From a virus (taxonomy: Duplodnaviria > Caudoviricetes), in IMG/VR virus record IMGVR_UViG_2630968332_000001, positions 1-64,000 of that record: a DNA stretch of 64,000 nucleotides; one strand, 5' to 3'. Both the position numbers and the translations under genes were made by a program. The stretch's first letter is position 1, and each line of letters starts with the position of its first letter. The notes below the pieces were generated by a model that saw only the letters and a list, made by a program, of their open reading frames with translations, did not search any database and had not been told where the DNA came from. This document shows, one piece after another, positions 1 to 64,000 of the stretch.

Positions 1-60
1 ATAACAAATACAAAGATGTTCTACATTTATACATGTATATATGTGGTAATGTGTACAATG
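1..60. repeat. TGTACA/TACAT-type ~8-bp repeats upstream of parA (plasmid-type centromere/operator candidate)
   Basis: ctacatttatacatgtatatatgtggtaatgtgtaca; same motif class at 1591-1630 and 2060-2190. Confidence 0.5.
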
Positions 61-119
61 GGGTTGATAAATTATTTTTTTAAGAATATACTAAAAGCAT
101 AATATTGGAGGTGCTTATC

Positions 120-992
120 ATGCGTTATACTAAGAAGACTTTTGCTGAATTAAAAGATGTTATAGAAAAACGTGGTAAGGGTATCACAGTTGTTATTGGT
201 AATCAAAAAGGTGGAGTTGGTAAGACTGCCAATGCTACTATCATGTCATATATACTAGCCAAGCATGGTATCAAGACACTTGTAGTTGATTTAGACCCAC
301 AAGCTAATGCTAGTGAAACTCTAGTCCATACTATGTCACGAAATTCAGAAGATGGGAGAATACCAGCTATTAAGAAGACAATCTTATTAGGTATATCCGA
401 AGGTGATTTAACTGACCTACCTGTTAAAATTATGGATAATTTATATCTTCTACCTAGTTATATAGATTTTGAAGGCTTCACAGAATATTTATATGAACAT
501 ACTAATAATGAATATGAAAGAAACCATTTCCTAAAACCATTATTAGACCCATTGAAAGAAGATTATGATGTAATCATCTTAGATATGCCACCATTGATGA
601 GAGAAATTAGAGATAATGCTGTTGTATTATCAGATTATGTATTAATCGTATTACAAACGCAAGAACATGCTTTAGTTGGTGCTAAGAGATACATTAAGAA
701 GTTGATTGAACTTAGACATAAATACGATTTGCCAGTAGACCTACTCGGTGTTATTGGAGTATTAAACAATAGACGTGGACGTGTAGATAAGATTGTTTTA
801 GATGAGGCTAAAAGAGATATTGGTGAAGACCTTGTTTTTGAAACAGTAGTACCTAATATGGAAAGAATAAAGAGATTCCCTATTCAAGGTGTTGGAGAAG
901 ATGATAGATTCGACACTCAAGTATTAGATGTTTATCGTAAGATTACTACTGAATTTGCTAAGAGATTAACAGAGGCTGAAACGAGAGAGTAA
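120..992 (+). CDS. parA: ParA/Soj family partition ATPase
   Basis: Deviant Walker A GNQKGGVGKT, VVDLDPQANA, IILDMPP; GGAGG RBS before ATG 120. Confidence 0.95.
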   Translation: MRYTKKTFAELKDVIEKRGKGITVVIGNQKGGVGKTANATIMSYILAKHGIKTLVVDLDPQANASETLVHTMSRNSEDGRIPAIKKTILLGISEGDLTDLPVKIMDNLYLLPSYIDFEGFTEYLYEHTNNEYERNHFLKPLLDPLKEDYDVIILDMPPLMREIRDNAVVLSDYVLIVLQTQEHALVGAKRYIKKLIELRHKYDLPVDLLGVIGVLNNRRGRVDKIVLDEAKRDIGEDLVFETVVPNMERIKRFPIQGVGEDDRFDTQVLDVYRKITTEFAKRLTEAETRE

Positions 993-1186
993 AAAAGATA
1001 TATTATGTTAGAAAGTGTAAAAATATGGAGCAAACTTAAAATATCTTCACAAAAAAATGAATATATCTTGACTTTTATTATAAGCAACCATATAATAAAT
1101 AATGTAAGATATGGAGGAAAGGAGATAATAGCTCTTTCTAGTTAAGTATTCATATACTTAATTCCATATTGTTATAGTAATGTGAT

Positions 1187-1507
1187 ATGTCATCAATCAA
1201 AAGAACAAGTAATTTAGAAGACTTGGCTAGTAAGGATAACTTTAAGCCAGAAAATACTTACGATACAGTTAAAAGCGAAGGCAAGACTGAGAAAAGAAGA
1301 ACACGTAAAGATAAAAGATACAGTTCTATGCGACTTAAAACTGGAACACGTAAAGAATTTGACGCTTATAAACTTGCTACCAAACTTAAATATGATGATG
1401 ATGGTTTAGTTAGACTAATGGACTTCTGGAAAGCAAATGCGAAGATGTCACAACGTAAAAGATTTGATATGTATCTAATGGGTGCTGAGGAAGAAGACGA
1501 AGATTAG
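1187..1507 (+). CDS. Putative ParA partner (small centromere-binding adaptor)
   Basis: Small basic protein after parA; flexible N-terminus; KRYSSMRLK...KYDD motif shared with the next three ORFs. Confidence 0.6.
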   Translation: MSSIKRTSNLEDLASKDNFKPENTYDTVKSEGKTEKRRTRKDKRYSSMRLKTGTRKEFDAYKLATKLKYDDDGLVRLMDFWKANAKMSQRKRFDMYLMGAEEEDED

Positions 1508-1590
1508 TTATCAATCTAAACTATTATATAAATGGACAAAAAGTAACAGATATTAGACGCTGTTGTACCAGCGTTTATATTTGTGGCTAA

Positions 1591-1630
1591 AATTTGTACA
1601 CATTTGTACATGTACACATTTACACAAAAA
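1591..1630. repeat. 8-bp-period TGTACA repeats
   Basis: aatttgtacacatttgtacatgtacacatttacaca. Confidence 0.65.
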
Positions 1631-1651
1631 TTAGATAGGAGTGATTTTATA

Positions 1652-2059
1652 GTGTACTGTCAAACATGCGGTGCGATTAATCGTGAGGACGCTAAGTTCT
1701 GTTTTAAATGTGGAGATAAACTTGAAAAAGGTATCGAACCAAATAGAATTGTGATTCCAGCAGACGTACAACCACAACATGGTGATGACGAAGATATTGA
1801 AGCTATCGAATTGGAATACATCAAAAAGTCATTAAATAGTGGTAGTGGGACTAAGAACCAACAATGTGGTTTTAGAATTAATAAAGATATTAGAGAAAGA
1901 ATGGACACTCTAAAGAATATCACGAGATTGAAGTTCGATTATCAAGTCGCTGATTATCTTTTAGATTTCCATAGACGTCATGCGACACCAAGACAATTAG
2001 GTCTATATGCAGCCTACGATAGTATTAAAAGTAATGACGTAGCAACGGATAATGAATAG
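1652..2059 (+). CDS. Zinc-ribbon protein, paralog of parA partner
   Basis: CxxC...CxxC N-terminus, KFDY motif; AGGAG RBS before GTG 1652. Confidence 0.7.
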   Translation: MYCQTCGAINREDAKFCFKCGDKLEKGIEPNRIVIPADVQPQHGDDEDIEAIELEYIKKSLNSGSGTKNQQCGFRINKDIRERMDTLKNITRLKFDYQVADYLLDFHRRHATPRQLGLYAAYDSIKSNDVATDNE

Positions 2060-2190
2060 ACAAGTATACATGTAGAAGTGTACAAAGTTCCACAAATAAA
2101 GATGTAAGAATACTTATATATAGGTGTTTTAAGAACTTCATGTACATATGTAGAAATGTAGAACTGTACAAATGTACACAAATATAGTAA
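2060..2190. repeat. Degenerate 8-bp-period TGTACA/TGTAGA repeats
   Basis: catgtacatatgtagaaatgtagaactgtacaaatgtacacaaat. Confidence 0.65.
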
Positions 2191-2208
2191 ATTATGGAGG
2201 TAAATAAT

Positions 2209-2559
2209 ATGATTTGTCCTAAATGTAATAATGAAAATTCTGATAAGGCTATGTACTGCATGTACTGTGCTAATAAGATTGGTAGAACTTATAATGTGGA
2301 AGATAATGTAGAGAAAATCGAAAGCATTGTTGCTGCCAATAATGATAAACCCAAGAGCAAAGGTAAGAAAGCTAAGAATCCAAACCAAGCTGTTAACATT
2401 AAGATGAGTGAAGACCTTAAATATGACCTTGAAATATTTAAAGCAATGATGTCTATTAAGTTTGATTACGCAGCTATTAGTTACTTATTGCAAGATTGGG
2501 CTGAACGTTTAGACCCATCTGAAAGAGCTGTATATGACGCATTGAGAGCAAGACAGTGA
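2209..2559 (+). CDS. Zinc-ribbon protein, paralog of parA partner
   Basis: CPKC...CMYC, KFDY motif; GGAGG RBS. Confidence 0.7.
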   Translation: MICPKCNNENSDKAMYCMYCANKIGRTYNVEDNVEKIESIVAANNDKPKSKGKKAKNPNQAVNIKMSEDLKYDLEIFKAMMSIKFDYAAISYLLQDWAERLDPSERAVYDALRARQ

Positions 2560-2570
2560 GAGTAGTTAAT

Positions 2571-2978
2571 ATGAAACTTTGTAAAGAATGTAGAACAGAA
2601 AACCCAGATTATGCGAATATGTGCTGTGTATGTGGTAGTAAAAACCTAGTTCGTTTCGATGAAGTGATTGATACGTATATGGAATTAGACGCAAACAAGA
2701 GCAAGAAGAGTACTAAGTTTAATGATTTATGCGAATACATTGACGACCCATTAGTATTAGATGACAAGAGATACACATCAGCAAGGTTAAAAGACCTTAC
2801 AAGAAGAGTATTTGACGGATATAAGATTGTAGAGAATATCAAATACGATAACGAGGCTACATTTTCATTGGTGAATTATTGGACTACACATCCCGACACT
2901 AAGGCATATAAAATCGACAAGTTAGATGATATTGTCAGAATGTATTTTGATAGAGATAAGAGCTTAAGAACTATCTAA
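2571..2978 (+). CDS. Zinc-ribbon protein, paralog of parA partner
   Basis: CKEC...CCVC, DKRYTSARLK...KYDN motif. Confidence 0.7.
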   Translation: MKLCKECRTENPDYANMCCVCGSKNLVRFDEVIDTYMELDANKSKKSTKFNDLCEYIDDPLVLDDKRYTSARLKDLTRRVFDGYKIVENIKYDNEATFSLVNYWTTHPDTKAYKIDKLDDIVRMYFDRDKSLRTI

Positions 2979-3000
2979 CCAAGCTAAATAGTGATATAAT

Positions 3001-3245
3001 AAAAGGCGATACAGGGGCTTTCTCCTTTTGCCCGCCTGTGTCACCAATGTGATATTTTTCCGACTAACCCTTCTGCCTATAGAGTTAGTCTTAAAATACT
3101 AGCAACATCACACTCCATAGTTTGTTGCTAAATTGAGTTCCAGACCGTTGTATCCTTCTGCAGCGGTCTTTTTATTTAGATAGCTTTCTATGAATTATAT
3201 AGGAATATTTTAGACCGTTACATTAGCTTGTATCGGTCTTTTATT
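3001..3245 (+). ncRNA. Putative multi-hairpin small RNA with CU-rich loops
   Basis: TATAAT at 2995-3000 then five consecutive stem-loops, the last two with U tails. Confidence 0.45.
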
Positions 3246-4573
3246 TTGCCTTAATATCATAGTTGTATCATGAACTACACTATAATAAGCAGCATTATAG
3301 ATTTACATACGGTATTTTAACGCATGATAAGGTAGTGATTGTCATGTAAGTCTTAAAAACCATATAAACAAGGTCTGTTTAGCATTTGTGGGAGTTTTAT
3401 TTTTAGAATTTCGTTTTGAAAACTCAATGTAAGCGTGATAATAAGGGGCTAATATGACAACTTCTGAAATGAGTGATTTTAGGGGTAAAAACATAAGGTT
3501 TACCACCTTGTAAAGCCAGATGTAGATGTGTCGCTTATTAAGGATAATTTTAGAGGCATGAATATAAAATCTAAATAAAAACTAGGTAATAATGTCATAA
3601 AGATAAGATAAAGTTATAGTAAAGTATGGAGAAAAGTAAATTGGAGTGAGTGAAAAATTCACTGTTTACATGGGCATATTAAGGTAGATTTTTTGGAAGA
3701 ATGAAAGAGAAAACAGAACTTTCCATTTTTCGTACCAGCAGAGTAGCTGCGAGTGTATTGTTACAATGGTGTAGCTCACAGGGACTTTTGTCAATGATTT
3801 ATAGACAAAACTTGATGTGTCTTAGTGTGTATTTTGAGCAGTTTTTGAGTGCAATTATAGTGAGCTAAAAAGGTCGAAATCTATGAAAAAGCAAAATATT
3901 TTATAAAAGTAGAGTGAATTTGCAGCTGGAAATTGTGAAGATTTTGTGAAGATTATAATTGGAGTGATTGTAATGGCTGGAATTGAGTTTGTTAATTATA
4001 AGATTATTGTTATGTAATTAGTTAGATTTAATGTATGGGTGATATGGGGAGATACAGGCAATATTATAGTGTTTTTGAGCTTAATAAGGGGTGTTAGTAT
4101 CATTTTATGTAAGAAGGGAAGGGTGAATAGCCTTTTAAGGCTGCTAACACAGCTAAATTAGGAGTAAAAACGCAATGTAAGACAGTTAGAGAATGGGGTG
4201 GTGTGGTAATGGAATTTGGGGTATTCTGGTAGGAATTTGGGGTGTGTGGGGAGAGCTACTGTACCTAAAAGATTGTGCAAAATTTAAAAGATTTGAGATA
4301 AATAGGGGGCTTCCTCTATGTAAAATAATTCTAGTTATTTTTCGAATGCTAAAAAAGTATATATTTTGATCCTTAAAAAAGATTAAAAATGAAAGCGTTT
4401 TCAGAATAAAATCAAGCTTCATAAAAATTAATAGAGTGAAGATGTATCTATAAATTAAATTTATAGTATCTATAAGAATAACTTATATTTTGCACTATTA
4501 ATAAAAATTGATACACAAACTCTCTATTATACCACACTCCACACAATAACACAATACTATATTTAAAATAATA

Positions 4574-4589
4574 TGTTTCACGTGAAACA
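4574..4589. promoter_or_regulatory. parS: Canonical chromosomal parS site (Spo0J/ParB box)
   Basis: Perfect TGTTTCACGTGAAACA inside a 22-bp palindrome (4571-4592). Confidence 0.85.
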
Positions 4590-4599
4590 TATATAGTTT

Positions 4600-4925
4600 A
4601 TAACAATTCTAAAATAATAAAGATTATAGCTTCACAATATTTATTACATTGTAAAAATTCTAAAATAACAAAAACTCTCACTTTTTAATTATTCTAAACT
4701 GATAAAGATTACTAAACTAGAAACATTCTAAACCAATAAACATTCTAAACTAATAACGATTATAAGTTAATAACTATTACAACATTATAACATTTATCAC
4801 TTTATAACTATTCTAAACTATGTAACATCTTTATGAAGCTTATTATTTACTTACAATAAGTAAGTAATATACACTCAATTAACTAGATGTAACGCCCTTA
4901 ACACTTATAACAAACTCTAAAATGT
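4600..4925 (+). repeat. ATTCTAAA direct repeat cluster
   Basis: About 6-7 copies of (a/c)attctaaa(a/c)t in gene-free DNA. Confidence 0.6.
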
Positions 4926-5352
4926 ATATTATAGTAGATACAACACAATAAGCACTTATAACGATAAGCATAATATTATATTAACATCTACACCTATAAA
5001 TACCAAACTGTATACGCTCAAAACCTTGATGTATCAACGTTTATCGCGCTTACATTACATAGATTATACATGATAACTGCATATATATACACGTATAAGA
5101 CACCTATAATACTAACCATATATAACACTATGAAAAGCCTTATATAATAGCATTTATAGCACCATACCACCATAAGATTATAATAAAATACTTATAACAA
5201 TAAAATAAGCATAAAATAAAGCTTCACAAAATACACCAATTCAAAAACATTATTATATCAAGTTTTCACAGTGTTTTCATAAAGTAAATGAAAGCGATTA
5301 AACACTTATTAAATAAGGGTTTAATAGTGCTTGAATAATACCATCTTATAAT

Positions 5353-5712
5353 TTACTTGCTAGAGGTTAGCCCTTGTAAAAATGCTTTCAATGCTATTAT
5401 ATCGGTACTTGTAAGCGTTTTACCATTGTATGAAATACCAGTTTTCAAAATGGTATCTAATTCTTTATCATTCATAAGATTTTTATTATTTTTATTATTA
5501 GATAGACCATAGATATAATCTAAACTTACATTATACAAATTAGCTAATTTTAAAGCGTTTATACTGGTTAATATGTTTTTACCGTGTTCAATATCTGAGT
5601 AAGTACCGTGGCTTTTTAGGTCAATTTTTTTAGCTATATCTTGCATGGTGTAACCGTGCTTCAATCTTAATTCTTTCAATCTTTCAGAAGATAAACTTAT
5701 ATTATACAACAT
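5353..5712 (-). CDS. Xre-family HTH repressor
   Basis: RLKELRLKHGYTMQDIA...YSDIEHG...YNVSLDYIYG; divergent from the promoter cluster. Confidence 0.9.
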   Translation of the reverse strand: MLYNISLSSERLKELRLKHGYTMQDIAKKIDLKSHGTYSDIEHGKNILTSINALKLANLYNVSLDYIYGLSNNKNNKNLMNDKELDTILKTGISYNGKTLTSTDIIALKAFLQGLTSSK

Positions 5713-5867
5713 ATAAATTATTTTAACCTTTCATTTTTTATTATAATAGTAGAAACTATTTAATTCTTACTTTTTATTATACCCCACAAACGTTATTATA
5801 TCAAGGTTTTAACGGGTTTTTATACTAGATGTTAGCAATCTTTTTTTCAAAAATATTATAAAAGGTG

Positions 5868-6336
5868 TTGACAAGCTAACAAAAAGGGTTTATAGTGTTA
5901 TTGTCGATGAGGTCGACAACACAAAAAAGCATATTTTTTTATTGGAAGCTTCCAATTTCAAAATTTTTGAAAAAAAGAGTTGACAATAAAATATATATAT
6001 GTTTTAATAATGTTGTCGATTAGGTCGACAAATTGGAAGCCGTAGATTGACGGTATATAATATCAATTCATACTTAATTTAATATCATCTTCCAGTAAAG
6101 GAAGCTACAAAATAAAGATTTTTAAAATCTTTTTTAAAAAAGTAGTTGACAAAATGGAAGATATAAATTATATTAAGATTGTCGATTAAAACGACAAGCT
6201 ATATAATAATTTTAGGAAGCTACCACTTCCTAACCTTGAAAAATCAAGTTTTTAAAAGATTTTGATTTTTTTAAAAAAAGTACTTGACAAAATTCAAGGA
6301 AGTAATTATTATATAAATTGTCGATAAGGTCGACAA
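5868..6336 (+). promoter_or_regulatory. Four tandem sigmaA promoters, each followed by a TTGTCGA-N5-TCGACAA operator
   Basis: TTGACA at 5868, 5980, 6146, 6284 with 17-bp spacers to -10 boxes; palindromes at 5901, 6013, 6179, 6318. Confidence 0.85.
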
Positions 6337-6344
6337 AAAAATAA

Positions 6345-6785
6345 AGCCCTTGAGTTGAGGCTTCCGACAATATCAACTTAATTAGTCAATTTAACTGTAG
6401 TCCCCCGCACGTGGGGGAGGTAAAACATAGCGTGCAAAATACACCACTCTTCAGGTGGGGGTGGTGGGTAAAATAAACTACTATCTAATCCCTGGGTAGC
6501 CCTGGGCGTTCTTTGGACAATTTCATAAAAATTAGAGGTTAGCTTCCTCTAGAGTGGTAGCCGTAACACTATAAAAACGGAAGAGCGTATGCAAGCATAG
6601 CATACACACTCGGTCAAAAGCGGGCTTTCAAGGTGGAGTGCACCCTCCCTCGCTTTCACTAGCAATGGTAAAAGCGGTACTGAGTACGTCAATAAAATTG
6701 AGAGCCTGGCGTGATTTGCTTAATAACCCGCATACGGTAGGGGTATCAGAACGGACGTGGAAACACGCATGCTACCAGACTATAT
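6345..6785 (+). ncRNA. Putative large structured RNA, first transcript of the early operon
   Basis: GC-enriched, hairpin-rich, no credible ORF, directly after the promoters. Confidence 0.55.
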
Positions 6786-6933
6786 ATAAATATAGTTTAA
6801 TGTTTGACAAAACTTGTATAGTTTCATACAACCTCTTAATATACCTCAACAAAATCAATTAATTTTGATTTTGTTTTAAAGCACTGTTGAAAAATAGTGT
6901 TTTAAATAAAAATCAAAAACGAGGTATAAAATT

Positions 6934-7227
6934 ATGAGGAAGTTTGTTAAAAGTTTCAATGAAAAAGGCTATGGTTATGTATTAACAGTAGAAGAAGAAA
7001 ACGGCTGGTATTATCCAACTATTGACTTCGGAGATGGTTACATTTGTAAGCCTAATATAAAAGGTCGCGATATATCATGGCTTCGCATGTTTGCAAGATT
7101 CCATGATATTGAACTAGACTTTTTAACAGTATCTAAAGAGTACAAAATTGACTACGCTTTAAAGTTTTTCAACAAGCATATTAATGTAGAAGAAGAGTTG
7201 AAAGACTTTTATATTGAAATGTATTAA
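6934..7227 (+). CDS. Hypothetical early protein
   Basis: GAGG RBS, ORF. Confidence 0.75.
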   Translation: MRKFVKSFNEKGYGYVLTVEEENGWYYPTIDFGDGYICKPNIKGRDISWLRMFARFHDIELDFLTVSKEYKIDYALKFFNKHINVEEELKDFYIEMY

Positions 7228-7258
7228 CCTAATAAAATCTATGAGGAGGTACTTTAAA

Positions 7259-7513
7259 ATGAAAAAAGTACTAAAAAATCTAGACTCAATCATGTTGAGT
7301 CGTAAAGTTGATAGTGATAGTAAAAATACCATCACTAATCTAATGGATAGTAAGAGTATATACACAACACGTACGCTTGCTAGAGTTGGTGTAAAGGTTC
7401 AACCAAGAAGAAGAAAGCGTAGAATTGCTAGACTAATGATTGAACTAGCACCTAAACATAGTGAATTGTCTGATATTGAATATCAGTTACTAGAATTTCA
7501 AGAAGAGATATAA
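7259..7513 (+). CDS. Hypothetical basic early protein
   Basis: GAGGAGG RBS before ATG 7259. Confidence 0.75.
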   Translation: MKKVLKNLDSIMLSRKVDSDSKNTITNLMDSKSIYTTRTLARVGVKVQPRRRKRRIARLMIELAPKHSELSDIEYQLLEFQEEI

Positions 7514-7515
7514 CT

Positions 7516-7591
7516 AACCACGTATAGACAAACTCAAAAACGAGTTGCCACCGTGCAAGTCGGTGGGTGGTTTTACCACTTGAAAAAGTGG
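7516..7591 (+). ncRNA. tRNA-like mini-element plus leader hairpin (E1)
   Basis: aaccac/gtggtt closing stem, ccaccg-TGCAAGT-cggtgg T-arm, downstream hairpin. Confidence 0.6.
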
Positions 7592-7617
7592 ACAAAATTT
7601 AAGAGGAGGTATTCAAA

Positions 7618-8037
7618 ATGAATACACAATTTCAATTATTACACGAACGTAGTTTTAATAAAGGTTTAGACTTTATAGCCATAGACCTTGACGAAGTGGA
7701 GGACTACACAGACACACAAACAGAAAACGGTGTGTTATATGGAATCCTTGATGACCTAGACACGTTCGATTATCTAACTGAAAAGTTAGTAATAGATAGT
7801 AACGATAACTATTACTTACTATTTAGTAATAACGGTTGGTTATTCTTAAATAGTGCAATCAACGTGAAAGATGGTACTATTGGATATTTCAACTATATTG
7901 ACGACTCAGACACTGAGTGTGAATATGAACCAGTTACAACAATATCAAGCCATGATATTAGATTGCTAACTGATGCGATAGATAGATATTATCTATCAGA
8001 TGGTTGCGATATTGTCAAGGTAACTGAAATTAAATAA
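7618..8037 (+). CDS. Acidic hypothetical early protein
   Basis: GAGGAGG RBS; D/E-rich. Confidence 0.8.
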   Translation: MNTQFQLLHERSFNKGLDFIAIDLDEVEDYTDTQTENGVLYGILDDLDTFDYLTEKLVIDSNDNYYLLFSNNGWLFLNSAINVKDGTIGYFNYIDDSDTECEYEPVTTISSHDIRLLTDAIDRYYLSDGCDIVKVTEIK

Positions 8038-8165
8038 ACTCAAAATTGGTTAGTCAAAAAAAGAATTTTTAAGAAAAAATAAATTTTATTGTTGACAATC
8101 CATAAAATAGAGTTAAAATAAAATTGTAAATTAAAAGTTTAGAGAATAAATTGGAGGAATATATC

Positions 8166-8330
8166 ATGAGACTAAATAAAAATGAATTGTTTGAAAAGAT
8201 GGATGAAATGGTGGAATTAATGGGTGCTGAAGCTGTACTTGAGGAACTAGCTCGTGCAATGAGTAGTGATGAATTACAAGAAAATTTAGAATATATTGAT
8301 AGGATGAATGAAACAGACTTATTTAGTTAA
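8166..8330 (+). CDS. Small acidic protein (54 aa, not in ORF track)
   Basis: GGAGG RBS; MRLNKNELFEKMDEMVELMGAEAVLEELARAMSSDELQENLEYIDRMNETDLFS. Confidence 0.8.
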   Translation: MRLNKNELFEKMDEMVELMGAEAVLEELARAMSSDELQENLEYIDRMNETDLFS

Positions 8331-8348
8331 GAGTCTAGAGAATAAATA

Positions 8349-8429
8349 AGGGTAGGTAGTTAGTACGAAGTGGACACTTTCAAGGTGCGACTCCTTGCTA
8401 TCCTATATCACTAAAAATAAATTTAGTGA
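8349..8429 (+). ncRNA. tRNA-like mini-element plus leader hairpin (E2)
   Basis: agggtag/ctatcct stem, caagg-TGCGACT-ccttg T-arm, tcactaaa hairpin. Confidence 0.7.
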
Positions 8430-8458
8430 GAAAAATAAATTTATGGAGGTAGTCTATT

Positions 8459-8683
8459 ATGACTAAAAAGAATTTTAAGATGAAATTACAAGAAACATTA
8501 GAAGGTAAAGGTGCGACAATAAGCACTAATTCTAATGGAGCTACTATCATATTCAACAATGAAACTGATTATAATGATTTTGCACTATTCATAGTACAAA
8601 ATTATTATAGCTTCAGTGAAGGGCTTGTTGTGAGTGGTAGTTATTACGATAACAGTAAAATAATAGTGTTGGATTACAAGTAA
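8459..8683 (+). CDS. Hypothetical early protein
   Basis: GGAGG RBS. Confidence 0.75.
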   Translation: MTKKNFKMKLQETLEGKGATISTNSNGATIIFNNETDYNDFALFIVQNYYSFSEGLVVSGSYYDNSKIIVLDYK

Positions 8684-8694
8684 AAATAAAAACA

Positions 8695-8772
8695 AGGGTA
8701 GGTTAGTACATAGAAAAAATTCTATCAAGGTGCGACTCCTTGCTATCCTATATCACTAATCAATATTAGTGA
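8695..8772 (+). ncRNA. tRNA-like mini-element plus leader hairpin (E3)
   Basis: Same closing stem and T-arm as E2, different internal hairpin. Confidence 0.7.
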
Positions 8773-8799
8773 AAAAAATAATTTTTAGAGGTGTAAAAA

Positions 8800-9132
8800 A
8801 TGAAAGAATATCATGTATATAATGCAACATACACAATTAAAGGAGTAGAAAAAAATTTTGATACTACCGTTACTTGTATAGTTAACGATTATTTTAACGA
8901 CTTATTTTTTGAAATGGAATTTAAAAAATACGATATGTTATGGTATGAAATACTCAATCTAGCATACATGGAGAAAAATAATTCACTATTTTACTTAGAA
9001 GAAACATACCTTGACAACCTGGAGCAAGCTGAAATAGATAATCTATTCAACTACCTCAATAACGAAGTATCAGATGAAAAAATAATAAAAGTATTAAATA
9101 AAAATGGTGTTACTTGCAAATTCTTATATTAA
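8800..9132 (+). CDS. Hypothetical early protein
   Basis: GAGG RBS. Confidence 0.75.
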   Translation: MKEYHVYNATYTIKGVEKNFDTTVTCIVNDYFNDLFFEMEFKKYDMLWYEILNLAYMEKNNSLFYLEETYLDNLEQAEIDNLFNYLNNEVSDEKIIKVLNKNGVTCKFLY

Positions 9133-9144
9133 AAAGAATTTTTA

Positions 9145-9224
9145 AAGGTAGATATTGGTATCAAGTGCAAACTTGTAAGGTTCGAATCCTTACTGCCTTA
9201 TATCACTAAAAATAAATTTAGTGA
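9145..9224 (+). ncRNA. tRNA-like mini-element plus leader hairpin (E4)
   Basis: gtaagg-TTCGAAT-ccttac canonical T-arm; aaggta/tgcctt stem. Confidence 0.75.
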
Positions 9225-9253
9225 GAAAAAAATAAATTTAGGAGGTACTAATC

Positions 9254-9508
9254 ATGTATATAAGTACTATAGACAAACAAACTAATTTTAGAAGGGCTTG
9301 GGATTTCATAGACTGCCACGAAGAATTGAAAAACCTTGACGATTTGAACGTGTGGACACTAGCAAAAGCATTTGATTATATAGACAGACTAAACAGACAC
9401 TTAAAAAGAGGTGTAATAACTGAAAGTGAATTTAATTTTGTAGTAGCTAAACACTTGATAGAAAAATTTAATGATAATGCTTTTACAATTTACACAAACA
9501 TTATATAG
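9254..9508 (+). CDS. Hypothetical early protein
   Basis: AGGAGG RBS. Confidence 0.75.
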   Translation: MYISTIDKQTNFRRAWDFIDCHEELKNLDDLNVWTLAKAFDYIDRLNRHLKRGVITESEFNFVVAKHLIEKFNDNAFTIYTNII

Positions 9509-9572
9509 AAAAAGAATTTTTAGTAAGTAATTTCAGTAGAAAAAAGAATTTAAAGAAATAGAGGTAATTATT

Positions 9573-10265
9573 ATGATAGACAATAACAATGTATATGTAG
9601 ACAACAAAAACAAATTTTATGTAGTGCTAAACGATGAAGATTATGGATATTTTGAAATAGAAAGTTTAAAAGAAGAGGGCTTTCATTTTGTAAGTGATTG
9701 TATGACTAAAGAAGATGAAGAAAGTTTATTAGAAGAAATAAAAACTTTACCTATTGACAAACAAATAGAATTACTGGAATTAGTAGAAGAAAAAGCTCGA
9801 GTAATGAAAGAATTTAGATTTGACCTTGAAAGTCACCAAGAAGAATTTATAGAATGGTACGGTTATTTTGACCGAGAAGAATTTAATGAATGGTTACAAG
9901 AAGAAGTTATACCAGAAAGATTAGACCTAGATTGGCATGATATAGAAACAGTTTGTGAGTATCTAATTCAATACAAAAAAGAATTTTTATTCTATGAATT
10001 AAGAGGTTACAGTCAAGGCGATATAGCGTACGTATGGAATACTGATACAACATTAAAACTCACTAAAGAATATTTAGAAAGTGTATGTTTTGATAGTTGG
10101 ATAAAAATTTACACTAGCAACGAAGAAGGCGATATATTAGACAATTTAGAAGATTTGCCAGGCTACTATATCAGTAACGAAGGTGCAAATATATATTTAA
10201 ATGAATACATGAAAGAAAAATATAATGCGTGGCTTGCTGATTATGAAGTGACTTATAAACAATAA
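9573..10265 (+). CDS. Highly acidic hypothetical protein
   Basis: E/D-rich, RGYSQGD motif. Confidence 0.8.
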   Translation: MIDNNNVYVDNKNKFYVVLNDEDYGYFEIESLKEEGFHFVSDCMTKEDEESLLEEIKTLPIDKQIELLELVEEKARVMKEFRFDLESHQEEFIEWYGYFDREEFNEWLQEEVIPERLDLDWHDIETVCEYLIQYKKEFLFYELRGYSQGDIAYVWNTDTTLKLTKEYLESVCFDSWIKIYTSNEEGDILDNLEDLPGYYISNEGANIYLNEYMKEKYNAWLADYEVTYKQ

Positions 10266-10290
10266 AAGAATTTTTAGGAGTGTATTAATC

Positions 10291-10497
10291 ATGAAAAATA
10301 AAATTGAATATGTAGGTTTCATCTATTGCTTAGATGATATAGAAGTAGAATTTATCGTTAATGGTGTGAAAAAGAATTTATATATCTACAGTAAAGGTAT
10401 AGAAGATATTCTAACATTCATGGACTATCAAGAAAACGAAGATGTAGATACAATACTAGACAACTATTTTGAAACATATAAGCAAGAAATGTTTTAA
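10291..10497 (+). CDS. Small acidic hypothetical protein
   Basis: AGGAG RBS. Confidence 0.7.
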   Translation: MKNKIEYVGFIYCLDDIEVEFIVNGVKKNLYIYSKGIEDILTFMDYQENEDVDTILDNYFETYKQEMF

Positions 10498-10528
10498 CAA
10501 AAAATAAATTTTAGTGGAGGACAAAACA

Positions 10529-10909
10529 ATGAAAAAAATTAACGGTTTAAAGATTGCTAACGTGATAACAATAATTGGTGTGGTGTGTTTAGGTGTATCT
10601 AGTCATGAATACATTAAACAAAATAAGCAACTCAAAAAAGAAAATTTACATCAAGAAACAGTTATTAAAAAGCAAGAAAAAGAATTGACTTATAACGTCA
10701 AAAACCTTGACTTGCAAAGTGGCAATATTATTAAGACAAAAAAGTTTACACTAGAATACTATGATGATAATCAAAAAGATTTTCATATAGTGCTATATCC
10801 TAACGATAAGAATTTAAGGGTAGTTAGTGAACAAGGTCAAGGTGCAAAGGGTGTAGAAATTGAAAGTGTACCTAGTGATTTTAAAGGTACTACTACAATA
10901 ATTCAATAA
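10529..10909 (+). CDS. Membrane-anchored hypothetical protein
   Basis: N-terminal hydrophobic helix; GGAGG RBS. Confidence 0.75.
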   Translation: MKKINGLKIANVITIIGVVCLGVSSHEYIKQNKQLKKENLHQETVIKKQEKELTYNVKNLDLQSGNIIKTKKFTLEYYDDNQKDFHIVLYPNDKNLRVVSEQGQGAKGVEIESVPSDFKGTTTIIQ

Positions 10910-11024
10910 AAATAAATTTCAGTGTTGACAAAATAAAATAAAGAGTTATAATACAGTTATCAAGTTAAAGGTATAGAGAATAACTTGATAACAAAAAATA
11001 ATTTAAGAAAAAGAGGTAATTAAA

Positions 11025-11669
11025 ATGACAAACGAAGAAATTTTTGGAATTATGGATGACGTGGTTAATGCGTGGGGTTTATATATCGAAGATATAAATA
11101 TATATACCAATGACCTAGAGGCTACTATTGTAGGTCAATACGACAGTAGAATTTACTACACTTACAACGATATAGATGAATTAGAAGGTAAGTCAGAAAA
11201 AGAAATTTTTGCAAGTTTAGAAAAGCAACTTATTGAAACACTAGAAGATTTTGACGCCGAAGAAGAGTTCGAAAACTTAGACTTGAATGAAGCAAGAATT
11301 TTAGAAAACATGAAACTTGATGAAAAAGATTTTAAAGAAACCGTATGGATGTATGAACAAAAACAAAAAGGTAAAGAAGTATCAAGTTTTGAATTGGCTT
11401 TGACACATGAATTACAAAAACTAGGTCAACTTATGAATGATGAAGTTTATCCTGGTATGGTAGCAGCATATGCAGTAGATATTTCAAGAGTTAGATGGTC
11501 AAATGAAATTTATGAGTATATGAAAGAAAAAAATATTGATATGAGTAATGCTGATTATTATGACGTTAATTTCTTTAGCATTGTGAAAAGGGATTACTTA
11601 ATAACTGAGTTGTGGACTCAAGGCAAGAAGGATGAGGCGGTAAAACAATTTCAAAAAAACGTATTTTAA
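11025..11669 (+). CDS. Acidic hypothetical protein
   Basis: Own TTGACA/TATAAT promoter near 10925; GAGG RBS. Confidence 0.8.
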   Translation: MTNEEIFGIMDDVVNAWGLYIEDINIYTNDLEATIVGQYDSRIYYTYNDIDELEGKSEKEIFASLEKQLIETLEDFDAEEEFENLDLNEARILENMKLDEKDFKETVWMYEQKQKGKEVSSFELALTHELQKLGQLMNDEVYPGMVAAYAVDISRVRWSNEIYEYMKEKNIDMSNADYYDVNFFSIVKRDYLITELWTQGKKDEAVKQFQKNVF

Positions 11670-11698
11670 AACAGTTAAGAGTCTGGAGAAGAAATAAA

Positions 11699-11774
11699 AA
11701 GGTATCTAGTCGGTAGAAAGTTTACAACTTGTAAGGTTCGAGTCCTTACTACCTTATATATCCTAATCAGGATA
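11699..11774 (+). ncRNA. tRNA-like mini-element plus leader hairpin (E5)
   Basis: gtaagg-TTCGAGT-ccttac; aaggta/tacctt stem. Confidence 0.75.
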
Positions 11775-11805
11775 GAAAAATAATTTTATATAGGAGGTAT
11801 CTATT

Positions 11806-12417
11806 ATGAAAAAGTTTATAGATACAGTAAATAAAAAAGAATTGTTGGTAAGTGAAGAATTGTATTTTGCAAGTGATTTTACAAGTGATTTGTACAGTGA
11901 AGGCATCCATGTTGTAACTAACGAATATATGGATTACTCAGACTCTTTAGAGGATATATGCGAAGCATTTAATAGTTTAGATGATGAATTGAAAAATAAT
12001 TATTTCAGACAACCAACTGAAAAAGAGTTATTAGATGTGTGGAATGAATCGGGATTTGAAAACGAACCTTTTGATAAAGAATTGGCAACGGGATTTTATT
12101 ATGATGATTGCGTTCGTGATGAAATTTCTGAAAATTCTTTTGATTTTTTAGATTGGTTAGATAGTGTAAACAAAAACTTTACCTACATTTCATTAAGTGA
12201 TTATACAGATTTTGTGGATTTAATCGAATATCATCCTTATGGTGAAAAAAATGAATTATTAGAAGATACAGATTATTTAGAAAAAGTATTTTTTAAAGAA
12301 TGGTATTCAGTATTTAGCAAAGATAGTGGGGTAGAAGAAAAATTTAGCTTAGATAATTCAAACATGTTGGATAGATACATGTTTGAAAACTACAATGCTT
12401 TAGAAGTAACTAAGTAA
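11806..12417 (+). CDS. Highly acidic hypothetical protein
   Basis: AGGAGG RBS; D/E-rich. Confidence 0.8.
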   Translation: MKKFIDTVNKKELLVSEELYFASDFTSDLYSEGIHVVTNEYMDYSDSLEDICEAFNSLDDELKNNYFRQPTEKELLDVWNESGFENEPFDKELATGFYYDDCVRDEISENSFDFLDWLDSVNKNFTYISLSDYTDFVDLIEYHPYGEKNELLEDTDYLEKVFFKEWYSVFSKDSGVEEKFSLDNSNMLDRYMFENYNALEVTK

Positions 12418-12479
12418 AGAAAATTTTCCAAGAATTTCAATAACAAAAAATAATTCAAGTAAAAAGGGTGGTAATCAAT

Positions 12480-12677
12480 ATGTACAATCAGGAATTTTAC
12501 GGAGGGCTTTTCATGATGAGTTTTGTTGCGTTGGTAATAATTCTGATGGGTAGCTATCATGCTGTTTGTTGGTTATTCAAGAAAAGAAGGTTTCTTTTAA
12601 AGTTGATGTTATTCATACCATACACAATTTTGACTTTATTGTTGGTCGGTATCAAAGCATTAAATAACAAAATATAA
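12480..12677 (+). CDS. Small membrane protein
   Basis: Two hydrophobic segments. Confidence 0.65.
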   Translation: MYNQEFYGGLFMMSFVALVIILMGSYHAVCWLFKKRRFLLKLMLFIPYTILTLLLVGIKALNNKI

Positions 12678-12711
12678 GAATAAAAAATAATTATTAAAGG
12701 TGGTAATTAAA

Positions 12712-13524
12712 ATGACAAAAACAGAAATTAAAGTAAATGCAAAAGAATTAGTAAAAGGATACAAAGAAATTTTAGTACATGTTTCAAAATCAAGTTTCAG
12801 ACCTATATTAGCAACACTTAATCATGTAGTAGAAAACAATAAATTAACTTTAGTTGCTACTGATACACATTCACTAGGTAAATTAACGCTTGATTGTGAA
12901 AATAACAATGATGTTGAGTTTGCAGTACCTAGAAAAGCAATTCAAGCAGTAGCAAAGTTAAAAAATAAAGAATTAGTTGATAAAGAAATTATCCTTGAAT
13001 TTTCTGATAACAAAATCAATTACATTGTGAATGGTAAAGAATTTATTAGCTCAATGACAGAAAGTAATTATCCAAGTGTTGAAAGAATTTTACCAGTGGT
13101 AAACGAAGATAGAAATATTACGTTCAATATTCGTGAATTAAAAGAATTTATCAAACATATTAAAGAAACTGGTTACCACAGAAAGAATTGGAATAATAAA
13201 ACAATTCAATCAAATATTAAATTTATCAAGGGTCAATTCGTATTTAGTTATGAATACGAAGATGAAGAAGGTAGTGTCTACTACAAAAAAGAAAACATTG
13301 ATTGTGTTGTAACTAAGGGGTTCACTGATGATTACGATATTAACTTAAATATCTATGAATTGGAAAAACACGTAAATAAATTCTTAGTTGGTAACAAAAC
13401 AATCACATTAGCTTTTGTTGAAAAAGAATTTATGAATAGTCAAAACGTCAGACCAATTCAAGTAACATATAACGGTTTAGATAATTACGTTGGTGTGTTA
13501 GCACCAATGAGGGCTTTTAGATAG
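12712..13524 (+). CDS. Beta sliding clamp (DnaN)-like protein, two-domain length
   Basis: SFRPILA, LVATDTHSL, NYPSVERILP, C-terminal VLAPMR match DnaN motifs. Confidence 0.75.
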   Translation: MTKTEIKVNAKELVKGYKEILVHVSKSSFRPILATLNHVVENNKLTLVATDTHSLGKLTLDCENNNDVEFAVPRKAIQAVAKLKNKELVDKEIILEFSDNKINYIVNGKEFISSMTESNYPSVERILPVVNEDRNITFNIRELKEFIKHIKETGYHRKNWNNKTIQSNIKFIKGQFVFSYEYEDEEGSVYYKKENIDCVVTKGFTDDYDINLNIYELEKHVNKFLVGNKTITLAFVEKEFMNSQNVRPIQVTYNGLDNYVGVLAPMRAFR

Positions 13525-13595
13525 TAGAAAAATAAAGAAAAATTAGTTAGAAAATCGAAAACAAAAATAATTTAAAAATTAAAGGGTGGTTAATT

Positions 13596-13985
13596 ATGAT
13601 GGAAAATAACTTATTTGTAGCAACAATGTTAGGCTGTGGCACTAATGACTTGGATGTATTTTTTGGTAGATTAGATAAATATGAAGATACGGTATTTTTG
13701 CATGACGAAGAATTTTCATATGAAAAATTAATCGAAGAAACAAAATTTATGTTTGGTAGTGAATATGGTTTTAACGATTTAATGGAGGCTTTAGACTGCA
13801 TGGCGGTTGATAGTGCATTAGGTCAAATAGAGAAATCAGAAAAATTTAATGAATTTGATGATTTAGTACATGAAAGTATGCAAGGTTGGTACAACTATGC
13901 AGACAATAACTTTTACTTTGACAATGAAGAAGAGTTAGAAAAATTTGATGAATGGAAAGAATTTTCAGAATTATTAGGTTTATAA
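13596..13985 (+). CDS. Highly acidic hypothetical protein
   Basis: D/E-rich ORF. Confidence 0.75.
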   Translation: MMENNLFVATMLGCGTNDLDVFFGRLDKYEDTVFLHDEEFSYEKLIEETKFMFGSEYGFNDLMEALDCMAVDSALGQIEKSEKFNEFDDLVHESMQGWYNYADNNFYFDNEEELEKFDEWKEFSELLGL

Positions 13986-14000
13986 AGGGTGGTAACAAAA

Positions 14001-14261
14001 ATGAAAAACACAATTCAAGTAAACAATGTAAGTAATAAGGTTTTAGAAATGTTGGTAGATGATTTTGAAAATAAGTATTCTTTTGATACCAGTTATTTTG
14101 TAGACTTCATCTTCTATGGAGTAAAAGAAAAAATTCTAGGTATGAAACCAATGAAATACATTATTGTTTTGAGTAATGCAAACAAAATAATTTTAACTGA
14201 CGACAATCAACTATACGAAGATATGTACAAAAATAATTTTAAAGAATATATGGAAAACTAG
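14001..14261 (+). CDS. Hypothetical protein
   Basis: AAGGGTGG RBS. Confidence 0.7.
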   Translation: MKNTIQVNNVSNKVLEMLVDDFENKYSFDTSYFVDFIFYGVKEKILGMKPMKYIIVLSNANKIILTDDNQLYEDMYKNNFKEYMEN

Positions 14262-14275
14262 AGGAGGAGTTAATT

Positions 14276-14515
14276 ATGAAAGTAAGAAATTTTAAAGAAT
14301 TAAACAGTGAATATCCAATGGTTGTTGAGTTGGTAGTATATAAACCAACTTTTAGAAAGCGTGTAGATATTGTTGTAAATCAAGAAATAACTTTAGCTTT
14401 AGCAAGTAATATTGTTGCTTATGTAATACCAAGAAGTCTAAACGATAGAGTGAGAAAAGTCTGGGATATGGATTACATAGACAATCAGACAATCATTACA
14501 GTTGATTATGAATAA
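14276..14515 (+). CDS. Hypothetical protein
   Basis: GAGGAGG RBS. Confidence 0.7.
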   Translation: MKVRNFKELNSEYPMVVELVVYKPTFRKRVDIVVNQEITLALASNIVAYVIPRSLNDRVRKVWDMDYIDNQTIITVDYE

Positions 14516-14545
14516 AAGAATTTTTAACAAAGGGTGGTAATTAAG

Positions 14546-14785
14546 ATGAAAGAAAGAAAATTTAATGTGTACGTGAAAGATAGATTAGTAGGTCAAATAA
14601 CATATGATAACTGGGTTTACTTTGATGATTATCGTACCAATGAATACGATATTGACCTAGATATAAAAGATTTAGATGAGGCAATGGAAACTTTGATTGA
14701 TTACTACATTAAAGATATACCTTGCAATTATGAAGATGTTGGTTTTGTTGAGTTAGTTAATAAAGAAAATTTAGTTGAAATTTAA
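14546..14785 (+). CDS. Acidic hypothetical protein
   Basis: AAGGGTGG RBS. Confidence 0.7.
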   Translation: MKERKFNVYVKDRLVGQITYDNWVYFDDYRTNEYDIDLDIKDLDEAMETLIDYYIKDIPCNYEDVGFVELVNKENLVEI

Positions 14786-14832
14786 GGCTCGGATAAAATA
14801 ACGATTTTATAAACGCTATAAACGTTGGTATG

Positions 14833-14923
14833 CAGGGTAATTGGTATAATACAATAAAATAATTTATTGCATTTTAAGGTTCGATTCCTTTTTACCTTGT
14901 CAGTTTGAAACACAATTCAAACT
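14833..14923 (+). ncRNA. tRNA-like mini-element plus leader hairpin (E6)
   Basis: cagggtaa/ttaccttg stem, aagg-TTCGATT-cctt T-arm. Confidence 0.65.
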
Positions 14924-14950
14924 AAAAAAAATAATTTTAGGAGTGATTAT

Positions 14951-15256
14951 ATGCAAGCTATACGATATGGCGAAGCCTTGAATTATCTGTTTGAGTTTTG
15001 CTTGTCTACTGGTAAAGAATTTCCGAAAGACTGGCGAAAGATAGACAATAGATTTTTTAATGGAATAAAAGATAATAAATTGAAAGATGAAGTGAAGATG
15101 TGTGTTGATGTTATAAGTAACCATTCAATTAGTAAGAATGGAAAAATTATACCTAAATCAAAACGTGAAAGAAAAATTAATAGAGTGTTTAGACTGCAAA
15201 AATACTCGAACATGATATTAACTTTCATTACGGTAAACATACAAAAAGCATTTTAG
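14951..15256 (+). CDS. Hypothetical protein
   Basis: AGGAG RBS. Confidence 0.7.
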   Translation: MQAIRYGEALNYLFEFCLSTGKEFPKDWRKIDNRFFNGIKDNKLKDEVKMCVDVISNHSISKNGKIIPKSKRERKINRVFRLQKYSNMILTFITVNIQKAF

Positions 15257-15267
15257 AAAGCGAAGGA

Positions 15268-15546
15268 TTGCGTTTGAGCAATATGTACTCAGCATTAGAT
15301 AATCATGATGATTACTTATCACAAAGAGAAAATGGTAAAAGAATTTTCTTGATTGATAGAGAAATGATTATCCATAAAACATATGATGATGTACACGTTG
15401 CAAGTAAAGAATACGGTGTCCAACCTTACAATATTTACGATTGGTGCAATCGAGGTGCTTATCGTTTTAATGGAAAAAGAATGATTAAAGCACATACGTA
15501 CAGTAACTTAATATGCAAAAATAAAGAATTTCATTATCAATTTTAG
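15268..15546 (+). CDS. Small NUMOD1-like DNA-binding protein
   Basis: TYDDVHVASKEYGV...IYDWCN pattern. Confidence 0.5.
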   Translation: MRLSNMYSALDNHDDYLSQRENGKRIFLIDREMIIHKTYDDVHVASKEYGVQPYNIYDWCNRGAYRFNGKRMIKAHTYSNLICKNKEFHYQF

Positions 15547-15585
15547 GTAGCAAAAACAATTTGAATTTGAAAGGGTGTCTTAAAT

Positions 15586-15864
15586 ATGGAAAACAAAGAA
15601 GAATTAGCAACAAAATTATTAAACGTATCATTAAAAGCAATTAACGACAAAGAATTGAATCTAGAAGAAAAGAGTGTTGTGTACATTCTGATAAACAAAA
15701 TTTTAACTATTGGATATGAAAATGCAATGGGCGAGTTATTGCATGAAGAAAAATTTTATGAAGGATTCGGCTTTACATACAACTATCCAACGTTAGTAAC
15801 TAAGTTTCTGATGAGTAATTACTTTAATGAAATTCGTGAAATTTTGAATGGTGGTGAAAAATAA
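15586..15864 (+). CDS. Hypothetical protein
   Basis: ORF in operon. Confidence 0.7.
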   Translation: MENKEELATKLLNVSLKAINDKELNLEEKSVVYILINKILTIGYENAMGELLHEEKFYEGFGFTYNYPTLVTKFLMSNYFNEIREILNGGEK

Positions 15865-16550
15865 TGGAAAAAGAAAAAATTCTAGTAGAAGTTAAACAAT
15901 TTGAACGTGAGCTACAAATGCAAAATAAGGTGCTTGCAGCTTTAAATACAGTAGATGATGTTAAGTTAGTCGTTATTGAAAATGAATTGTTAGATATGTT
16001 CAAAAAGAAATTAAACATGAAATTGAAATCATGGGGTGCTAGTGAAGGCATGGCAGAAAATTACTTAAATGTTAGTTGGGATAGAAAAGTTATGGTTATG
16101 TCTTTAGACAGAGAGAAGGTAAAGGTTAGATTGGGCTTAAAAGGAATAAAAAGATTTAAGTTTGACAACTATACACTAGATGAAACTTTAGAGTTAATAA
16201 GAGGGGAAATATACCGTCAAGGTATTGAAGATAATCCCAAAGCTATTGTTTTTAAGAAAAATTTGGTAGGTGGTACAGTCCCAACACCAGAAGCTATGAA
16301 ACGAAGATATGATTTAAGTTGGAATGACATTCTTGACAGAATAGGATTAAAACAAAAGAGTTCAAAGAAAACAAACGAACAGGTTTTAGCAGAATTAAAA
16401 GCAGAAATAATTCGTGTGGGTATGAAACCACCATATAGCAGAAGTGAATACGAGAAGAAAAGAAATCCTGAAATAAGTCCAGTACCGTCAACAGTCATGG
16501 TTCGTACTGGTAAGAGCTGGAAAGAAATTATGAAGGAAATTATGAACTAG
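15864..16550 (+). CDS. Protein with duplicated helical DNA-binding-like repeats
   Basis: Two EIxRxG...VPxP...SWxxI repeats; paralog of 17663. Confidence 0.65.
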   Translation: MEKEKILVEVKQFERELQMQNKVLAALNTVDDVKLVVIENELLDMFKKKLNMKLKSWGASEGMAENYLNVSWDRKVMVMSLDREKVKVRLGLKGIKRFKFDNYTLDETLELIRGEIYRQGIEDNPKAIVFKKNLVGGTVPTPEAMKRRYDLSWNDILDRIGLKQKSSKKTNEQVLAELKAEIIRVGMKPPYSRSEYEKKRNPEISPVPSTVMVRTGKSWKEIMKEIMN

Positions 16551-16698
16551 AAAATGATTTGAATTTAAAAGGGTGTCATCACTTTAGGAGGTGGTTAAAT
16601 TGATTGTTTAACAAGCGTAGTTGTAACTACGGGGTATAAATAATGTTGGAATTAGAAAGAAATTTTATTATGAAGAAACATTTTAGGAGGATTTCAAG

Positions 16699-17484
16699 AT
16701 GAATAATGTATTAGACATGAGTAATGAATTAATTAAGGTAGAAGTTAACGACAGAATGGAACAAGTTGTGAGTGCGAGAGAATTACACAAGGGCTTGGGA
16801 TTAACAACACGTTTTAGTAAGTGGGTATCACAAAACTTTAAAAACTTCATTGAAGATGAGGATTTTACGAGCGTAACTGGAGTTACGGACATGCCAAACG
16901 GCGGTACAAAGGTAATTCAAGACTATGTTATCACAGTTGGTATGGCGAAAGAATTAGCTATGATGAGTAAATCTGAAAAGGGAAAACAGTACAGAAAATA
17001 CTTTTTAGAGTTAGAAAGAAAATGGAATGACCCACAAGAAGTCGTTAAACGTGGTTATGAAATTTTAAAGAATGAAAATATTAAGTTAAAAATTGAGAAC
17101 AATAATATCAAAAAAGAAAAATTAGCTATTGAGCAACAATACAATGAAGCTAAACCAAAAATCACTTACTACGATATTATCTTACAAAATCCATCGCTTG
17201 TATCAATTACACAAATTGCTAAGGATTATGGTATGAGTGGCAAAGCTATGAACCAAAAATTAAAAGAATTAAAACTTCAATTCAAGCAAGGCGATACATG
17301 GTTCTTGTATGCAAAATATCAAGATAAAGGTTGGACTTCATCAGAAACAAAAGTTATCCCAACTCAATATGGCGATAAAGTAAAAATGTACACTAAGTGG
17401 ACACAAAAAGGTCGTTTGGCATTGTACGACATCTTAAAAGAAAAAGGTATCTTACCTATGATTGAAAGAAACAATCAAGATTAA
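16699..17484 (+). CDS. Phage antirepressor (AntA/AntB plus KilAC domain)
   Basis: VSARELH, AKELAM, PKITYYD...TQIAKDYGMS...WTQKGR. Confidence 0.92.
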   Translation: MNNVLDMSNELIKVEVNDRMEQVVSARELHKGLGLTTRFSKWVSQNFKNFIEDEDFTSVTGVTDMPNGGTKVIQDYVITVGMAKELAMMSKSEKGKQYRKYFLELERKWNDPQEVVKRGYEILKNENIKLKIENNNIKKEKLAIEQQYNEAKPKITYYDIILQNPSLVSITQIAKDYGMSGKAMNQKLKELKLQFKQGDTWFLYAKYQDKGWTSSETKVIPTQYGDKVKMYTKWTQKGRLALYDILKEKGILPMIERNNQD

Positions 17485-17662
17485 GATACCAAAATAAAAA
17501 TAATTTTGAAAATTATCTTTAGCACGAACAACTAAAGATTAACACAAAAAATTATTTTTTCCCAGCTTTCTGGGTTTTTAAATATTCCCTAGTAATAGGG
17601 GGTATCTAAAAGTTCAGAACAATGAGCTTTAAAAAATAAACAAAAGAAAGTAGGAATTAATC

Positions 17663-18409
17663 ATGGGAAAATTTGAATACAAGGATTTAGAACATATGAA
17701 AGAAGTAGTTAGAAATGAAATTATACGATTGGGCATTCAAGATGACCCAAAGGTGCAATCTTACAATGATGGGTACATTCGTGGTAAAGCACCAAGTCCA
17801 AGTTTTATCTTTTCAAAATCTAAGATGACATGGATTGAATTTATAGAAGAAATTGGTTTTAAGTCAATCTCACGAAAAGAAAGTAGTGAAACAGGTAAAC
17901 GTAATTTAGGTAAGAAGTATGCAAAAGTAGGTAAGCAAGCATGGAAAAGTGATAGCTTCAGAAAAAGAATTATGGACGAAGCGGTAACAGCTATGCACGA
18001 AGGTGGATATGGCATGCAAACTGAATTGAGTAAGTATTTTAAGAATGATATTGGCATTGGTTTTGGAACATTTTTAAATCATGATTTTACTTATGGCGAC
18101 TTTATTCACGCTTACGTGGAAAAGTACGGTGAACTACCACATGGTGTAAGAAGTACATGGAAATATGCTACAGATAAAGAATTAATTAACGGTATGGAAA
18201 ATTTATTCAAGAAATATGAATGCACTAGCTTCTGGGACTACATCAGAAAAAATCATGACTCGCTTGCACCAGACTCAAAGTTGTTAATGAGGAGATTGGG
18301 TAAAAAGAATGTTTACGTATTAGCAAATGGTTTTGCAGAACGATATGGAGAATTTGGTAAAGCTAAAAGTATTAATAGAAATAAAGGCATTGGTAAGAGA
18401 TGGGCATAA
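17663..18409 (+). CDS. Repeat-containing hypothetical DNA-binding protein
   Basis: EIIRLGIQDDPK...APSP...TWIEFIEEIG, similar to 15864. Confidence 0.65.
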   Translation: MGKFEYKDLEHMKEVVRNEIIRLGIQDDPKVQSYNDGYIRGKAPSPSFIFSKSKMTWIEFIEEIGFKSISRKESSETGKRNLGKKYAKVGKQAWKSDSFRKRIMDEAVTAMHEGGYGMQTELSKYFKNDIGIGFGTFLNHDFTYGDFIHAYVEKYGELPHGVRSTWKYATDKELINGMENLFKKYECTSFWDYIRKNHDSLAPDSKLLMRRLGKKNVYVLANGFAERYGEFGKAKSINRNKGIGKRWA

Positions 18410-18425
18410 TCAAGGAGGAATTAAC

Positions 18426-18722
18426 ATGGAATTAACATTCGCAGATAAAAACACAGAAATGATTTACAAGAAAAAGTTTTCTAAGAAGATACCACATCAG
18501 ATACAGAAAACAGCATACAAGAAGTTGGCATTGTTAGATGAGGCAGATAGCGTAGGTGATTTAAAAGCAATACCTTCTAATCGCTTAGAGTTTCTAAAAG
18601 GCAGCATGAAGGGTGGTAAGAAAAATAAATATAGTATTAGAGTAAATAAGCAATACAGAATATTATTTGAATACATCGCAGATATGTTTTGCAATGTTGA
18701 GTTGGTAGACTACCACATCTAA
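18426..18722 (+). CDS. higB: HigB/RelE plasmid-killer family toxin, orphan
   Basis: DLKAIPSNRLEFLKG...YSIRVNKQYRILF...VDYH; AAGGAGG RBS before ATG 18426. Confidence 0.88.
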   Translation: MELTFADKNTEMIYKKKFSKKIPHQIQKTAYKKLALLDEADSVGDLKAIPSNRLEFLKGSMKGGKKNKYSIRVNKQYRILFEYIADMFCNVELVDYHI

Positions 18723-18928
18723 TGGTTAGGCGATTAAAAGAATTTTTACCAAAAAATATAAATGAAAATATTTTTCAAATTAAAAGGGTGTCAGCGTGCT
18801 GCTTGGGGTGAGTTGACGTGCTACAATCAGTCAAGATAGATAAAATGAAATTGATATTGATAAACTTATAAAAAACCAAGATAATAAAGATATAAGATTG
18901 AGAAGGATAAGAAAGGGAGTACAGGATA

Positions 18929-19660
18929 ATGAATAAACTAAAAACCAAAGAATTACAAGAAACATTAACTAACTTGTTTAAGTTAGGAGTAGAAAAAACT
19001 AATAACAACTTAACGATTGTATTTGGTCAGACACAGACCTTGCTACTGGTTAGAAAGTTAGATGAGTTTTATGAAACGAACAACAACGGTTTTATTGAGT
19101 TTGCAGCAGTATTAGATGCAAACAACCAAGAAGAAGGATTGGTTTTGCTTAGGGACGCAGTTGGATTTAAGAATGAAATAAGTAAGATTGAAAGTGAAGA
19201 TGTAGAGTTTAAGCTAACTAATAACCAGTTAGTAGTCAACAATGGCACATACGTAACTAAATACAGTAGTTTAGATATGCGTTCAAGAAAAACCATGAAC
19301 TCTCAAACAATGGTTGCGATTGACCTTGACGGTAAAGAATTACAACAAGCGTATAAACAAGCGTTAAAACACGTATCACTAGATAAACGTAGTGTTGGAA
19401 TCCACCATGAGTTAAAGCAAGGACAATTAAATATCGGTGTGACGGATTGTACTTTATCCTTAGAAACAATCTCAAGTAATAGAGATGAATTAGAATTTTT
19501 AGTAACGTATGACATGGCAAAAACCTTGTCTGAAGTAAAAGCTGATAGCGTTAAAATTTGTGTTGAAGAAAATGATAATAACTGGTATATCAGATTTATT
19601 TTAGACGGTAGATACTTGCTTGAAAGTACAGTTAAGAAAGTTAAACGTGCAGAAGAATAA
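18929..19660 (+). CDS. Divergent sliding-clamp-like protein
   Basis: ELQQAYKQALKHVS...LNIGVTD resembles the clamp motifs of 12712. Confidence 0.45.
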   Translation: MNKLKTKELQETLTNLFKLGVEKTNNNLTIVFGQTQTLLLVRKLDEFYETNNNGFIEFAAVLDANNQEEGLVLLRDAVGFKNEISKIESEDVEFKLTNNQLVVNNGTYVTKYSSLDMRSRKTMNSQTMVAIDLDGKELQQAYKQALKHVSLDKRSVGIHHELKQGQLNIGVTDCTLSLETISSNRDELEFLVTYDMAKTLSEVKADSVKICVEENDNNWYIRFILDGRYLLESTVKKVKRAEE

Positions 19661-19722
19661 GATATAGTTTATTTTAATTATTTATATTATATCAAACTGT
19701 GTTATATGATATAATATATAGT

Positions 19723-20328
19723 ATGAAAGCAAATGAAGTAATGAAATTATTGCAAATTAGTCGTTCCACTTTATTAAGGTGGCGAAAAGATGGAATTTTA
19801 AAAGCTACTAAATTGCCTTCTGGGCAATATGATTGGGACGCTAATTCTGTTTTTAAAATATTAAATAAAGGTGAAGTTCGTGGTGTTTATTTATATGCTA
19901 GAGTGTCTACACCTAAACAAAAACAAGACCTTGAAAACCAAATTGAAAACCTGCAAAGTTTTGCGATGAAAAATGGTTATCAAGTTAAAGGTCTATACAA
20001 AGATATAGCTAGTGGAATTTCTTTTGAAAAAAGAAAGGAGTTTTTTGAATTATTAGATCTTGTAATTAGTGGTAAAGTATTAAAGATTATTATCACCTAC
20101 AAGGATAGATTAAGTCGTGTTGGTTTCGATCTGTTTAAATACTTATTTTCCAAGTATCATACCGAGATAATTGTGATGTCAGAATTAACCGATAAAAAGA
20201 CAGACCAACAAGAAATATTTGAAGAAATCATTAGCTTGTTGCACGCATTTTCAATGAGAATGTACTCGAGTAGAAGAAAGAAAATTAAAGAAGCTTTGGA
20301 AGATAAGGAGGTGAATAAGGATGGTTAA
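19723..20328 (+). CDS. tnpA: IS607 serine recombinase transposase
   Basis: MerR-like HTH, YARVST, DIASG, YKDRLSRVGF. Confidence 0.95.
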   Translation: MKANEVMKLLQISRSTLLRWRKDGILKATKLPSGQYDWDANSVFKILNKGEVRGVYLYARVSTPKQKQDLENQIENLQSFAMKNGYQVKGLYKDIASGISFEKRKEFFELLDLVISGKVLKIIITYKDRLSRVGFDLFKYLFSKYHTEIIVMSELTDKKTDQQEIFEEIISLLHAFSMRMYSSRRKKIKEALEDKEVNKDG

Positions 20329-21664
20329 ACAGCAAAAATCAAAGAAGAAAGTCATAAAAACTTTTAAAGAAGTAAGAGCAGAGAAAACGGAAGTTCAATA
20401 TGAGTATTTGGTGGAAAAGCATATTATTAAATCTAATGATGCACGTTATGCTATTTTAGATAAATACGCTCATCTATCCAATAATGTCTACAACCAAGCT
20501 CTATATCGTTTTAGACAGGCTTTCTTTAAGGGTAAGTGGCTGAGTTACGAAAAACTAGACAAATCATTTAAACAATCTTTTAATCAAAAGGACTGTATGC
20601 TGTATCGTTCTATGAAAAGTGTACATTTAGCTCAACAAATTTTAAAGTTAGTCAATCAAAATATGACTTCTTGGAATAAAGCTCGTAAAGCATATTTAAA
20701 GGCACCGCAAAAGTTCACTGGCAAGCCTAAAATACCCAAATATAAACCCAAAGGCGGTAAAAATATTGTTATCGTAGATAACCAAACTGCTAAATTAAGA
20801 GCTAATGGAATTGTAGAAATACCAGTGATGGATAGCTTGAAAATTAAGTTACAACACAAAAAAACTAATAAAATTCAACAAGTTAGAATAATCCCTAGAA
20901 ATAATACTTTTGTAATTGAAATAGTTTATAAAACTAATAAGGTTATTGACTACAAAGAAGATAATGGACGCTATTTAACGATTGACCCAGGACTTGATAA
21001 TGCCTTTACGTTGGCATCTAATGTTAAAGGATTCAAACCTGTCATTATTAATGGACGTCCTTTAAAGTCAGTCAATCAATACTATAACAAGCAAAAAGCT
21101 AGATTAACTAGAATTTATGACTTGTCAAAACAAAATCGTAATACTAAGCGTTTAAATAAACTTGATTTTTATCGTAATCAAAAAATGTTAAAATTCGCTC
21201 ATGAAGCAAGTAAACGCATTGTTGAGATAGCGTTAAGCCATGAGTTAAACACGATTGTTATTGGTAAAAATAAAGGGCAAAAACGTTCTAGTAATATGGG
21301 AAAACGAATAAACCAAAACTTTATTGGTATTCCACATCAAAAAATGCTTGAGATGATTGAATATAAAGCTAATTTAGCAGAGATAGTTGTAATTCAAGCT
21401 AACGAAGCTTATACAAGTCAAACTTCATTTTTAGATAATGAAATACCAATTAAACAAAATGGCGATAAAGCTCGTAAACGTAAAGGGTTAAGTCCTGTCA
21501 AAAGACGCGTTAAACGTGGTTTATTTAAATCAAATAAAGGTATCTTAATTAACGCTGATGTTAATGGAGCGTTACAGATATTAAGAAAAGTAGTACCGAA
21601 TGCTTTTGCTGACGGTATAGATGGAATCGGATTAGTTCCAGTTAAGCTAAACTTAAATTTCTAA
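20321..21664 (+). CDS. tnpB: TnpB RNA-guided nuclease (IS607 type, rearranged RuvC-II)
   Basis: IDPGLDN, IVIGKN with alternative Glu in NEAYTS, NADVNGA; no zinc-finger Cys. Confidence 0.93.
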   Translation: MVKQQKSKKKVIKTFKEVRAEKTEVQYEYLVEKHIIKSNDARYAILDKYAHLSNNVYNQALYRFRQAFFKGKWLSYEKLDKSFKQSFNQKDCMLYRSMKSVHLAQQILKLVNQNMTSWNKARKAYLKAPQKFTGKPKIPKYKPKGGKNIVIVDNQTAKLRANGIVEIPVMDSLKIKLQHKKTNKIQQVRIIPRNNTFVIEIVYKTNKVIDYKEDNGRYLTIDPGLDNAFTLASNVKGFKPVIINGRPLKSVNQYYNKQKARLTRIYDLSKQNRNTKRLNKLDFYRNQKMLKFAHEASKRIVEIALSHELNTIVIGKNKGQKRSSNMGKRINQNFIGIPHQKMLEMIEYKANLAEIVVIQANEAYTSQTSFLDNEIPIKQNGDKARKRKGLSPVKRRVKRGLFKSNKGILINADVNGALQILRKVVPNAFADGIDGIGLVPVKLNLNF

Positions 21665-22076
21665 TTTAGGAGGCTTACGAACAATTTTCGAAACAAAACA
21701 CGACTGCCAAACGAGTTGTAAAGTTGTCCACGAGAGCTTTTGGATTAATTCTAAAAGTTTGTAGACTGGTTGACTCTATTAGGTTGAGTGCAGTGTCTTT
21801 TTAATTAGTATCATTTGATATGATTTGTTTAAAAAGACTAGAAAATTATTAATCTAGTAACTGAAAAGACAAGAGGAGCGATGATTAAGTTCATCGCTTT
21901 TTAAGTACAAAATTTAAGAAAAGTAGTGGGAAGTCGCAAGTGTCAACAGAAGAGGCAAAGCAAGAGTGTAAGGTGAAATAACTAAAATAACGTTATTTTT
22001 ATTATTGACAATCGTATTGATTATGATATAATTCAGTTGTAAAGTTAAAAGTCAAAAGAATAAGGGGCGATACAAT

Positions 22077-22328
22077 ATGAAAAAGAATTTAATCACAGTA
22101 ATCTCAAGTCAAGGTGAAAACAATGAAGTGAGATTGCATATCAATTACGAAAACAATGTGTACTATAAAGGTACTCCAGCAACAGATGATGATATTTATG
22201 TTAACTTTCATGAATATCCAGCTGTTAATGTAATGAATGAAGATGAGTTAAATAATCAAGTAAGTGAATTGAACGCTAATGGTTTTAGAAGTGTTAGCAA
22301 AGCAGACTATCAAAGATTAATGAACTAG
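22077..22328 (+). CDS. Hypothetical protein
   Basis: TTGACA/TATAAT promoter near 22006-22033; RBS. Confidence 0.75.
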   Translation: MKKNLITVISSQGENNEVRLHINYENNVYYKGTPATDDDIYVNFHEYPAVNVMNEDELNNQVSELNANGFRSVSKADYQRLMN

Positions 22329-22381
22329 AAGATAAAAACAAAATAACAATAAAGATTAAGAATTAAAGGGTGGTAATTATT

Positions 22382-23398
22382 ATGGAAATTAGAGATGTAT
22401 ACACAAGTTGGTTAGAAAGCAAATCAGAAAATACAAGAACAAAATATCAAGCAAAGGTAGATAACTTTTCTGAAATGGTCTTTGGTAAAGAGGCTTGGGA
22501 ACTAACAGAAGAAGATTTGGTTAACTTAACATATCATGATGTTTATGGTAAATATATCAAAACATTCTTAACAGGTAGCAAGAAAGCTAAAGAAACTACG
22601 ATTGTTAACTACTTACGTTCTATTAAGTCATATTTTGGTGCTATCAGACGTGCAGATATTTATCCTAACGTTAACTTCGACCATCTGGTTAATGATGTTT
22701 TATATACAAAAGATTTATCTGCTAAAGATGGTGGACATAACGAACAAATTTCCAAATCAGAAGTTAAGGAAATGGAAAGTTGGTTGATTGATAACAAGCC
22801 AAATGGATATAAATATGCTACATTGATTGATTTCATGTTTCATACAGCAGTTCGTGTTTCAGCTGCATTCACTATTCGTTGGAGTGACTTTACAGTTTAT
22901 GAAAGTCCTTATGGTGGTACATTTGCTAAATTAAAAGTAATTGATAAGGGACGTAAATTAAACGATAAGGATATTCCAGTAAAACACTTTAACAACTTAA
23001 AGGAAACTATGGGTTATGATGGACATGATAACGAGTTAGTGTTTAAGGGTATGAAACAAACAACCTTGCGTAATTATATGAGGGAATTTAGCGACCTTCG
23101 TGGACGTAACTGGACACCACATTCATTAAAGGTTGGTGCTGCTACTACATTTTATAGCATTACTAAAGATATTGTTGCTACATCAAGACTACTAGACCAT
23201 GAAAGTTTAGATACAACAATGACTTATATTAGGAACAATCCTAACCCAAATGATAGTGGTACAACAATTTTGTATAGTTCAGATACACACGTTGATTTTA
23301 GTAAATTAAAGAAGGAACAATTATTGATGTTGATTAATAATAGACCAGAAGTTGCTGATATGTTATCACGTGACGCAGCTCGCATGGGGGTTAATTGA
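22382..23398 (+). CDS. Tyrosine recombinase family protein
   Basis: TAVRVS, KGRK, HSLK (R to K), LDHES, TMTY. Confidence 0.88.
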   Translation: MEIRDVYTSWLESKSENTRTKYQAKVDNFSEMVFGKEAWELTEEDLVNLTYHDVYGKYIKTFLTGSKKAKETTIVNYLRSIKSYFGAIRRADIYPNVNFDHLVNDVLYTKDLSAKDGGHNEQISKSEVKEMESWLIDNKPNGYKYATLIDFMFHTAVRVSAAFTIRWSDFTVYESPYGGTFAKLKVIDKGRKLNDKDIPVKHFNNLKETMGYDGHDNELVFKGMKQTTLRNYMREFSDLRGRNWTPHSLKVGAATTFYSITKDIVATSRLLDHESLDTTMTYIRNNPNPNDSGTTILYSSDTHVDFSKLKKEQLLMLINNRPEVADMLSRDAARMGVN

Positions 23399-23474
23399 TT
23401 TATACTCTAGACTCTTAATTGGAGTTAGCACCTAGACCTGTAACATAAGTCTTTGGTATAATTGATAGGGACAG

Positions 23475-24821
23475 GTGATGAAAATGGAGAGAACTTTTAA
23501 TGAAATTAATGTAAAGATGGTGACGCATGAAGAGTATGAAAAACTCATGCGTCTTTGTCATAATCTAACTTATGAAGCAAGAAAAAGAGACGATATTGAA
23601 TATCTAAATCAAATGTTAGATGAATATTACGCTATTCGTGACTACTTTTATAGTCTACATTCTGACGAATATTGGTATAAAAGATTGGACGGAATGTCAG
23701 ATGATGAGTTTTTAAAAGAGGGAATTAAAATTGTACATTTCCCCAATTACCAAAATATTCCTAGTAAAATGGTACTTGGGAGGGTTGTGCGTAATATAAA
23801 ACTCATAGACTATACAGTATATGCGGGCTACAATCTAGCATTTAAAAATTCGTGTGTTTTAAGAGCTAATGACCTAAACATAAAAAAGAAGAAGATAGCT
23901 GATAAAATGTCTTGGATAGGGGAGGTGGAAGAAAAAGAAGGCAAACCTTTATCCAAAATACCAGTAGAAGATTTTTGCAAATATTTTTACTCAGAAAAAA
24001 TAGCAACAGCCGGATTCCAAAGAAGCGAGTTTTTGTGGTGTGTTAAAGGGTTATTGAAACACGATGGCATGACAGAAACAGAAATAGAAGAATACACAGA
24101 TACTTATATAAAGCATGTTGTAAAAGAAGTGGCAGAACGTTCTAATGCCGAGCTTGAAAGCAGTCAAACTTTATATGGTGAAATAAACAAAGTATTAGGG
24201 ACAGTATATAGCAGAGGCAAAAGTTTTAAATATAGGTTTACTAATGCAAGAGACCAAGTTATTATCTGCCTTGTATTGTTAGGTGTAACAATAGATGAGT
24301 TTCAATACCTGGACGAGAAAGATTTCAATTCAAAAGACTTTAAGGACAATGGTGTCCTAACAATTAGAAATCCTAAAATGGGAACTAGAACTATAGAAAT
24401 ACCGTTGAGTTTAAAGTTGAAAATGAACGAGTACTTAGGTATGGTGCATACGAAATCTTCTGATGGTTCTTTGATAGTCGGTGTGAGAGCAGTAAATGAT
24501 GAGTATGTACGAATCACAGAAAGACAAGTGCGTGTTGCTGTGATGAAATATGATGATAAGATGAAAAAAGCTACCGACCTAACGCAAATAGGCAGAATGT
24601 TAAACTTTATGGACGTAGTTCGTGAGTATGAAGAGGAACATGGTGAAAAACCAAAAGGTGATTATTTTGAAGATAAAGAGAATTTAGATTTAATAACAAA
24701 TAATATGAGACGGTATGGTATGCTCCATGCAGATGGTTTCATTACTGTTGACGACATGAAATTTATACAATTACAGTACCATAAGTTTTATGCAAACTAT
24801 CTTGGAACTAGGGTTCAATAA
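23475..24821 (+). CDS. Degenerate tyrosine-recombinase-fold protein, SPbeta YopR-like repressor candidate
   Basis: NARDQVIICLVLLGVT...RTIEIP; catalytic R, HxxR not seen. Confidence 0.55.
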   Translation: MMKMERTFNEINVKMVTHEEYEKLMRLCHNLTYEARKRDDIEYLNQMLDEYYAIRDYFYSLHSDEYWYKRLDGMSDDEFLKEGIKIVHFPNYQNIPSKMVLGRVVRNIKLIDYTVYAGYNLAFKNSCVLRANDLNIKKKKIADKMSWIGEVEEKEGKPLSKIPVEDFCKYFYSEKIATAGFQRSEFLWCVKGLLKHDGMTETEIEEYTDTYIKHVVKEVAERSNAELESSQTLYGEINKVLGTVYSRGKSFKYRFTNARDQVIICLVLLGVTIDEFQYLDEKDFNSKDFKDNGVLTIRNPKMGTRTIEIPLSLKLKMNEYLGMVHTKSSDGSLIVGVRAVNDEYVRITERQVRVAVMKYDDKMKKATDLTQIGRMLNFMDVVREYEEEHGEKPKGDYFEDKENLDLITNNMRRYGMLHADGFITVDDMKFIQLQYHKFYANYLGTRVQ

Positions 24822-24851
24822 ACGGGTGAGAAATTACCCGTTTATTTTTTT
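24820..24851 (+). terminator. Intrinsic terminator
   Basis: aaacgggt-gagaaatt-acccgttt plus U tract. Confidence 0.8.
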
Positions 24852-24940
24852 GTTTATAATTATTGACTCAACATTATTATATGTTATAATAAAATAGTTG
24901 AGTTAAGAGTTTAGAGAATAAATGATTAACTTGCAAGAAT

Positions 24941-25606
24941 TTGATAAAGGAGGTTAGATTTATCAATTTCGGAATTATGGCTTCCAGTGGTGGAAGTGGT
25001 AAAGATACAGTAGCAGATATGTTGTTGGCTCACCTAGCAAGCTATGATAGACATTCTAAGAAATACGCATTAGCAGATGGTATTTATGATGTTTGTTATT
25101 CAATTCTAGGTAATGAAGACGACATTAAGCGTAGTCATCTACAAGGTGTAGGCGAGTCATTAAGAAATGTCTTTGGCAAAGATGTTTGGATTAACGATAC
25201 AGACAAGAGAATTAAATCAGACCAACAATTCCTTGATGATGTTATCGTAACAGATATTCGTAAGCTAAGAGAGTTCTCACATTACTTTGTAGATAAAGGT
25301 TTTGTTCCACTATATATCAAGGTTGACAAGAATATTGCCTTAGCACGTTTAAGGGAACGTGATGGTTATGTTCAAACAGAAAACTTTGGTAACAAAATCG
25401 AAAAGGAACTTAACTTTATTGAAAGTTTACCTACTATCAAGACTAACATACCAAATGTTAGCAAGGTAAATGTTCCAAACAATTCAGTGCTTAACAGTAT
25501 TTATATCATTGACAATAACAGTGATGTAGATGAGTTGAGAGTTACAATTTCAGCGTTAGTTGATAATTTAGCACAAGAAGAAGGGTGGAATAAGTTGGAA
25601 TGGTAG
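24941..25606 (+). CDS. Deoxynucleoside monophosphate kinase (P-loop)
   Basis: GGSGKDTVA, LQGVGESLR, VTDIR; probable ATC start at 24962. Confidence 0.8.
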   Translation: MIKEVRFINFGIMASSGGSGKDTVADMLLAHLASYDRHSKKYALADGIYDVCYSILGNEDDIKRSHLQGVGESLRNVFGKDVWINDTDKRIKSDQQFLDDVIVTDIRKLREFSHYFVDKGFVPLYIKVDKNIALARLRERDGYVQTENFGNKIEKELNFIESLPTIKTNIPNVSKVNVPNNSVLNSIYIIDNNSDVDELRVTISALVDNLAQEEGWNKLEW

Positions 25607-26286
25607 AAGGTAAAAATTACACACATATTCTCAATATCAAGGTTGGTATGAATATTGACGAAGCAATTAGTCCAGAAAATATTCATGGGGTAATGTATAT
25701 GCTTGGTGTAAACAACCCAGATGATGTTGAGAAAGTATTTCTACAACACAAGTATGATGAAATACAAACTACATTAGGTGCATTACATTTTGACGTGTTG
25801 CAAGGTGAAGTAGAACCTTTAAATCAAGGTCAAGCTGTTGATACTAAACCAGAAACAACACAAGAAATGGAACAAGTTGAACCAGAAGAATTACCAGAAG
25901 AAAATGGTGAAATCGCTGGTGCAACAGCCACACATATCGAACCTAATGAAAACATGGAAGATGATGGAATGTTCATGACAGAACCTCCAGAAAACTTACA
26001 TGATGACGACAAAATCGTACAAGATATGACAGATGAAGAACAAGAGTTAATCGGTGATTACTTTGGTTACTTACAAGACCACGAAGCAGATGATGTGGTA
26101 ACTTTTGTCATTAATAAATCTTACAAAGATAAGATTAACGAAGATGTTGTCAAAGCATTTGTCAGTGGCTTAACTGTAGTACCTTTTATACACGAAAATT
26201 TAGGTGAACATGTATTAGCTGGCATTAAATACCTAAACAAAGAAACAAATAAGGTCGAAACAATTAAGTACGACACACTACTGTAG
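25600..26286 (+). CDS. Acidic hypothetical protein
   Basis: ORF in replication operon. Confidence 0.75.
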   Translation: MVEGKNYTHILNIKVGMNIDEAISPENIHGVMYMLGVNNPDDVEKVFLQHKYDEIQTTLGALHFDVLQGEVEPLNQGQAVDTKPETTQEMEQVEPEELPEENGEIAGATATHIEPNENMEDDGMFMTEPPENLHDDDKIVQDMTDEEQELIGDYFGYLQDHEADDVVTFVINKSYKDKINEDVVKAFVSGLTVVPFIHENLGEHVLAGIKYLNKETNKVETIKYDTLL

Positions 26287-26312
26287 AAAACAATAAGGAG
26301 GGATTGCCTTAG

Positions 26313-27467
26313 TTGGCAGAATTAGAAAAAGAATTGAAAAGAGGTCAAGCACGTTTTGAAGTGTTTGGCGAATTAAGAGTAAATGAAGACTCATGGGGTG
26401 AAGTTAGACAATCAACTTCATCAACATATAAATATCGTAGAGCTGCTTTGTCCGTAGACTTAGGAGAAGGACGCTCAACTTTCGTAGAATTGATGGGTGG
26501 GTATGACCCTAACCGTCCTATCTTACGTAGACTTTCTAAAACACAAGGCGAAGGCTTAATGGATATTCCCTGGGCTAACCGCCTTAACGAAAACATTGTA
26601 GCTAACGTTTCACCACAAAGTTTGATTTCAGTAGGTAAATTAGACGAAAATGGTAACATCGCTCGCAAAGTTTTTGTATCTGAATTAGACGCTATCGAAG
26701 AAATGGAAAAGACCTTTAAGAATGGTGACTCAGTTCACATTTGGGGTGATGTTGAATATCATCGCTACAACGGTCAAATCCAAAGACGCCTAAGCATTCG
26801 TGGTATCTCTCAAATCGTACCAGACAGTTCATCAGCTGGTCGCCACGAAGCAACACTTAGACAATCATTCTTATTCTCTAAGAACTCAATTTCCCCAGAT
26901 TATGAAGATGAATTAGAAGAAAAAGGCAAGACAACTATTACAGTACACGTACCACAATATGTTGGTAAAGAAGAAGGTGTAGAAGTACGTAAAGTCTTAC
27001 CATTCCCACAAACATTAGTATATAAAGCTAATAATGAAGATGAAATCAAGCGTGCAAAATTTGTTATTGAAAAATTCATGACAGTTGAAGATGACGATTT
27101 AGTACGTGAAGTTGTCTTAGTCGTTGATATGTATGACGGTGTTGAAACATCTACTGGCGACTTTGAATTAACAGATGATTTAAAAGACTTATTAGATTTA
27201 GGTGTGGTTACAGAAGATGAATTGAAACGTACATCAACTGTAAGTGGCAAGCGTATTCGTGAAAACATTGTGTTAAAACCATACGTATACAAAGACCCAC
27301 GCACACAACAAATTACAGTAATGTCTAAAGACCGTTACGACATTTCGGTTTTAGATACATCTGTTAAGGAAGAAGAACCAGAAGAGGCTTCAATCGCAGA
27401 TATGTTTGGTGAAAGTGATGTTGACACACCAAGCGAAAGTGAATTAGATGAATTAGATTTATTCTAA
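26313..27467 (+). CDS. Putative ssDNA-binding protein (SPbeta YorF-like)
   Basis: OB-like beta pattern, acidic tail ending DLF, position before AAA ATPase. Confidence 0.6.
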   Translation: MAELEKELKRGQARFEVFGELRVNEDSWGEVRQSTSSTYKYRRAALSVDLGEGRSTFVELMGGYDPNRPILRRLSKTQGEGLMDIPWANRLNENIVANVSPQSLISVGKLDENGNIARKVFVSELDAIEEMEKTFKNGDSVHIWGDVEYHRYNGQIQRRLSIRGISQIVPDSSSAGRHEATLRQSFLFSKNSISPDYEDELEEKGKTTITVHVPQYVGKEEGVEVRKVLPFPQTLVYKANNEDEIKRAKFVIEKFMTVEDDDLVREVVLVVDMYDGVETSTGDFELTDDLKDLLDLGVVTEDELKRTSTVSGKRIRENIVLKPYVYKDPRTQQITVMSKDRYDISVLDTSVKEEEPEEASIADMFGESDVDTPSESELDELDLF

Positions 27468-27513
27468 TCAAAATTGCATATAACAAATAAATAATAAGGA
27501 GAGAGCTCGTCTA

Positions 27514-28491
27514 ATAGCATTAAAATTTAGAAAACCAGAAAAGAAGAAAAAAGGTGCAACATTCTTAGTTTACGGAGAAAGTGGTTCTGGCAAGACATTG
27601 TTTGCTTTAGGTTTCCCTAAGTCAGCATACATTGACGCAGAAAACGGTACTACTTTCTATGAAGGTACTGATAAAGCAGAACAAGTAGTAGGTTTCTTAG
27701 AAACACAATCATTCCAAGATATTACACAACAAACAAAAGAGTTGGTTAAGTTAATGAAGAAAGGTGATAAGACCTTTGAAACATTGGTAATTGACTCTGA
27801 AACAAAAATCTACGAAAACTTACAAGAAGCATTGTTAACAGTTGATGAAAAGCGTGCTAGAGAAAAAGGTCAAGATGCATTAGACGCAAACATTTCTATG
27901 CGTTCTTGGGGTAAGATTAAACAAAAGGCACGTTCAATGCAAAACTTGAAGTTACAATTAGCTTCTACTGGTATGAACGTTGTTTCTATTGCACAACCTA
28001 AAGACACAATGGAAGATTTGGGTAATGGCAAGCGTATCAAGGTTGGTATTGAACCAGATATGAAGAAACAAGCTAAATTTGATTATGATGTAGTGTTACG
28101 TTTCTATACGGAAGATGGCAAGTATTATGCACAAGTTGAAAAAGACCGTACAGAAGCACATTTACGAGATGAAATCATCGAAAACCCTAGCTTTGAAGAT
28201 TGGGCAGAAGTAATTGCAGACCGTAAAGATTTAAAGGCGGTTGACGTTGATTACAATGTTGATACAGAAAAAGCTAAGGCAAGTTATGAAAAAGAATTAG
28301 ATAACGAAGACTTGGATAGCTTACCAAAGACAGAACAAATCAAGGTTATGTGGGGTGAGTTATCACAAGATGACAAGAAAGAGTTCGCTGGACGAATTAA
28401 AACAGAAATTGGCATTACAGGCACATTAAGTAAAGCTAGTGACGACCAATTAACACAAGCATTAGAACTCCTAAAGACTGATTTTGCTTAA
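27514..28491 (+). CDS. AAA/Sak4-like ATPase (YorG-like)
   Basis: Walker A YGESGSGKT lies upstream of the ORF-track start; Walker B LVIDS; in-frame ATA start at 27514 after AAGGAG. Confidence 0.8.
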   Translation: MALKFRKPEKKKKGATFLVYGESGSGKTLFALGFPKSAYIDAENGTTFYEGTDKAEQVVGFLETQSFQDITQQTKELVKLMKKGDKTFETLVIDSETKIYENLQEALLTVDEKRAREKGQDALDANISMRSWGKIKQKARSMQNLKLQLASTGMNVVSIAQPKDTMEDLGNGKRIKVGIEPDMKKQAKFDYDVVLRFYTEDGKYYAQVEKDRTEAHLRDEIIENPSFEDWAEVIADRKDLKAVDVDYNVDTEKAKASYEKELDNEDLDSLPKTEQIKVMWGELSQDDKKEFAGRIKTEIGITGTLSKASDDQLTQALELLKTDFA

Positions 28492-28497
28492 TAAAAA

Positions 28498-28526
28498 GGA
28501 ACTCACTTCGATAGTGGGTTCTTTTC
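28498..28526 (+). terminator. Intrinsic terminator
   Basis: ggaactcac-ttcgata-gtgggttct plus Us. Confidence 0.7.
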
Positions 28527-28694
28527 ATATTAATAGATAAGGTGGTTTTATGAAAGATTTCAAGAAGATATAAGAATAGCAAAGGCGAAACAGTTACTGT
28601 AAGTGACGAACACCTTGCTGCTGCGATTAAAATCAAGGAAGAACTACAAAAAGCCAGTCCTGGTAGACGTACAAATTGGAAAGAACACAAAAAG

Positions 28695-29801
28695 TTGATG
28701 ATAAAATCAGGATTTTATGATAGCGACTCAAACGAAAGCTATCGCTGTTTAATCAAAGCTGTACAAAAAGAACAAGGTAGTTTACCAAGTGTAGAGAAAC
28801 ACGCTGATATGTTGTCTAGCAATAAGTTACAGGGCTTAAAAGAGAAAATAGGCGAACTACATTACGCTAAGTTTGCTGAACAACAAGAACGTAGAGAACT
28901 AAACAAGGTTAAACGTGATATGTCTAAGGGTGCTTTAGTGGCAGATAGTATCAGTAATTTAGTTGCTGATATGAATTTCGCTGAATTACCTAAGAGCAAG
29001 ATTTACAAAAATCAAGTTAAATCACCTAGTTCATTAATCATCTGCTTATCTGATATTCATTATGGGGCTGATTTTTCAATTCCACAAAATGAATACAACC
29101 CAGAAATGTCTGCTAGATTACTAGATGAATACGCTGGGAAATTAATTAGCTTCATTAAAATGCGTAAAGATATTATCCACGTACATGTGGTTAATTTAGG
29201 TGACTCCATTGAACATGCTCAAATGCGTCAACAAAATACATTTGAAGTACGTAAGACTGTATCAGAACAAGTCACAGAAATTGCTAGGTTGATTTGGAAA
29301 TTCCTAGCACGATTAAGTGAAGTGGCATATGTAACCTATGAAGGTATTGCTGGTAATCATGACCGTTTGAATGGTAACTACAAAAATGCTTTAACTGGTG
29401 ATACAGCCTCCACATTAATCAATCAAATTATTCGTAGCTTAGCAGAAGTTACTGATGGACGTGTGGAATATGTTGAGGCTAAAGATTACTACTTTACTGA
29501 TATTGACTTGATGGGACATAGCTTTGCCTTTGTACATGGTGACAAACATAAGGTGGATAGCAATAACAGTGTGTTATCTAAGTTAGGTGACATTCATAAC
29601 AAACATTATGACGCTGTAATTGCGGGACATATCCACCATTATAAGATGACAGAAGTTGGGGAAAATCGTTTCCAAGTTAACTTTGGCTCATTCAAAGGTA
29701 TTGACCCTTATGCAGTACAACAAGGTTTTGCATCCAGTCGGTCACAAGGCATAATTGTAGTAAACAAAAAAGGTTACGAAATCAGACGTGTAACTCTTTA
29801 G
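28695..29801 (+). CDS. Calcineurin-like metallophosphoesterase/nuclease
   Basis: SDIHYG, LGD, GNHD, HGD, GHIH; frame is open back to ~28554. Confidence 0.88.
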   Translation: MMIKSGFYDSDSNESYRCLIKAVQKEQGSLPSVEKHADMLSSNKLQGLKEKIGELHYAKFAEQQERRELNKVKRDMSKGALVADSISNLVADMNFAELPKSKIYKNQVKSPSSLIICLSDIHYGADFSIPQNEYNPEMSARLLDEYAGKLISFIKMRKDIIHVHVVNLGDSIEHAQMRQQNTFEVRKTVSEQVTEIARLIWKFLARLSEVAYVTYEGIAGNHDRLNGNYKNALTGDTASTLINQIIRSLAEVTDGRVEYVEAKDYYFTDIDLMGHSFAFVHGDKHKVDSNNSVLSKLGDIHNKHYDAVIAGHIHHYKMTEVGENRFQVNFGSFKGIDPYAVQQGFASSRSQGIIVVNKKGYEIRRVTL

Positions 29802-29812
29802 GTAGGTGGATT

Positions 29813-30664
29813 ATGGCAAAAAGAGCTAAAACGTGTTTCTACTGTGGTGGAACTTTTGAAGATGAAATGGACATTGTAGAGTTTAGAGTTTCTTATACAA
29901 GTGGGAAATCAGCTCACAGAAGATTTCATGAGAAGTGTTTGCCAGAATTTAAAAAGGTATTAGAGGAACAAGGTGGGGAAATCGAGTCGGCTTCATATCG
30001 TAAGAAGTTGAATGAGAGAAGAACCGCCCAGAAAAAGCCTAATTGTACGTATTGTGGAAGATTGTTCGTTGATACAGATGAGTCACTGGTGTTGTATAAC
30101 CAGTTTGGTAATAGTTATGGCAAGTATCACCCTAATTGTTATATCAAGTACATTAACAACATGCAAAATGCAGACTTGAGAAAGCAAGAAAACAAGGAAT
30201 GGGAAGAAGTATACGACTACTTTGCTTATGAAATTTTAAACATGCGACCATCGCAAGCGAGAGAAAACAAAGCTATCGTTTACAGGCTCGCAGCATTACG
30301 AATTGGTAAGAAAAGACTTAACCGAGGTGACGTTATTATGGGTGTTGAGGCTGGTTATTCTTATAAGACTATCCTTTACACTATGAAATACGTTAAAACA
30401 CAAATCAACGAAGAATTTGCAAGTCGTAGATTTCACGATATGAACCATAAGATTAACTATGCAATGGTTATCATCTGGAACAACATTGACTTTATTAACG
30501 GTAGAGTAAAAGCGATGGAACGTCAAAAAGAATTGACTGAAATTGAAACCAAGAAACGCTTGGCAGAAAAAGAGAGATTGAAAGATATTAAGAAATTACC
30601 ATATCAACGCAAGTCTAAGACAGGTGGTAAAGCTAAATGGCAATGGCTTGAAGATGAGGAATAA
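29813..30664 (+). CDS. Zn-finger protein, putative helicase loader (YorH-like)
   Basis: Two CxxC...HxxC modules upstream of dnaB. Confidence 0.55.
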   Translation: MAKRAKTCFYCGGTFEDEMDIVEFRVSYTSGKSAHRRFHEKCLPEFKKVLEEQGGEIESASYRKKLNERRTAQKKPNCTYCGRLFVDTDESLVLYNQFGNSYGKYHPNCYIKYINNMQNADLRKQENKEWEEVYDYFAYEILNMRPSQARENKAIVYRLAALRIGKKRLNRGDVIMGVEAGYSYKTILYTMKYVKTQINEEFASRRFHDMNHKINYAMVIIWNNIDFINGRVKAMERQKELTEIETKKRLAEKERLKDIKKLPYQRKSKTGGKAKWQWLEDEE

Positions 30665-30681
30665 GGAGGGCTATGTTTTAG

Positions 30682-30996
30682 TTGGATAGAACTAGCGAAT
30701 TAGAGTATGTAAAGCACGAGCTTGAACGTAACAAGATGTTGTTACTATCAAGTTTTGGATTAGAAGGTATTGTTAAATCAGAAAACAAGGAACGTATTTT
30801 CATGAAGATTATAGACAATACACATAAATATTTTAATGTTTCTAATGGGGCGGTATTGAATATACTGTTTAACACTTTGGAAATTATGTATCGAAGTGAT
30901 AAAGCACTTAAATCATTATATGACCCAGAAACATTAAGTAAATTTGCAGCCGAAGAAAAGGCATATATAACAAATAATTTGATGAAAGTAGGGTAG
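30682..30996 (+). CDS. Hypothetical protein
   Basis: AAGGAGG RBS, co-oriented. Confidence 0.65.
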   Translation: MDRTSELEYVKHELERNKMLLLSSFGLEGIVKSENKERIFMKIIDNTHKYFNVSNGAVLNILFNTLEIMYRSDKALKSLYDPETLSKFAAEEKAYITNNLMKVG

Positions 30997-31000
30997 AAAC

Positions 31001-32482
31001 TTGCCAAAGAAAATAGAAGAGTTGTCAGATTTTGAAAAGAACTTAGTATACGACCAACAACGTGAAGAAGGTTTGTATGTATTATCCATATACAAAGACA
31101 CAGAATTGTATTATGAATACAAATTAAAACCAGAAATGCTTGTTAGTAAAGGTTGGAAGGTGTTCTATAGCATTGCACAAGACTTGATAGATAACGGTGG
31201 TGTGCATAAACTAGACGCTGTTACAGTGGGAACTTACGTATCTGGACAAACTGAAAAGTTTCAAGACCTATACAATTCTTTTGGTGGTTACCAAGAAATT
31301 GCTGACGGTATGGATGTGGTTGAAGAAAGCAATATCGAAACATACTACAACAATATCCAAAAATACCAAGTGTTGAGAATTTTGTACAAGAAAGGTTTCC
31401 CTATCGAAAGTCAATGGAAAAAACTTAAAAGTATGCCTTTAGAAGAACTCAACGACTATTTTACTACTGTAATCAACAATGCTTTTATTGACACAGATAG
31501 TCAAAACGAAAAGGTTGGAGATATTTTTAGAGGCATGGACGAAATGATAGAGTCTGCTAATCTTGGTAAGGAAGCTGGTTTACCACTAAAGTCAAAGCTA
31601 ATGGAAAATATACAACATGGCTTACGTTTAGGTAATATTACTATGCTGGCGGCTCATTCTGGTGTTGGTAAAAGTTTCTTAACAACTTTAATCCATGTTC
31701 AATCATGTATTGAGAATAAAGAGTCTGTATTAATTATTGCTAACGAAGAAGATAGAAGTAAATGGCAACAGGAATTGTTGGTTAGATTTATTAATACAAA
31801 ACATAAGAATGCTTATTTCAATAAGAACCGTTTCTTTGATGGTAATTTTTCAGATAAGGAAATGGAATATCTTAAAGAGGCAAGTGATTGGTACAAAGCT
31901 AACATTGAAGAAAACACTATACGATTTGTAAGTATGGAAAGTTTTAGTATGGCTAAGACAATCAGATTGATTAAGAAGTATGCAACAATGTATGATGTTA
32001 AGTACTTTGTATTAGATACGTTAAAGTTAGACAATGATACAGGTTCACATGTTAGTGATAAAAGTTGGTTAGTTATGCAACAAAACATGGTTAGATTGTA
32101 TAACGTTATCAAGGAATCCAGCTTGAATGTTCATGTCTGGGTTACAGCTCAATTATCTAAAGGTGGACGCAATTCAAGATATTTAGACCAATCACAATTA
32201 GGGGTTTCTAAAAATATCATTGACGTTGCCTCATCTGTTATGTTGGTTCGTGATGTAACTCAAAGTGAAAAAGACCCAGAGGCTAAGGCTTCTGAAAGAT
32301 TAACGGTGCATAATGCAGCTGGATATGAAGTTGAATTACAACCAGAAGATGATTATGTGATTGTATTCTGGGACAAGAACCGTCAAGGGACAACTAATGA
32401 ACAAGTTGTATTAAAGGTAAATCGAGGGTTAAACACCTTTACAGATGTAGGGACTTGTCGTTTGGATAGAGCATTGGTATAG
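31001..32482 (+). CDS. DnaB-like replicative helicase
   Basis: AHSGVGKS, FVLDTLK, TAQL, KNRQG. Confidence 0.9.
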   Translation: MPKKIEELSDFEKNLVYDQQREEGLYVLSIYKDTELYYEYKLKPEMLVSKGWKVFYSIAQDLIDNGGVHKLDAVTVGTYVSGQTEKFQDLYNSFGGYQEIADGMDVVEESNIETYYNNIQKYQVLRILYKKGFPIESQWKKLKSMPLEELNDYFTTVINNAFIDTDSQNEKVGDIFRGMDEMIESANLGKEAGLPLKSKLMENIQHGLRLGNITMLAAHSGVGKSFLTTLIHVQSCIENKESVLIIANEEDRSKWQQELLVRFINTKHKNAYFNKNRFFDGNFSDKEMEYLKEASDWYKANIEENTIRFVSMESFSMAKTIRLIKKYATMYDVKYFVLDTLKLDNDTGSHVSDKSWLVMQQNMVRLYNVIKESSLNVHVWVTAQLSKGGRNSRYLDQSQLGVSKNIIDVASSVMLVRDVTQSEKDPEAKASERLTVHNAAGYEVELQPEDDYVIVFWDKNRQGTTNEQVVLKVNRGLNTFTDVGTCRLDRALV

Positions 32483-32489
32483 GAAAATT

Positions 32490-32515
32490 AGCACTCAAAA
32501 ACGAGTGCTTTTTTC
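32490..32515 (+). terminator. Intrinsic terminator
   Basis: agcactc-aaaaac-gagtgct plus Us. Confidence 0.8.
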
Positions 32516-32624
32516 ATATCTAATTATTGACTTAATATGTATATATGTTATAATGTAATAGTTAAGTTAAGTGTTTAGAGAATAAACAAATGACTTACAA
32601 GCACGAAATAAGGAAGGTGATTTT

Positions 32625-33119
32625 CTGCTTAGTAACTCTTTCTACGAGCATTTAAAAAACGCAGAGTATAAGAACGGTTTAGATATTGAATGGACATTAG
32701 ATGATAATGACCCAGACCTAGTATGGTGCAGAGAATATCTAAGCAATCGTTATTTCTATCAAAGATATTTCGCATTTGCAAATATGGTGATGGAGAACTT
32801 AACTCTACGAACAAAACCAACTCTCAAGCAAGTCCTTTCTAAATTTGCTGGTAAAAAGACAGATGAGCCATTCATAAAGAAGTTGAAAACAGATAAACAC
32901 TTCAAAGAATATGTAAGTCTTGTCAAAAAACACCAAAATCATTATGTATTATCTAGTTCGCTCGGTATAGATGATACTACTATCTTTTCTAGTAAGGCAA
33001 AAGCCCTTAAATATATCCGTACAAATAATTTACAAGGCTATATTCCTTACCCCTACACCAAGTTACTTTGCAAGAAATACTTGAGAGGAAGGGAGGATAT
33101 AGATGGAAATTGTAACTGA
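32625..33119 (+). CDS. Hypothetical protein, probable CTG start
   Basis: AAGGAAGGTG RBS then in-frame CTG 53 codons upstream of the ORF-track start. Confidence 0.65.
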   Translation: MLSNSFYEHLKNAEYKNGLDIEWTLDDNDPDLVWCREYLSNRYFYQRYFAFANMVMENLTLRTKPTLKQVLSKFAGKKTDEPFIKKLKTDKHFKEYVSLVKKHQNHYVLSSSLGIDDTTIFSSKAKALKYIRTNNLQGYIPYPYTKLLCKKYLRGREDIDGNCN

Positions 33120-33405
33120 TGAAGGTCGTGGAACTTTTAAGTTAAGACGTGATTTTAACATGGCAAAGTTCAAGTCGATTATTCATTATGAAATGTTCAC
33201 AACTCTTGACCTTAAAGAGTATCATCGTTCCAAAGGTGCTATATCAGCTGTTTTAAGTAAAGATGATGTGGACAGAGCTATTGAGTCTGGTAGACCGATT
33301 TTGGTTTATCACGAAACAAGTAATCATGTAGCAGACATGCTAGATTATTACAACGTTGATGACGCTCAAGCAATGCAAATAGTAAAGGCTGTGAAAAGTT
33401 CATGA
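33103..33405 (+). CDS. Hypothetical protein
   Basis: GGAGG RBS. Confidence 0.7.
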   Translation: MEIVTDEGRGTFKLRRDFNMAKFKSIIHYEMFTTLDLKEYHRSKGAISAVLSKDDVDRAIESGRPILVYHETSNHVADMLDYYNVDDAQAMQIVKAVKSS

Positions 33406-35723
33406 GAGATGGAATTAAATTTGTAGGAACGCTTAATAACTATATTTTTTCTTCCAAAACAAGTGATTTTAAAATTGCTAGTATTAACGTTCTTGATGAG
33501 CTAGAAGGCTTATTCAGGTACAACAATTATGGCAATATCACTCTTAAAGGTGGTATGGAGCTACTACCGAAAACAGAGTATGAAATTGTTGCCTCATACA
33601 TTGTTGATAAGAAATATGGTGAGCAATATAATATCGAGTCATACAAGCGTACACGTGCTATTGAAGATATGAGTGTAGAAGACTTTAACGAGTTTATGGC
33701 TAGTCTAGGCAATAGTGCTGATAAGGTCGCTGAATACTTCGGTGAAAAGACTAAAGATATTATGAATAAAGCTCTTGAACAAAACGATACCAGTGAGCTT
33801 GAAAAGGTAAACGGTATTGGCAAGGTTAAGGCTTCAAAGATATTAGATAAGTATGGTAGCCAACGTGATTATAGTATGGCTATTGCAGTATTTGGTAAGT
33901 GGGGCTTTACTCATTCTAAGATTAAAACTATCGTTAACAAATATCGCAATCAAGATTTGGCTATTAAAAAGCTGAATGAAAATCCATACAATCTATATCT
34001 TGACCGTATTCCTGGCATAGGGTTTAAGACTATTGATAACAAAGCGTTAGAAAATGGTATTGCACCTAATGACAGAAGACGTGTGGAGGCTTATATCTAT
34101 AATTTCTTTGATGATTTAAGCATGTCTGGTGACTCATATATTCCTATTGAAAAGCTACGTAATCATCTACGTACAGAAGTCTACAATGCTGATTTAGATA
34201 GTGCTACTAACTTTATCTTAGGCAATGAAGACTTTAAGATATTCAAAAAAGATGGTGTTAATTGTGTAGCTTTAAGGGAAACATATGAACTTGAGAAGAA
34301 AACAGCTTATGAACTATTAAGGGTTCAAAATGCTTGGGATAGCAAAAAGAGTATTGATGATATTGATACCTACATATCAGAAGTTGAAAAGGAACAAGGC
34401 TGGAAGTATGGGAAGCAACAATTAGAAGCTATCCATACCATCGCCACAAATAATGTCTTCTTATTACAAGGTTATTCTGGTACGGGTAAATCATCTTTGC
34501 TTAAAGCAGTAGTAAGAGCTATGCAAGCTAACAACTTTACAATAGCTCAATGTGCTTTGTCTGGTAAGGCAGCAGATAACTTGACTAAAGTTACAGGGTT
34601 GCAAGGTATGACTATTCATAGGTTATTACAATACAATCCTAGTTCAGAATCCATGTTTAATTATTGGAAGAAGAACCCATTGCCTTACGATGTAATTATT
34701 TTAGATGAAGTTTCAATGGTTAGTTTAGACCTGTTTTATAGTCTGGTTAGTGCAATCAAAGATGGGGCTAAGTTAATCATGGTAGGTGACTCGGGTCAGC
34801 TTGACTCAATCGGTATCGGTGTTATGTCTGGTATTTTAGACTCGCAAGTTATTCCTACAATCACCTTAACTGAAATTCATAGACAAGCAGAAGAAAGTGC
34901 CATTATATCTCATTCTATTACGTATCGTAAAGGTGCTATGCCAAAGGAAGTAAACAAAGAAGGCTTATTCCTATGCGGCACTAAAAAGGACTTAGTATAT
35001 AAGTTACTCGAGAATGAGAAGGAACATGATAATCAAGGTAAAGTGGTAGATAATCTAATTCCTAATGCTTTAGTCTTTTTCAAGAAAGCCTTGAGCAAGT
35101 ATAACGTGAAGGATATTCAGATTATCACACAAACTACAAAGAATTGTAATGCGTTAAATGCCCTTTGCCAACAGATTGCTAATCCTAAGAATAGGGAAAA
35201 AGAAGAGTATGTCGTTTCATTCCAAAACAAAGATGATGATTATGTTTTACGTGTAGGTGATAAGGTCATCAATACAGTAAACAATAGACGCACTGTTTCT
35301 GCTGAAAAAGGTAATGCTATCACACCTATCTATAATGGTAACACTGGAATAATCGAGTCTATTACAAAGCAAGTTGACGAAGATGGCGATGAATATATCG
35401 AGTCTGTAATTAACTTTGATGGTATCGGCAGAGTGCTTTTGGACAGTGGTGATTTAAGAAGTATTAGACTTGGTTATGCAATTACAGTACATAAGTCACA
35501 GGGTTCAACTATCCCATGTGTAATTGTGGTATTACCATTCCAATTCATGTTGAACAGTCGTGAGTTGGTTTATACAGCTATTACACGTACAAGTGAATTA
35601 TGTTTTGTAATATCTAGTTATGCTACTTTGGCTAAGGCTATTAAGAAGTCTACAAACAAGGTGCATAAGACAAATCTATCTGCATTCATGTCTTTGGAAG
35701 CTAGAAAGCGAGGTGATATTTAG
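33402..35723 (+). CDS. recD2: RecD2-like SF1B helicase
   Basis: HhH GIG motifs, GYSGTGKS, DEVSMV, GDSGQL, YAITVHKSQGS, YTAITR. Confidence 0.93.
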   Translation: MRDGIKFVGTLNNYIFSSKTSDFKIASINVLDELEGLFRYNNYGNITLKGGMELLPKTEYEIVASYIVDKKYGEQYNIESYKRTRAIEDMSVEDFNEFMASLGNSADKVAEYFGEKTKDIMNKALEQNDTSELEKVNGIGKVKASKILDKYGSQRDYSMAIAVFGKWGFTHSKIKTIVNKYRNQDLAIKKLNENPYNLYLDRIPGIGFKTIDNKALENGIAPNDRRRVEAYIYNFFDDLSMSGDSYIPIEKLRNHLRTEVYNADLDSATNFILGNEDFKIFKKDGVNCVALRETYELEKKTAYELLRVQNAWDSKKSIDDIDTYISEVEKEQGWKYGKQQLEAIHTIATNNVFLLQGYSGTGKSSLLKAVVRAMQANNFTIAQCALSGKAADNLTKVTGLQGMTIHRLLQYNPSSESMFNYWKKNPLPYDVIILDEVSMVSLDLFYSLVSAIKDGAKLIMVGDSGQLDSIGIGVMSGILDSQVIPTITLTEIHRQAEESAIISHSITYRKGAMPKEVNKEGLFLCGTKKDLVYKLLENEKEHDNQGKVVDNLIPNALVFFKKALSKYNVKDIQIITQTTKNCNALNALCQQIANPKNREKEEYVVSFQNKDDDYVLRVGDKVINTVNNRRTVSAEKGNAITPIYNGNTGIIESITKQVDEDGDEYIESVINFDGIGRVLLDSGDLRSIRLGYAITVHKSQGSTIPCVIVVLPFQFMLNSRELVYTAITRTSELCFVISSYATLAKAIKKSTNKVHKTNLSAFMSLEARKRGDI

Positions 35724-36106
35724 TGACAAAACCATATCGTTGGTATAAAGGTGAGCCTGTTATCATGAAGAGAGTCTATTACATAGGCAATCAAATGTTT
35801 ACTAGGTTGGAACACTTCTATACTAAGAAAGTAATTCCAGCAGTTGATGTTCATGAAGTTAAAGATACTCGTGAAGAAAGCCTAGAAATCGCTAGTGATT
35901 TACAGGAAGAACCAAAGCAAGAAGAACAAACACAAGTCAATAAGATTAAATTTACTGACACAGATGGTAATGAAAGTGTGTTTGAAGAAAACAGCGAAGA
36001 ATACCAAAAGTTTGTTGATGATAACAAGCTAAAAGATGAGTTTATTGGACGTGTCTTAGATGGCAAAATCAATAAACATAAAGGTTTTAATATCGAACGT
36101 GTATAG
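35723..36106 (+). CDS. Hypothetical protein
   Basis: Translationally coupled ORF. Confidence 0.7.
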   Translation: MTKPYRWYKGEPVIMKRVYYIGNQMFTRLEHFYTKKVIPAVDVHEVKDTREESLEIASDLQEEPKQEEQTQVNKIKFTDTDGNESVFEENSEEYQKFVDDNKLKDEFIGRVLDGKINKHKGFNIERV

Positions 36107-36576
36107 CCTTAACATTCGGGAAGTGTGCAAGGGTATGTAATGTTTGATGATTATGAAACTTCTGAATTATTAGATATACTCAATTACATTTTACGTTCTG
36201 GAAGATGGAAAGAGTTGGAGTATGTCTATTCAGAGTTAGTTTTAGAACTACGAAAGCGTAGTGAATTGATGGGTATGATTTATTAAAAGGTATAAAAATA
36301 GGATAGCCTTATCAGAATCAGCTATCCTAGAACCTCGTGAGTGTACCGACCTTTTTTAATTCCGAATATTAGGTTTACAGGATGGAAGTAAGAAAGGTGT
36401 TTTTGACATTTTTCGTTTCAGTTTCAGTATGTTAAAACAATTAGAGGTACACTCGGTTCATACCTATTATACCTTAAATTCATTACGTTTTCTATAACAA
36501 ATTAAGAAGCGATGTTAATCGTGGATAAGCAAGTCGTAAGACTGAAAGCTAAAGAGAAGAAAGAGGTTGAATTATT

Positions 36577-37344
36577 TTGGAAAACAATACAATAGATAAG
36601 TTTGATAACACAGGTGCATGGTATAACGTGTTGAAACCAACATGGTATGTAGAACAAATGAAAGGCTGGTCTTTTCCTAGCTACATGCTGTTGATGTTTG
36701 GTTTGGGTGCAATTATTGGTATGACAGCTGCTAGTGGTATCAATGGTATCTCAATTTTAACTTTGTTGGCTGGTACATTAGGTTTCACATGTACTATTTC
36801 TATCACAAACGCTAAACCATTAAACGGTATTTTTGGTTTGGTTAGTGCTTTGATTTACATTACAGTAGCTATTCATGCTAAGAACTTCAATGATGTTTTA
36901 TTGCAAACTGTTTATATCCTGTTATTAGACTTACCAGTATTGCTTATGCCATCTTGGGCAAAGAACGTTGAAGAAAAGGTGCGTTTCTTACATGAAGGTG
37001 GTAAAGGTAAGCGTAATTGGTTATTAACATTAGTATTCTTTGTAGTGGTTGCTTTGGTATTGTACTACTCAGATACACATTGGTTCATTAGCCCACGTCC
37101 AGTTGTAGATAGTGTGGCAGCGGCTATTGGTATCACAGGTGCTATGTTAACTACATTACGTTTCTCAGAAAGTTATTATTTCTGGATTGCACAAGGTCTT
37201 TCTTCTGTTGTTTTATGGGGAATTACCGCAGCAAGTGGAGCAGTTAACTGGGTATTATTCGTAACATACCTATTGTACTTATCTAATGACGCAGTTGCAT
37301 TATTCGATAAGAAAATTAGCTGGTTTCACCATAATAATAAATAA
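36577..37344 (+). CDS. pnuC: PnuC-family nucleoside/nicotinamide riboside transporter
   Basis: Multiple TM helices, P-x-x-DS, R-x-x-E-x-Y-x-x-W motif. Confidence 0.85.
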   Translation: MENNTIDKFDNTGAWYNVLKPTWYVEQMKGWSFPSYMLLMFGLGAIIGMTAASGINGISILTLLAGTLGFTCTISITNAKPLNGIFGLVSALIYITVAIHAKNFNDVLLQTVYILLLDLPVLLMPSWAKNVEEKVRFLHEGGKGKRNWLLTLVFFVVVALVLYYSDTHWFISPRPVVDSVAAAIGITGAMLTTLRFSESYYFWIAQGLSSVVLWGITAASGAVNWVLFVTYLLYLSNDAVALFDKKISWFHHNNK

Positions 37345-37448
37345 GACTTCCAAATGCTAAAAGAATAATGGTTGTTGTAGACTGGTTTTCCAGTCTTTTA
37401 GAAGCGGTAGATAATAAGCTACTGTTTCTAAAAGGGGGGGGAAAGAGG

Positions 37449-37676
37449 ATGAATAATACGGAAAGAGAAAAACGCAACAGACTTATCGGTGTGTTTTTAA
37501 CTATCATCGGGTTTATTGTCGGAAACATATATGTAGCATTATTTGCTATGTATTGGGGTACAAGTCGAGTAGCAAGCGGATTGTTGCTAATAAATGGTTT
37601 TTTCGTTTTTGTACCTTCATTCTTTTGCTTCGTAGCTGGATTGGTTACGATGATAATTCTGTTAGATTGGCGATAA
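37449..37676 (+). CDS. Small membrane protein
   Basis: Two TM helices. Confidence 0.65.
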   Translation: MNNTEREKRNRLIGVFLTIIGFIVGNIYVALFAMYWGTSRVASGLLLINGFFVFVPSFFCFVAGLVTMIILLDWR

Positions 37677-37861
37677 AAAGGAAGTGATATAGATGGAAGT
37701 ATTAAAACTATTCGTAGGAACTTGTGCCTTCACATTGGCTTTCCTTTTCCTGTACATATCGAGTAGAGCATTCATGGTAGGTATGTTTGTTATTGGCTTC
37801 ATGTCTGCATTAATTGTAATAGGCATGGGTCATCTATCATATTCAATGTTCATAGATTTGT

Positions 37862-38098
37862 TTGAAGAATAAAGGAGTGGTATTCATAGTAGGAAAGATG
37901 CTTGATGGAATATTATTAGGGCTATTAACGGTTGTGTATTTAGTTCTACTAGCTTGTGTAATATATTTCTTCCCACATGTAATCCATGTATGTCTTGGGG
38001 TTGGTTGGTTGATATTATATTGGCTATTCTTTGGCATACAAACTACGCTTGGTTTAGTTGTAGTGCTGCTAATTATTATAGATAGCTTAGGTGATTAG
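37862..38098 (+). CDS. Small membrane protein
   Basis: Hydrophobic; AAGGAG RBS just inside the ORF. Confidence 0.6.
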   Translation: MKNKGVVFIVGKMLDGILLGLLTVVYLVLLACVIYFFPHVIHVCLGVGWLILYWLFFGIQTTLGLVVVLLIIIDSLGD

Positions 38099-38158
38099 TT
38101 CAATGCGACTATAATAGATTGAGATAAATAAATGTGTTAGCAGAGGAGGGGAAGTACA

Positions 38159-38536
38159 TTGTTTGTAATGCTTGTATTTTCATGTTCTTTATATTATATT
38201 TTTATGCCACTATTGTTTTCAGCTGTGATATTAACGGGGAATGTGGGACAAGGAGTTTTGATTTTTTATATATGGACTATAATGCAGCCAATAGTATGGA
38301 CGATTATAGGTTCTTTTATGGGGTCTAAATTCTTTTTAATCGGTAAAATCCTAGAAGGCGACTTTGAAAAATTGTGGGGTTTACTTGCTAGTATTTTGCT
38401 AGTGGTTATGTGGTACACAGTTGTTCCATATTGTTTATGGCATTTGACATTGTGCTACCCAACTTGGTGGGTGTGTGTAATCTGGTGGTTGTGGGGTACT
38501 ACCCCAACCATAATGACTGTTATAACGGAGGAATAA
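38159..38536 (+). CDS. Membrane protein
   Basis: Several TM helices; GAGGAGG RBS. Confidence 0.6.
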   Translation: MFVMLVFSCSLYYIFMPLLFSAVILTGNVGQGVLIFYIWTIMQPIVWTIIGSFMGSKFFLIGKILEGDFEKLWGLLASILLVVMWYTVVPYCLWHLTLCYPTWWVCVIWWLWGTTPTIMTVITEE

Positions 38537-38538
38537 AC

Positions 38539-38952
38539 ATGACATTACAATTAGGTAATTTTGATGGTCTGATGATAAATAATAGATACGAATATCATTA
38601 TTGTATAGTTGCTTATATTAAAAGTGGATTGAATGACGCATATATTGCTCAGTACACTTACTTCGATGGTTTCTTTGAATTAGAAAAAGGGTATAAGAAA
38701 ATCGTTGACGCATTAGAAGGTCGTAGTAAATGGGTTAATACCGAGGCTGGAGTTTTTAGTGTAGAAGATATTGAACATATTGCTCCAGTGGTTGCCTATA
38801 ATGTCCCATCTGACGAATTTGACGAGGGGACATACAAAAAATGTTTGGACTTTAATGTGAGTAAAGGTGACGCTTTTGATGGTCGATACAATCATGTTAA
38901 ACACGTTCCTATTGATTTGATACGTGCTAGTGAAAGACAAGCACACGAATAA
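38539..38952 (+). CDS. Hypothetical protein
   Basis: GGAGG RBS before ATG 38539. Confidence 0.7.
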   Translation: MTLQLGNFDGLMINNRYEYHYCIVAYIKSGLNDAYIAQYTYFDGFFELEKGYKKIVDALEGRSKWVNTEAGVFSVEDIEHIAPVVAYNVPSDEFDEGTYKKCLDFNVSKGDAFDGRYNHVKHVPIDLIRASERQAHE

Positions 38953-38978
38953 AATGGATATTTTATAAGGAGAAATTA

Positions 38979-39248
38979 ATGGAAATAATAGACATGCGTA
39001 GCAATAGTGTTGATAAAAATATCAAAATCGGTGACGTTTTAGAGATAATTCACCCAGAAGACCATAGGCATGAATATTGGTTTGTAGGTTATAACGAAGG
39101 ACTAAGTAATAAAGGTAAGTATTCGCTTGTGAACTTAGAAACTGGTGTGGCATTATTAGCACCAGACCTTGACTCAGCACTTAAATACTATTGCTTAGGC
39201 TGTGATATTAGGGTGGTAGATACAGAACTACATATTATTAATGATTAG
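38979..39248 (+). CDS. Small beta-rich paralog 1
   Basis: IGDVLEI...YSLVNLETG. Confidence 0.75.
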   Translation: MEIIDMRSNSVDKNIKIGDVLEIIHPEDHRHEYWFVGYNEGLSNKGKYSLVNLETGVALLAPDLDSALKYYCLGCDIRVVDTELHIIND

Positions 39249-39259
39249 GAGGAGTAAGT

Positions 39260-39544
39260 ATGGAAATTGTAAAAGGTTTAAAGCGTAACAAGATTATTGG
39301 GTCTGGTGACGTAATCAAAATCTTGTTTTCCGACATCGAAAACGAAGAGTCTTTGGTCGTTGAAAGACGAGAATGTTATGTCATAGTAGTATATGACCCT
39401 GGTGTAGGTAAGTATCATCTGGTTAATTTAGAATCTGGTAGTATCGTGTTTTCAATAGATTTTGATAAAGATATTTGTGATGAATTAAACACTTGTGTTG
39501 ATACGTGGGAATTTGTAGACGCTGAATTGAATGTATCTAAGTAG
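39260..39544 (+). CDS. Small beta-rich paralog 2
   Basis: SGDVIKI...YHLVNLESG. Confidence 0.75.
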   Translation: MEIVKGLKRNKIIGSGDVIKILFSDIENEESLVVERRECYVIVVYDPGVGKYHLVNLESGSIVFSIDFDKDICDELNTCVDTWEFVDAELNVSK

Positions 39545-39554
39545 AGGTGTAAGT

Positions 39555-39812
39555 ATGTCAATACGTAGAAATGTGAATGTAATAAAGAGCCTTAAAAGTG
39601 GAGATATAATCGACCTCGGTTTAAACGGGCATAACGAATACTATATAGTAGCGTACCAAGCGGTTGGTGGAAAATATTGTTTAACCAGTTTGCAAGATGG
39701 CTACACAAGTGTATATGGGGATAGCCTAGCATATATTGAAGATTTCTTGCGTAGCTTGGGTTATGAAATTATAGAAGATACAGAAACAAAAGAGTTTGAA
39801 TTTAGTTTTTAG
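39555..39812 (+). CDS. Small beta-rich paralog 3
   Basis: SGDIIDL...YCLTSLQDG. Confidence 0.75.
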   Translation: MSIRRNVNVIKSLKSGDIIDLGLNGHNEYYIVAYQAVGGKYCLTSLQDGYTSVYGDSLAYIEDFLRSLGYEIIEDTETKEFEFSF

Positions 39813-39825
39813 GAGGTATTGGATA

Positions 39826-40113
39826 ATGAAGATTAAAGAGATATTCGATAATTATGATGTCCAAGTAGGCGATATTATTCATATCAAAGATTATGATAAC
39901 TATTTCATGCTTTCATTTTATGATGGCGGCTATGAGAAGTTTGCGTGTGTTGTTGACTTGGACACTGGAAATGTTGGTAAGGACACTTGGGTAGGTGATG
40001 GCGAAGACTACTTTATCGAAATATTCTCTAATTTTGATTGCGAATTGGTTGGTAAGCATACGATTGAAAGAAGAATAGCCAGAAAAGAGGGAGAAGACAA
40101 TGACGAAGATTAA
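39826..40113 (+). CDS. Small beta-rich paralog 4
   Basis: VGDIIHI...CVVDLDTG. Confidence 0.75.
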   Translation: MKIKEIFDNYDVQVGDIIHIKDYDNYFMLSFYDGGYEKFACVVDLDTGNVGKDTWVGDGEDYFIEIFSNFDCELVGKHTIERRIARKEGEDNDED

Positions 40114-40208
40114 AGAAAGTAAAGATTGCTTTAAGTCTACTGTTACAAAAGAAGGTCGTAAGAGTACAGTAGTATTTACAACAAATTGCATAAATGTGGT
40201 GTTAAGCA

Positions 40209-40475
40209 ATGACAATTAAAGAGATAATTAACGAGTATGGTTTACGTTTCGGCGATATAATCTACGATAGAGATAACGATAGCTTCTACATGTTTACGTT
40301 GGAAACAAACAATTCATGCGTTGTTAATCTTCATAATGGGCATATTCATATACATTATTGGGAGCATGATGTTAAAGAAACTGCGTTAAGGTTCTTTGAT
40401 AACAAGAATTGCGTACTCATTAACAAGAGTTCACTTTTAAAAGGTGCAACTAACATGGGGGGAGGAGTTCTATGA
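40209..40475 (+). CDS. Small beta-rich paralog 5
   Basis: FGDIIYD...CVVNLHNG. Confidence 0.75.
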   Translation: MTIKEIINEYGLRFGDIIYDRDNDSFYMFTLETNNSCVVNLHNGHIHIHYWEHDVKETALRFFDNKNCVLINKSSLLKGATNMGGGVL

Positions 40476-40636
40476 GAGTATGGAAAATTCTAACAACAAT
40501 AGTATTCATATTAATAACTGTAGGCATAGCTTTCTCAGAAATAGACATGGCAATGAAAATTTCAGCTGCAATGTTGGTTCTTATTTATTGGGAACTCGTG
40601 GACATTTCTGAGAAACTTGGATAGGAGGAATAGCTC

Positions 40637-41047
40637 ATGGATAGACCATTGCAAAACATAAACGACATAGATGAATCTAAAATTATCGAAGTCTATGATA
40701 ATCTATTGTGGTATAAATTGCCATTAGATAATGGATGGACATCTTATACGCTGCGTGCGGTAGATTGTATGCACGATAACGTGGAAATCTATAACAAGGA
40801 TAATGTCTATTCTGACGATGGCTATACCCTCGGTGTTAATTTCTCACATATTCCTTCTGAACGCTATGACGAACTACGTCCCATTGTTAAATGGTATGGC
40901 TGCAAGATTGAAGACGATGGGGAAGTTGTATTAAACACTAATAAGATGAGATTTGGGAATCCATTGTTGAACATGACGTTAGCCCTTAGTACAATCGAAA
41001 ACTATTTTGAATTTAGTGGTAAGAAGGGAGATTATCCGTACAAATGA
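40637..41047 (+). CDS. Hypothetical protein (DUF1828-like)
   Basis: YSDDGYTL motif; AGGAGG RBS. Confidence 0.55.
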   Translation: MDRPLQNINDIDESKIIEVYDNLLWYKLPLDNGWTSYTLRAVDCMHDNVEIYNKDNVYSDDGYTLGVNFSHIPSERYDELRPIVKWYGCKIEDDGEVVLNTNKMRFGNPLLNMTLALSTIENYFEFSGKKGDYPYK

Positions 41048-41418
41048 CAAGTGCTGAAAGAGAGTTTAATAAATCAGTACGTAGATTAGACATGTACTTA
41101 GAAGATGGTAATATGGTCTCTGCTGACATTGAACTAAAATCTATGCGTAGAGTATATGATGAAATGAAGAAACTAGAAAGTCATAGTGTTACCTTCTGGC
41201 TTTTTGTTACAGCAGCTCTAGTTGTGTATATTGGTATGGGGTGGGGTAAGTATGAAATACCAACTATGCTAATGACAGGGCTAGAGGCAATATCATTTGC
41301 TTTGATGACTTATGTTTCTAATATAGTAGACAATTTCATTGATAATATCGAATACTGGGAAGACAAGTATAATCTGCATAAGGAGGTGAATAGACGAGTT
41401 GACAACAGTATCAACTAA
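41044..41418 (+). CDS. Membrane protein
   Basis: Two TM helices. Confidence 0.7.
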   Translation: MTSAEREFNKSVRRLDMYLEDGNMVSADIELKSMRRVYDEMKKLESHSVTFWLFVTAALVVYIGMGWGKYEIPTMLMTGLEAISFALMTYVSNIVDNFIDNIEYWEDKYNLHKEVNRRVDNSIN

Positions 41419-41659
41419 CAATGTAGTAACAGTATATACTAAGAATAATTGTCAGCAATGCAAAATGACAAAGAGAAAGTTGCAAGCTATGGGAGTTGAT
41501 TATCACGAATATAACGTAGATAACGACCCTAAAGCACTAGAATACCTATTAGAGAAAGGTTGGACTAGCTTACCTGTTGTAGTTACAGAAGATGATGTTT
41601 GGATGGGGCTGCGAATGGATAAGTTAAACAATCTTCAAAAAAAGATGAAGATTTCTTAG
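41399..41659 (+). CDS. nrdH: NrdH-like glutaredoxin
   Basis: VYTKNNCQQC, SLPVV, WMGLRMD. Confidence 0.9.
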   Translation: MTTVSTNNVVTVYTKNNCQQCKMTKRKLQAMGVDYHEYNVDNDPKALEYLLEKGWTSLPVVVTEDDVWMGLRMDKLNNLQKKMKIS

Positions 41660-41667
41660 TTTTTCTG

Positions 41668-41730
41668 TTGACTTTTATTTTTTATATGGTATTATAATAT
41701 ATGTAAGTTAAGAGTTAAGAGAATAAACGA
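41668..41730 (+). promoter_or_regulatory. Promoter of RNA locus with AGAGAATAAA leader motif
   Basis: TTGACT...TATAAT then gttaagagttaagagaataaa. Confidence 0.75.
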
Positions 41731-41813
41731 ATAACTCAAAGCTACAACAAAACAATTAAATAAATCTGTTAAATATGTTGAACTTAATGTAATTGTCCTT
41801 ACGTGAGTCAACA

Positions 41814-41891
41814 ATCGGATAGCTTAATGGCAGAGCGTACGAGTATGATAACGATACTTGTAAGGTTTGGTGTTCAATTCATCAATCCGAT
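41814..41891 (+). ncRNA. tRNA-like element with aberrant anticodon arm
   Basis: atcggat/atccgat stem, D-arm agcttaatggcagagc, T-loop TTCAATT, elongated middle arm. Confidence 0.65.
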
Positions 41892-41894
41892 ATT

Positions 41895-41988
41895 TGTCAC
41901 AGTGATATTTATTTTACGCATTCACAACGAGTGCCTCCTTGAATTTAAACTTATTTTTCTGAATTATGTATACCTAATCACTGTGACA
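41895..41988 (+). ncRNA. Stem-closed sRNA with anti-SD and anti-AUG loop
   Basis: Perfect 12-bp tgtcacagtgat/atcactgtgaca stem; loop has CAT and CCTCCTT. Confidence 0.55.
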
Positions 41989-42033
41989 CACCTCCAAGTT
42001 AGATTGGTAGGTGGGTAAAACGGTATTGCCCAT

Positions 42034-42102
42034 CTACATAGGGTTTGGTTAGAATGTTAACTTATAACTCCTTCCGTCCAGAAGTTGCCAAATCCTATGT
42101 AG
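42034..42102 (+). ncRNA. Stem-closed sRNA with anti-SD loop
   Basis: 15-bp stem; loop CTCCTTCC. Confidence 0.5.
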
Positions 42103-42313
42103 GTAGACAAAACTTAGTTTGCCTAAACAACTTTTGCAATTCTGAAAAGGATTTGTACTTCCAAATTTTTCTTATAATTGATGATATTCTATGGTTAGTG
42201 TATCTCTAGTCTATTTTGTTAATTACATTAATACTAATTTTAATATCATCTCTTTAAAACTTTTCTTTTATATTATTTTTGTTTTTATCTGTAAATGTCA
42301 GCCCATTAGGGTT

Positions 42314-42401
42314 GATATATCAGCGAGTAGGCGGTTGACTCTTGATATATTTTTTAAAAACCTTCTTATGTATTTGTATTTTGGCTACTCGTTGATATAT
42401 C
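42314..42401 (+). ncRNA. Stem-closed sRNA
   Basis: 17-bp stem; loop CCTTCTT. Confidence 0.45.
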
Positions 42402-42423
42402 TATCTTAATTGGAGGTGCAAAG

Positions 42424-42639
42424 ATGGATAAGCTAAGTAATATGATTGATAGATTTCTCTTGACGAGAACATGGTATGTAATTCAATGGTTGTTCATTAT
42501 GACCGTTGCGTTTGACCTAATCTTTTATAGCTATGGTTTCTGGACTAAGTTATTTTATTTAGCTGGTTTGGCAGCTGGGTTTAGCAATATAAAAGAATGG
42601 CACAAGAAACATATCTATTCTGTTAAGAGAAAACACTAA
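42424..42639 (+). CDS. Small membrane protein
   Basis: GGAGG RBS, two hydrophobic segments. Confidence 0.7.
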   Translation: MDKLSNMIDRFLLTRTWYVIQWLFIMTVAFDLIFYSYGFWTKLFYLAGLAAGFSNIKEWHKKHIYSVKRKH

Positions 42640-42670
42640 AACTACATAAGGCAGCTTTGATTGTTGCTAA

Positions 42671-42767
42671 AGGGAACGGGTTGGTTTTTCACATCCTTTC
42701 AATAAATACAGATAATTAACCCCTATTTACTAATACGATACTGACACAGTTTTTCGTCCCGTTCTCT
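42671..42767 (+). ncRNA. Stem-closed sRNA with anti-SD loop
   Basis: agggaacggg/cccgttctct; loop CATCCTTTC. Confidence 0.45.
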
Positions 42768-43005
42768 CTAGGAGCTATTAAAATGCTCTCCCAAAACAAG
42801 TCTACTATATGTTTAGAGTCTAGAGAATAAATGGTAGACATTTGGTATGTAAAATGTTGGACTGTCGGGAACACTATACCACACAAGCTAATATGCGGCT
42901 TTTACATACCACGCTCACAGACTTTAAAGGGAATGTGGGAGCGGATAGGCGAACGCGAATAGTGTAGTTAGTAAACCTATGCGTAATTATTTATCCTAGT
43001 TGGTA

Positions 43006-43078
43006 GTCATGTGGTGTATTCGGGTAACACGCTCGTCCTTGAAACGAGAGCAGTAAGGTTCAAGTCCTTGCTATGACA
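43006..43078 (+). tRNA. tRNA-Gln(TTG)-like, probably degenerate
   Basis: D-arm, ctcgt-CCTTGAA-acgag (C at position 33), taagg-TTCAAGT-ccttg; imperfect acceptor. Confidence 0.5.
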
Positions 43079-43180
43079 TAGAGGTGGAAACACCTCGAAA
43101 CAAACATTTATTAATTCGTTCATTTTTTATTAGTTGATTAGGTTTTGCGTATTAATCAACACTCCTTTTTAAATTATTTT

Positions 43181-43238
43181 GGTTGCCACAGGTGCAGTAA
43201 AGGTGCATTTTATAGGTTCGACTCCTACTGTGGTAATT
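43181..43238 (+). ncRNA. tRNA-like mini-element
   Basis: ttgccacag/ctgtggtaa stem, tagg-TTCGACT-ccta T-arm. Confidence 0.7.
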
Positions 43239-43395
43239 GGGGTAGAGCATGACTACCCCGAAAGCACAATAACGGTAAGTGCATAGATTTGTGTAATTTT
43301 TTGACATTGAATCTGAATTAATTCATGAACAGGTTCATTACGACTTACGGATTGGTTCATGATTTAAGATTTCCTCCTTTTGAATTAGAAGGTTC

Positions 43396-43453
43396 GCAAC
43401 GTAGCTCAACTGGTAGAGCAAAGGATGATGTGGGTTCGAGTCCCACCGTTGCA
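43396..43453 (+). ncRNA. Anticodon-arm-less tRNA-like element
   Basis: gcaacg/cgttgc acceptor, TAGCTCAACTGGTAGAGC D-arm, gtggg-TTCGAGT-cccac T-arm, only a ~10-nt linker. Confidence 0.8.
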
Positions 43454-43500
43454 ATTAGCCAATATGGCTATAAATATACAATAGAAAAGAGGTGAGATAG

Positions 43501-44757
43501 ATGAAGACAATGAGTGAGTTAAAATACCACTATGGCTTGAAGATGTGTATTCACCCTAGCACGAAGCAAAAGCAAATCATTAAGATGAACAGTGATGTAT
43601 CTAGGGCTGTATATAACGCTATGGTTGCGATTGATAAAGAGTTGTATCAACTCAAACAGGTAAAACTACCTATTGATACAATCCAAACACGTATTGCTGA
43701 ATTAGAAAAACGTAAGAAGGCTCAAAACTATTTAGCAACGCACTATACTTACATGAAACACCCTTATATTGATAGTCATTGTCGTTCTATGGCAATGCGT
43801 TCTTATAAAGCTGCATGGAATATGTTTAGAAAAGTTCATAACGTTGGTACACCTAATTTTCATAAGAAAACTTACGAGGAGAAGTATCAAACAAGTGGAA
43901 CTTATACGAGTAAGAAGAAACCAGTTAATATGTGGACTGGCTCAATTAGATTTGTAGACAATAAACATATTAATATTCCTAAGCTGGGTATTATTCGTGT
44001 GAGTGGTTCGTATAGAAAACTACTAGATAATAAAGATGATATTAGAATTGGCACAACTACTATTTCTAAAAATGCTTTTGGTATCTACTACGTTTCTATG
44101 CAGTTGGGTTCAGATACACCTTTTGTTAAAGAATTGCCTAAAACTAATTCTCAAGTTGGAATCGACTTGAATACAGATAACTTCTTAACAACAAGCGAAG
44201 GTAATGTTATAGCTAACCCGAGATTTTATAGAACTATCAAGGGTCGATTGGCTAAAGCACAACGTAAATTATCACGCAGACAAGTTAGAGCCAAGAAAGA
44301 AGGACGCTCCTTACGTGATAGCAAGAATTACCAAAAGCAACGCATAGTGGTATCAAAACTTATGAATAAAGTGCGTAATCAACGTAATAAATTCTTAGAT
44401 GAAATGTCAATAACACTTATCAAGAACCACGATTTGGTTGTGGCTGAAAATCTAAGAAGTAAAAATATGTTGAGAAATCACGCTTTGGCTATGTCTATTA
44501 GTGATGTAGGTTGGAGAACATTCCTACAAAAACTAGAATACAAAGCTGAATTATATGGTAAGACTTTTGTTACTGTAAATCCTAAGAATACTACACAAAC
44601 ATGTAGCGAATGTGGGCATGTTATGGGAACAAAAGATACGGATAAGCTAACACTAAAAGATAGAAGTTGGGCTTGTCCTAGCTGTAATACTTACCATATA
44701 CGTGATGTAAATGCAGCAAAGAATATCCTAGACAAAGGATTAAAACAATTAGCCTAG
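43501..44757 (+). CDS. tnpB: TnpB (IS200/IS605 type), CRISPR-adjacent, no tnpA
   Basis: GIDLN, VAENL, CSECG...CPSC, RDVNAAKNI: RuvC D-E-D and zinc finger intact. Confidence 0.93.
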   Translation: MKTMSELKYHYGLKMCIHPSTKQKQIIKMNSDVSRAVYNAMVAIDKELYQLKQVKLPIDTIQTRIAELEKRKKAQNYLATHYTYMKHPYIDSHCRSMAMRSYKAAWNMFRKVHNVGTPNFHKKTYEEKYQTSGTYTSKKKPVNMWTGSIRFVDNKHINIPKLGIIRVSGSYRKLLDNKDDIRIGTTTISKNAFGIYYVSMQLGSDTPFVKELPKTNSQVGIDLNTDNFLTTSEGNVIANPRFYRTIKGRLAKAQRKLSRRQVRAKKEGRSLRDSKNYQKQRIVVSKLMNKVRNQRNKFLDEMSITLIKNHDLVVAENLRSKNMLRNHALAMSISDVGWRTFLQKLEYKAELYGKTFVTVNPKNTTQTCSECGHVMGTKDTDKLTLKDRSWACPSCNTYHIRDVNAAKNILDKGLKQLA

Positions 44758-44759
44758 AA

Positions 44760-44938
44760 ATAGGTAGTCCGTTTGTCTGTTGCGGACTCAAAAGCATTTG
44801 GTAATTACCATGTAAGACCTTTATTTCAGATTTTTCTGATACAAAGGCAACGGTGTATCTAATGAAATTTTGGCAACCCTAAAAAATTAGGAGTTCCCAA
44901 AACCCTAGTACTGTGGGATTTGTTAGTCTGTTTTTAGT
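44760..44938 (+). ncRNA. omegaRNA/tracrRNA-like scaffold
   Basis: Structured region between tnpB stop and array; hairpin loop GTCTGT complementary to repeat end ACAGAC. Confidence 0.65.
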
Positions 44939-45155
44939 GTGTTACCCATATGTGCGTGGGGACAGACTGGAATACGTACAAACGATATACTCAAACTCAA
45001 GGTGTTACCCACATACGTGTGGGGCAGACTACGGCAAGTTTTTTAAAGACAATGAAGAATATGTGTTACCCATATGTGCGTGGGGACAGACTATATGTAG
45101 TTAAGAGTTTAGCGAACAAACGAAAGTGCTACTCATATGTGTCAAAGAACATATA
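44939..45155 (+). CRISPR. Mini CRISPR array: 3 repeats plus a degenerate 4th, 3 spacers
   Basis: GTGTTACCCATATGTGCGTGGGGACAGACT at 44939 and 45063, variant at 45002, degenerate at 45126; spacers 33, 32, 33 nt. Confidence 0.9.
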
Positions 45156-45165
45156 GCTATATTTA

Positions 45166-45207
45166 CTCACCTCGGTAGTTCTGTTCTGGTTCAACTCCAG
45201 AAGTGAG
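45166..45207 (+). ncRNA. tRNA-like mini-element closing the array
   Basis: ctcac/gtgag stem, tctgg-TTCAACT-ccaga T-arm. Confidence 0.6.
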
Positions 45208-45209
45208 CT

Positions 45210-45612
45210 TTGTACCAACTCCTGATACACCTCTAATCAAGGCAAGACCGTTATGCGTCTTTTAATGTAGGACAGGTGCGGTACGGCATCTCATTAGTAC
45301 GTTACTCGAGGGTACGGAAGGTGTTTTGCAAGGGATATACTATGCCAAGTGTGGAGGTTGATTACCTCGCAGCAGATAGCTACTGTTGTCATACGTGCGA
45401 GCTTGGTGTGTGTAGTTAGATGTGCCGATTATTTAGTAAGTTATCTCAAAGTGGCGAGATGACTTTTTCGCTGGGGATAAGCCCAATCGTTTAGATATAT
45501 CCACCAGTTGCTTTAGCCAGTTATCCTCTCGTAGCAGTGGAGTTCTTTCGCCGAACTTGCTAGGGAACAGATTGTTGAGGCGAATGCAATTTAATGTTCG
45601 ATAACTGGTTAT
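45210..45612 (+). ncRNA. Putative ~400-nt structured RNA
   Basis: GC-enriched, hairpin-rich, no credible ORF, bracketed by a tRNA-like element and tRNA-Ser. Confidence 0.55.
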
Positions 45613-45616
45613 ATTT

Positions 45617-45706
45617 GGTAAGTTACTCAAGTTGGTGAAGAGGACTGTTTGCTAAACAGTTAGGTCTGCGATTGTGGACGCAAGGGTTCGAGTCCCTTAC
45701 TTACCG
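45617..45706 (+). tRNA. tRNA-Ser(GCT)
   Basis: actgt-TTGCTAA-acagt, long variable arm, GGTTCGAGTCC, G discriminator, no encoded CCA. Confidence 0.9.
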
Positions 45707-45726
45707 TTAACAATTAAATATTAAAA

Positions 45727-46001
45727 TTCGTGTGTATATAGGAACAAATCTGATTGTATTTATAATTTTGGTTTGTACAAACAAAAATCTTATAATATTT
45801 ATAATTATCTTATTGTTTTAGAACAAATTGCGACACCTCCTTTACTAAACCGCCCGCTTTTTGTCCTAACATGCAATTTTTAAAATAAAAGCCTGTGAGT
45901 GAAAGTAGCTACTGTTTTAAGCAAGTGCCCCGCTACTTAAATTTTTAAAAGTGAAATTTTAGCAAAACTAAAGCCAGATTTGTTCCTACATGCACACGAA
46001 T
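45727..46001 (+). ncRNA. Long stem-closed RNA with anti-SD segment
   Basis: ~27-bp inverted repeat at the ends; internal CACCTCCTTT. Confidence 0.5.
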
Positions 46002-46013
46002 TAGAGAAAGAAG

Positions 46014-46739
46014 TTGGTTAGTATTATTTTCGTGAATGCCCCGATAGGTGCGGGTAAGACAAGCCTAACACGTATGCTCGTTGCAGATTTAGGCACTAAA
46101 GGTTTCTATGAAGAAGTTGATAAGATACCTATGCTCAAAGAGTTTTACGCACAAGGCGAAGAAAGTAGAAATGATTTAAGTTTTGCTTTACAAATCGCCT
46201 TTTTAAATTACCGTTTTGGACAATTACGTGAAGGACTGCATTTGGCTGAACGTGGAATTGTCAATACAGTATATGATAGTTCCTTGATTTCTGACGCTTT
46301 AATGAGTTTTAACTTGTATAAGCGTGGTGAATTTCCAGAAGTTATGTACAATCTTTACGTAAGTTTAAATCAAAATATGGTTTCTGATGTTGCGGGTCAT
46401 CCGTTCAATGGTTATCCAGATTTAATTGTATTCCTAGATATTCCATTTGATTTAATGCTAGACCATATTTCTAAGCGTGGTCGTGATATGGAAGATATAC
46501 GTAAAGACCCTAAGCTAGTAGATTACTATTATTCTGTATGGAACACATACAATTCATGGTACGACAGTTTCGGTCAAGCACCAGTAGTTCGTGTGGATAT
46601 GAGTAAATACGATTTCGTAAACAACTTATCCGACCGTAATACCGTACTTAATCTAATTGAACAAAAACTGGTTGATTTAGGTAAATTAACACAAGATGAG
46701 TTCGATAAAATCAAAGCAAAACGTGATAAGGAGGTGTAG
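46014..46739 (+). CDS. Deoxynucleoside kinase
   Basis: APIGAGKTSL, FALQIAFLNYRF, PDL, RGRDME. Confidence 0.9.
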   Translation: MVSIIFVNAPIGAGKTSLTRMLVADLGTKGFYEEVDKIPMLKEFYAQGEESRNDLSFALQIAFLNYRFGQLREGLHLAERGIVNTVYDSSLISDALMSFNLYKRGEFPEVMYNLYVSLNQNMVSDVAGHPFNGYPDLIVFLDIPFDLMLDHISKRGRDMEDIRKDPKLVDYYYSVWNTYNSWYDSFGQAPVVRVDMSKYDFVNNLSDRNTVLNLIEQKLVDLGKLTQDEFDKIKAKRDKEV

Positions 46740-46747
46740 CCGATTTA

Positions 46748-46969
46748 TTGCGTAACATTGAAAAGTTATCTAAACCAATTTATATCATTAAAGGTTTGAG
46801 CGATGATTACTATCATGTAACCACAGATAATACTGCTGATGGTACAGATGTATTGTTTAGTAGCGATAATGGTATTGAGTTATTATCATTCGTTAGTGGT
46901 TATAATATCAACGCTCAAATTAAAATCAATGAAGATGAATTGGAAAATCTAATTACTGAATTATCATAA
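46748..46969 (+). CDS. Hypothetical protein
   Basis: AAGGAGG RBS. Confidence 0.65.
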   Translation: MRNIEKLSKPIYIIKGLSDDYYHVTTDNTADGTDVLFSSDNGIELLSFVSGYNINAQIKINEDELENLITELS

Positions 46970-46981
46970 GGTAGGTAAACG

Positions 46982-47611
46982 ATGAGTTCAATTAACAAGG
47001 TGTTGTATGGAGATACTAATTATCTCAATACACTTAAAGATAAAGTTAATAAAGTAGTAAACAAAAACTTGAAACAAATCTCTAAAGAAAAGGACGGTGA
47101 CTATATGTTTACAAGCACAAAATTGGTAGAAGCTCCTATGCCTCCAGTCAAAGCATATATTGGTTGTTCATGGTTTAGTGATAAACAAACGGAACATATG
47201 AAAGCTGGGATAGAAGCTATCAAAGCTAACCCTAGTGTAAGTTGGGAATACTCACATTATCCATTGGCACATCAATATAAAGGTATGGACGTGAATAACA
47301 ACCCAGAAATTATGCTTGATAAAGAGTGGCAGATGGCAACTGTATCAGCCGATATTGAAGGAATTAAAGGCTGTGAATTAGGTATTATGCTTTATGTTCC
47401 AAGTGAACCAGATGATGGGCAAGCATGGGAAATGGGTAACTTATACGGACATGGTAAGCAATGTGTTGTAGTTATTCCAGATGATGAAGTACACGAACCA
47501 TTAAATCTTATGGTTGCATGTGGTACAACACGCATTATTAAGTTATCTGAATTAGCTACATTTGATTTCAGACATGTAGTTGCTGATGTCTATGACGGTG
47601 AAGTCTACTAA
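46982..47611 (+). CDS. Nucleoside 2-deoxyribosyltransferase
   Basis: AYIGCSWFS, DDGQAWEMG, PLNLM; alternative start 47105. Confidence 0.85.
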   Translation: MSSINKVLYGDTNYLNTLKDKVNKVVNKNLKQISKEKDGDYMFTSTKLVEAPMPPVKAYIGCSWFSDKQTEHMKAGIEAIKANPSVSWEYSHYPLAHQYKGMDVNNNPEIMLDKEWQMATVSADIEGIKGCELGIMLYVPSEPDDGQAWEMGNLYGHGKQCVVVIPDDEVHEPLNLMVACGTTRIIKLSELATFDFRHVVADVYDGEVY

Positions 47612-47729
47612 GACCATTCTTACACACCGAAATAAGCAAGTGTTGTTATGATAATCAGACTAGATTGTAATTAGACTATAATAACACTTCGATACATATT
47701 GATACTGATATAAGGAGGGATTAGCTTGT

Positions 47730-48011
47730 TTGAGTAAACAAGTACAGTGGGAATTTATTAAAGGTGAATCATTAGATGGAGAAAAGATTGTGTTCGCACA
47801 TAGCACAAAATACTTGGGACGTGTTGACGCTGCGACATGGAGTCCGAAATGGGCTTTACAACAATCTATCTTTGATGAATATATTTATGTAATTGAAGAT
47901 GAAGATATGAAATTGGTTGATGTATTAGATAAGCATGGCTTGTCAGAACATACATTAATCAAAAACCAAAAAGAGTTCATTGATATGAGTAAGCCAAGAA
48001 CAGAGGTGTAA
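47730..48011 (+). CDS. Hypothetical protein
   Basis: AAGGAGG RBS. Confidence 0.7.
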   Translation: MSKQVQWEFIKGESLDGEKIVFAHSTKYLGRVDAATWSPKWALQQSIFDEYIYVIEDEDMKLVDVLDKHGLSEHTLIKNQKEFIDMSKPRTEV

Positions 48012-48015
48012 ATTC

Positions 48016-48399
48016 ATGTACGACCGAGTATTAATGGTTGACGCTAGAACATATGATAGAACTGGCTATATGACAAGTACTACTAGATATACCGTTATTG
48101 ACGACCAAAGTCTAGCAGAAGAAATAGCCGAAGATTTAGCTTTTGAATGTATGAAAGAATTAAATTATCAAATTCGTAGTAATGTTTATGCTGATGATTT
48201 CACGAATGAGGAATACACAGAAGCTGATATGCACAAGAGATATGTTGGCGATGAGGACTTCCCAGAATTGAAGTATATAACTATTGCTGATAAAGACGTA
48301 CCAGATTTCATGAGAGTGGTCGTAGAAATCACTCCATCAACATTAATCAAAGAAAGAGATGATTATTTTTCATTGAAATCATTTCGTGATTATAAATAG
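48016..48399 (+). CDS. Hypothetical protein
   Basis: GAGG RBS. Confidence 0.7.
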   Translation: MYDRVLMVDARTYDRTGYMTSTTRYTVIDDQSLAEEIAEDLAFECMKELNYQIRSNVYADDFTNEEYTEADMHKRYVGDEDFPELKYITIADKDVPDFMRVVVEITPSTLIKERDDYFSLKSFRDYK

Positions 48400-48699
48400 G
48401 AACGGCAATTCCTAGTCCTAGCGACCGTTTAAGACGGTGGTTAGTCTTGGTTTTTAATAATTAATTAATCCACTAGCTTAGAAATGAGTTAGTGGTTTTT
48501 GTTTTAAATAGAGTTATTATGCGGTAATTATTTATATAAATCATTAGATAAATCCACTAATTTTAGACTTTACTTATTTTATACAAATTCGATAAAGTTA
48601 TTTCCTATCTTTTCAACAAATCGTATTTGCACCATTTATACTTTATCGAAAAAGTAGTATAATGTATTTAATCAGTAAAGTAGGTTTTGGGGTGGAAAT

Positions 48700-49257
48700 A
48701 TGGTTTACAATTCTAAACCACTTAGAACACAAGCCCAGATAGATGATGTGTTATTCTATTTAAGACGAACTCGTTATCCAGAACGTGATACATTCTTATT
48801 TTTGATTGGAATTAACACTGGGTTAAGATGTTCTGACATAGTGAAACTCAAAATAGGTACTTTAAGACATTCCAAGCGACCAGAAATCACAGAGAAGAAA
48901 ACTGGTAAAAAGAGAACGTTATTCCTAGACAATGTGCAAGATATTGTGCGTGATTATATCGAAGGCAAAGATGATAGTGAGTGGGCATTCCCATCTAGCT
49001 ATGATAAGAGCAAACATATAACGGTGCAGAATGTATATAAACTATTCAAACGAATTGATAATGAATTAGGTGGAATAGGTTTTACCACACACTCTATGAG
49101 AAGGACGTTCGGTTTGTGGTATTATCGTAAGACTAAAAACATATATTACTTGATGGAGTTGTTCAATCATTCCAGTCAAACCATCACCATGAGATATATC
49201 GGTCTTACGGAAGATGAGTTAGGGGACTCTTTAGAAGGGTTCAGAATAGGGTATTAA
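48700..49257 (+). CDS. Small tyrosine recombinase (catalytic domain only)
   Basis: TGLRCSD, EKKTGK, HSMRRTF, FNHSS, TMRYIG. Confidence 0.92.
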   Translation: MVYNSKPLRTQAQIDDVLFYLRRTRYPERDTFLFLIGINTGLRCSDIVKLKIGTLRHSKRPEITEKKTGKKRTLFLDNVQDIVRDYIEGKDDSEWAFPSSYDKSKHITVQNVYKLFKRIDNELGGIGFTTHSMRRTFGLWYYRKTKNIYYLMELFNHSSQTITMRYIGLTEDELGDSLEGFRIGY

Positions 49258-49315
49258 ATAACCCCTATATAATAGGTAGAGTTTTTTCAAAAATTAAGAA
49301 GGGTAGGTAATTAAT

Positions 49316-49417
49316 ATGCGTGATTTGGTTGGTTGCGTAGGTTGTTTGTTCTATATTATTTTAGCTATTTTTAGTATTGGATTGATTATGTTTTCATTCA
49401 TTGAGATGAGTTTGTAG
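49316..49417 (+). CDS. 33-aa hydrophobic peptide
   Basis: MRDLVGCVGCLFYIILAIFSIGLIMFSFIEMSL with RBS. Confidence 0.5.
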   Translation: MRDLVGCVGCLFYIILAIFSIGLIMFSFIEMSL

Positions 49418-49695
49418 ATGTGTTATAATATAGGTAGCTAATCTGCACAGGAAGATTAGTTTCAAAAGAATATTAAATCGAGTTAAAACTCGTAGTCCCG
49501 CAGCAGTGTGGGGCTTTTTCTTTACAAGCAGATATATTAGTGCTATTATAAACTTGTATGAAGTATAAATTCATAATCTTGTTTTGTGAGATTACTTGAG
49601 CGAGCCTTTCACTTCCACTATTGTTAGGCTTGCTTTTTGTTTATATAAAAAGACCCACCGAAGTGAGTCTTAAGTTTGACATCTAAAACGCTGTA

Positions 49696-49782
49696 TCAAC
49701 GTTTCTTAAAGACGTCATACAACCAGTTTGCAAGCAAACCAGTTATTACACCTATTGCTAGGTTTGTGAGAATGGTAAACAA
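49696..49782 (-). CDS. Type I toxin-like peptide (Fst/Ldr-like)
   Basis: MFTILTNLAIGVITGLLANWLYDVFKKR; SD sequestered in hairpin aaggga-gtgt-tccctt. Confidence 0.7.
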   Translation of the reverse strand: MFTILTNLAIGVITGLLANWLYDVFKKR

Positions 49783-50008
49783 AAGGGAACACTCCCTTCT
49801 TGTGCGTAATTAGAGTTTGGTAGGCTCTAGCACAATATCTATTATACCATTAATTTTGACTTAATGTGCTATCCATAGTATAATACAGTTGAGAATGGTA
49901 ATCATAGCAGTGGGAACACTCTTTATGATTTCGGGGCTGGTAACCCCATTTATGACGATTTGGGCGGGACTTAGTTCCGTCCTTTTGTTTATTCAGAGGT
50001 GATTTTAG

Positions 50009-50347
50009 ATGGAATATATGGGCGAAATTCATGCAGATATTGTCAATCAAAGCAATGACTACAATGTTAATTGGTATGTCACACGCAACAATTTTGGCAG
50101 CTTTAATGGCTATGCTGAATTACCAGATGACTGGCATGATGGTGATGAAGATGATTTGCTAGTGCATGGTGGAGTAACATTTCGTGGTAAGTTAAATGGT
50201 GTAGAAGTAATAGGCTTTGACACAACAGATGAGTTAGACTATGACATGAGATGGTCTTTGAATGAGGTAGTGCGTGAAACCAAAGAGAGATTGGCACGTG
50301 GAGTAGATGATAGTATAACATATAGAAGAAGTCAAAAGGCTAGGTAA
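50009..50347 (+). CDS. Conserved phage hypothetical protein
   Basis: NGY...VHGGVTF...IGFD motif. Confidence 0.75.
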   Translation: MEYMGEIHADIVNQSNDYNVNWYVTRNNFGSFNGYAELPDDWHDGDEDDLLVHGGVTFRGKLNGVEVIGFDTTDELDYDMRWSLNEVVRETKERLARGVDDSITYRRSQKAR

Positions 50348-50354
50348 GACAAAT

Positions 50355-50385
50355 AAGACCCGCACCGTAATAGTGTAGGTCTTTT
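50355..50385. terminator. Bidirectional terminator at the transcription convergence
   Basis: aagacccgcac-cgtaata-gtgtaggtctt with A/U flanks. Confidence 0.7.
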
Positions 50386-50635
50386 ATTGTATTGTCAACT
50401 TATTTTATTTATCTAGTTTACATAAGATACGTTATCGAAAGTATAACAAAGTTGGAAAATACATAAAAGTTTATATCATAACAATCATATAATTAGATGT
50501 CGCATACACGCATTTTAAGGTATATTTGTGATGGTTCGTCTGTTTAATGTTCTGAACTCGTGCTTAGAATGCGTCTGTCAGCACCTAAACATAATAAAAT
50601 AAGGTATTAACCCACTACGAGCCAATACCTTATAC

Positions 50636-51301
50636 TTATTTACTACTTGCTTTTCCTATTCTATCAACGATTTCTTCAACTGGAGTATTTTTGTTGTCAA
50701 CGTCTTTTGTAACAGCAGTTTTTAGTCTACCCAACTTCCAATGAAATCTACATAGTGATGTATATTCTTCATCACCTATTACCACTTGTTCACCATTGGT
50801 TACTTGCTTACCATCTACTAACCTTGCATTCATTGTGGCTTTGCGTTGGCATGTTGGGTTTGCACAAACTGTTTTGATTTCTTCCAGCTTATCTGCATAC
50901 TTTAATAACGCTTCTGACCCCTCGAATAACTCACCACGAAAATCAGTCTTTAAACCATAACAGATAACTGGCATATTATAATAGTCTACTATTCTGCAAA
51001 GGTCATGCACATTACTCTTTGATAAGAACTGTGCCTCATCAACTAAAACACAGCTAAGTTTATCTTTGTCTTGAGCGTTCTTATACACCACATTAACCAA
51101 GTTATCATCTGCATTGATAGCAATAGCGTCTTCTGACAAACCAATACGACTAGCAACCGTTCCAACACCATCACGTGTATCTAAGGCACTTGTCATAATA
51201 ATAACCTCTTTACCCTGTTCTCTATAATTATGAGCTGTTTTGAGTAATTCGATACTCTTACCACTGTTCATAGTGCCATACTTAAAGAATAGTTGAACCA
51301 T
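50636..51301 (-). CDS. tdk: Thymidine kinase
   Basis: YGTMNSGKS, VDEAQFL, YGLKTDF, CRFHW. Confidence 0.95.
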   Translation of the reverse strand: MVQLFFKYGTMNSGKSIELLKTAHNYREQGKEVIIMTSALDTRDGVGTVASRIGLSEDAIAINADDNLVNVVYKNAQDKDKLSCVLVDEAQFLSKSNVHDLCRIVDYYNMPVICYGLKTDFRGELFEGSEALLKYADKLEEIKTVCANPTCQRKATMNARLVDGKQVTNGEQVVIGDEEYTSLCRFHWKLGRLKTAVTKDVDNKNTPVEEIVDRIGKASSK

Positions 51302-51645
51302 TATTCAGCCACCTCTTTACTTGCAAGGAGCTTGTCAATTTCATCTTTTTCAATACGTACAATACGTGTATCTTTTTCAACCCATTCTTCAAATTCCTTA
51401 CGTTTGAAACCAGAATGAGAACGGAAACGATTATCTCCGTCTACTTCATCAAAACGTGAAGCGTCAAATACAATAACTGTACGTGATGTTTGTTCAAATA
51501 CAGGATATAAGAAGTCTGCTACGAATACTAAACCATCATAGCTCTTAGGTAAGCCTGTATCTTCATCATACTTAATGTTTTCGTAAATGTCTTCTTTTGG
51601 ATAAATGTAATATAAAATCTTGTAATCGTTGTTTTCTTCTGTCAT
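51301..51645 (-). CDS. Hypothetical protein
   Basis: Coupled to tdk. Confidence 0.7.
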   Translation of the reverse strand: MTEENNDYKILYYIYPKEDIYENIKYDEDTGLPKSYDGLVFVADFLYPVFEQTSRTVIVFDASRFDEVDGDNRFRSHSGFKRKEFEEWVEKDTRIVRIEKDEIDKLLASKEVAE

Positions 51646-51904
51646 TAATTCACCTTGCTTTATGTTTAATTAGAATCCTAACTTGAATGCTGCATTGAGA
51701 ATATCAACTGTCTTAGCATTTTGTAACTTAACTCGACTACCATTTGCTAATGTAATTGTGTTAATTCCTTTTGATTTCATGAATTTCTTTACTTGTGCTT
51801 TTAATCCTGTCATATTATTTTCTCTCCATTCTTTGTATAATAAAAGTCAGCTATTGCTGCTGACATGTTTTTTCTTTTATAATTAATTTAGAGTCGCATT
51901 GTTA

Positions 51905-52213
51905 TTAACTAGGAACTCTATTCCATTCTACCTCGGTATATACACGAACCATTTTACGAACCTTATACGGTTGTTCATATTCGTATGAGTTAGTAGATTG
52001 GTTATATAACCCTGTAATATCAAAAGCATATCCATAATCTTGATTAGCAAAATTAGGAACGACAATGATTTCATAATCATTATCTTCTATGCTAGAGATT
52101 AATGGGCTGTTATCTAACTCACCGTCATAATAAGCATTTACAATGTATTGCTTATCTGAATTGTTTAGCTCTTTTCCCTTATGCAACTTGTTAAATATCT
52201 TCTCTAGGCTCAT
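51905..52213 (-). CDS. Hypothetical protein
   Basis: Coupled ORF. Confidence 0.7.
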   Translation of the reverse strand: MSLEKIFNKLHKGKELNNSDKQYIVNAYYDGELDNSPLISSIEDNDYEIIVVPNFANQDYGYAFDITGLYNQSTNSYEYEQPYKVRKMVRVYTEVEWNRVPS

Positions 52214-52731
52214 TAAAATTCTAAATCCTTTTCTGTTGCCTTTTCTGCTTCCTCTTTATCTACTTCTTTTACTATCTTTTTCCAGAGTAGATTAAAAAAA
52301 TGGTTGCCTAATTCTTCTGCATATTTTTCTGTATCTAATCCGTCAATATCACTACTATTCTTTTCCATGTAGTCTTGAACAATAGCTGTATATAAGCGGT
52401 TATTGATTATTTTAGCTACTTCTTTGTCACCGTTTTCTGTATCGAAATTAAGTAAATCGTCAATAGCTTGGTCTACATCAATATGTTCTTGATATTTCAA
52501 TGGGACTTTTACGTCCTTTTCATCGTCTGTACTATCATCTTCAACCTTTTCATTGTCTACTGCATAGCCAGCAACTTGTTCTAAATTAAACATAGCATGA
52601 CGTTTTTTCATTACAGTTTGTCCATAATAATCAAATTCAAGAATTTCATTGTATTTATCACCACTAACGTTTTCTACGTCCATAAAGTGATATGTAGCAC
52701 CATTTTGTAAAAATACTGTTAATTCAGCCAC
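52213..52731 (-). CDS. Acidic hypothetical protein
   Basis: AAGGA RBS. Confidence 0.7.
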   Translation of the reverse strand: MAELTVFLQNGATYHFMDVENVSGDKYNEILEFDYYGQTVMKKRHAMFNLEQVAGYAVDNEKVEDDSTDDEKDVKVPLKYQEHIDVDQAIDDLLNFDTENGDKEVAKIINNRLYTAIVQDYMEKNSSDIDGLDTEKYAEELGNHFFNLLWKKIVKEVDKEEAEKATEKDLEF

Positions 52732-52760
52732 TATAATTCCTTCTTTCTATTTAAGTTAAT

Positions 52761-52828
52761 AACCCCATTGAGTACTCGAAACTCATGTCTAACCACCTAG
52801 CAGCAACGATAGGTTATAGAATAGGGTT
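52761..52828 (-). ncRNA. tRNA-like mini-element (minus strand)
   Basis: aacccta/tggggtt stem, tgagt-TTCGAGT-actca T-arm. Confidence 0.6.
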
Positions 52829-53053
52829 TGCATTTGCTCCACCTACGATACGAAAAAGTTACGAAGATGTTAGTAGTTTATGAAATTAGACGGGCAAACA
52901 ATCGTAAAATGCACCGCCTTTCCATAAGATTTTAGTTTAATGTGTAGGTGGAGTAATAACAGAATTGTACCTACTGATTAAGTTATTTAGTTTTTATTTG
53001 GTAGTTTCCTACCTATAACCTACCAGCCTTTTACAACTGATAGGTTTACAATT

Positions 53054-53611
53054 CTAGTCTTTTAAATCAGCCTCTTTGACAAACACACCGTCAATCATTT
53101 TACCTTTACGGTCTTTGATTTCGTTGTATGCCATCTCTAATGTTTCTTCCAAAGTAGTGTTGTATTCCTTAGCAATGTCATGCAAGCATTCCATAACACG
53201 TTCTACTGAAAGATGTTCAAGTTGAATAGGTCGGTTTCTGTTGTATGCACTGATAATTCGTGAGCTACTGAAAACTAAGTAATTGAACACTTTGTTTACG
53301 TCAAAGCTCCCCTCTTCCTTATGTTTTTGGGCAAGGTCATCATACTCAGTCCAGAAACTACCTTCTTCTTCAACTTGTTTCTTAAAGTCGATACCACGAA
53401 TTAAACAATAGATAATTAAGGTTACTTGATAATCACCTAAGCTATCTTTTACCCCAGAGTCACCATTGATGTTTTCTTCCAACATAGCTAACCCTAACTC
53501 GCCTTGTTCTTCAATTAACTTACTATATTGAGTACGTGCCTCAACAGTATCTAAACCCCTATCCTTAGCCCATTGCTCTACTTTATTTAATAATTCCAAA
53601 TATTCCATCAA
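53054..53611 (-). CDS. MazG-like NTP pyrophosphatase
   Basis: WAKDRGL, KLIEEQGEL, DSLGD, AYNEIKDRKG. Confidence 0.88.
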   Translation of the reverse strand: MMEYLELLNKVEQWAKDRGLDTVEARTQYSKLIEEQGELGLAMLEENINGDSGVKDSLGDYQVTLIIYCLIRGIDFKKQVEEEGSFWTEYDDLAQKHKEEGSFDVNKVFNYLVFSSSRIISAYNRNRPIQLEHLSVERVMECLHDIAKEYNTTLEETLEMAYNEIKDRKGKMIDGVFVKEADLKD

Positions 53612-54022
53612 TTAAACCTCCAAAGCGATTTCTTCTGTTTCTTCATCAACCTTAATGATAGGTTTTGTTTTACCTCTTTCATCAACAAAATCTCTAAACT
53701 CATCTACTGAATTAAATTCCAACAGCTTATTATTGTCTAAGATAACCGTTGGTGCGTCAATCATATCATTACGTGTTTTTAGTTCAGCCACATATGTTAC
53801 AGGTACAGAACCCTTAATCTTTACACGCAAAGCAAATGCTCTTACGTTGTCATTTTGTTTGTCTGTAAACATCGCATGAATTGATTTGATTACATCGCCC
53901 CTAACACCATAAGATGAAGGCTTGTAACCATATTCAGCTGCAATGTCTAAGACTTGATTGTACCTGTCTAATAGTTCCTTACGTACTTCTGTACCACAAA
54001 ACTTAGATGATGTCATTGTCAT
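53612..54022 (-). CDS. Hypothetical protein
   Basis: GAGG RBS. Confidence 0.7.
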   Translation of the reverse strand: MTMTSSKFCGTEVRKELLDRYNQVLDIAAEYGYKPSSYGVRGDVIKSIHAMFTDKQNDNVRAFALRVKIKGSVPVTYVAELKTRNDMIDAPTVILDNNKLLEFNSVDEFRDFVDERGKTKPIIKVDEETEEIALEV

Positions 54023-54671
54023 TTACCTCGTTTTCATCTACCCAGATTACGTTTAATTCTTGTGCGAACTCATCTGTCTTAGGTAATTCAATTACTTCTG
54101 AAAATTTTAAGTAATCAGATGTGTTATTGCGAATAAAGTAAGCGTGAGTAGCTTTACGAGTTAAACTATCACATTGAATAGCAACACCATTCATGCCACG
54201 AATAGCCATATTAAAGATTAAGAATGGCAATGCTCGGTCTGATAGTTCTTCTGCTTGATACCAGTAAGCACGAGGGTCATAAGTCATTAATTGGGCTAGT
54301 GGCAATTCACTTGCTACTGGGTTATAAATTCTATCTTTTTGCCATTTAGCAACTAAGATACTACCTGTACCAGCAGCTGGTTCATAGTAAATGTTGTCGT
54401 CCTTATCTTCGCCACTGATTAGTGCATTGAGCAATTTAGCAACGGAATCTGGAGTAAAATCTTGTTTCTTTGATTTTCTTTCAGCTTGTTCCTTTTGGAA
54501 ATACTCTCTGAACCAATCACGACTTACATCTGTTTCCACTTTCAAGAAACGCTTAAACATTTCTTCACGTTTCTTATCATCTAACATGACGTCCATCACC
54601 TTTTGTGGTGCTTTATAAGCGTCATTTACACCCAACAATTCATTAATTTCTTTTACACTAAACTTTTTCAT
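54003..54671 (-). CDS. N6-adenine methyltransferase-like protein (SAM-binding part)
   Basis: QDFTP, YEPAAGTG; no NPPY motif seen. Confidence 0.75.
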   Translation of the reverse strand: MKKFSVKEINELLGVNDAYKAPQKVMDVMLDDKKREEMFKRFLKVETDVSRDWFREYFQKEQAERKSKKQDFTPDSVAKLLNALISGEDKDDNIYYEPAAGTGSILVAKWQKDRIYNPVASELPLAQLMTYDPRAYWYQAEELSDRALPFLIFNMAIRGMNGVAIQCDSLTRKATHAYFIRNNTSDYLKFSEVIELPKTDEFAQELNVIWVDENEVNDNDII

Positions 54672-54890
54672 GGTTTAGCACCTCCAAAGTATTGTTAAAA
54701 ATTCTCGGCACGAATTAACGGTATGTGCCTAAGCCCCACCACGCTCTCAAAAACGTGTGATAGCTCAAATCTGCTAATGTAAGGCGATTGACGTGACTAA
54801 TAAAGTACAATCCATTCATACCTTATTTTATATTGGTAGATTTATCTACCTATGACCTATTAACCTTTTACAATTAATAGACCCAGTGCA

Positions 54891-55403
54891 TTACTGTAAG
54901 GCTAACGCTGAACCATGCCCAAAACGTGCCACAACAGCACTACATAATGCTAAGAACAAATCATCAGCAAATGTATTTACTTTACCATCTTCGTTATCAA
55001 GTTTCTTAGCTAACCCTAGCTTAACCTTGTCACCTAAACCAAAATTGGAACTTGAGATAGTACCGTATAGCTGTGTAATATTGAACGCTAAGGCTTCGTC
55101 AACACCAAACATACCTAAGTCATTTGCAATGATAGTATGCAATACTGGTGTTAATTTGTTTTCTGCTGCTAGGTTATCTAATTCAAACCCAATAGCTAAG
55201 ATATTAAGCACTTCACGTTTCTTTAACACGTTCTTTAATTCACTACCAAATTGTTCTACTGTAACATCTGGATAGTATTCGTGTTGTAATTCGTAGGCTA
55301 CTTTACCTACTTCGATTTCATTAATGCCACGCTTGTCTAACTCTTGCATAACAAAATCATACAATTCTTTATCTGGGTACTTTACACCTTTAGTTGCTAC
55401 CAA
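54891..55403 (-). CDS. pgpA: Phosphatidylglycerophosphatase A (YutG-like)
   Basis: KREV, ELD, FGVDE, NFG, TFADD. Confidence 0.85.
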   Translation of the reverse strand: MVATKGVKYPDKELYDFVMQELDKRGINEIEVGKVAYELQHEYYPDVTVEQFGSELKNVLKKREVLNILAIGFELDNLAAENKLTPVLHTIIANDLGMFGVDEALAFNITQLYGTISSSNFGLGDKVKLGLAKKLDNEDGKVNTFADDLFLALCSAVVARFGHGSALALQ

Positions 55404-55787
55404 ATAATCACCTCCGTTTATTCTCTAGGCTTTTAATTACATTTATTATAATATCACACAAAAACAAAAAGTCAATACATATTCACAAAAAAATGAACAT
55501 GTTTTGACTTTCTTCTAATTATTTAATTAATCATCATCTTCAAACAACCATTCTTGTTCTTCTTCTTGAATTGAACGTAGGTAGCTTGTATCATCAAAAT
55601 CTACAAAGTTATCTATGCAACCATCTTCCTTATTTTGTAATGTTATGGTATACTAAAAACATTAGAGGGAATAAATTACCGCCCTTTAATTCTTAATTTT
55701 TGTTTTTTGTTAAAAATTCTTTTAAAGAACAGAAGGTTTACCCGACTTTCTGTTTTTTTTATTTGCCATAATTTCTTATTTTTTGTA

Positions 55788-56072
55788 TTATAAAACTAAG
55801 TTTTTATTAAGCTCGTTTTGTTGCTCATTATATAATTTGATGAAATCTTCAAGGTTATTCATGTACTTATAAACCTTGTCGTCAGAAACCATATTATCTG
55901 GTATAGCTGTGGAGTCTGATACAAACTCACTATACTTGATTTGTGGTTCTTTCTTTAATCTAATCTTTGTTTCATACAAATCAGCCACATCATTGCTAAC
56001 ATAATGATATACGTATGTATTATTAGCTTGTGGTGAGTATGCTAAAATGTGTGTGTATTTGATATTAATCAT
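55788..56072 (-). CDS. Hypothetical protein
   Basis: AAAGGA RBS. Confidence 0.65.
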   Translation of the reverse strand: MINIKYTHILAYSPQANNTYVYHYVSNDVADLYETKIRLKKEPQIKYSEFVSDSTAIPDNMVSDDKVYKYMNNLEDFIKLYNEQQNELNKNLVL

Positions 56073-56232
56073 TCCTTTCTATTACTCCCAAGTAAAACAT
56101 AAACCCCACCATCACGATAACGGTTTAATGTTATTATATTTGTTATGTTGCGTTTGTATATTTCTTTAAAGAATATCTTGAGATATATTGGAACGTCATT
56201 TTTCTCTTTGGTTTTATTTGGATAATCACCTA

Positions 56233-56730
56233 TTACCATTCAAAAATCACCCACGTTTCATATTCATCTTCTTTACGCTCACCGTCTTCGTATACGAGGT
56301 CTTTTAAATATTCTTTGGAAGATACTCCTATTCCCATAGTTCTACCTAGTTCACTTAGTACTTCTACTAAGTCATCTATATCAACACCACCAAAACCTTT
56401 ATCTTTCAGTATATTTTTCACATCTTCTTCTGAAACGGTATAACGAAAACGACCGTTGTTTGCTTCCTCCCGTAGTTGTTCTTTTGTATTATTAAATACT
56501 ATTTCTGCGTAATGTTTATATTGGTCTTCTCTTATTTCTCTCATTTTCTTTAGTTTTTCCATGTACTCTTCATGTATAGGTGTTGCTATTTCTCTTAGTT
56601 CCTTGCCCAATGTCTTTGGTTGTGGCTTAGGAGCGATAACTGGCGATTTCCCTTCTTCTGGTAGAACACCTTTATTGCCACCATAGCAATTACCACCACA
56701 AACACGCTTTTGTTCTTTCTTAAACCACAT
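56233..56730 (-). CDS. Hypothetical protein
   Basis: Coupled ORF. Confidence 0.7.
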   Translation of the reverse strand: MWFKKEQKRVCGGNCYGGNKGVLPEEGKSPVIAPKPQPKTLGKELREIATPIHEEYMEKLKKMREIREDQYKHYAEIVFNNTKEQLREEANNGRFRYTVSEEDVKNILKDKGFGGVDIDDLVEVLSELGRTMGIGVSSKEYLKDLVYEDGERKEDEYETWVIFEW

Positions 56731-57011
56731 TAATTATCACCCAACTCAAATTCTACATTTTCAACGTGTTTGTAAGCGTCAAAATATAGCTCATTCTTGT
56801 CGCCATTATATGTTACTTCGTAATACATACCGTCTTCTATTGTGGTAGATAATAGTGCTTTGTTGTTTTGCAGCGTTCTGTTCAACCACACCACATACAC
56901 ACTATCGGTAGTAATAGCAACTGATGATTTAGTATTGGTTACATTAATTCCATTGTTATTGTAATCAACTACTTTTTCTTTACATAATTCTACAAATTCT
57001 TTATTATCCAT
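56730..57011 (-). CDS. Conserved phage protein (DUF6275-like)
   Basis: VYVVW...LQNNKALLST...YYEVTYNGDK.E.Y.DAY. Confidence 0.75.
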   Translation of the reverse strand: MDNKEFVELCKEKVVDYNNNGINVTNTKSSVAITTDSVYVVWLNRTLQNNKALLSTTIEDGMYYEVTYNGDKNELYFDAYKHVENVEFELGDN

Positions 57012-57012
57012 A

Positions 57013-57375
57013 TTAATCTCTCCAACCTATTTCTAAATATCTTTCGTTATCCACATAATACACATCAGATAGGTATAAACTCTCATGATTTTCGATAGTT
57101 TCTTTTAGTTTATATTGTACTGACTCATTAAGTGTAGAGCGATTTAATGGGGTAAAAAGTATACTGTGCACCATTCCATAATTTCGTATCGGACTTGTCA
57201 TATTCTCAACAAAATCACTAATGTACTTGTCAGATACGGTTACATATGCTTCGTCATCATTACAATCTACACCCAAACTGATAAGAGTGCGTATACTATC
57301 TTCTATCACGCTCATGATATTATCTACACACCCTTTTACTTTCTTGTCATATTCACGTTCCATACTACTTTTCAC
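57013..57375 (-). CDS. Hypothetical protein
   Basis: Coupled ORF. Confidence 0.65.
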   Translation of the reverse strand: MKSSMEREYDKKVKGCVDNIMSVIEDSIRTLISLGVDCNDDEAYVTVSDKYISDFVENMTSPIRNYGMVHSILFTPLNRSTLNESVQYKLKETIENHESLYLSDVYYVDNERYLEIGWRD

Positions 57376-57745
57376 CCAATATATCTTTCATATCATCTTC
57401 CATTTGGTTAGTAATTTCTTCTAATCTATCTGTCATACTTTCAACAGATTTGCTTGCTGTATCAACACGCAATGCAAGTAATCTGAATACTCTCCATGCC
57501 CAAATGATATTGTCAAGAACATACATAGCTAATTTAATAACTAAGAACATAACAGTATAAGTTACAAATAAACCTAATGTATGCCATGAAATAACCTTGT
57601 CTACAATGAACCATGAATAGTTGTTTAAAATTAAATATGTGTTAATTGCTAAAAATATAACCACACTCAACCAGCTGAAAACTCGTGGGTGCTTTTCTTC
57701 AAACGTATATAATTCACGTTTTCCTTCATCTACAAAATCAAACAT
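57365..57745 (-). CDS. Membrane protein
   Basis: Two TM helices; GGAGG RBS. Confidence 0.7.
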   Translation of the reverse strand: MFDFVDEGKRELYTFEEKHPRVFSWLSVVIFLAINTYLILNNYSWFIVDKVISWHTLGLFVTYTVMFLVIKLAMYVLDNIIWAWRVFRLLALRVDTASKSVESMTDRLEEITNQMEDDMKDILGEK

Positions 57746-57758
57746 TAATCTGCCTCCA

Positions 57759-58199
57759 TTACTTTCTCTTTTCCCATACTAATTTAGCTTGCTTTACTAA
57801 TTCTTTATCGTCCAACATCTTGTCAGAACGCACATAGTCAAAGCAACTCGAGTAATCGGGATGTATACAATCTTCTAATGCCGACATGAAACTGTCATAT
57901 ACACCGTTGTCCTCTGTGTATGTTGCTTTTTTGAACAGCATATTGAACTTAAATCCCAAGATTAAAATTAAGGCAACCAAAACACAGGAGAGCAAATAGT
58001 ACAAGAAATATAGTGGGATAATAGGAGCTGAAATATACCAGTTGATAGTTGTTTTTGTCATCATCCTGTAAGCATAATCCCCATTTTTACTCCACTTAGT
58101 AGGCTTAGTCGAAACATATAATTTGTTCTTACCTACAAGTCCATACCTCTTTGCTGTTACGTATAGGTATCTCTCATTTCTGTAATTGATACTTCTCAT
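57759..58199 (-). CDS. Membrane protein
   Basis: Central TM segment. Confidence 0.7.
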   Translation of the reverse strand: MRSINYRNERYLYVTAKRYGLVGKNKLYVSTKPTKWSKNGDYAYRMMTKTTINWYISAPIIPLYFLYYLLSCVLVALILILGFKFNMLFKKATYTEDNGVYDSFMSALEDCIHPDYSSCFDYVRSDKMLDDKELVKQAKLVWEKRK

Positions 58200-58684
58200 T
58201 ACTTCACCTTTCTTTCAAAAGTCGTAATTGTGTCATTGTGCCAGCTACCATGAGCCACCAATAGTATTTCCTGTATCTCAAAACCATATTTCTTACCGAT
58301 ACCACCGCTATTCCAAGCACAACTGATGACATAGCCATCTTGCTTTACAATACGTGCAATCTCACGTTTTTGCTTAGTCCAATAGCTATTTTGTGTGGTT
58401 TCCATATTCACACTCATATCTAGTTTTCTATACGACTCGCTGACTTGTCGTTGTGAATATGGTGGGTCATATAATACTAAATCTACTGAATTGTCTTTAA
58501 TTTGTTTGAGAAAATCTAATGCGTCTAAATGATAGTCTGTATCATATTGTGGGTCTAAATCATTTGTGATAGTCGCTAGTTTATTAGCGTTTGCGAAGGG
58601 GTCAACCACAAGCATATCTTCCTTCAAATACCTGTGAATTAACTCATTGATAGGTTTTATGTTGAATGTATTTTTGTTAGGCAT
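58199..58684 (-). CDS. Adenine DNA methyltransferase
   Basis: DPFA, DPPY; probable CTG start 8 codons upstream (58708). Confidence 0.85.
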   Translation of the reverse strand: MPNKNTFNIKPINELIHRYLKEDMLVVDPFANANKLATITNDLDPQYDTDYHLDALDFLKQIKDNSVDLVLYDPPYSQRQVSESYRKLDMSVNMETTQNSYWTKQKREIARIVKQDGYVISCAWNSGGIGKKYGFEIQEILLVAHGSWHNDTITTFERKVK

Positions 58685-58721
58685 AGCCCATTTTCTATTT
58701 ATTTCCAGTTAATCAGCTCCC

Positions 58722-58979
58722 TTATTCATCTTTGAAAGTGTAATACAATTCGAGTAAGACTATACCAAATGCTATTACTCCCAATACTCCTAAAAGCACC
58801 ATACCAATACGGAGTAACAACAATGACATCGCTATGGCATAATCATTTTCTGATGTGGTTAATACCACAGCTGCTACCAACATAAGTAACTGTATTATTG
58901 CACCTGGTATTCCTATGAATACTGCTATGGGGTCTTTATTAACCATCTTTCTTATGGTAGCTTTGACCTTATTCATCAT
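58722..58979 (-). CDS. Small membrane protein
   Basis: Two TM helices; resembles 58969. Confidence 0.7.
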   Translation of the reverse strand: MMNKVKATIRKMVNKDPIAVFIGIPGAIIQLLMLVAAVVLTTSENDYAIAMSLLLLRIGMVLLGVLGVIAFGIVLLELYYTFKDE

Positions 58980-59250
58980 TATCTTCGTCTGGGTATCTGC
59001 CTTTATTGTGTATTCTTGAGTAGGTTGTATAGATTAACGATAGTATTACACCAAATGCAAATATAACTACAAAAGCAAAACCAATAAAACCAATGTTTAA
59101 AATCAACTTAGCGAAACCCATATTGATTGCTGTAGCAATAAGCGAAATAATATAAATGGGAACTAATATGAAAACGATAAATACCGCTAAGCACACCGTT
59201 ATACGTTCAAGACTAAATACTTCACGAATGAAACTCTTTATCTTATTCAT
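58969..59250 (-). CDS. Small membrane protein
   Basis: Two TM helices. Confidence 0.7.
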   Translation of the reverse strand: MNKIKSFIREVFSLERITVCLAVFIVFILVPIYIISLIATAINMGFAKLILNIGFIGFAFVVIFAFGVILSLIYTTYSRIHNKGRYPDEDNDE

Positions 59251-59621
59251 TTAATCAACCTCTCAATTCCATATCCCGATACCTTACCTGTTGTTCTGAT
59301 ATTTCTTAACCAGTTTGTAGCAGCGAATAATATATCAATCTCACTAACCTTTTCTTGCGTTAATATACAATGTAGATGGCTTGCATAACCTATTCCAGCG
59401 TTTTCAAATAGTAGTCTTAGTAATAACCTATCTTTCCTAACTTCTAATATGTCGTATGCGTAACCATAATCAATATTAACTCTAGGTTTTGGACTAACAT
59501 AAATATCTGTCTTACTTTCAAGTTTGTGTATTGTGCCAACATACAACCATCTGTCGTCTTGATAAGTTATATTTTTCTTTTCATTTATTTCGACTTTTCT
59601 AATCTTTACACCGAAACTCAT
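59247..59621 (-). CDS. Hypothetical protein
   Basis: GAGG RBS; N-terminus resembles 57759. Confidence 0.65.
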   Translation of the reverse strand: MSFGVKIRKVEINEKKNITYQDDRWLYVGTIHKLESKTDIYVSPKPRVNIDYGYAYDILEVRKDRLLLRLLFENAGIGYASHLHCILTQEKVSEIDILFAATNWLRNIRTTGKVSGYGIERLIK

Positions 59622-59630
59622 TTAGTCACC

Positions 59631-59891
59631 TCAGTCAAATATATCAAATAACTTAGCTGTGATTGTTCCAATTAAGGCAGATATAATAATAACAATACTG
59701 CATACCAACAGTGTTAATAGCACTTCGACAATCCCAACCTGTATTGCAACGCATACAAGGAGATAAATCGTGACGAACAAACAGATAACCATTAGTCCTA
59801 TCAGCGTATTCAAAACAATGTCCAACAAATTACCCTTCTTTCCAATCCCATCATACTGGTAACAACACTTGTTTCTTATTAATTTCTTCAA
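59631..59891 (-). CDS. Small membrane protein
   Basis: Two TM helices. Confidence 0.6.
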   Translation of the reverse strand: MKKLIRNKCCYQYDGIGKKGNLLDIVLNTLIGLMVICLFVTIYLLVCVAIQVGIVEVLLTLLVCSIVIIISALIGTITAKLFDIFD

Positions 59892-60390
59892 ATACTACCT
59901 GTCTAGGTAGAATGTCATGTGTGATATATACACTAGAAAACGGTGGGTTTAAAGCAGTCTTCCCACTCGTAAAGTCTTTCATAAATGAAACTCTACGGTT
60001 AAGATACATAATTTCCCAGTCGTTATCTCTAAACATTTCAAAGCGTCTTTGGCTTTCAAATAGTCCCACTACACCTATTAGCATTGCAAATGGTTTACCT
60101 AATTCAAATAATCGTTCTAATACTTCTGTTTTTAGCGAATATGGTGGGTTACTTACGATGTAATCATAGCTATCTCTATTAGGCTCATATTCAAAGAAGT
60201 CATACCCATCTTCGATATGAGTTGCTATCACATCGTACCCCCCCATCTGTAATGATTTAACAAATTGGCTATCTTGTGTATCAAAAGGACACCAAATTGT
60301 TGCACCCTTTTTCAAATATTTTAATATTGGTTTAACAGCATAATATGGAGTATAGAACTCATCATTCTTGCTGCCAGCTACTTTATCCAT
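59851..60390 (-). CDS. Phage adenine DNA methyltransferase
   Basis: DEFYTP, IWCPFD, SNPPYS. Confidence 0.85.
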   Translation of the reverse strand: MDKVAGSKNDEFYTPYYAVKPILKYLKKGATIWCPFDTQDSQFVKSLQMGGYDVIATHIEDGYDFFEYEPNRDSYDYIVSNPPYSLKTEVLERLFELGKPFAMLIGVVGLFESQRRFEMFRDNDWEIMYLNRRVSFMKDFTSGKTALNPPFSSVYITHDILPRQVVFEEINKKQVLLPV

Positions 60391-60408
60391 TTTCAGCTTA
60401 CGAACTCT

Positions 60409-61966
60409 CTGCTATATAAAATGTGGAATAATGTAGAACAATATTTATTAGTTCTACATTATTAGAAAGAAATATAGTTTTTCCTTTCCTAGATTTTATT
60501 TACTACCGTCAACAACAGTATTCCCATATCCTAATAAAAGGGTAATGACATTGACTGTCTCTGATAACCTAAGGGTGTAGCCCACCCCGTTGTATTTTTA
60601 TGCTACTAAATTCAATAAATTCATAACCGCATTTTCATCTCTATCCATAATCGAACCACATTCATAACAAATATATTCGTTATGTTTTGTTCCATGCTTA
60701 CGATTACCATTAAGACCAACTTTATCTTCGCCAGTCTTGATATATCCACATTCAGAACATCTTTGTGTGCTTGGATAATATTGGTCTGCTAAGACTATTT
60801 CCTTGCCATACCAGCCAGCTTTATAAACCAATACTTGTCTAAAAGTTCCAAATAATGACCTTTGTAAACCTTTAGAAGCAACGTGTGTCATCTGCATTTT
60901 CTTCACATCTAAATCTTCGATTACGATTTTGTCGTAATCACTTACTAATTTAGTTGTAAATTTATGAATAATATCATGTTGGATATTAGCCACTTTACGA
61001 TAATCACGTTGCAACTTGGCTCTCGTTTTAACGTAATTATTCGACTTAGTTGCTTTCTTTCCATTAACAACACGTTTTCTAGCTAACTGACGTTGGTAAT
61101 GTTTGATACGTTTATAGAGTTTCTTTAGATGATTAGGCAATGTATTAACTTTACCTTCGGTATAGTTAAAATGACCGACATTAATATCTACAGCTGTTTT
61201 CTTACCAGTTTTAGTTTTCTTGGTTATTTCAACTTCAAAAGGTAAACTAGCCCAATATTTACCGTTTTCACGATAAATTGATACAACTTTTAAATCACCA
61301 TCTAAACTCTTAGCGCCTTTAAAACTAATACCATACCAAGTTTTAACCCCACGAGGTTTATCAAGTCTTAACTTGCCATTAATAATCTTGGCTCTGTCAG
61401 TTTTAAAACCTTGTCTAGTAGCTTTCTTAGATTTAAATTTAGGTTTACCCCAGTCTGGCATAGCTTTATTAAAAAAGTTGCTCCATGCTTTACCTAAATC
61501 AGAAATCGCTAACTGTAAGCAACGAGGTGATAATTGATACTGCCAATCCTCTTTATTAGCTACTAACTCATCACGCACCTTGCGTTCGCTAGGTTTTAAC
61601 TTTTTATCATCTAAAATCAACGAACTATCATACATATCATTCCATAAAGCTAAGCCTTGATTCCAACAATATCTACGATAATCACATAAATCATCAAGAA
61701 CTTTCTTCATGGTTTTATTTGGATAAAGTCTTACCTTTTGCGTTCTAATCATATATATCACCACCTTGCTTCACAAAATTGATATAATAAATTTATCTTC
61801 TATATTATACTAACTTTAGAGAAGTAAGTCAAGATATATTCATGAAAAAATGAAGATGTTTTATGTTTTTGAATTCATTGTTTTTAAGCCTATTTCACAT
61901 TTTTACTCTTTCTAGTAGGCTCGTTGTTCTATATAGTTCTACATAATTCTATATTTTTGTTAACAG
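60409..61966 (-). mobile_element. Non-autonomous tnpB-only element with imperfect inverted ends
   Basis: 31-nt ends ctgctatataaaatgtggaataatgtagaac vs ctgttaacaaaaatatagaattatgtagaac (24/31 by hand count). Confidence 0.75.
60598..61752 (-). CDS. tnpB: TnpB RNA-guided nuclease
   Basis: AVDIN, VIEDL, CSECG...CYECG, DRDENA. Confidence 0.93.
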   Translation of the reverse strand: MIRTQKVRLYPNKTMKKVLDDLCDYRRYCWNQGLALWNDMYDSSLILDDKKLKPSERKVRDELVANKEDWQYQLSPRCLQLAISDLGKAWSNFFNKAMPDWGKPKFKSKKATRQGFKTDRAKIINGKLRLDKPRGVKTWYGISFKGAKSLDGDLKVVSIYRENGKYWASLPFEVEITKKTKTGKKTAVDINVGHFNYTEGKVNTLPNHLKKLYKRIKHYQRQLARKRVVNGKKATKSNNYVKTRAKLQRDYRKVANIQHDIIHKFTTKLVSDYDKIVIEDLDVKKMQMTHVASKGLQRSLFGTFRQVLVYKAGWYGKEIVLADQYYPSTQRCSECGYIKTGEDKVGLNGNRKHGTKHNEYICYECGSIMDRDENAVMNLLNLVA

Positions 61967-61985
61967 TTACCGTCCTCCTTATTGT

Positions 61986-62563
61986 TTAATATATCCAGTC
62001 AATCGTAGGTTTACCTTTATATCCTTTTTCCCATACAAACCAAGCATGACACATAGCTGTTGACTTGTATTTATCAAACTCACCATTCTTAGCTGTGCTG
62101 ATACGTTTTGAATAAACAAATACATGTTTTAATTCATTGTGTTTGTATAATTCTTCGTATCTCTTAGCACCTTCTAAGAATTGGATTTTAAGGAAATAGC
62201 AAACTTTATTCCCTACTGTTACTGTATCTAATGCCTTAGTAACAAATTCTGTGGCTAACTTATATGGAGGGTTAGTAACAATATCACAATTAACTGGTTG
62301 TATTTCTTCTTCTAAAAAATCAAATACTTTATCGAACTTCTTAGCTCCTCTATCTTTAATGTCGGTAGCGGTTACGTTATAGCCAAGCTCAATTAACTTG
62401 TCTGACAACGCACCCCCCCGCAAGCACATTCCCAAACATTTTTATTTAACGAAATCTTGGATAGTAAATCATCTATTGCTCTAGGCGGTGTTGCATAGTA
62501 ATCATCTTCTTGGCGATTAGGGTTATGATTACCTCCAATGCCTCTTACATAAGCGATACCCAT
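61986..62563 (-). pseudogene. DNA methyltransferase frameshifted in a G7 tract
   Basis: ATG 62563 gives DYYATP...WECACG; TNPPY is in another frame; G8 restores a 192-aa ORF. Confidence 0.8.
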
Positions 62564-63273
62564 TATTTCGCCACCGCCTTTTCAATTCTATCTTTGGCAA
62601 TGTTATAGTACTCACTACTCAATTCTATTCCTATAAAATTACGGTTAGTGTTTGCACAAGCAACACCTGTGCTACCAGAACCCATACAGTTATCTAAAAC
62701 TGTATCGCCTTCGTTAGTATAGGTTTTGATAAGGTATTCTAATAATGCAACTGGTTTTTGTGTTGGGTGGAGTTTCTTACCATCATGTTTAAATTCGATA
62801 ATATCCACTGGGTAGCGTCTACCATCTTTACTTTCGCTAGGAGTATAAGGTCTTTGCTTATCGTAATTACTAGATTTACTACGTCCTTGCTTTACTTTAT
62901 ATGGAGTGCTATACCACCATTGTGGGTTGTAAGTAGGTAATTTCTTGTAAAACACTAAGATATTCTCATGCTTTTTAAGTGGCATTTTCTTAGCATTCAA
63001 ATGACCTGTTGCCAAACCCTTTGTCCAAATCCGTTCATATCTGAACATCTTTGGATTACTTTCAATCAACTTTGAACTGAATGGTTGTTGTGAGAATAAT
63101 ACGATTGCACCATTATCCTTGATGATACGGTTGTAATGTTCCCACAACTTGTCCAAATCAATTATCTTATCCCATTTATTTCTTGTAGTGCCATAAGGTA
63201 GGTCGCACAAGATAAGGTCAATCGACATATCTTGTACCCCCCCCAGAAGCTCTAGGCAGTCACCTTTCTTCAA
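62563..63273 (-). CDS. N4/N6 DNA methyltransferase (beta class)
   Basis: CDLPYG, HPTQKP, DNCMGSGST. Confidence 0.92.
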   Translation of the reverse strand: MKKGDCLELLGGVQDMSIDLILCDLPYGTTRNKWDKIIDLDKLWEHYNRIIKDNGAIVLFSQQPFSSKLIESNPKMFRYERIWTKGLATGHLNAKKMPLKKHENILVFYKKLPTYNPQWWYSTPYKVKQGRSKSSNYDKQRPYTPSESKDGRRYPVDIIEFKHDGKKLHPTQKPVALLEYLIKTYTNEGDTVLDNCMGSGSTGVACANTNRNFIGIELSSEYYNIAKDRIEKAVAK

Positions 63274-63308
63274 ATCAATGCTTACTATCTTCCCTAAATC
63301 CCACCTTA

Positions 63309-63665
63309 TTATTTATTTGTACTATTTTTGGTTACACTGCTATTGTCAAAGAACTTAGCTTTAATCAAGAACATGTAATAATATATCCTACTTGTTAATC
63401 TGCCCCAAAATGTTCTATTCTTACGTCTGAAATACAAACATTGGAATACAATCTCATCTAGGTCATGGTTCTTTAACAATACGTTCATACCATTAATAGC
63501 TTGCTGATTTGTTTTAATGTTTAAATCTTCTTGTTTAGCCAGTGTAGTTAGGCTATAAGCAACTTCGCCTTCTGGCTGTTCTTTTAACCAATCCATTAGT
63601 TTATAGATTGACTTATTATCTTCTGGTGTAATATCTTCATAGTCACCATGAAAGAATGCACGCAA
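63309..63665 (-). CDS. Hypothetical protein
   Basis: Co-oriented ORF. Confidence 0.65.
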   Translation of the reverse strand: MRAFFHGDYEDITPEDNKSIYKLMDWLKEQPEGEVAYSLTTLAKQEDLNIKTNQQAINGMNVLLKNHDLDEIVFQCLYFRRKNRTFWGRLTSRIYYYMFLIKAKFFDNSSVTKNSTNK

Positions 63666-63669
63666 TTAA

Positions 63670-63969
63670 TCACCCCACATACACAATCATCACACCGTCT
63701 TCTGTGGTACTTATTTTAAATAGCCTTTCGTACTCTTCGATATACTTATAGACATAGTTCTTTTTAACCTGTGACTCGTTTGAATGATAATTCAAAATTT
63801 TCGTTTTAACACCTTTGCCAGTAAAGAAGTCTTCATAACCAAAAAGAGTGTATGGAATAATAGCTTTGGCTCTACCGTTTTTATCTATGTTGCGTAGTAT
63901 TTCACGTTCTATTTCATAAAAAATGTGTAAGTATTCCACACTGTACTCATCTTCAGACAATCTAAACAT
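63670..63969 (-). CDS. Hypothetical protein
   Basis: Co-oriented ORF. Confidence 0.6.
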   Translation of the reverse strand: MFRLSEDEYSVEYLHIFYEIEREILRNIDKNGRAKAIIPYTLFGYEDFFTGKGVKTKILNYHSNESQVKKNYVYKYIEEYERLFKISTTEDGVMIVYVG

Positions 63970-64000
63970 TTTACTTGCAGTAGTCCCAAAGCCATCAGCA

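What the first reader, a model, noticed from the sequence alone, without database searches (positions are those of the whole stretch)
7516..14923. tRNA-like mini-elements punctuate the early gene cassettes
Seen: six intergenic elements (7516, 8349, 8695, 9145, 11699, 14833) share a closing stem, a variable internal hairpin and a T-arm (TTCGAAT, TTCGAGT, TGCGACT, TGCAAGT loops) with covarying stems. Each is followed within a few nt by a second hairpin, an A-rich leader, RBS and ATG. Further copies lie at 43181, 45166 and 52761 (minus). Established: an acceptor stem plus T-arm is the minimal RNase P/RNase Z substrate. Inference: tRNA-punctuation cuts the early transcript into monocistronic mRNAs with a protective 5' hairpin, and the repeats may also aid cassette shuffling.
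Basis: partly seen in the sequence, partly recalled or inferred. Interest (0 to 1): 0.8.

Follow-up and report, generated by a model that had tools for sequence, protein, structure and literature searches.

The report
Mini-tRNA punctuation marks in phage operons
A large phage of gut lactobacilli carries shrunken tRNA look-alikes without an anticodon loop between its early genes, each followed by a small hairpin, and they most likely tell the host's tRNA-trimming enzymes where to cut long messages into separate, protected ones.

Summary
Six intergenic, gene-co-oriented elements (7516, 8349, 8695, 9145, 11699, 14834) have a 6-7 bp closing stem that runs directly into a 5-6 bp T-stem with a 7-nt T-loop. 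The hairpin in place of the anticodon arm has a 3-6 nt loop. Exactly 3 unpaired nt later come a second hairpin, an A-rich leader, an RBS and an ATG.

All four helices covary. In 18 distinct copies from seven related sequences, 95.7% of cells pair and 16 of 23 pairs change on both sides. The G·U pairs place the fold on the sense strand.

They are not tRNAs: ARAGORN finds none, and Rfam tRNA gives at best 18.7 bits against a cut-off of 29.

True tRNAs occupy the same slot ahead of a hairpin. This holds in this phage and in the isolated Lactococcus phage PMBT69, which also carries unannotated 45-nt mini versions.

The best reading is that they work like plant-mitochondrial t-elements: host RNase Z and/or RNase P cut there. 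This is inferred, because no RNA data exist for this phage.

The proposed role in cassette shuffling is only weakly supported (6 of 28 block ends, p=0.067).

I found no phage precedent in four literature searches. I class it as a new variant of a known kind.

The parts
7516..7572 (+). E1 tRNA-like element: 6-bp closing stem (7516-7521 with 7567-7572), small internal hairpin, 6-bp T-stem with 7-nt loop (7548-7566)
   Evidence: Fold. In the orthologues from G002 and L109, every change lies in a loop. Not found by models R1 or R2.
7576..7591 (+). E1 second hairpin, 3 nt after the closing stem. Leader and RBS follow; ATG at 7618.
8349..8404 (+). E2 tRNA-like element: 7-bp acceptor-like stem, 5-bp internal hairpin with a 4-nt loop, 5-bp T-stem with loop TGCGACT
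   Evidence: R1 97.7 bits. Pair counts. Its own minimum-energy fold is a different structure.
8408..8429 (+). E2 second hairpin. A-rich leader and RBS follow; ATG at 8459.
8695..8749 (+). E3 tRNA-like element
   Evidence: Fold. R1 86.5 bits. Weak Rfam SpF41 match, 30.6 bits against a cut-off of 52.
8753..8772 (+). E3 second hairpin. Leader and RBS follow; ATG at 8800.
9145..9199 (+). E4 tRNA-like element; T-loop TTCGAAT, internal hairpin with loop GCAA
   Evidence: Fold. R1 94.1 bits.
9203..9224 (+). E4 second hairpin. Leader and RBS follow; ATG at 9254.
11699..11755 (+). E5 tRNA-like element, a complete miniature cloverleaf of 57 nt: acceptor stem, 4-bp D-like arm, 5-bp arm with a 3-nt loop, and T-arm
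   Evidence: Fold. R1 74.5 bits. 98% identical in L109 and L110, where the flanking ORFs are 58-63% identical. The internal hairpin is replaced by a different hairpin in G002 and L108.
11759..11774 (+). E5 second hairpin. Leader and RBS follow; ATG at 11806.
14834..14898 (+). E6 tRNA-like element: 7-bp closing stem (8 bp if 14833 pairs with 14899), 7-bp internal hairpin, T-arm with a T·T mismatch at its base
   Evidence: Rfam tRNA 18.7 bits, below the cut-off of 29. R2 58.6 bits. An orthologue in L108 restores the T-stem base pair.
14902..14923 (+). E6 second hairpin. Leader and RBS follow; ATG at 14951.
43181..43258 (+). Further copy: tRNA-like element (43181-43237) followed by a GC-rich hairpin (43238-43258), in the tRNA region
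   Evidence: Fold z -3.42. R1 16.1 bits, E 0.65-0.82.
43396..43470 (+). tRNA without an anticodon arm (43396-43452), then 3 nt, then a hairpin (43456-43470). Leader and RBS follow; ATG of a TnpB gene at 43501.
   Evidence: Rfam tRNA 46.1 bits. Folds. TnpB domains.
45166..45207 (+). Weak copy: 5-bp closing stem plus 6-bp T-stem with loop TTCAACT, no clear second hairpin
   Evidence: No hit with either model.
52762..52827 (-). Copy on the minus strand, co-oriented with the minus-strand genes: tRNA-like fold, no second hairpin, RBS and GTG 20-31 nt downstream

Best explanation
The elements are miniaturised, tRNA-derived RNA structures that sit inside long early transcripts. They keep the part of a tRNA that processing enzymes recognise: a 12-bp acceptor/T-stem stack capped by a T-loop. 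They have lost the anticodon loop.

They act as cut-here signals. Host RNase Z most likely cuts in the 3-nt linker just after the closing stem (RNase Y is an alternative for this cut). RNase P may also cut at the 5' edge.

The downstream message then begins about 2 nt before a hairpin, which would shield it from 5'-to-3' decay. The upstream message either ends in the compact tRNA-like fold or is released from it. This is the logic of tRNA punctuation and of plant-mitochondrial t-elements.

Shown here: the structure, its covariation, its strand, its position, its fixed geometry, and that true tRNAs use the same slot. Inferred: every cleavage step, and the protective effect of the hairpin.
For: 1. 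Structure under selection. In 18 distinct copies, 95.7% of cells pair and 16 of 23 pairs change on both sides. Slid controls give 37-52%. In G002 and L108 the internal hairpin of E5 is replaced by a different hairpin within an otherwise near-identical context. All changes in E1 orthologues lie in loops.

2. An RNA of the sense strand. 15 paired cells are G·U. All 22 copies lie in the gene orientation. T-loop positions 1, 3 and 5 (T, C, A) are kept in every copy I read.

3. The enzyme-recognition part is kept while the decoding part is lost. The acceptor plus T-stem is 7+5 bp in E2-E5 and 6+6 bp in E1. Hairpin substrates made only of acceptor stem, T-stem and T-loop are cleaved by RNase P (passages of PMC11143913).

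4. Fixed geometry. Exactly 3 unpaired nt separate the closing stem from the next hairpin in 8 of 8 cases: E1-E6, 43396, and the true tRNA-Gln. The same holds in the distant relatives G005 48073 and G003 84622.

5. True tRNAs share the slot. In Lactococcus phage PMBT69, 5 of 8 annotated tRNAs are followed within 0-2 nt by a hairpin. At least one of them (tRNA-Asn) is then followed by a leader, an RBS and an annotated CDS. Unannotated 45-nt mini elements at 44630 and 45990 occupy the same position.

6. Polycistronic context. Consensus promoters lie at 8092 and 10925. The only terminator-like + strand site between 7.6 and 17.5 kb is E1's own T-arm.

7. A conserved island. The E5 tRNA-like part is 98% identical where the flanking ORFs are 58-63% identical.

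8. A working precedent. Plant t-elements with the motif GGTTCRANYCC direct RNase P and Z cuts that make mRNA ends (passages of PMC1920247). In Bacilli, 5' structures stabilise mRNAs against RNase J1 (passages of PMC3997798).
Against: There are no RNA data. No RNA run holds this phage, and what I laid was contigs that are probably DNA.

Only 6 of roughly 20 gene junctions between 7 and 16 kb carry an element, so punctuation is not needed at most junctions.

The first pair is A-U and the base before it is A in E2-E5. By my recollection these are not the preferred RNase P context.

A stable hairpin 2 nt beyond the RNase Z site might hinder that enzyme rather than help it.

E1-E3 have G at the second T-loop position, and their D-like segment lacks the GG.

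RNase Y prefers AU-rich single strands just upstream of a structure (passages of PMC3997798). It could cut the AUAU linker without any tRNA recognition.

The 30 larger phage proteins I scanned show no RNA-processing enzyme. This neither helps nor hurts the reading, since host enzymes would serve.
Confidence: 0.5

Rival explanations
1. The product matters, not the cut. The excised 45-65 nt tRNA-like RNAs are the functional molecules. Made in bulk early in infection, they would act as decoys or sponges. Possible targets are host factors that bind the acceptor/T-arm half of tRNAs: defence toxins acting on tRNA 3' ends, the CCA-adding enzyme, RNase P or Z themselves, or EF-Tu.
For: Several different versions sit in the earliest operons. 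The tRNA half recognised by such proteins is conserved, while the anticodon loop, the target of anticodon nucleases, is removed. Plant t-elements accumulate as stable RNAs with non-encoded C and A residues at their 3' ends (passages of PMC1920247). The tRNA-like part of E5 is far more conserved than its neighbouring genes.
Against: It does not explain why a hairpin, leader and RBS always follow at a fixed 3-nt distance. It does not explain single copies next to late genes (52762; genome position 115001). No partner protein is identified. My search for phage tRNA-like decoys found nothing of this kind.
Confidence: 0.15
2. The elements are uncut cis-acting mRNA structures. The tRNA-like fold and the hairpin would insulate neighbouring cistrons. 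They would block exonucleases, keep the A-rich leader and RBS single-stranded, or set translation efficiency, without any tRNA-enzyme cleavage. Alternatively, RNase Y cuts the AU linker.
For: The module always lies in a 5' untranslated region and ends in a conserved leader. The leader motif AAA[TG]AA[AT]TT[TA] has 39 of its 43 + strand hits between 8.0 and 18.8 kb, with about 12 expected genome-wide. RNase Y cuts AU-rich single strands next to structures (passages of PMC3997798).
Against: An ordinary hairpin would do this job. That leaves unexplained why the T-loop motif and the 12-bp acceptor/T-stem stack are kept through many compensatory changes, and why true tRNAs can take the same place.
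Confidence: 0.13
3. The elements are DNA-level recombination linkers. The repeated modules would mainly serve as patches of homology, or as sites for one of the phage's recombinases, through which small early-gene cassettes are gained, lost and swapped.
For: G001 has one element where this phage has E2 to E4 enclosing two extra ORFs, and G002 has another combination. The hairpin and leader after E2 and E4 are nearly identical over about 45 nt, while the tRNA-like parts differ. Related contigs join 8331 to 9143 and 8451 to 9511. Two tyrosine recombinases and a serine recombinase are encoded.
Against: Only 6 of 28 ends of long syntenic blocks lie at a module (p=0.067). The naive count of 32 of 68 is inflated by matches between paralogous elements. 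Breakpoints also occur at element-free junctions. Divergence after E5 starts about 60 nt inside the ORF. G·U pairs, conserved T-loop positions and compensatory changes indicate selection on an RNA fold. This reading can coexist with an RNA function as a side effect.
Confidence: 0.12
4. The elements are decaying tRNA pseudogenes with no function, or unusual transcription terminators.
For: They resemble tRNAs and fail the tRNA detectors. E1's T-arm followed by GTGGTTTT was listed as terminator-like.
Against: Sixteen of 23 pairs have compensatory changes. Copies are more conserved than the adjacent genes. The geometry with the next hairpin is fixed. A-runs, not T-runs, follow the second hairpins.
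Confidence: 0.04

Closest known systems
t-elements of plant mitochondria (Forner et al. 2007, PMC1920247; I read passages)
   Same: Both are non-canonical tRNA-like folds with a conserved T-arm embedded in mRNA precursors next to coding regions. In plants their edges coincide with mapped mRNA 5' and 3' ends and are attributed to RNase Z and RNase P. E4, E5 and E6 carry the plant search motif GGTTCRANYCC.
   Different: Here the setting is a bacteriophage, with bacterial host enzymes. The elements are much smaller (55-64 nt). They are always paired with a hairpin 3 nt downstream and a leader plus RBS. Several copies occur per operon. No transcript ends have been mapped. The resemblance is one of function and design, not of descent.
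tRNA punctuation of polycistronic transcripts (animal mitochondria; tRNA-mRNA co-transcripts) - recalled, not read here
   Same: tRNA-shaped structures between cistrons define where the transcript is cut.
   Different: Here most of the punctuation marks cannot decode, because they have no anticodon loop. Only a minority of the junctions carry one.
Rfam RF02435, SpF41 sRNA of Streptococcus
   Same: The consensus architecture is the same: closing stem, small hairpin, T-arm with GGUUCGAAUCC, a 3-nt spacer, then a second hairpin (alignment). Similar chromosomal or prophage-border elements turned up in my pattern scan.
   Different: E3 scores 30.6 bits against a cut-off of 52. In SpF41 the second hairpin is a terminator followed by a U-run. 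Here an A-rich leader and a gene follow. My literature search for SpF41 gave 8 listings and I read none, so I know of no described function.
Promoter-early stem-loop (PeSL) cassettes of T4-type phages (Arbiol et al. 2010) - recalled from memory, not read here
   Same: Repeated intergenic regulatory modules containing a stem-loop flank small variable early ORFs in a plastic genome region.
   Different: The modules here have no promoter and are tRNA-shaped. Evidence that recombination occurs at them is weak.
Model minihelix substrates of RNase P (McClain, Guerrier-Takada and Altman 1987, as described in PMC11143913; I read passages)
   Same: An acceptor stem stacked on a T-stem and T-loop. The copy after the capsid gene (genome position 115001-115031, minus strand) is exactly such a 12-bp hairpin with a T-loop.
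   Different: Those are synthetic substrates with a 3' CCA. The natural elements here encode no CCA.

Membership tests
Canonical tRNA (Rfam RF00005; ARAGORN) | 7-bp acceptor stem whose 3' strand directly follows a 5-bp T-stem with a 7-nt T-loop | tested here: met
   E2-E5 are 7+5 bp and E1 is 6+6 bp. E6 is 7+4 bp with one mismatch. Pairing is 95-98% in these helices.
Canonical tRNA (Rfam RF00005; ARAGORN) | Anticodon arm with a 7-nt loop | tested here: not met
   The internal hairpin loops are 3-4 nt in E2-E5, 6 nt in E1 and 4 nt in E6.
Canonical tRNA (Rfam RF00005; ARAGORN) | Detection by standard tools: Rfam gathering score of 29 bits, or an ARAGORN call | tested here: not met
   ARAGORN calls only tRNA-Gln and tRNA-Ser in the window. 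Of E1-E6 only E6 matches RF00005, at 18.7 bits, E=5.6.
Canonical tRNA (Rfam RF00005; ARAGORN) | D-arm with the conserved GG that contacts the T-loop | tested here: inconclusive
   E4, E5 and E6 have a short D-like segment containing GG. E1, E2 and E3 do not.
t-elements (tRNA-like mRNA processing signals) | Non-canonical cloverleaf with the conserved T-arm motif GGTTCRANYCC | tested here: met
   Exact in E4, E5 and E6 (3 of 6). E2 and E3 differ by one letter (GGTGCGACTCC). E1 differs more but keeps a 7-nt T-loop. The motif is taken from PMC1920247.
t-elements (tRNA-like mRNA processing signals) | The element lies within a transcript, in the sense orientation, next to a coding region | tested here: met
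   All copies are co-oriented with the flanking ORFs. No terminator separates them from the upstream promoters at 8092 and 10925. Transcription itself is inferred.
t-elements (tRNA-like mRNA processing signals) | Transcript 5' or 3' ends coincide with the element's edges | not testable with these tools
   No RNA holder is listed. The laid runs were contigs and probably DNA.
t-elements (tRNA-like mRNA processing signals) | Cleavage by RNase P and/or RNase Z | not testable with these tools
   This needs enzyme assays or depletion strains.
Rfam RF02435 SpF41 sRNA | Score at or above the gathering cut-off of 52 bits | tested here: not met
   The best match is E3 at 30.6 bits, E=0.11.
Rfam RF02435 SpF41 sRNA | Second hairpin followed by a U-run (terminator) | tested here: not met
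   A-runs follow the second hairpins of E2-E6.
PeSL-type mobile regulatory cassettes (feature list recalled from memory) | The repeated module contains an early promoter | tested here: not met
   None of the 60 promoter-like sites shown (9-12 of 12 matches) lies on the + strand inside a module. The strong sites are at 8092 and 10925. A further 61 weaker sites were not shown.
PeSL-type mobile regulatory cassettes (feature list recalled from memory) | Cassette exchange occurs at the modules | tested here: inconclusive
   Cassette number differs between elements in relatives. However, only 6 of 28 long-block ends lie at modules, p=0.067.
Intrinsic terminator | GC-rich hairpin followed by a T-run | tested here: not met
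   Only E1's T-arm (7548-7566, followed by GTGGTTTT) was listed. None of the second hairpins was.

The most novel reading that the evidence does not exclude
Large siphoviruses of Lactobacillales have turned the tRNA into a portable, anticodon-less processing module. The host's tRNA enzymes excise it. That one event divides early operons into messages with protected ends. It also releases a family of CCA-tailable mini-tRNAs that soak up host factors aimed at tRNA acceptor ends, including abortive-infection toxins. One module would thus serve both gene expression and counter-defence.
Probability: 0.12. Interest if true: 0.85.

Novelty: new variant of a known kind. Interest (0 to 1): 0.68.

Why it matters
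If the cuts are real, this is tRNA punctuation in a bacterial virus. So far the principle is documented for organelles and, in print, for a few bacterial and archaeal transcripts.

It would explain how these phages give each small early gene its own message stability from a few promoters.

It would add a class of 45-65 nt tRNA-shaped RNAs that standard tRNA finders and phage annotations miss. In PMBT69 one such element is annotated as a protein gene.

It would also offer a compact natural "cut here and protect both ends" part for operon design in Gram-positive bacteria.

Because the same module occurs in an isolated dairy phage with a laboratory host, the hypothesis is directly testable.

Tried and rejected
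RNA evidence. The look-up of sequencing runs listed no RNA holder. The four runs labelled as possible RNA were laid; they were contigs marked "probably DNA" and gave no information on transcript ends.

Close relatives among isolated phages. There was none by DNA: megablast of 7000-15500 and blastn of the E5 module both gave no match.

Neighbouring proteins. The clamp-like protein at 12700-13524 found only weak hits. It found only the same two relatives in IMG/VR.

Flanking small ORFs. None of 10 had a PHROG family. In Pfam, 9 of 10 had none and one had only a sub-threshold GreA_GreB_N match (17 bits against a cut-off of 24.5).

Phage-encoded RNA-processing enzymes. None appeared among the 30 larger proteins scanned against Pfam. 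Not all ORFs were scanned.

The generic T-arm/acceptor pattern in IMG/VR. It returned 34 stretches. Apart from the two relatives, most were true tRNAs or SpF41-like chromosomal or prophage-border elements. They are not relatives of the early-region modules.

Model R2 on 12 more distant records. I folded 17 of the 18 hits. Five coincide with ARAGORN tRNAs and one with a doubtful ARAGORN call. The rest are tRNA-like without a standard anticodon arm. The hit on the L. reuteri chromosome (L100) was not examined.

The naive breakpoint test (32 of 68). I rejected it as confounded, because paralogous elements match each other. The restricted test gave 6 of 28.

Region 45208-45616. It looked structured by eye, but its fold z-score is only -0.81.

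Literature. Four searches found no description of such elements in phages: tRNA-like + bacteriophage + RNase P + polycistronic + intergenic; tRNA-like + phage + RNase Z + mRNA processing; tRNA-like + phage-encoded + decoy + anticodon nuclease; t-element + tRNA-like + RNase Z + RNase P + mRNA. The paper on the 949-group phage PhiL47 has no occurrence of "tRNA-like". I saw only listings and passages. Subscription journals are not covered.

Coverage of PMBT69. Only bases 1-78000 of its 127,738 were scanned.

Full report
WHAT THE WINDOW IS

The window is the first 64 kb of a 129,218-bp virus record with 33.9% G+C. Genes run on the + strand from about 6.6 to 50 kb and on the - strand beyond that.

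The capsid-like protein (precomputed Pfam PF27364) has 53-67% identical relatives on 100-145 kb contigs of Limosilactobacillus reuteri and Liquorilactobacillus. One of these is the 138.5-kb "plasmid" of L. reuteri ATCC 53608. It is about 32% identical to capsid proteins of large siphoviruses of Bacillus, Brevibacillus and Lactococcus, including a 127.7-kb Lactococcus lactis phage, PMBT69; I place PMBT69 in the 949 group from recall, no call showed it.

DNA runs that hold parts of the region come from pig, chicken and other gut metagenomes. The phage therefore belongs to a little-studied group of large phages, or phage-plasmids, of Lactobacillaceae.

THE OBSERVATION

All are on the + strand, each between two + strand ORFs.

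Four of them (E1 7516, E3 8695, E4 9145, E5 11699) fold on their own into the described shape. That shape is a closing stem, a small internal hairpin, and a T-arm whose 3' strand runs straight into the closing stem. E6 (14834) recovers only the closing stem and the second hairpin. E2 (8349) prefers another fold when folded alone.

E5 is a full miniature cloverleaf of 57 nt.

The acceptor-like stem plus T-stem is 7+5 bp in E2-E5 and 6+6 bp in E1, so it is always a 12-bp stack. The T-loop is always 7 nt, with T, C and A at positions 1, 3 and 5.

The hairpin in the place of the anticodon arm has a loop of 3-6 nt, so these RNAs cannot decode. ARAGORN calls none of them. Rfam's tRNA model gives only 18.7 bits for E6 against a cut-off of 29.

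A strict descriptor scan finds 8 sites in the genome, against a mean of 0.3 in ten Markov shuffles.

STRUCTURE UNDER SELECTION

A covariance model built from E2-E5 finds E2-E6 in this phage. It also finds three copies each in two phages that are about 90% identical over the conserved part of the region. A metagenome scan with the protein upstream of E5 added four more loci. In two of these that protein is only 44-47% identical, and they contributed 11 further copies.

In the pooled alignment (22 copies, 18 distinct), 95.7% of cells form standard pairs. When the 3' partners are slid by 1-3 columns the figure is 37-52%. Sixteen of 23 pairs change on both sides, and no shuffle out of 500 reaches the observed covariation. 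The alignment was fitted to the model, which favours the structure, but the individual changes are unambiguous:
- The acceptor pair A-T becomes G-C, and the T-stem pair G-C becomes A-T, in L109.
- The T-stem base pair alternates between C-G and T-A.
- The second hairpin occurs in at least six different sequences.
- The internal hairpin of E5 is replaced by an unrelated hairpin in G002 and L108, within an otherwise nearly identical context.
- E1, which the models miss, has orthologues in G002 and L109 in which every difference lies in a loop.

Fifteen paired cells are G·U. On the other strand these would be A·C mismatches, so the fold belongs to the sense strand, that is, to the transcript.

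The E5 tRNA-like part is 98% identical in L109 and L110, where the flanking ORFs are 58-63% identical at the DNA level.

THE MODULE

Each element is followed by a second hairpin after exactly 3 unpaired nt. Then come an A-rich leader, an RBS, and an ATG 46-55 nt after the closing stem.

The same 3-nt rule holds for the anticodon-arm-less tRNA at 43396-43452, which precedes a TnpB gene. It also holds for the phage's true tRNA-Gln. That makes 8 of 8.

It holds as well in distant relatives. G005 48073 has a mini tRNA-like element, 3 nt, a hairpin, an A-rich leader, an RBS and an ATG. G003 84622 and the L. reuteri plasmid carry a tRNA without an anticodon arm, then 3 nt, then a hairpin.

Rfam's SpF41 sRNA of Streptococcus has the same consensus layout, including the 3-nt spacer. 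There the second hairpin is a terminator, and E3 scores only 30.6 bits against a cut-off of 52.

TRUE tRNAs USE THE SAME SLOT

I scanned 78,000 of the 127,738 bases of the isolated Lactococcus phage PMBT69.

Its annotated tRNAs lie between protein genes on the same strand. Five of the 8 (Met 44779, Arg, Pro, Asn, Cys) are followed within 0-2 nt by a hairpin. For tRNA-Asn, an A-rich leader, an RBS and the next annotated CDS then follow.

Two unannotated 45-nt elements (44630-44674 and 45990-46034) consist of a 7-bp acceptor stem, a 14-nt connector and a T-arm. They occupy the same position, followed by a hairpin 2-3 nt later (3 nt at 44630, 2 nt at 45990 in the fold) and, for the second, a leader and a gene. 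The depositors annotated the first as part of a hypothetical protein.

True tRNAs must be released from such co-transcripts by tRNA-processing nucleases in order to function. The mini elements share their position, orientation and geometry. The simplest inference is that they are handled the same way.

MOST LIKELY MECHANISM

Consensus promoters lie at 5868, 6146, 6284, 8092 and 10925. Between 7.6 and 17.5 kb the only terminator-like + strand site is E1's own T-arm. Long polycistronic early transcripts are therefore expected; this is an inference.

I propose that host RNase Z cuts after the discriminator base, inside the 3-nt linker, and that RNase P may cut at the 5' edge. The downstream message would then begin about 2 nt before a hairpin.

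In Bacilli, monophosphorylated cleavage products are degraded 5'-to-3' by RNase J1, and 5' structures are strong stabilisers (passages of PMC3997798). The upstream message would end in, or be freed from, a compact tRNA-like fold.

RNase P is known to cleave hairpins made only of acceptor stem, T-stem and T-loop, and to process some phage RNAs and mRNAs (passages of PMC11143913).

The closest documented system is the t-element of plant mitochondria. It is a non-canonical tRNA-like fold found with the motif GGTTCRANYCC. Its edges coincide with mapped mRNA ends and are attributed to RNase Z and P, and its excised form carries non-encoded C and A residues (passages of PMC1920247). E4, E5 and E6 carry that motif exactly.

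Every cleavage step here is inferred, because there are no RNA data for this phage. I put this reading at 0.5.

RIVAL READINGS

- The released mini-tRNAs may themselves be the point, acting as decoys or sponges (0.15).
- The structures may act without tRNA-enzyme cleavage, or RNase Y may cut the AU linker (0.13).
- They may chiefly be recombination linkers (0.12).
- Pseudogenes or terminators are disfavoured (0.04).

CASSETTE SHUFFLING

The number of small ORFs between elements differs among relatives. G001 has a single element where this phage has E2, ORF 8459, E3, ORF 8800 and E4. G002 has yet another arrangement. Related contigs join 8331 to 9143 and 8451 to 9511.

However, a count of block ends at the modules is inflated by paralogous matches (32 of 68). 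Restricted to long blocks it is 6 of 28, against 10.5% expected (p=0.067). Breakpoints also lie at junctions without elements, and the divergence after E5 begins inside the gene. I regard shuffling at the modules as possible but not shown.

NOVELTY

Four full-text searches and a paper on a 949-group phage gave no description of anticodon-less tRNA-like modules punctuating phage operons. I saw listings and passages only.

The principle (tRNA punctuation, t-elements) is known. The setting, the miniaturisation, the fixed coupling to a 5' hairpin and leader, and the spread across large phages of Lactobacillales are new as far as I can tell. I class it as a new variant of a known kind, with interest 0.68.

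Noticed in passing
window 43396-43452 (+), with the TnpB ORF at 43501-44757: A 57-nt tRNA with acceptor, D-arm and T-arm but no anticodon arm (Rfam tRNA 46.1 bits). It is followed by 3 nt, a hairpin, a leader and the start of a TnpB-type gene (OrfB_IS605 and Cas12f1-like TNB domains). Similar arm-less tRNAs occur in G003 and on the L. reuteri plasmid.
   Followed up: partly
window 44938-45155 (+): Four copies of a 31-nt repeat, spaced 61-63 nt start to start. Two copies are identical and two are 61% identical to them. It looks like a CRISPR-type mini-array and lies directly downstream of the TnpB gene and its 3' non-coding part.
   Followed up: partly
window 41814-41892 (+): An odd tRNA: Rfam 32.4 bits when the 4.5-kb region is searched, not called by ARAGORN. 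It has a 9-bp anticodon-like stem and a 7-nt loop.
   Followed up: partly
window 5868-6340 (+): Three near-consensus sigma-70-type promoters (5868, 6146, 6284), plus a further TTGACA near 5981. Each is followed at the expected start site by the same palindrome, TTGTCGA-N5-TCGACAA. It looks like an operator, or a shared 5' hairpin of the primary transcripts.
   Followed up: no
window 6345-6800 (+): A G+C-rich stretch of about 450 nt without a convincing ORF, downstream of the promoter cluster. Fold z-score -2.87, no Rfam match at E<=1 within the stretch itself, and conserved in G002. Possibly an unknown structured RNA.
   Followed up: partly
window 8000-18800 (+): The motif AAA[TG]AA[AT]TT[TA] (for example AAAGAATTTTTA) has 39 of its 43 + strand occurrences in this 11-kb early region, with about 12 expected in the whole genome. 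Most lie directly upstream of an RBS, but some are inside ORFs. It may be a translation or RNA-binding signal of the early genes.
   Followed up: partly
genome position 115001-115031 (-), outside the window (locus L040): A 12-bp hairpin capped by the T-loop TTCGACT, that is, a bare acceptor/T-arm minihelix. It sits just downstream of the capsid-like gene and upstream of the next late gene. It is kept with compensatory changes in a relative (G014 19484).
   Followed up: partly
window 19699-21664 (+), 43501-44757 (+), 60598-61764 (-): Three TnpB-type genes in one phage genome. The first sits next to a serine recombinase, an IS607-like pair. The third is followed by the Rfam Transposase-1 RNA (60509-60567, 72.4 bits).
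   Followed up: no
window 14951-15546 (+): The gene after E6 is split into two ORFs (101 and about 90 aa) in this genome. It is a single ORF of 198-199 aa in G001 and G002.
   Followed up: no
PQ036876.1 (Lactococcus phage PMBT69) 44630-44674, 45990-46034, 50075-50144, 50791-50858, 51399-51442: Unannotated tRNA-like elements between genes of an isolated dairy phage. The first overlaps a CDS annotated as a hypothetical protein (44635-44751).
   Followed up: partly
window 54731-54785 (-): A match to Rfam salivarius-1 RNA (56.3 bits, cut-off 50), a small RNA motif known from Ligilactobacillus salivarius. This fits the suspected host group.
   Followed up: no

What the first reader, a model, noticed from the sequence alone, without database searches (positions are those of the whole stretch)
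41814..43385. Array of putative anti-RBS small RNAs separated by tRNA-like elements
Seen: successive noncoding units expose anti-SD tracts (41934 CCTCCTT, 42068 CTCCTTCC, 42361 CCTTCTT, 42692 CATCCTTTC, 43161 ACTCCTTT, 43373 CCTCCTTT). The first four lie in loops closed by 10-17-bp stems, and the units are interleaved with tRNA-like elements. The reverse complement of the 41895 loop reads AAGGAGG-N12-ATG CGT AAA ATA AAT. Established: P1 C4 antisense RNA is matured by RNase P. Inference: a polycistronic battery of trans-acting translational silencers against host or rival-phage mRNAs, released by RNase P/Z.
Basis: partly seen in the sequence, partly recalled or inferred. Interest (0 to 1): 0.85.

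Follow-up and report, generated by a model that had tools for sequence, protein, structure and literature searches.

The report
Phage RNA island with tRNA-like punctuation
An uncultured gut phage carries a transcribed stretch in which tRNA-shaped elements that cannot decode alternate with folded RNA modules, several of which carry conserved mirror images of ribosome-binding sites; whether these silence translation is untested.

Summary
Observation confirmed. CTCCT/CCTCC sites number 6, against 1.06±1.02 in dinucleotide shuffles (1/1000).

Five relatives at 76-97% identity show a plus-strand structured RNA locus:
- Compensatory changes exceed the controls.
- The plus strand folds better than the minus strand in 8/8 blocks.
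- Minus-strand micro-ORFs are absent or not conserved.

The "battery" is heterogeneous. Tracts D, E and F are kept in 6/6 relatives and A in 5/6. B is lost in 2/6 and C is not conserved. Unit C is the 5' leader hairpin of a conserved 71-aa ORF. No gene-specific target exists in the phage genome; complementarity is generic, to Shine-Dalgarno plus A-rich leader.

In two metatranscriptomes the most abundant piece is an unnoticed ~150-nt RNA at 42841-42986 that has no CU tract.

The modules do not depend on the neighbouring TnpB/CRISPR-like array, because two relatives lack it.

Best reading: a tRNA-punctuated RNA island, with an anti-ribosome-binding-site function plausible but unproven. The scan has noted similar islands in other phages.

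The parts
41668..41732 (+). Sigma-70-type promoter (TTGACT, 16 nt with TG, TATTAT) followed by a leader box (41699-41732) that recurs at other places in the genome
   Evidence: 10 of 12 matches, TG present; the box recurs at 24874, 32542, 45092 and 66946(-).
41814..41892 (+). tRNA-like element 1: acceptor, D and T arms, but a 9-bp extended anticodon arm ending in the loop GAUAACG, so it is non-decoding
   Evidence: Rfam tRNA model, 32.4 bits. ARAGORN does not call it. It is nearly invariant in 6 sequences, and its 3 variable pairs change only to G-U wobble (helices 2-5).
41896..41987 (+). Module A: an 11-12-bp closing stem, a small hairpin, then CCUCCUU (41934-41940) followed by a U/A-rich tail. 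The interior is variable with indels.
   Evidence: helix 6 (4 pairs changed on both sides) and helix 7. CCTCCT is present in 5 of 6 relatives, and CATCCT in L008.
41989..42013 (+). Hairpin CACCUCCAA / UUGGUAGGUG. RNAalifold prefers an alternative pairing of GGUGGG with CCCAUC.
   Evidence: Sequence. Invariant, so there is no covariation evidence.
42023..42113 (+). Module B: a 13-26-bp closing stem with CUCCUUCC (42068-42075) in the loop
   Evidence: I3; helix 11 (4 pairs changed on both sides). The loop motif is kept in 4 of 6. L015 and L016 have a different loop with UCUCCU elsewhere.
42302..42413 (+). Module C: a 17-29-bp stem-loop forming the 5' UTR of the 71-aa ORF. The loop tract CCUUCUU (42361-42367) is not conserved.
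   Evidence: I2; the loop reads CTCTTG in 3 relatives, CCTTC in 2 (the window included) and CCTCC in 1; 3 of 7 columns invariant.
42424..42639 (+). Conserved 71-aa ORF (GGAGGTG ribosome-binding site; two hydrophobic segments by eye); no family match
   Evidence: no Pfam or NCBIfam family; 8 clusters at 79-99% identity.
42650..42790 (+). Module D: a long imperfect closing stem (28 predicted pairs) around a loop of about 77 nt that contains CAUCCUUUC (42692-42700)
   Evidence: UCCUUU is invariant in 6 of 6, but no more conserved than half of the loop windows (29 of 58).
42841..42990 (+). RNA-X: a three-hairpin RNA (H1 42843-42854/42900-42911, H2 42914-42919/42934-42939, H3 42941-42949/42976-42984) without a CU tract. 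It is the most abundant piece in the RNA libraries. The H1 interior exists in two allelic forms.
   Evidence: depth 190.5 (X17) and 32.1 (X16), against 4-15 and 0-2.6 on tnpB, while the DNA run X1 is flat; 1 change in 3 close relatives; the second form occurs in L014 and L016.. The strand is inferred from the fold comparison, not from the reads.
43006..43078 (+). tRNA-Gln(UUG). The same site holds a UUA (ochre-suppressor type) anticodon in L006, L015 and L016, and a degenerate arm in L014.
43081..43184 (+). Module E: hairpin GAGGUG-GAAA-CACCUC (43081-43096), hairpin 43133-43160, then ACUCCUUU (43161-43168) with a U/A-rich tail that runs up to the next tRNA-like element
   Evidence: helices 5 and 6. 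The tract is invariant in 6 of 6; only 3 of 77 windows are as conserved. Predicted unpaired probability 0.64.
43185..43235 (+). Mini tRNA-like element: acceptor stem, one hairpin and a T arm with the loop UUCGACU
   Evidence: helices 7-9 (5 pairs changed on both sides). Only 16 bits, E 2.3, with model R1. Not called by ARAGORN or Rfam.
43239..43394 (+). Module F: hairpin 43239-43259, a variable spacer, hairpin 43323-43362, then UUUCCUCCUUUU (43370-43381). Its CCUU can pair with AAGG at 43389-43392, just 5' of the next tRNA-like element.
   Evidence: helices 10, 13 and 14. The tract is invariant in 6 of 6; 11 of 129 windows are as conserved. An RNA-library contig of a diverged relative (two insertions, four substitutions) covers 43364-43456 at depth 27.
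43395..43454 (+). tRNA-like element with no anticodon arm: 6-bp acceptor stem, D arm, a 10-12-nt linker and T arm
   Evidence: Rfam tRNA model, 46.1 bits, with 17 model positions replaced by 5. The acceptor stem is fully recoded in L015 and L016 (4 pairs changed on both sides), as is 1 T-stem pair (helices 15, 17).

Best explanation
Window 41.67-43.46 kb is a plus-strand "RNA island" of an uncultured gut phage of about 129 kb. A strong promoter (41668) drives one transcript. On it, one decoding-type tRNA and three non-decoding tRNA-like elements alternate with stem-closed RNA modules, one small ORF and an abundant RNA of about 150 nt (RNA-X).

Shown:
- The folds are conserved, with compensatory changes, and are strand-specific.
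- Four CU-rich tracts are conserved.
- Those tracts are mirror images of the phage's own ribosome-binding regions (A-rich leader plus Shine-Dalgarno).
- Parts of the island are RNA-enriched in two metatranscriptomes.

Inferred:
- The host tRNA-processing enzymes RNase P and RNase Z cut at the tRNA-like elements. All four have discriminator A and no encoded CCA.
- These cuts release the modules. For E and F this would leave the CU tract in a 3' tail.
- The tracts act by pairing with Shine-Dalgarno/leader sequences. This would be generic damping of translation initiation, in trans or within the precursor, not gene-specific silencing.

My sub-confidences: plus-strand structured RNA island about 0.85; tRNA-like elements as processing signals about 0.6; an anti-ribosome-binding-site role for the CU tracts about 0.3.
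For: - Promoter and repeated leader box.
- tRNA-like elements.
- Covariation: alignment A5 has 11 pairs changed on both sides against 5.9±1.5 in shuffles (0/500) and 0-2 in slid controls. A8 has 21 against 10.8±2.2 (0/500) and 1-3 slid.
- Strand: the consensus fold energy is better on the plus strand in 8 of 8 blocks.
- Enrichment of CU motifs: 1/1000 shuffles.
- A weight matrix built from 83 predicted translation-initiation regions finds 13 antisense hits in 1-50 kb at threshold 8. Five lie in the 1.57-kb finding and two more at 45168 and 45834. At threshold 10, all 5 hits lie in 41.9-45.9 kb.
- Mean duplex energy with the 83 initiation regions beats dinucleotide shuffles for A (3/100), E (3/100), F (2/100) and C (1/100).
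- Conservation: E and F tracts are invariant in 6/6 and among the best-kept unpaired windows (3/77, 11/129). UCCUUU in D is kept 6/6. CCUCCU in A is kept 5/6 inside a loop with only 27% invariant columns.
- Minus-strand ORFs: none at B and D and essentially none at C (one TTG giving 8 aa in L008 only); unrelated peptides of 3-15 aa at A; the frame is lost at F.
- RNA libraries: RNA-X at 190.5 and 32.1, F tail plus tRNA-like element at 27, while the DNA run is flat at about 12.
- Independence from TnpB: L015 and L016 keep all modules without it.
Against: - No extended, gene-specific complementarity in the phage genome. Complement hits are no better than same-sense hits.
- Tails B and D pair no better than shuffles (64/100 and 20/100).
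- The B tract is lost in 2/6 relatives and the C tract is not conserved.
- Predicted accessibility is low for A (0.03), B (0.07) and F (0.09). Part of F's CCUU pairs with a neighbouring AAGG (helix 14, invariant).
- Preference for early-gene leaders is weak: A p=0.07, E p=0.01, none for B, D and F.
- The most abundant RNA of the island has no CU tract.
- A generic anti-Shine-Dalgarno RNA would also hit the phage's own messages and would need high abundance.
- Contigs give no strand, ends or processing sites.
- Only six related sequences were compared, and several changes are shared by descent.
Confidence: 0.4

Rival explanations
1. A processing and stability island only. The tRNA-like elements and long stems are cutting and protection signals (RNase P/Z; RNase III-type for the 17-28-bp stems) for the tRNA, the ORF, RNA-X and the downstream tnpB message. 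The CU tracts would be relics, flipped or mirrored pieces of the phage's own gene leaders, or binding sites for a protein. They would have no anti-ribosome-binding-site role.
For: - Heterogeneity of the units: C is a 5' UTR hairpin, and the B tract is lost in 2/6.
- Loop interiors are swapped as cassettes between conserved stems: RNA-X H1 has two forms, and the module at 45727-46000 has a different interior in L006 and L015.
- No specific target was found.
- The abundant RNA lacks a CU tract.
- The D tract is no better conserved than its surroundings.
- An earlier scan note on another phage reached this reading (e1-5840559; an unchecked AI note).
Against: - E and F tracts are invariant in 6/6 while their flanks change, including replacement of the upstream hairpin in L015 and L016.
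- CCUCCU persists in a loop that is otherwise 27% invariant.
- The motifs are clustered and enriched on one strand.
- No loop shows sequence homology to a particular leader beyond 15 AT-rich bases.
Confidence: 0.33
2. Decoys that mimic the 3' tail of 16S rRNA. Each is a hairpin followed by a single-stranded (CA)C-CUCCUUU, which after RNase P cleavage would sit near a 3' end. Such a mimic would titrate a factor that recognises that tail, either a nuclease or toxin of a defence system or a ribosome-maturation or hibernation factor.
For: - E and F have the layout hairpin, then CU tract, then tRNA-like element.
- Several tracts extend the core to CAC...UCCUUU: D CACAUCCUUUC, E ACACUCCUUUU, and 45834 CACCUCCUUU. 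This resembles the Firmicute 16S end, which I recall rather than computed.
Against: - The same extension is expected for a mirror image of the phage's GGAGGTG-type ribosome-binding sites.
- The host 16S sequence was not compared.
- No partner protein was identified.
- A and F lack the CAC.
Confidence: 0.08
3. Minus-strand expression. The GGAG-like sequences would be real ribosome-binding sites of tiny minus-strand ORFs (leader peptides or type I toxin-like genes), and the stems would belong to minus-strand RNAs.
For: - On the minus strand, A and F have AGGAGG followed by ATG or GTG at 8-14 nt in all six sequences.
- The first 14 residues of the F ORF are shared by four close relatives.
Against: - B and D have no start codon within 2-16 nt in 6/6, and C in 5/6 (one TTG giving 8 aa in L008). 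E has only TTG at +2 in four sequences.
- The A peptides are 3-15 aa and unrelated. The F frame breaks after MNQ in L015 and L016, giving 7 aa.
- The minus strand folds worse in 8/8 blocks.
- Every called gene from 1 to about 50 kb, and all the tRNAs, lie on the plus strand.
- No good minus-strand promoter lies upstream of these sites.
Confidence: 0.07
4. DNA-level elements. The closing stems would be terminal inverted repeats of miniature transposons or invertible segments, and the mirrored ribosome-binding sites would be flipped promoter or ribosome-binding cassettes.
For: - Inverted repeats of 11-35 nt flank variable interiors.
- The region is a hotspot for TnpB insertions: L008 has one at 42148-42319, and L015 and L016 carry 1.4-kb insertions that I did not examine.
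Against: - Mismatches in the stems are biased towards G-U on the plus strand, which a DNA repeat would not show (8/8 blocks).
- No interior is inverted among the six sequences.
- No strand-switch joints were reported in four runs (contigs only).
Confidence: 0.05
5. Guide-RNA parts (tracrRNA- or omega-RNA-like) for the adjacent TnpB-like nuclease and its CRISPR-like array.
For: - RNA-X begins like the scaffold downstream of tnpB (24 nt at 75% identity, D5).
- It contains ACAGACU, the 3' end of the array repeat.
- Both RNA-X and the scaffold are abundant in the RNA libraries.
Against: - L015 and L016 keep RNA-X and all the modules but have no TnpB or array at this site.
- L014 has the TnpB but the other RNA-X interior, which lacks the candidate anti-repeat.
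- The 180-nt scaffold between tnpB and the first repeat already supplies a pairing partner (AGUCUGU) for the repeat end.
Confidence: 0.03

Closest known systems
C4 antisense RNA of phages P1 and P7 (and the CI RNA of P4)
   Same: A phage small RNA cut out of a longer transcript by RNase P. It acts by pairing with the ribosome-binding region of a target message. C4 as an RNase P substrate: Hartmann et al. 1995, as cited in PMC11143913 (passages read). The mode of action and the P4 case are recalled.
   Different: C4 has two loops with specific complementarity to sites in its own operon. Here no specific target was found, pairing is generic, the processing signals are separate tRNA-like elements, and no Rfam family other than tRNA matches.
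The phage T4 tRNA region with its small stable RNAs (species 1 and 2)
   Same: A phage tRNA cluster co-transcribed with small stable RNAs of unknown function and matured by the tRNA-processing enzymes. T4 tRNA precursors and RNase P: PMC11143913, passages read. Species 1 and 2 are recalled.
   Different: Here only one element of four in the finding can decode. The others have lost or remodelled the anticodon arm yet are conserved with covariation.
tRNA punctuation and t-elements (mitochondrial transcripts; the tRNA-like end of MALAT1)
   Same: tRNA-shaped, non-decoding structures used as RNase P/Z cutting signals inside long transcripts. Plant mitochondrial t-elements: PMC1920247, search listing and start of abstract only. 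The rest is recalled.
   Different: The setting is a bacteriophage. Processing has not been shown here.
Firmicute regulatory RNAs with C-rich loops that bind Shine-Dalgarno sequences (for example RNAIII, RsaE/RoxS)
   Same: Pyrimidine-rich, unpaired motifs next to hairpins that pair with ribosome-binding sites (recalled, not tested).
   Different: Those RNAs have defined targets and use UCCC/CCCC motifs. Here the tracts copy the whole anti-Shine-Dalgarno sequence plus a U-rich tail and show no specific target.
Phage and prophage tRNA islands carrying the large structured RNAs ROOL or GOLLD
   Same: Structured noncoding RNAs of unknown function lying next to tRNAs in phages of Lactobacillales and gut bacteria (recalled; also named in an earlier scan note).
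   Different: No match to either family, or to any family but tRNA, at E up to 1 in 41000-46500.

Membership tests
tRNA (Rfam RF00005), as decoding tRNA | Cloverleaf with acceptor, D and T arms, scoring above the family threshold | tested here: met
   43006-43078 scores 38.3 bits, 43395-43454 scores 46.1 bits and 41814-41892 scores 32.4 bits, against a threshold of 29. 43185-43235 is not detected.
tRNA (Rfam RF00005), as decoding tRNA | A 5-bp anticodon stem with a 7-nt loop that presents an anticodon | tested here: not met
   Met only by 43006-43078 (ARAGORN). In 43395-43454 the arm is replaced by 5 nt. In 41814-41892 it is a 9-bp stem with the loop GAUAACG (alignments). 43185-43235 lacks one arm.
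C4-type antisense RNA (P1/P7) | Extended complementarity of the loops to a specific target ribosome-binding region | tested here: not met
   In blastn-short of ten loops against the whole 129-kb genome, the best complement hit is 15 AT-rich bases, and complement hits are no better than same-sense hits.
C4-type antisense RNA (P1/P7) | Maturation by RNase P | not testable with these tools
   Only assembled contigs of the RNA runs were available; they show no RNA ends.
C4-type antisense RNA (P1/P7) | Similarity of sequence and structure to the described family | tested here: not met
   No Rfam family other than tRNA matches at E up to 1 in 41000-46500. That Rfam holds a C4 model is recalled.
ROOL / GOLLD large phage RNAs | Match to the covariance model | tested here: not met
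   no match.
Type I toxin-antitoxin or minus-strand micro-ORF | A small ORF conserved in frame and sequence behind the Shine-Dalgarno-like site | tested here: not met
   B and D have no start codon in 6/6, and C in 5/6 (one TTG giving 8 aa in L008). A gives unrelated peptides of 3-15 aa. F loses its frame in 2/6.
tracrRNA / omega RNA of the adjacent TnpB-like nuclease | Co-occurrence with the nuclease and pairing with its repeat | tested here: not met
   L015 and L016 keep the modules without TnpB or array. The candidate anti-repeat is absent from L014, which does have the TnpB.
Bacterial Y RNA (YrlA-type tRNA mimic) | A neighbouring or co-encoded Ro60 (TROVE) protein, often with RtcB | tested here: not met
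   No TROVE or RtcB match in the 129-kb phage record; the controls were found. The host genome was not tested.
Intrinsic terminators | A GC-rich hairpin directly followed by a U run | tested here: not met
   The scan of 41000-46200 finds one site, at 43777 inside tnpB, and none in the finding. In L015 and L016 the E hairpin and its U run are 18 nt apart.

The most novel reading that the evidence does not exclude
The phage makes a set of small RNAs that the host's tRNA-processing enzymes cut out at non-decoding tRNA-like elements. Their single-stranded tails copy the messenger-binding tail of 16S rRNA plus a U-rich stretch. These RNAs would compete with ribosomes for Shine-Dalgarno/leader regions, giving the phage an RNA-only way to damp or re-programme translation initiation. 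Possible uses are shutting off its own A-rich-leader early genes, or host or rival-phage messages.
Probability: 0.2. Interest if true: 0.85.

Novelty: new variant of a known kind. Interest (0 to 1): 0.55.

Why it matters
Phage tRNA regions are usually read as codon-supply kits. Here most of the "tRNAs" cannot decode, yet they are kept by selection. They sit between conserved folded RNAs, one of which is far more abundant in gut metatranscriptomes than the neighbouring genes.

If the tRNA-like elements are cutting signals, this is mitochondria-style transcript punctuation in a bacteriophage. If the conserved mirror-image ribosome-binding tracts really pair with messages, phages would have an RNA-only means of global translational control.

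Both ideas can be tested directly with small-RNA sequencing and reporter assays once a host is identified. The host may be of the Ligilactobacillus type. That is an inference from the salivarius-1 RNA match and the chicken-gut runs.

The scan has flagged similar islands in unrelated phages, so the pattern may be general.

Tried and rejected
- **RNA-X as tracrRNA for the TnpB/array.** Rejected: L015 and L016 lack the TnpB, and L014 has the other RNA-X interior.
- **Y-RNA reading.** No Ro60 or RtcB in the phage.
- **Known RNA families.** Only tRNA matches in 41000-46500. In 1-41000 only three sub-threshold chance-level hits appear.
- **Public phage records.** blastn finds no match for 41660-43500. 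The nearest cultured relatives of a helicase gene are at 33.5% identity.
- **One family for all tRNA-like elements.** My model R1, built from five early-region elements, recovers only those five (E at most 6.5e-8). 43185-43235 reaches 16 bits, E 2.3, and the other six of the 12 listed matches are at chance level. An earlier 7-sequence alignment was out of register and was dropped.
- **Early-gene-specific antisense.** Weak: A p=0.07, E p=0.01, and none for B, D and F.
- **Initiator-tRNA-like C1-A72 in 43395-43454.** Dropped, because position 1 is A in relatives.
- **Wider relatives of the anticodon-less element.** The 24-nt pattern hit two unrelated high-GC phages, both with ordinary tRNAs.
- **Wider relatives of RNA-X.** The 19-nt pattern gave 2 genome hits and 2 new viral hits, none with further similarity; these are chance matches.
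- **RNA-X fold stability.** The single-sequence fold is no more stable than shuffles (z -0.19).
- **Parts without cover in the RNA-run contigs.** There was none on 41721-41962, 42326-42688 or 43052-43293 in X16 and X17. Contigs show presence, not absence, so this is not used as evidence.
- **Scan notes on look-alike stretches in other genomes.** The look-up by place (scope relatives) returned nothing to show.
- **Supplementary files of papers.** Not consulted.


Full report
**Setting.** The window is the first 64 kb of a 129,218-bp virus record that CheckV rates complete. All ORFs of 100 aa or more from 1 to about 50 kb lie on the plus strand. No public phage record matches the stretch by blastn. 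A helicase gene finds only distant relatives, at 33.5% identity. The finding lies between a glutaredoxin/NrdH-like gene (41399-41659) and a TnpB-family gene (43501-44757). A near-consensus promoter sits at 41668-41695. It is followed by a leader box that recurs at four other places in the genome.

**Observation.** Every motif, stem and tRNA-like element is at the stated place. The CU motifs are enriched: 6 distinct CTCCT/CCTCC sites against 1.06±1.02 in 1000 dinucleotide shuffles (1/1000). The sense Shine-Dalgarno motifs are not enriched. In the 41.8 kb upstream, the plus strand has only 7 such sites. There are two corrections. Module D's closing stem is about 28 pairs, not 10-17. The series is also interrupted by a conserved 71-aa ORF with a good ribosome-binding site, so unit C is that ORF's 5' UTR hairpin.

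**Structure and strand.**
- On alignment A5 (41800-42160), 98.9% of cells pair. Eleven pairs changed on both sides, against 5.9±1.5 in shuffles (0/500) and 0-2 in slid controls.
- On alignment A8 (43000-43470), 97.5% of cells pair, with 21 such pairs against 10.8±2.2 (0/500) and 1-3 slid.
- The closing stems of A and B each carry 4 compensated pairs. The acceptor stem of the anticodon-less element is fully recoded in L015 and L016.
- Each strand of eight blocks was folded independently. The plus strand was more stable in 8 of 8. This is expected if G-U pairs are tolerated in a plus-strand RNA. It is not expected for a DNA repeat or a minus-strand RNA.
- With six related sequences these numbers show consistency with a fold, not proof. 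Several changes are shared by L006/L008 or by L015/L016.

**The CU tracts.**
- Tract A: CCTCCT in 5/6 relatives and CATCCT in L008.
- Tract B: kept in 4/6. L015 and L016 have another loop, with TCTCCT elsewhere.
- Tract C: not conserved.
- Tract D: TCCTTT kept in 6/6, but not unusually conserved for its loop (29/58 windows).
- Tract E: invariant in 6/6 (3/77 windows as conserved), although the hairpin before it is replaced in L015 and L016.
- Tract F: invariant in 6/6 (11/129 windows as conserved).

In one search the column count for A is spoilt by gap placement.

On the minus strand there is no start codon at B and D, and essentially none at C (one TTG giving 8 aa in L008 only). A gives unrelated peptides of 3-15 aa, E has a TTG only 2 nt after the motif, and F has an ORF whose frame breaks after three codons in L015 and L016.

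**What the tracts resemble.** The reverse complements of A, E and F look like the phage's own translation-initiation regions, an A-rich leader followed by GGAGG/GGAGTG. A weight matrix built from 83 predicted initiation regions finds 13 antisense hits in 1-50 kb at threshold 8. Five lie inside the finding and two more at 45168 and 45834. At threshold 10, all five hits lie between 41.9 and 45.9 kb. Mean predicted duplex energy with the 83 regions beats dinucleotide shuffles for A, C, E and F (1-3 of 100 shuffles reach it) but not for B (64/100) or D (20/100). Complementarity is generic:
- No loop has an extended match to one particular site.
- Preference for the A-rich early leaders is weak.
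- Predicted accessibility is high for C, D and E and low for A, B and F.

**Expression.** Only assembled contigs were available, so strand and ends cannot be read.
- In two metatranscriptome runs from two studies, the deepest contigs lie on 42785/42841-42986: depth 32.1 in X16 and 190.5 in X17, against 0-2.6 and 4-15 on tnpB.
- The same runs also cover the tnpB 3' end, scaffold and first repeat (16.5; up to 63).
- In X17 a contig of a diverged relative (two insertions, four substitutions) covers 43364-43456, the F tail plus the tRNA-like element, at depth 27.
- A DNA run is flat at about 12.

The abundant piece, here called RNA-X, is a three-hairpin RNA with no CU tract. It shows one change among the three closest sequences and has two allelic interiors in its first hairpin. 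It is confined to this phage group.

**Relation to the TnpB/array.** Downstream of tnpB lie three repeats of about 31 nt spaced 61-63 nt apart. Relatives have four or more repeats, and every spacer differs. L015 and L016 lack tnpB and the array yet keep every module. Homology with the TnpB-bearing genomes ends just after the tRNA-like element. The island is therefore older than the nuclease and independent of it.

**Mechanism.** All four tRNA-like elements have discriminator A and no encoded CCA. By established knowledge of Firmicute tRNA maturation (recalled), that is the RNase Z-type precursor form. I therefore read them as RNase P/Z cutting signals. For E and F, RNase P cleavage would leave the CU tract in a 3' tail behind a hairpin. 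The best-supported role for the conserved tracts is pairing with Shine-Dalgarno/leader sequences. I put this at only about 0.3, because the pairing is generic and two of the six units fail the tests. The main rival is that the tracts are relics or protein sites in an island whose function is processing, stability and the production of RNA-X and the tRNA.

**Comparison and verdict.** The island works most like the RNase P-matured antisense C4 RNA of P1/P7 (PMC11143913, passages), the T4 tRNA region and organellar tRNA punctuation. It is not a member of any described RNA family other than tRNA. Earlier notes of this scan describe similar tRNA-like modules and mirrored ribosome-binding sites in other phages. 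They are unchecked AI notes and were used as leads only. Verdict: a real, conserved and partly expressed RNA island; a new variant of a known kind. The translational-silencer reading remains open.

Noticed in passing
window 43457-45125: A TnpB-family gene (418 aa) is followed by a conserved 180-nt scaffold and a CRISPR-like array: repeats of about 31 nt at 44938, 45001 and 45062, with spacers of about 32 nt. L006 has 4 repeats and L008 at least 4. All spacers differ between the three, and further first spacers appear in metagenome and metatranscriptome contigs. L015 and L016 lack the whole unit. The unit starts right after the tRNA-like element. The sequence after the last repeat resembles the promoter leader box (D1).
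   Followed up: partly
window 43006-43078; L006 7646-7718; L015 4096-4168; L016 5500-5572: The one decoding tRNA of the island is Gln(UUG) in the window and in L008. It has the anticodon UUA (reads UAA, suppressor type) in L006, L015 and L016, and a degenerate anticodon arm in L014. By my reading of the sequence, position 33 is C rather than U. I did not check whether any genes carry in-frame TAA.
   Followed up: no
window 8349-8405, 8695-8750, 9145-9200, 11699-11756, 14834-14899: Five intergenic mini tRNA-like elements (acceptor stem, short hairpins, T arm with UUCGA) lie in the early region. Each is followed by a hairpin, an A-rich leader and a ribosome-binding site. They form one sequence family (54-74 bits with model R1), and no further member exists in the 129-kb genome.
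   Followed up: partly
L008 4605-5774; L015 1821-3261; L016 3724-5133: The island is an insertion hotspot. L008 carries a second TnpB (389 aa) in place of window 42148-42319. L015 has a 1.44-kb insertion at the same place, and L016 a 1.4-kb insertion just after the 71-aa ORF. The L015 and L016 insertions were not examined.
   Followed up: partly
window 45727-46000: A further stem-closed module lies after tRNA-Ser: a 35-nt inverted repeat (83%) around 204 nt that contain CACCUCCUUU at 45834, the best antisense ribosome-binding-site hit of the first 50 kb. L006 and L015 keep the stem but have an unrelated interior.
   Followed up: partly
window 45166-45214: Another tRNA-like minihelix (5-bp closing stem plus a T arm with the loop UUCAACU), conserved in L015.
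   Followed up: no
window 60509-60567 and 54731-54785: Rfam matches to Transposase-1 RNA (72.4 bits), directly downstream of a second TnpB gene (60598-61764, minus strand), and to salivarius-1 RNA (56.3 bits).
   Followed up: no
window 41399-41659: A glutaredoxin/NrdH-like gene lies about 1.8 kb upstream of the TnpB-like nuclease in the same orientation. A preprint reports that host thioredoxin activates a phage-encoded miniature Cas12 (10.1101/2025.01.20.633832; abstract and outline read). The link is speculative and untested.
   Followed up: no

What the first reader, a model, noticed from the sequence alone, without database searches (positions are those of the whole stretch)
43396..45155. 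Transposase-free TnpB coupled to its own CRISPR mini-array: candidate nascent type V system
Seen: the 418-aa TnpB keeps RuvC D/E/D and the zinc finger but has no tnpA or recognisable left end. It is preceded by a tRNA-like element, hairpin and RBS, like other genes of this element. About 180 nt after its stop an array starts (29-30-nt repeats, 32-33-nt spacers). The first scaffold hairpin (agtccgt-TTGTCTGTT-gcggact, 44766-44788) exposes GTCTGT, complementary to the repeat end ACAGAC (GCAGAC in repeat 2, kept by G:U). A second segment, AGTCTGTTTTTA (44925-44936), can pair 12 nt with the repeat end TGGGGACAGACT. Established: TnpB omegaRNAs and Cas12f tracr:crRNAs form a pseudoknot between a 5' segment and the bases just before the guide, and Cas12 lineages arose repeatedly from TnpB. 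Inference: the repeat has replaced the transposon right end, so the scaffold acts as tracrRNA for several spacers. No cas1/cas2 is present in the window.
Basis: partly seen in the sequence, partly recalled or inferred. Interest (0 to 1): 0.95.

Follow-up and report, generated by a model that had tools for sequence, protein, structure and literature searches.

The report
TnpB nuclease wired to CRISPR mini-array
A transposon-type RNA-guided DNA cutter (TnpB) on a large Ligilactobacillus salivarius plasmid or phage-plasmid has lost its transposon ends and is followed by a small CRISPR array that its guide-RNA scaffold appears built to read; it is a clear new example of the already described step from transposon to CRISPR-Cas12.

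Summary
The 418-aa TnpB (43501-44757) keeps the RuvC triad and the zinc finger. It has no left end, no tnpA and no cas1/cas2 on the 129-kb element. 181 nt after its stop lies an array of three 29-30-nt repeats, three 32-33-nt spacers and a degenerate last repeat.

- All 5 relatives of 92-98% identity carry TnpB, scaffold and array. No spacer is shared, and the module sits in two unrelated contexts.
- Relatives of 47-74% identity are ordinary IS605 elements with a right end and a variable flank.
- The loop of the first scaffold hairpin, which pairs with the RNA tail before the guide in ordinary relatives, is rewritten here to pair with the repeat tail.
- TnpB is under strong purifying selection, and the scaffold is more conserved than synonymous sites.

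My reading changed on one point. The repeat looks more like a type I-E repeat than a copied right end, and its geometry and one protospacer flank (AAT) fit the I-E system of L. salivarius, so host I-E Cas1-Cas2 may write the spacers.

The kind is known (TranC, type V-U, Cas12r, CauTranC9), and this scan noted like loci on other DNA before. No activity was tested.

The parts
41668..41698 (+). Promoter-like site (TTGACT, 16 nt, TATTAT, overlapping TATAAT). It is the nearest strong + strand promoter upstream of the locus.
   Evidence: 10 of 12 matches, TG before the second hexamer; sequence. On the + strand between it and the array, the scan found only one terminator-like site, inside tnpB.
41699..41732 (+). 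The element's own copy of the site matched by spacer 3. A 1-nt insertion after base 7 breaks the match.
43395..43454 (+). tRNA-like element that stands where a left end would be.
   Evidence: Rfam tRNA 46.1 bits; not called by ARAGORN.
43456..43500 (+). Small hairpin (43456-70), A-rich leader and ribosome-binding site before tnpB.
   Evidence: Sequence; the same layout occurs in L003, L005 and L018.
43501..44757 (+). tnpB, 418 aa, with intact RuvC D222/E316/D402 and a CCCC zinc finger.
   Evidence: dN/dS 0.04-0.09.
44758..44938 (+). omegaRNA-derived scaffold (candidate tracr-like RNA).
   Evidence: nhmmer with a profile of 20 canonical scaffolds gives one hit in the genome, 44780-44873, E 4.3e-4. 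The fold has the same architecture as canonical relatives. Identity between loci is 94-97.5%.
44766..44788 (+). First scaffold hairpin. Its loop GTCTGT(T) (44775-81) is complementary to the repeat tail.
44902..44918 (+). Degenerate repeat-like quasi-palindrome at the scaffold end ('repeat 0'), a possible anti-repeat. In L005 it keeps the full tail and is followed directly by a 32-nt spacer.
   Evidence: The duplex statistics are weak: 3 to 59 of 200 shuffles do as well.
44925..44936 (+). Second GTCTG segment. It pairs over 12 nt with the repeat end here, but only 6 pairs are conserved elsewhere.
44939..44968 (+). Repeat 1 (30 nt).
44969..45001 (+). Spacer 1 (33 nt). It reads GIRTNDILKLK, which resembles the Arg-box of the element's own tyrosine recombinase at 48820 (7 of 11 aa, 19 of 33 nt).
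   Evidence: No target was found.
45002..45030 (+). Repeat 2 (29 nt, perfect 6-bp stem, tail GCAGACT).
45031..45062 (+). Spacer 2 (32 nt), no target found.
45063..45092 (+). Repeat 3 (identical to repeat 1).
45093..45125 (+). Spacer 3 (33 nt). It matches 29 of 33 nt, the first 17 perfectly, in three sister elements, directly after TATAAT.
45126..45155 (+). Degenerate terminal repeat, shared with L004.

Best explanation
This is an immobilised TnpB of IS605 descent that works as a small type V-like (TranC-like) CRISPR effector for a large L. salivarius plasmid or phage-plasmid.

Proposed mechanism (all steps inferred):
- The gene, its 181-nt scaffold and the array are probably transcribed together from the promoter at 41668.
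- The scaffold supplies most of the former omegaRNA.
- Each repeat supplies the missing 3' part, namely the last hairpin plus the tail (G)ACAGACT.
- The tail pairs with the loop GTCTGT of the first scaffold hairpin and so forms the pseudoknot just before the guide.
- TnpB is thereby loaded with the first 16-20 nt of a spacer and cuts matching DNA next to a TAM that ends in AAT.
- Targets are rival mobile elements. Spacer 3 fits three sister elements but not the element itself.
- New spacers are most likely written in trans by a host type I-E Cas1-Cas2, because the repeat body, the 29/32 geometry and the AAT flank are I-E-like.

Shown here: the anatomy, the co-inheritance, the covariation and the sequence constraint.
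Inferred: RNA loading, cleavage, the TAM and the writer.
For: 1. Co-inheritance. All 5 relatives of 92-98% identity (L003, L004, L005, L017, L018) have the scaffold followed by repeats. L017 shows only one repeat before its contig ends. I count 17 spacers, none shared between loci.
2. Two contexts. Window and L005/L018 are alike only over 43482-44919/44941, from the ribosome-binding site to the scaffold end.
3. Ordinary relatives. Of 79 lower-identity loci, 57 end in a hairpin plus ..GTTGAC followed by a variable flank, with 21 distinct scaffolds. They have a divergent tnpA and a left end after TTTAAT in 10 of 11. In a scan of 87 loci, periodic repeats outside the array clade were one microsatellite (L007), one rearrangement (L063) and one true I-E array (L058).
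4. Pseudoknot covariation at one homologous place. The pairs are CAACC:GGTTG in 21 loci, CAACT:AGTTG in 3, and GTCTGT:ACAGAC in 5 of 6 array loci. In L018 the register is shifted. In ISDra2, nucleotides -5 to -3 pair with -103 to -105 (passages of PMC10097598).
5. Constraint. dN/dS is 0.04-0.09 at dS 0.3-0.6, and the scaffold is 94-97.5% identical. In the repeat hairpin 91.7% of cells are paired and 3 of 6 pairs change on both sides.
6. Quick tree. The 6 array loci plus 7 proteins of unknown context form one clade (SH-aLRT 100) beside Ligilactobacillus TnpBs.
7. No rival reader on record. The host strain's only reported CRISPR-Cas has 36-bp repeats (passages of PMC4165912). The repeat pattern is absent from 185,579 species genomes apart from one single match.
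8. I-E likeness. Against the repeat of a true I-E locus (L058; CasE, Cas5, Cas7), 17-22 letters are identical and 0-16 of 5000 shuffles do as well. L. salivarius I-E has 29-bp repeats, 32-bp spacers and PAM AAT/AAY (passages of PMC11288051). The spacer 3 target follows TATAAT.
9. Contigs of RNA libraries (X16, X17, X20) run from tnpB or the scaffold into repeats with other spacers. This is weak evidence, because DNA can be present in such libraries.
Against: - There are no RNA ends, no binding data and no cleavage data. The RNA-library contigs do not prove transcription.
- Trans-assembly would rest on a 6-7-bp pseudoknot plus protein contacts. I found no strong conserved anti-repeat.
- Only 1 of 17 spacers has a target, and that match has 4 mismatches.
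- The flank TATAAT differs from the ancestral TTTAAT at one base and is also simply a -10 box.
- In L018 the loop has one change that weakens the pairing.
- The repeat resembles a class 1 (I-E) repeat, so a Cascade reader in I-E-positive hosts is not excluded.
- I could not see the L. salivarius I-E repeat itself.
- The context of the 80-85% identical proteins (P0005-P0008) is unknown, so the age and origin of the array are open.
Confidence: 0.7

Rival explanations
1. The array is a mobile-element-borne type I-E mini-array read by a host Cascade in I-E-positive L. salivarius strains. TnpB merely sits next to it, or uses at most the first guide.
For: - The repeat is significantly like true I-E repeats.
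- The 29-30/32-33 geometry and the AAT flank equal those reported for L. salivarius I-E.
- The element has no adaptation genes.
- A canonical relative (L058) has in fact inserted beside an I-E array.
Against: - The 3' tail of the repeat, which becomes the crRNA handle in I-E systems (recalled), differs from that of the one Lactobacillaceae-type I-E repeat I hold. It matches the rewritten TnpB loop instead.
- The array travels with tnpB and the scaffold in two unrelated contexts.
- The host strain has no I-E system on record.
- Only 18 I-E systems were counted in L. salivarius, against 109 II-A and 62 III-A.
- The repeat pattern is absent from species-representative genomes. Most L. salivarius strains lack I-E, so the representative genome may lack it too, which makes this point weak.
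Confidence: 0.15
2. The locus is a decaying, immobilised IS remnant whose right end was duplicated or rearranged. The array has no function.
For: - There is no left end and no tnpA.
- The arrays are short (2 to 6 repeats).
- Degenerate repeats occur at the ends of the arrays and throughout L018.
Against: - dN/dS is 0.04-0.09 and the scaffold is conserved above synonymous sites.
- The catalytic residues are intact.
- Spacers have uniform length and are completely replaced between loci.
- The repeat stem shows compensatory changes.
Confidence: 0.05
3. TnpB with spacer 3 acts on promoters of the element's own family: it controls or polices the homologous promoter-leader motif rather than defending against unrelated invaders.
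For: - Spacer 3 lies on the transcript start behind a -10 box.
- The motif recurs at weaker similarity at other promoters of the element (24 of 33 at 55412 and 66945; further weak matches in sister elements).
Against: - The nuclease triad is intact, unlike the nuclease-dead TnpB-like repressors named in a review passage (PMC13565253).
- The element's own site is broken by an insertion after base 7.
- The other 16 spacers show no such relation.
Confidence: 0.05

Closest known systems
TranC, transposon-CRISPR intermediates (Jin et al., Cell 2025;188:6283). The paper is not held; I know it from passages of PMC13565253, 10.1101/2025.09.28.678669 and 10.64898/2026.03.27.714800. LaTranC structures: PDB 9jfo, 9jfq.
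   Same: - A TnpB-derived effector of TnpB size, with a CRISPR array downstream and no adaptation genes.
- The guide RNA is thought to be split into a scaffold (tracr-like) part and a repeat-spacer part.
- Such systems arose repeatedly from IS605 or IS607 TnpB.
   Different: - The protein is much closer to ISDra2 TnpB (E 1e-35 over the full length) than to LaTranC (E 5e-23, C-terminal part only).
- Repeats are 29-30 nt, against 32-38 nt reported for TranC clades 3, 9, 11 and 20.
- The repeat is I-E-like and carries its own full hairpin.
- I could not check whether this clade is among the published TranC clades, because the paper and its supplements were not visible.
Type V-U6 to V-U45 candidate systems (Altae-Tran et al., PNAS 2023, PMC10691335; passages).
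   Same: - TnpB branches conserved with a downstream array and no cas1/2/4.
- The paper names both routes: serial duplication of omegaRNA segments, or insertion near an existing array.
   Different: Membership of a numbered V-U group could not be checked, because it is defined in the supplementary appendix, which is closed. NCBIfam names the protein TnpB, and its Cas12 models fall below their cut-offs.
Cas12r-CRISPR of Thermus Lalka phages (Trofimova et al., bioRxiv 10.64898/2026.04.20.719267; abstract, passages).
   Same: - A TnpB-like nuclease on a mobile element, followed by degenerate 29-bp repeats and 31-33-nt spacers.
- No adaptation genes, and a host type I-E writer is proposed.
- Its spacers aim at rival integrative elements with similar integrases. 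Here, spacer 1 resembles a recombinase motif.
   Different: - Cas12r is 564 aa, sits 15 bp from its array and needs only a crRNA.
- This protein is 418 aa and keeps a conserved 181-nt omegaRNA-derived scaffold.
- The hosts and the PAM differ (ARG there, AAT-type here).
- No sequence comparison was made.
CauTranC9, a TnpB-sized TranC found in a Caudoviricetes genome (bioRxiv 10.64898/2026.03.27.714800; passages).
   Same: A nuclease of ancestral TnpB size without added domains, carried by a phage with a short array, and read as superinfection exclusion.
   Different: It has 38-bp repeats and a compact PAM.
ISDra2 TnpB and its omegaRNA (PDB 8bf8, 8h1j; PMC10097598).
   Same: The same domains and catalytic residues, and a pseudoknot between a 5' segment and the bases just before the guide.
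   Different: ISDra2 is a transposon with ends, a tnpA and one guide fixed by its flank. This locus has no ends and several spacers.

Membership tests
TnpB (IS200/IS605-family RNA-guided nuclease, OMEGA) | RuvC D/E/D triad and CCCC zinc finger in a protein of about 400 aa | tested here: met
   D222, E316, D402 and four Cys align to ISDra2 D191, E278, D361 and C331/334/351/354. Pfam hits. NCBIfam guided_TnpB 296 bits against a cut-off of 100.
TnpB (IS200/IS605-family RNA-guided nuclease, OMEGA) | Lies inside an insertion sequence with a left end and a right end, with or without tnpA | tested here: not met
   The left-end profile gives no hit in 129 kb. There is no Y1 tnpA in G000, G001 or G002. 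The right-end tail ..GTTGAC is replaced by repeats. The NCBIfam IS200_TnpB model scores 273.6 bits, below its cut-off of 425.
TnpB (IS200/IS605-family RNA-guided nuclease, OMEGA) | An omegaRNA scaffold downstream of the gene that ends at a single guide | tested here: inconclusive
   The scaffold is homologous (nhmmer E 4.3e-4) and has the same fold plan. Its 3' end is degenerate and is followed by an array. L005 still has a scaffold end followed directly by a spacer.
TranC / type V-U (TnpB-derived CRISPR effector) | A TnpB-like gene conserved next to a CRISPR array across relatives | tested here: met
   6 of 6 loci of 92-100% identity, in two contexts.
TranC / type V-U (TnpB-derived CRISPR effector) | The guide RNA is functionally split into a tracr-like RNA and a crRNA, and array spacers guide DNA cleavage | not testable with these tools
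   Only indirect evidence: pseudoknot complementarity and covariation and scaffold constraint.
TranC / type V-U (TnpB-derived CRISPR effector) | Falls in a published TranC clade or a numbered V-U group | not tested
   Jin et al. is not held and supplements are closed. Compared only with LaTranC, which is the weaker match.
Named Cas12 subtypes (Cas12f, C2c8 and others) | Score above the curated family cut-off | tested here: not met
   V_cas_c2c8 scores 112 bits against 350, and Cas12f2 scores 47 against 450. The PADLOC Cas12u4 and Cas12f models do match (E 8e-49 and 5e-45), but they have no cut-offs and also fit TnpBs.
Type I-E CRISPR array | 29-nt repeat, 32-nt spacer, palindromic repeat of the I-E kind | tested here: met
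   Repeats are 29-30 nt and spacers 32-33 nt. Against the L058 I-E repeat, 17-22 letters are identical and 0-16 of 5000 shuffles do as well. Against the E. coli K-12 repeat, 16-19 are identical and 4-88 of 2000 shuffles do as well.
Type I-E CRISPR array | Associated cas genes (Cascade, cas3, cas1, cas2) in the element or the host | tested here: not met
   No Cas1 or Cas2 in 4 of 4 elements. The host strain's only reported system has 36-bp repeats. Cascade genes on the element were not searched.
Type I-E CRISPR array | Same repeat, 3' handle included, as the host species' I-E arrays | not tested
   The L. salivarius I-E repeat is shown only in a figure of PMC11288051, and no genome of that species could be reached.

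The most novel reading that the evidence does not exclude
The repeat is a hybrid that serves two machines of different CRISPR classes. Its I-E-type body and its PAM-derived last base let a host class 1 Cas1-Cas2 write AAT-flanked spacers into the element's array. Its 3' tail has co-evolved with the rewritten pseudoknot loop of a class 2 ancestor (TnpB), which is the only reader. Capture was possible because the ancestral TAM (TTTAAT) already contained the host I-E PAM (AAT). If so, this locus shows in living relatives how a transposon nuclease acquires a memory: it plugs its omegaRNA into a borrowed array, rather than duplicating its own right end.
Probability: 0.3. Interest if true: 0.8.

Novelty: new member of a known kind. 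Interest (0 to 1): 0.6.

Why it matters
The step from TnpB to Cas12 is already described in general terms. This locus is unusually readable for three reasons.
- The array-bearing clade sits next to ordinary, still mobile IS605 relatives of the same host genus, so homologous RNA positions can be compared one by one.
- One relative (L005) keeps a scaffold end followed directly by a spacer. Another relative (L058) has landed beside a true I-E array.
- The element sits in a named, culturable, harmless L. salivarius strain.

Two open questions therefore become directly testable:
- How little RNA pairing is enough to couple a TnpB scaffold to a repeat?
- Who writes spacers for type V-like systems that lack cas1 and cas2?

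Tried and rejected
**Target searches that found nothing**
- Window array against the phage records: no match.
- Window array against the plasmid records: only the element's own record.
- The first 20 nt of spacers 1 and 2 in IMG/VR: 0 matches each.
- The 17-mer of spacer 3 in IMG/VR: 7 places. Two are sister elements, and the other 5 do not extend beyond the 17-mer (19-23 of 33 identical).
- The L003, L005 and L004 arrays against plasmids: only repeats of the window's own record, or nothing.
- The L003 and L005 arrays against the four sister genomes: no protospacer.

**Other dead ends**
- Rfam has no family for the scaffold or the repeats, even at E <= 1.
- The HK97-type capsid Pfam model has no hit in the 4 elements. 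Only a TerL-like ORF supports a phage nature, so I write 'plasmid or phage-plasmid'.
- The careful tree did not finish within its time limit; I used the quick tree.
- I looked for an anti-repeat. The best duplexes involve the degenerate 'repeat 0' or the first hairpin, but 3 to 59 of 200 shuffled repeats do as well, so I claim none.
- I first read the repeat as a duplicated omegaRNA 3' end. I now rate this below an I-E-type origin, because the repeat resembles canonical 3' ends no better than 110-718 of 2000 shuffles do.
- Sequencing runs: 14 DNA runs of 7 studies (faeces, chicken gut, pig gut and one coded organism) hold 40-50% of the sampled words. I did not lay them.
- In the 4 RNA-library runs that I laid, positions 44996-45300 have almost no cover. 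That says nothing either way.
- I could not reach any Ligilactobacillus genome to read its I-E repeat.
- I could not see the DNA around the 80-85% identical proteins P0005-P0008.
Full report
**What the window is.** The window is the first 64 kb of a 129,218-bp record (34% G+C). IMG/VR classes it as a virus with 100% CheckV completeness. A plasmid search returned the same 129,218-bp sequence as a circular plasmid of a pig isolate of Ligilactobacillus salivarius. The strain's genome paper describes repA and repB on it and calls it a putative chromid. It reports a single chromosomal CRISPR-Cas with 36-bp repeats and 26 spacers, and does not mention the array studied here (passages of PMC4165912). 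PHROG hits are to replication and nucleotide-metabolism genes. A TerL-like ORF lies at 120.9 kb. An HK97 capsid model has no hit. I therefore call the element a plasmid or phage-plasmid.

**The observation.**
- The 418-aa ORF carries the Pfam TnpB domains. NCBIfam names it a TnpB (guided_TnpB, 296 bits against a cut-off of 100), while its Cas12 models stay under their cut-offs.
- D222, E316, D402 and four cysteines align to the catalytic and zinc residues of ISDra2 TnpB.
- A tRNA-like element (Rfam 46.1 bits, not called by ARAGORN), a small hairpin and a ribosome-binding site precede the gene.
- 181 nt after the stop come three repeats of 29-30 nt, spacers of 33, 32 and 33 nt, and a degenerate fourth repeat.
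- The element has no tnpA, no Cas1, no Cas2 and nothing like the family's left end.

**Relatives decide the matter.** Protein-guided scans of viral and metagenome contigs gave five loci with 92-98% identical TnpB.
- All five have the same scaffold followed by repeats of the same family. L017 shows only the first repeat before its contig ends. The L004 array wraps around its contig ends.
- I count 17 spacers in the six loci, and none is shared.
- The window and L004 share the degenerate last repeat, and repeats decay away from tnpB. This is what an array that grows at the tnpB side looks like.
- The window, L003, L004 and L017 are syntenic. With L005 and L018 the window shares only 43482-44919/44941, from the ribosome-binding site to the end of the scaffold. 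The unit that is inherited is therefore tnpB plus scaffold plus array.
- In contrast, 57 of 79 loci with 47-63% identical TnpB end in a hairpin plus ..GTTGAC and then a different flank each (21 distinct scaffolds). Of the other 22 loci, 6 run off their contig, 2 are interrupted, and 14 belong to a more distant group whose end my pattern missed.
- The canonical loci have a divergent HUH tnpA and a left end that follows TTTAAT in 10 of 11 insertions.
- Three further canonical copies lie on viral contigs: L116 and L117 (74% identical to P0006) and L118 (63%). They lack a tnpA next to them but keep both ends.
- A scan of 87 loci for periodic repeats flagged, outside the array clade, only a microsatellite (L007), a rearrangement (L063) and one true type I-E array (L058).
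- In a quick maximum-likelihood tree the six array loci and seven database proteins of unknown context form one clade (SH-aLRT 100) beside Ligilactobacillus TnpBs.

**The RNA.**
- A profile of 20 canonical scaffolds hits the 129-kb genome once, at 44780-44873 (E 4.3e-4). The predicted folds share the same plan: a first hairpin, a long branched stem, a third stem and a terminal hairpin.
- In ISDra2 the bases -5 to -3 before the guide pair with -103 to -105 to form a pseudoknot (passages of PMC10097598).
- At the homologous places the canonical relatives have loop CAACC with tail GGTTG (21 loci) or loop CAACT with tail AGTTG (3 loci). The array clade has loop GTCTGT with repeat tail ACAGAC. Its stem is the same as in L116 and L117. 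Both strands changed together.
- Only 288 of 100,000 random loops pair as well.
- Exceptions: L018 has one loop change and a shifted register, L005 has one G:U pair, and repeat 2 of the window has one G:U pair.
- The terminal hairpin of the scaffold is weak here. Each repeat carries a good one: 91.7% of cells are paired and 3 of 6 pairs change on both sides, though only 4 of 500 shuffles reach the observed value and the rows are related.
- In L005 the scaffold end keeps the full tail and is followed directly by a 32-nt spacer. An RNA-library contig of run X20 has the same layout.

**Constraint.** Between loci, dN/dS of tnpB is 0.04-0.09 at dS 0.3-0.6. The 162 nt after the stop are 94-97.5% identical. 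Protein and scaffold are both kept by selection.

**Where the repeat comes from.**
- The repeat resembles canonical omegaRNA 3' ends no better than chance (110-718 of 2000 shuffles). It resembles the E. coli K-12 type I-E repeat better (16-19 identical; 4-88 of 2000 shuffles).
- By luck, L058 holds a canonical relative inserted beside a true I-E locus, with CasE, Cas5 and Cas7 by Pfam. Against that repeat ours has 17-22 identities, and 0-16 of 5000 shuffles do as well.
- The likeness lies in the 5' two-thirds and the stem. The 3' tail differs.
- L. salivarius type I-E systems are reported to have 29-bp repeats, 32-bp spacers and a validated 5'-AAT PAM (AAY at self-targets). They are the rarest type in the species: 18 systems, against 109 II-A and 62 III-A (passages of PMC11288051).
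- The last base of our repeats varies (T 9, C 2, A 1, G 1 of 13 distinct repeats) while AGAC before it hardly does. I recall that in E. coli I-E this base comes from the PAM; this is recalled, not tested.
- I therefore think an I-E-type integrase in some hosts writes the spacers. A preprint proposes the same for Cas12r of Thermus phages (passages).

**Targets.**
- Spacer 3 matches three sister elements (G001, G002, L017) at 29 of 33 positions, with the first 17 perfect. The match lies directly after the -10 box TATAAT of the promoter that probably drives this very operon.
- The element's own copy has one extra base after position 7, which breaks the match.
- TATAAT shares 5 of 6 letters, and the final AAT, with the ancestral TTTAAT.
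- Spacer 1 reads as a tyrosine-recombinase Arg-box like that of the element's own recombinase, but with only 19 of 33 nt identical.
- No other spacer has a match.
- This fits conflict between related elements, on thin evidence.

**What is known.**
- TnpB branches tied to arrays without adaptation genes were catalogued as V-U6 to V-U45, and both routes to an array were named (passages of PMC10691335).
- TranC systems with a split guide RNA were described in 2025 (Jin et al.; not held; cited).
- A TnpB-sized TranC on a phage and Cas12r followed.
- Three paper searches for this family in L. salivarius found nothing on it.
- This scan itself holds 103 notes in at least 55 genomes with the same key words, several of them on phage TnpBs with I-E-like arrays.
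- I therefore file the locus as a new member of a known kind. Its value is its clarity and its testability in a cultured strain.

**Limits.**
- No experiment and no raw reads were available. The RNA-library contigs cannot prove transcription.
- No Ligilactobacillus genome could be searched.
- Supplementary files that may list this clade were closed.

Noticed in passing
window 60509-61764 (- strand): A second TnpB (388 aa, 28% identical to the first) is followed directly by an Rfam 'Transposase-1 RNA' match (72.4 bits, 60509-60567). It looks like an ordinary omegaRNA-type arrangement without an array.
   Followed up: partly
window 20321-21664 (+): A third TnpB-like ORF (447 aa; PHROG 'transposase' family 506, E 6.5e-37) lies just before an integrase-like ORF at 22370-23398. 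I did not examine its downstream RNA.
   Followed up: no
L058 3745-6245: A canonical IS605 relative (59% identical TnpB) sits with its right end 21 nt from a true type I-E array, which is in opposite orientation and lies next to casE, cas5 and cas7. No cas1 or cas2 lies between them. This is a natural case of such a transposon landing beside a class 1 array.
   Followed up: partly
L003 4652-4720 versus window 45156-45740: In the sister element the last repeat runs straight into the 3' part of the tRNA-Ser gene. About 540 bp present in the window, including most of that tRNA, are missing there.
   Followed up: partly
window 54731-54785 (- strand): An Rfam salivarius-1 RNA match (56.3 bits, gathering score 50), an RNA motif of unknown function.
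   Followed up: no
window 43395-43454; L005 and L018 upstream of tnpB: tRNA-like elements followed by a hairpin and a ribosome-binding site stand before tnpB in both genomic contexts, but they are different elements.
   Followed up: partly
window 55412-55444 and genome 66945-66977 (- strand): Sequences 24 of 33 identical to spacer 3 follow TATAAT-like boxes at other promoters of the element. A shared promoter-leader motif seems to exist.
   Followed up: partly
L063 3697-3900: A relative whose tnpB 3' end and first scaffold hairpin are duplicated and rearranged, so it is a broken copy.
   Followed up: no
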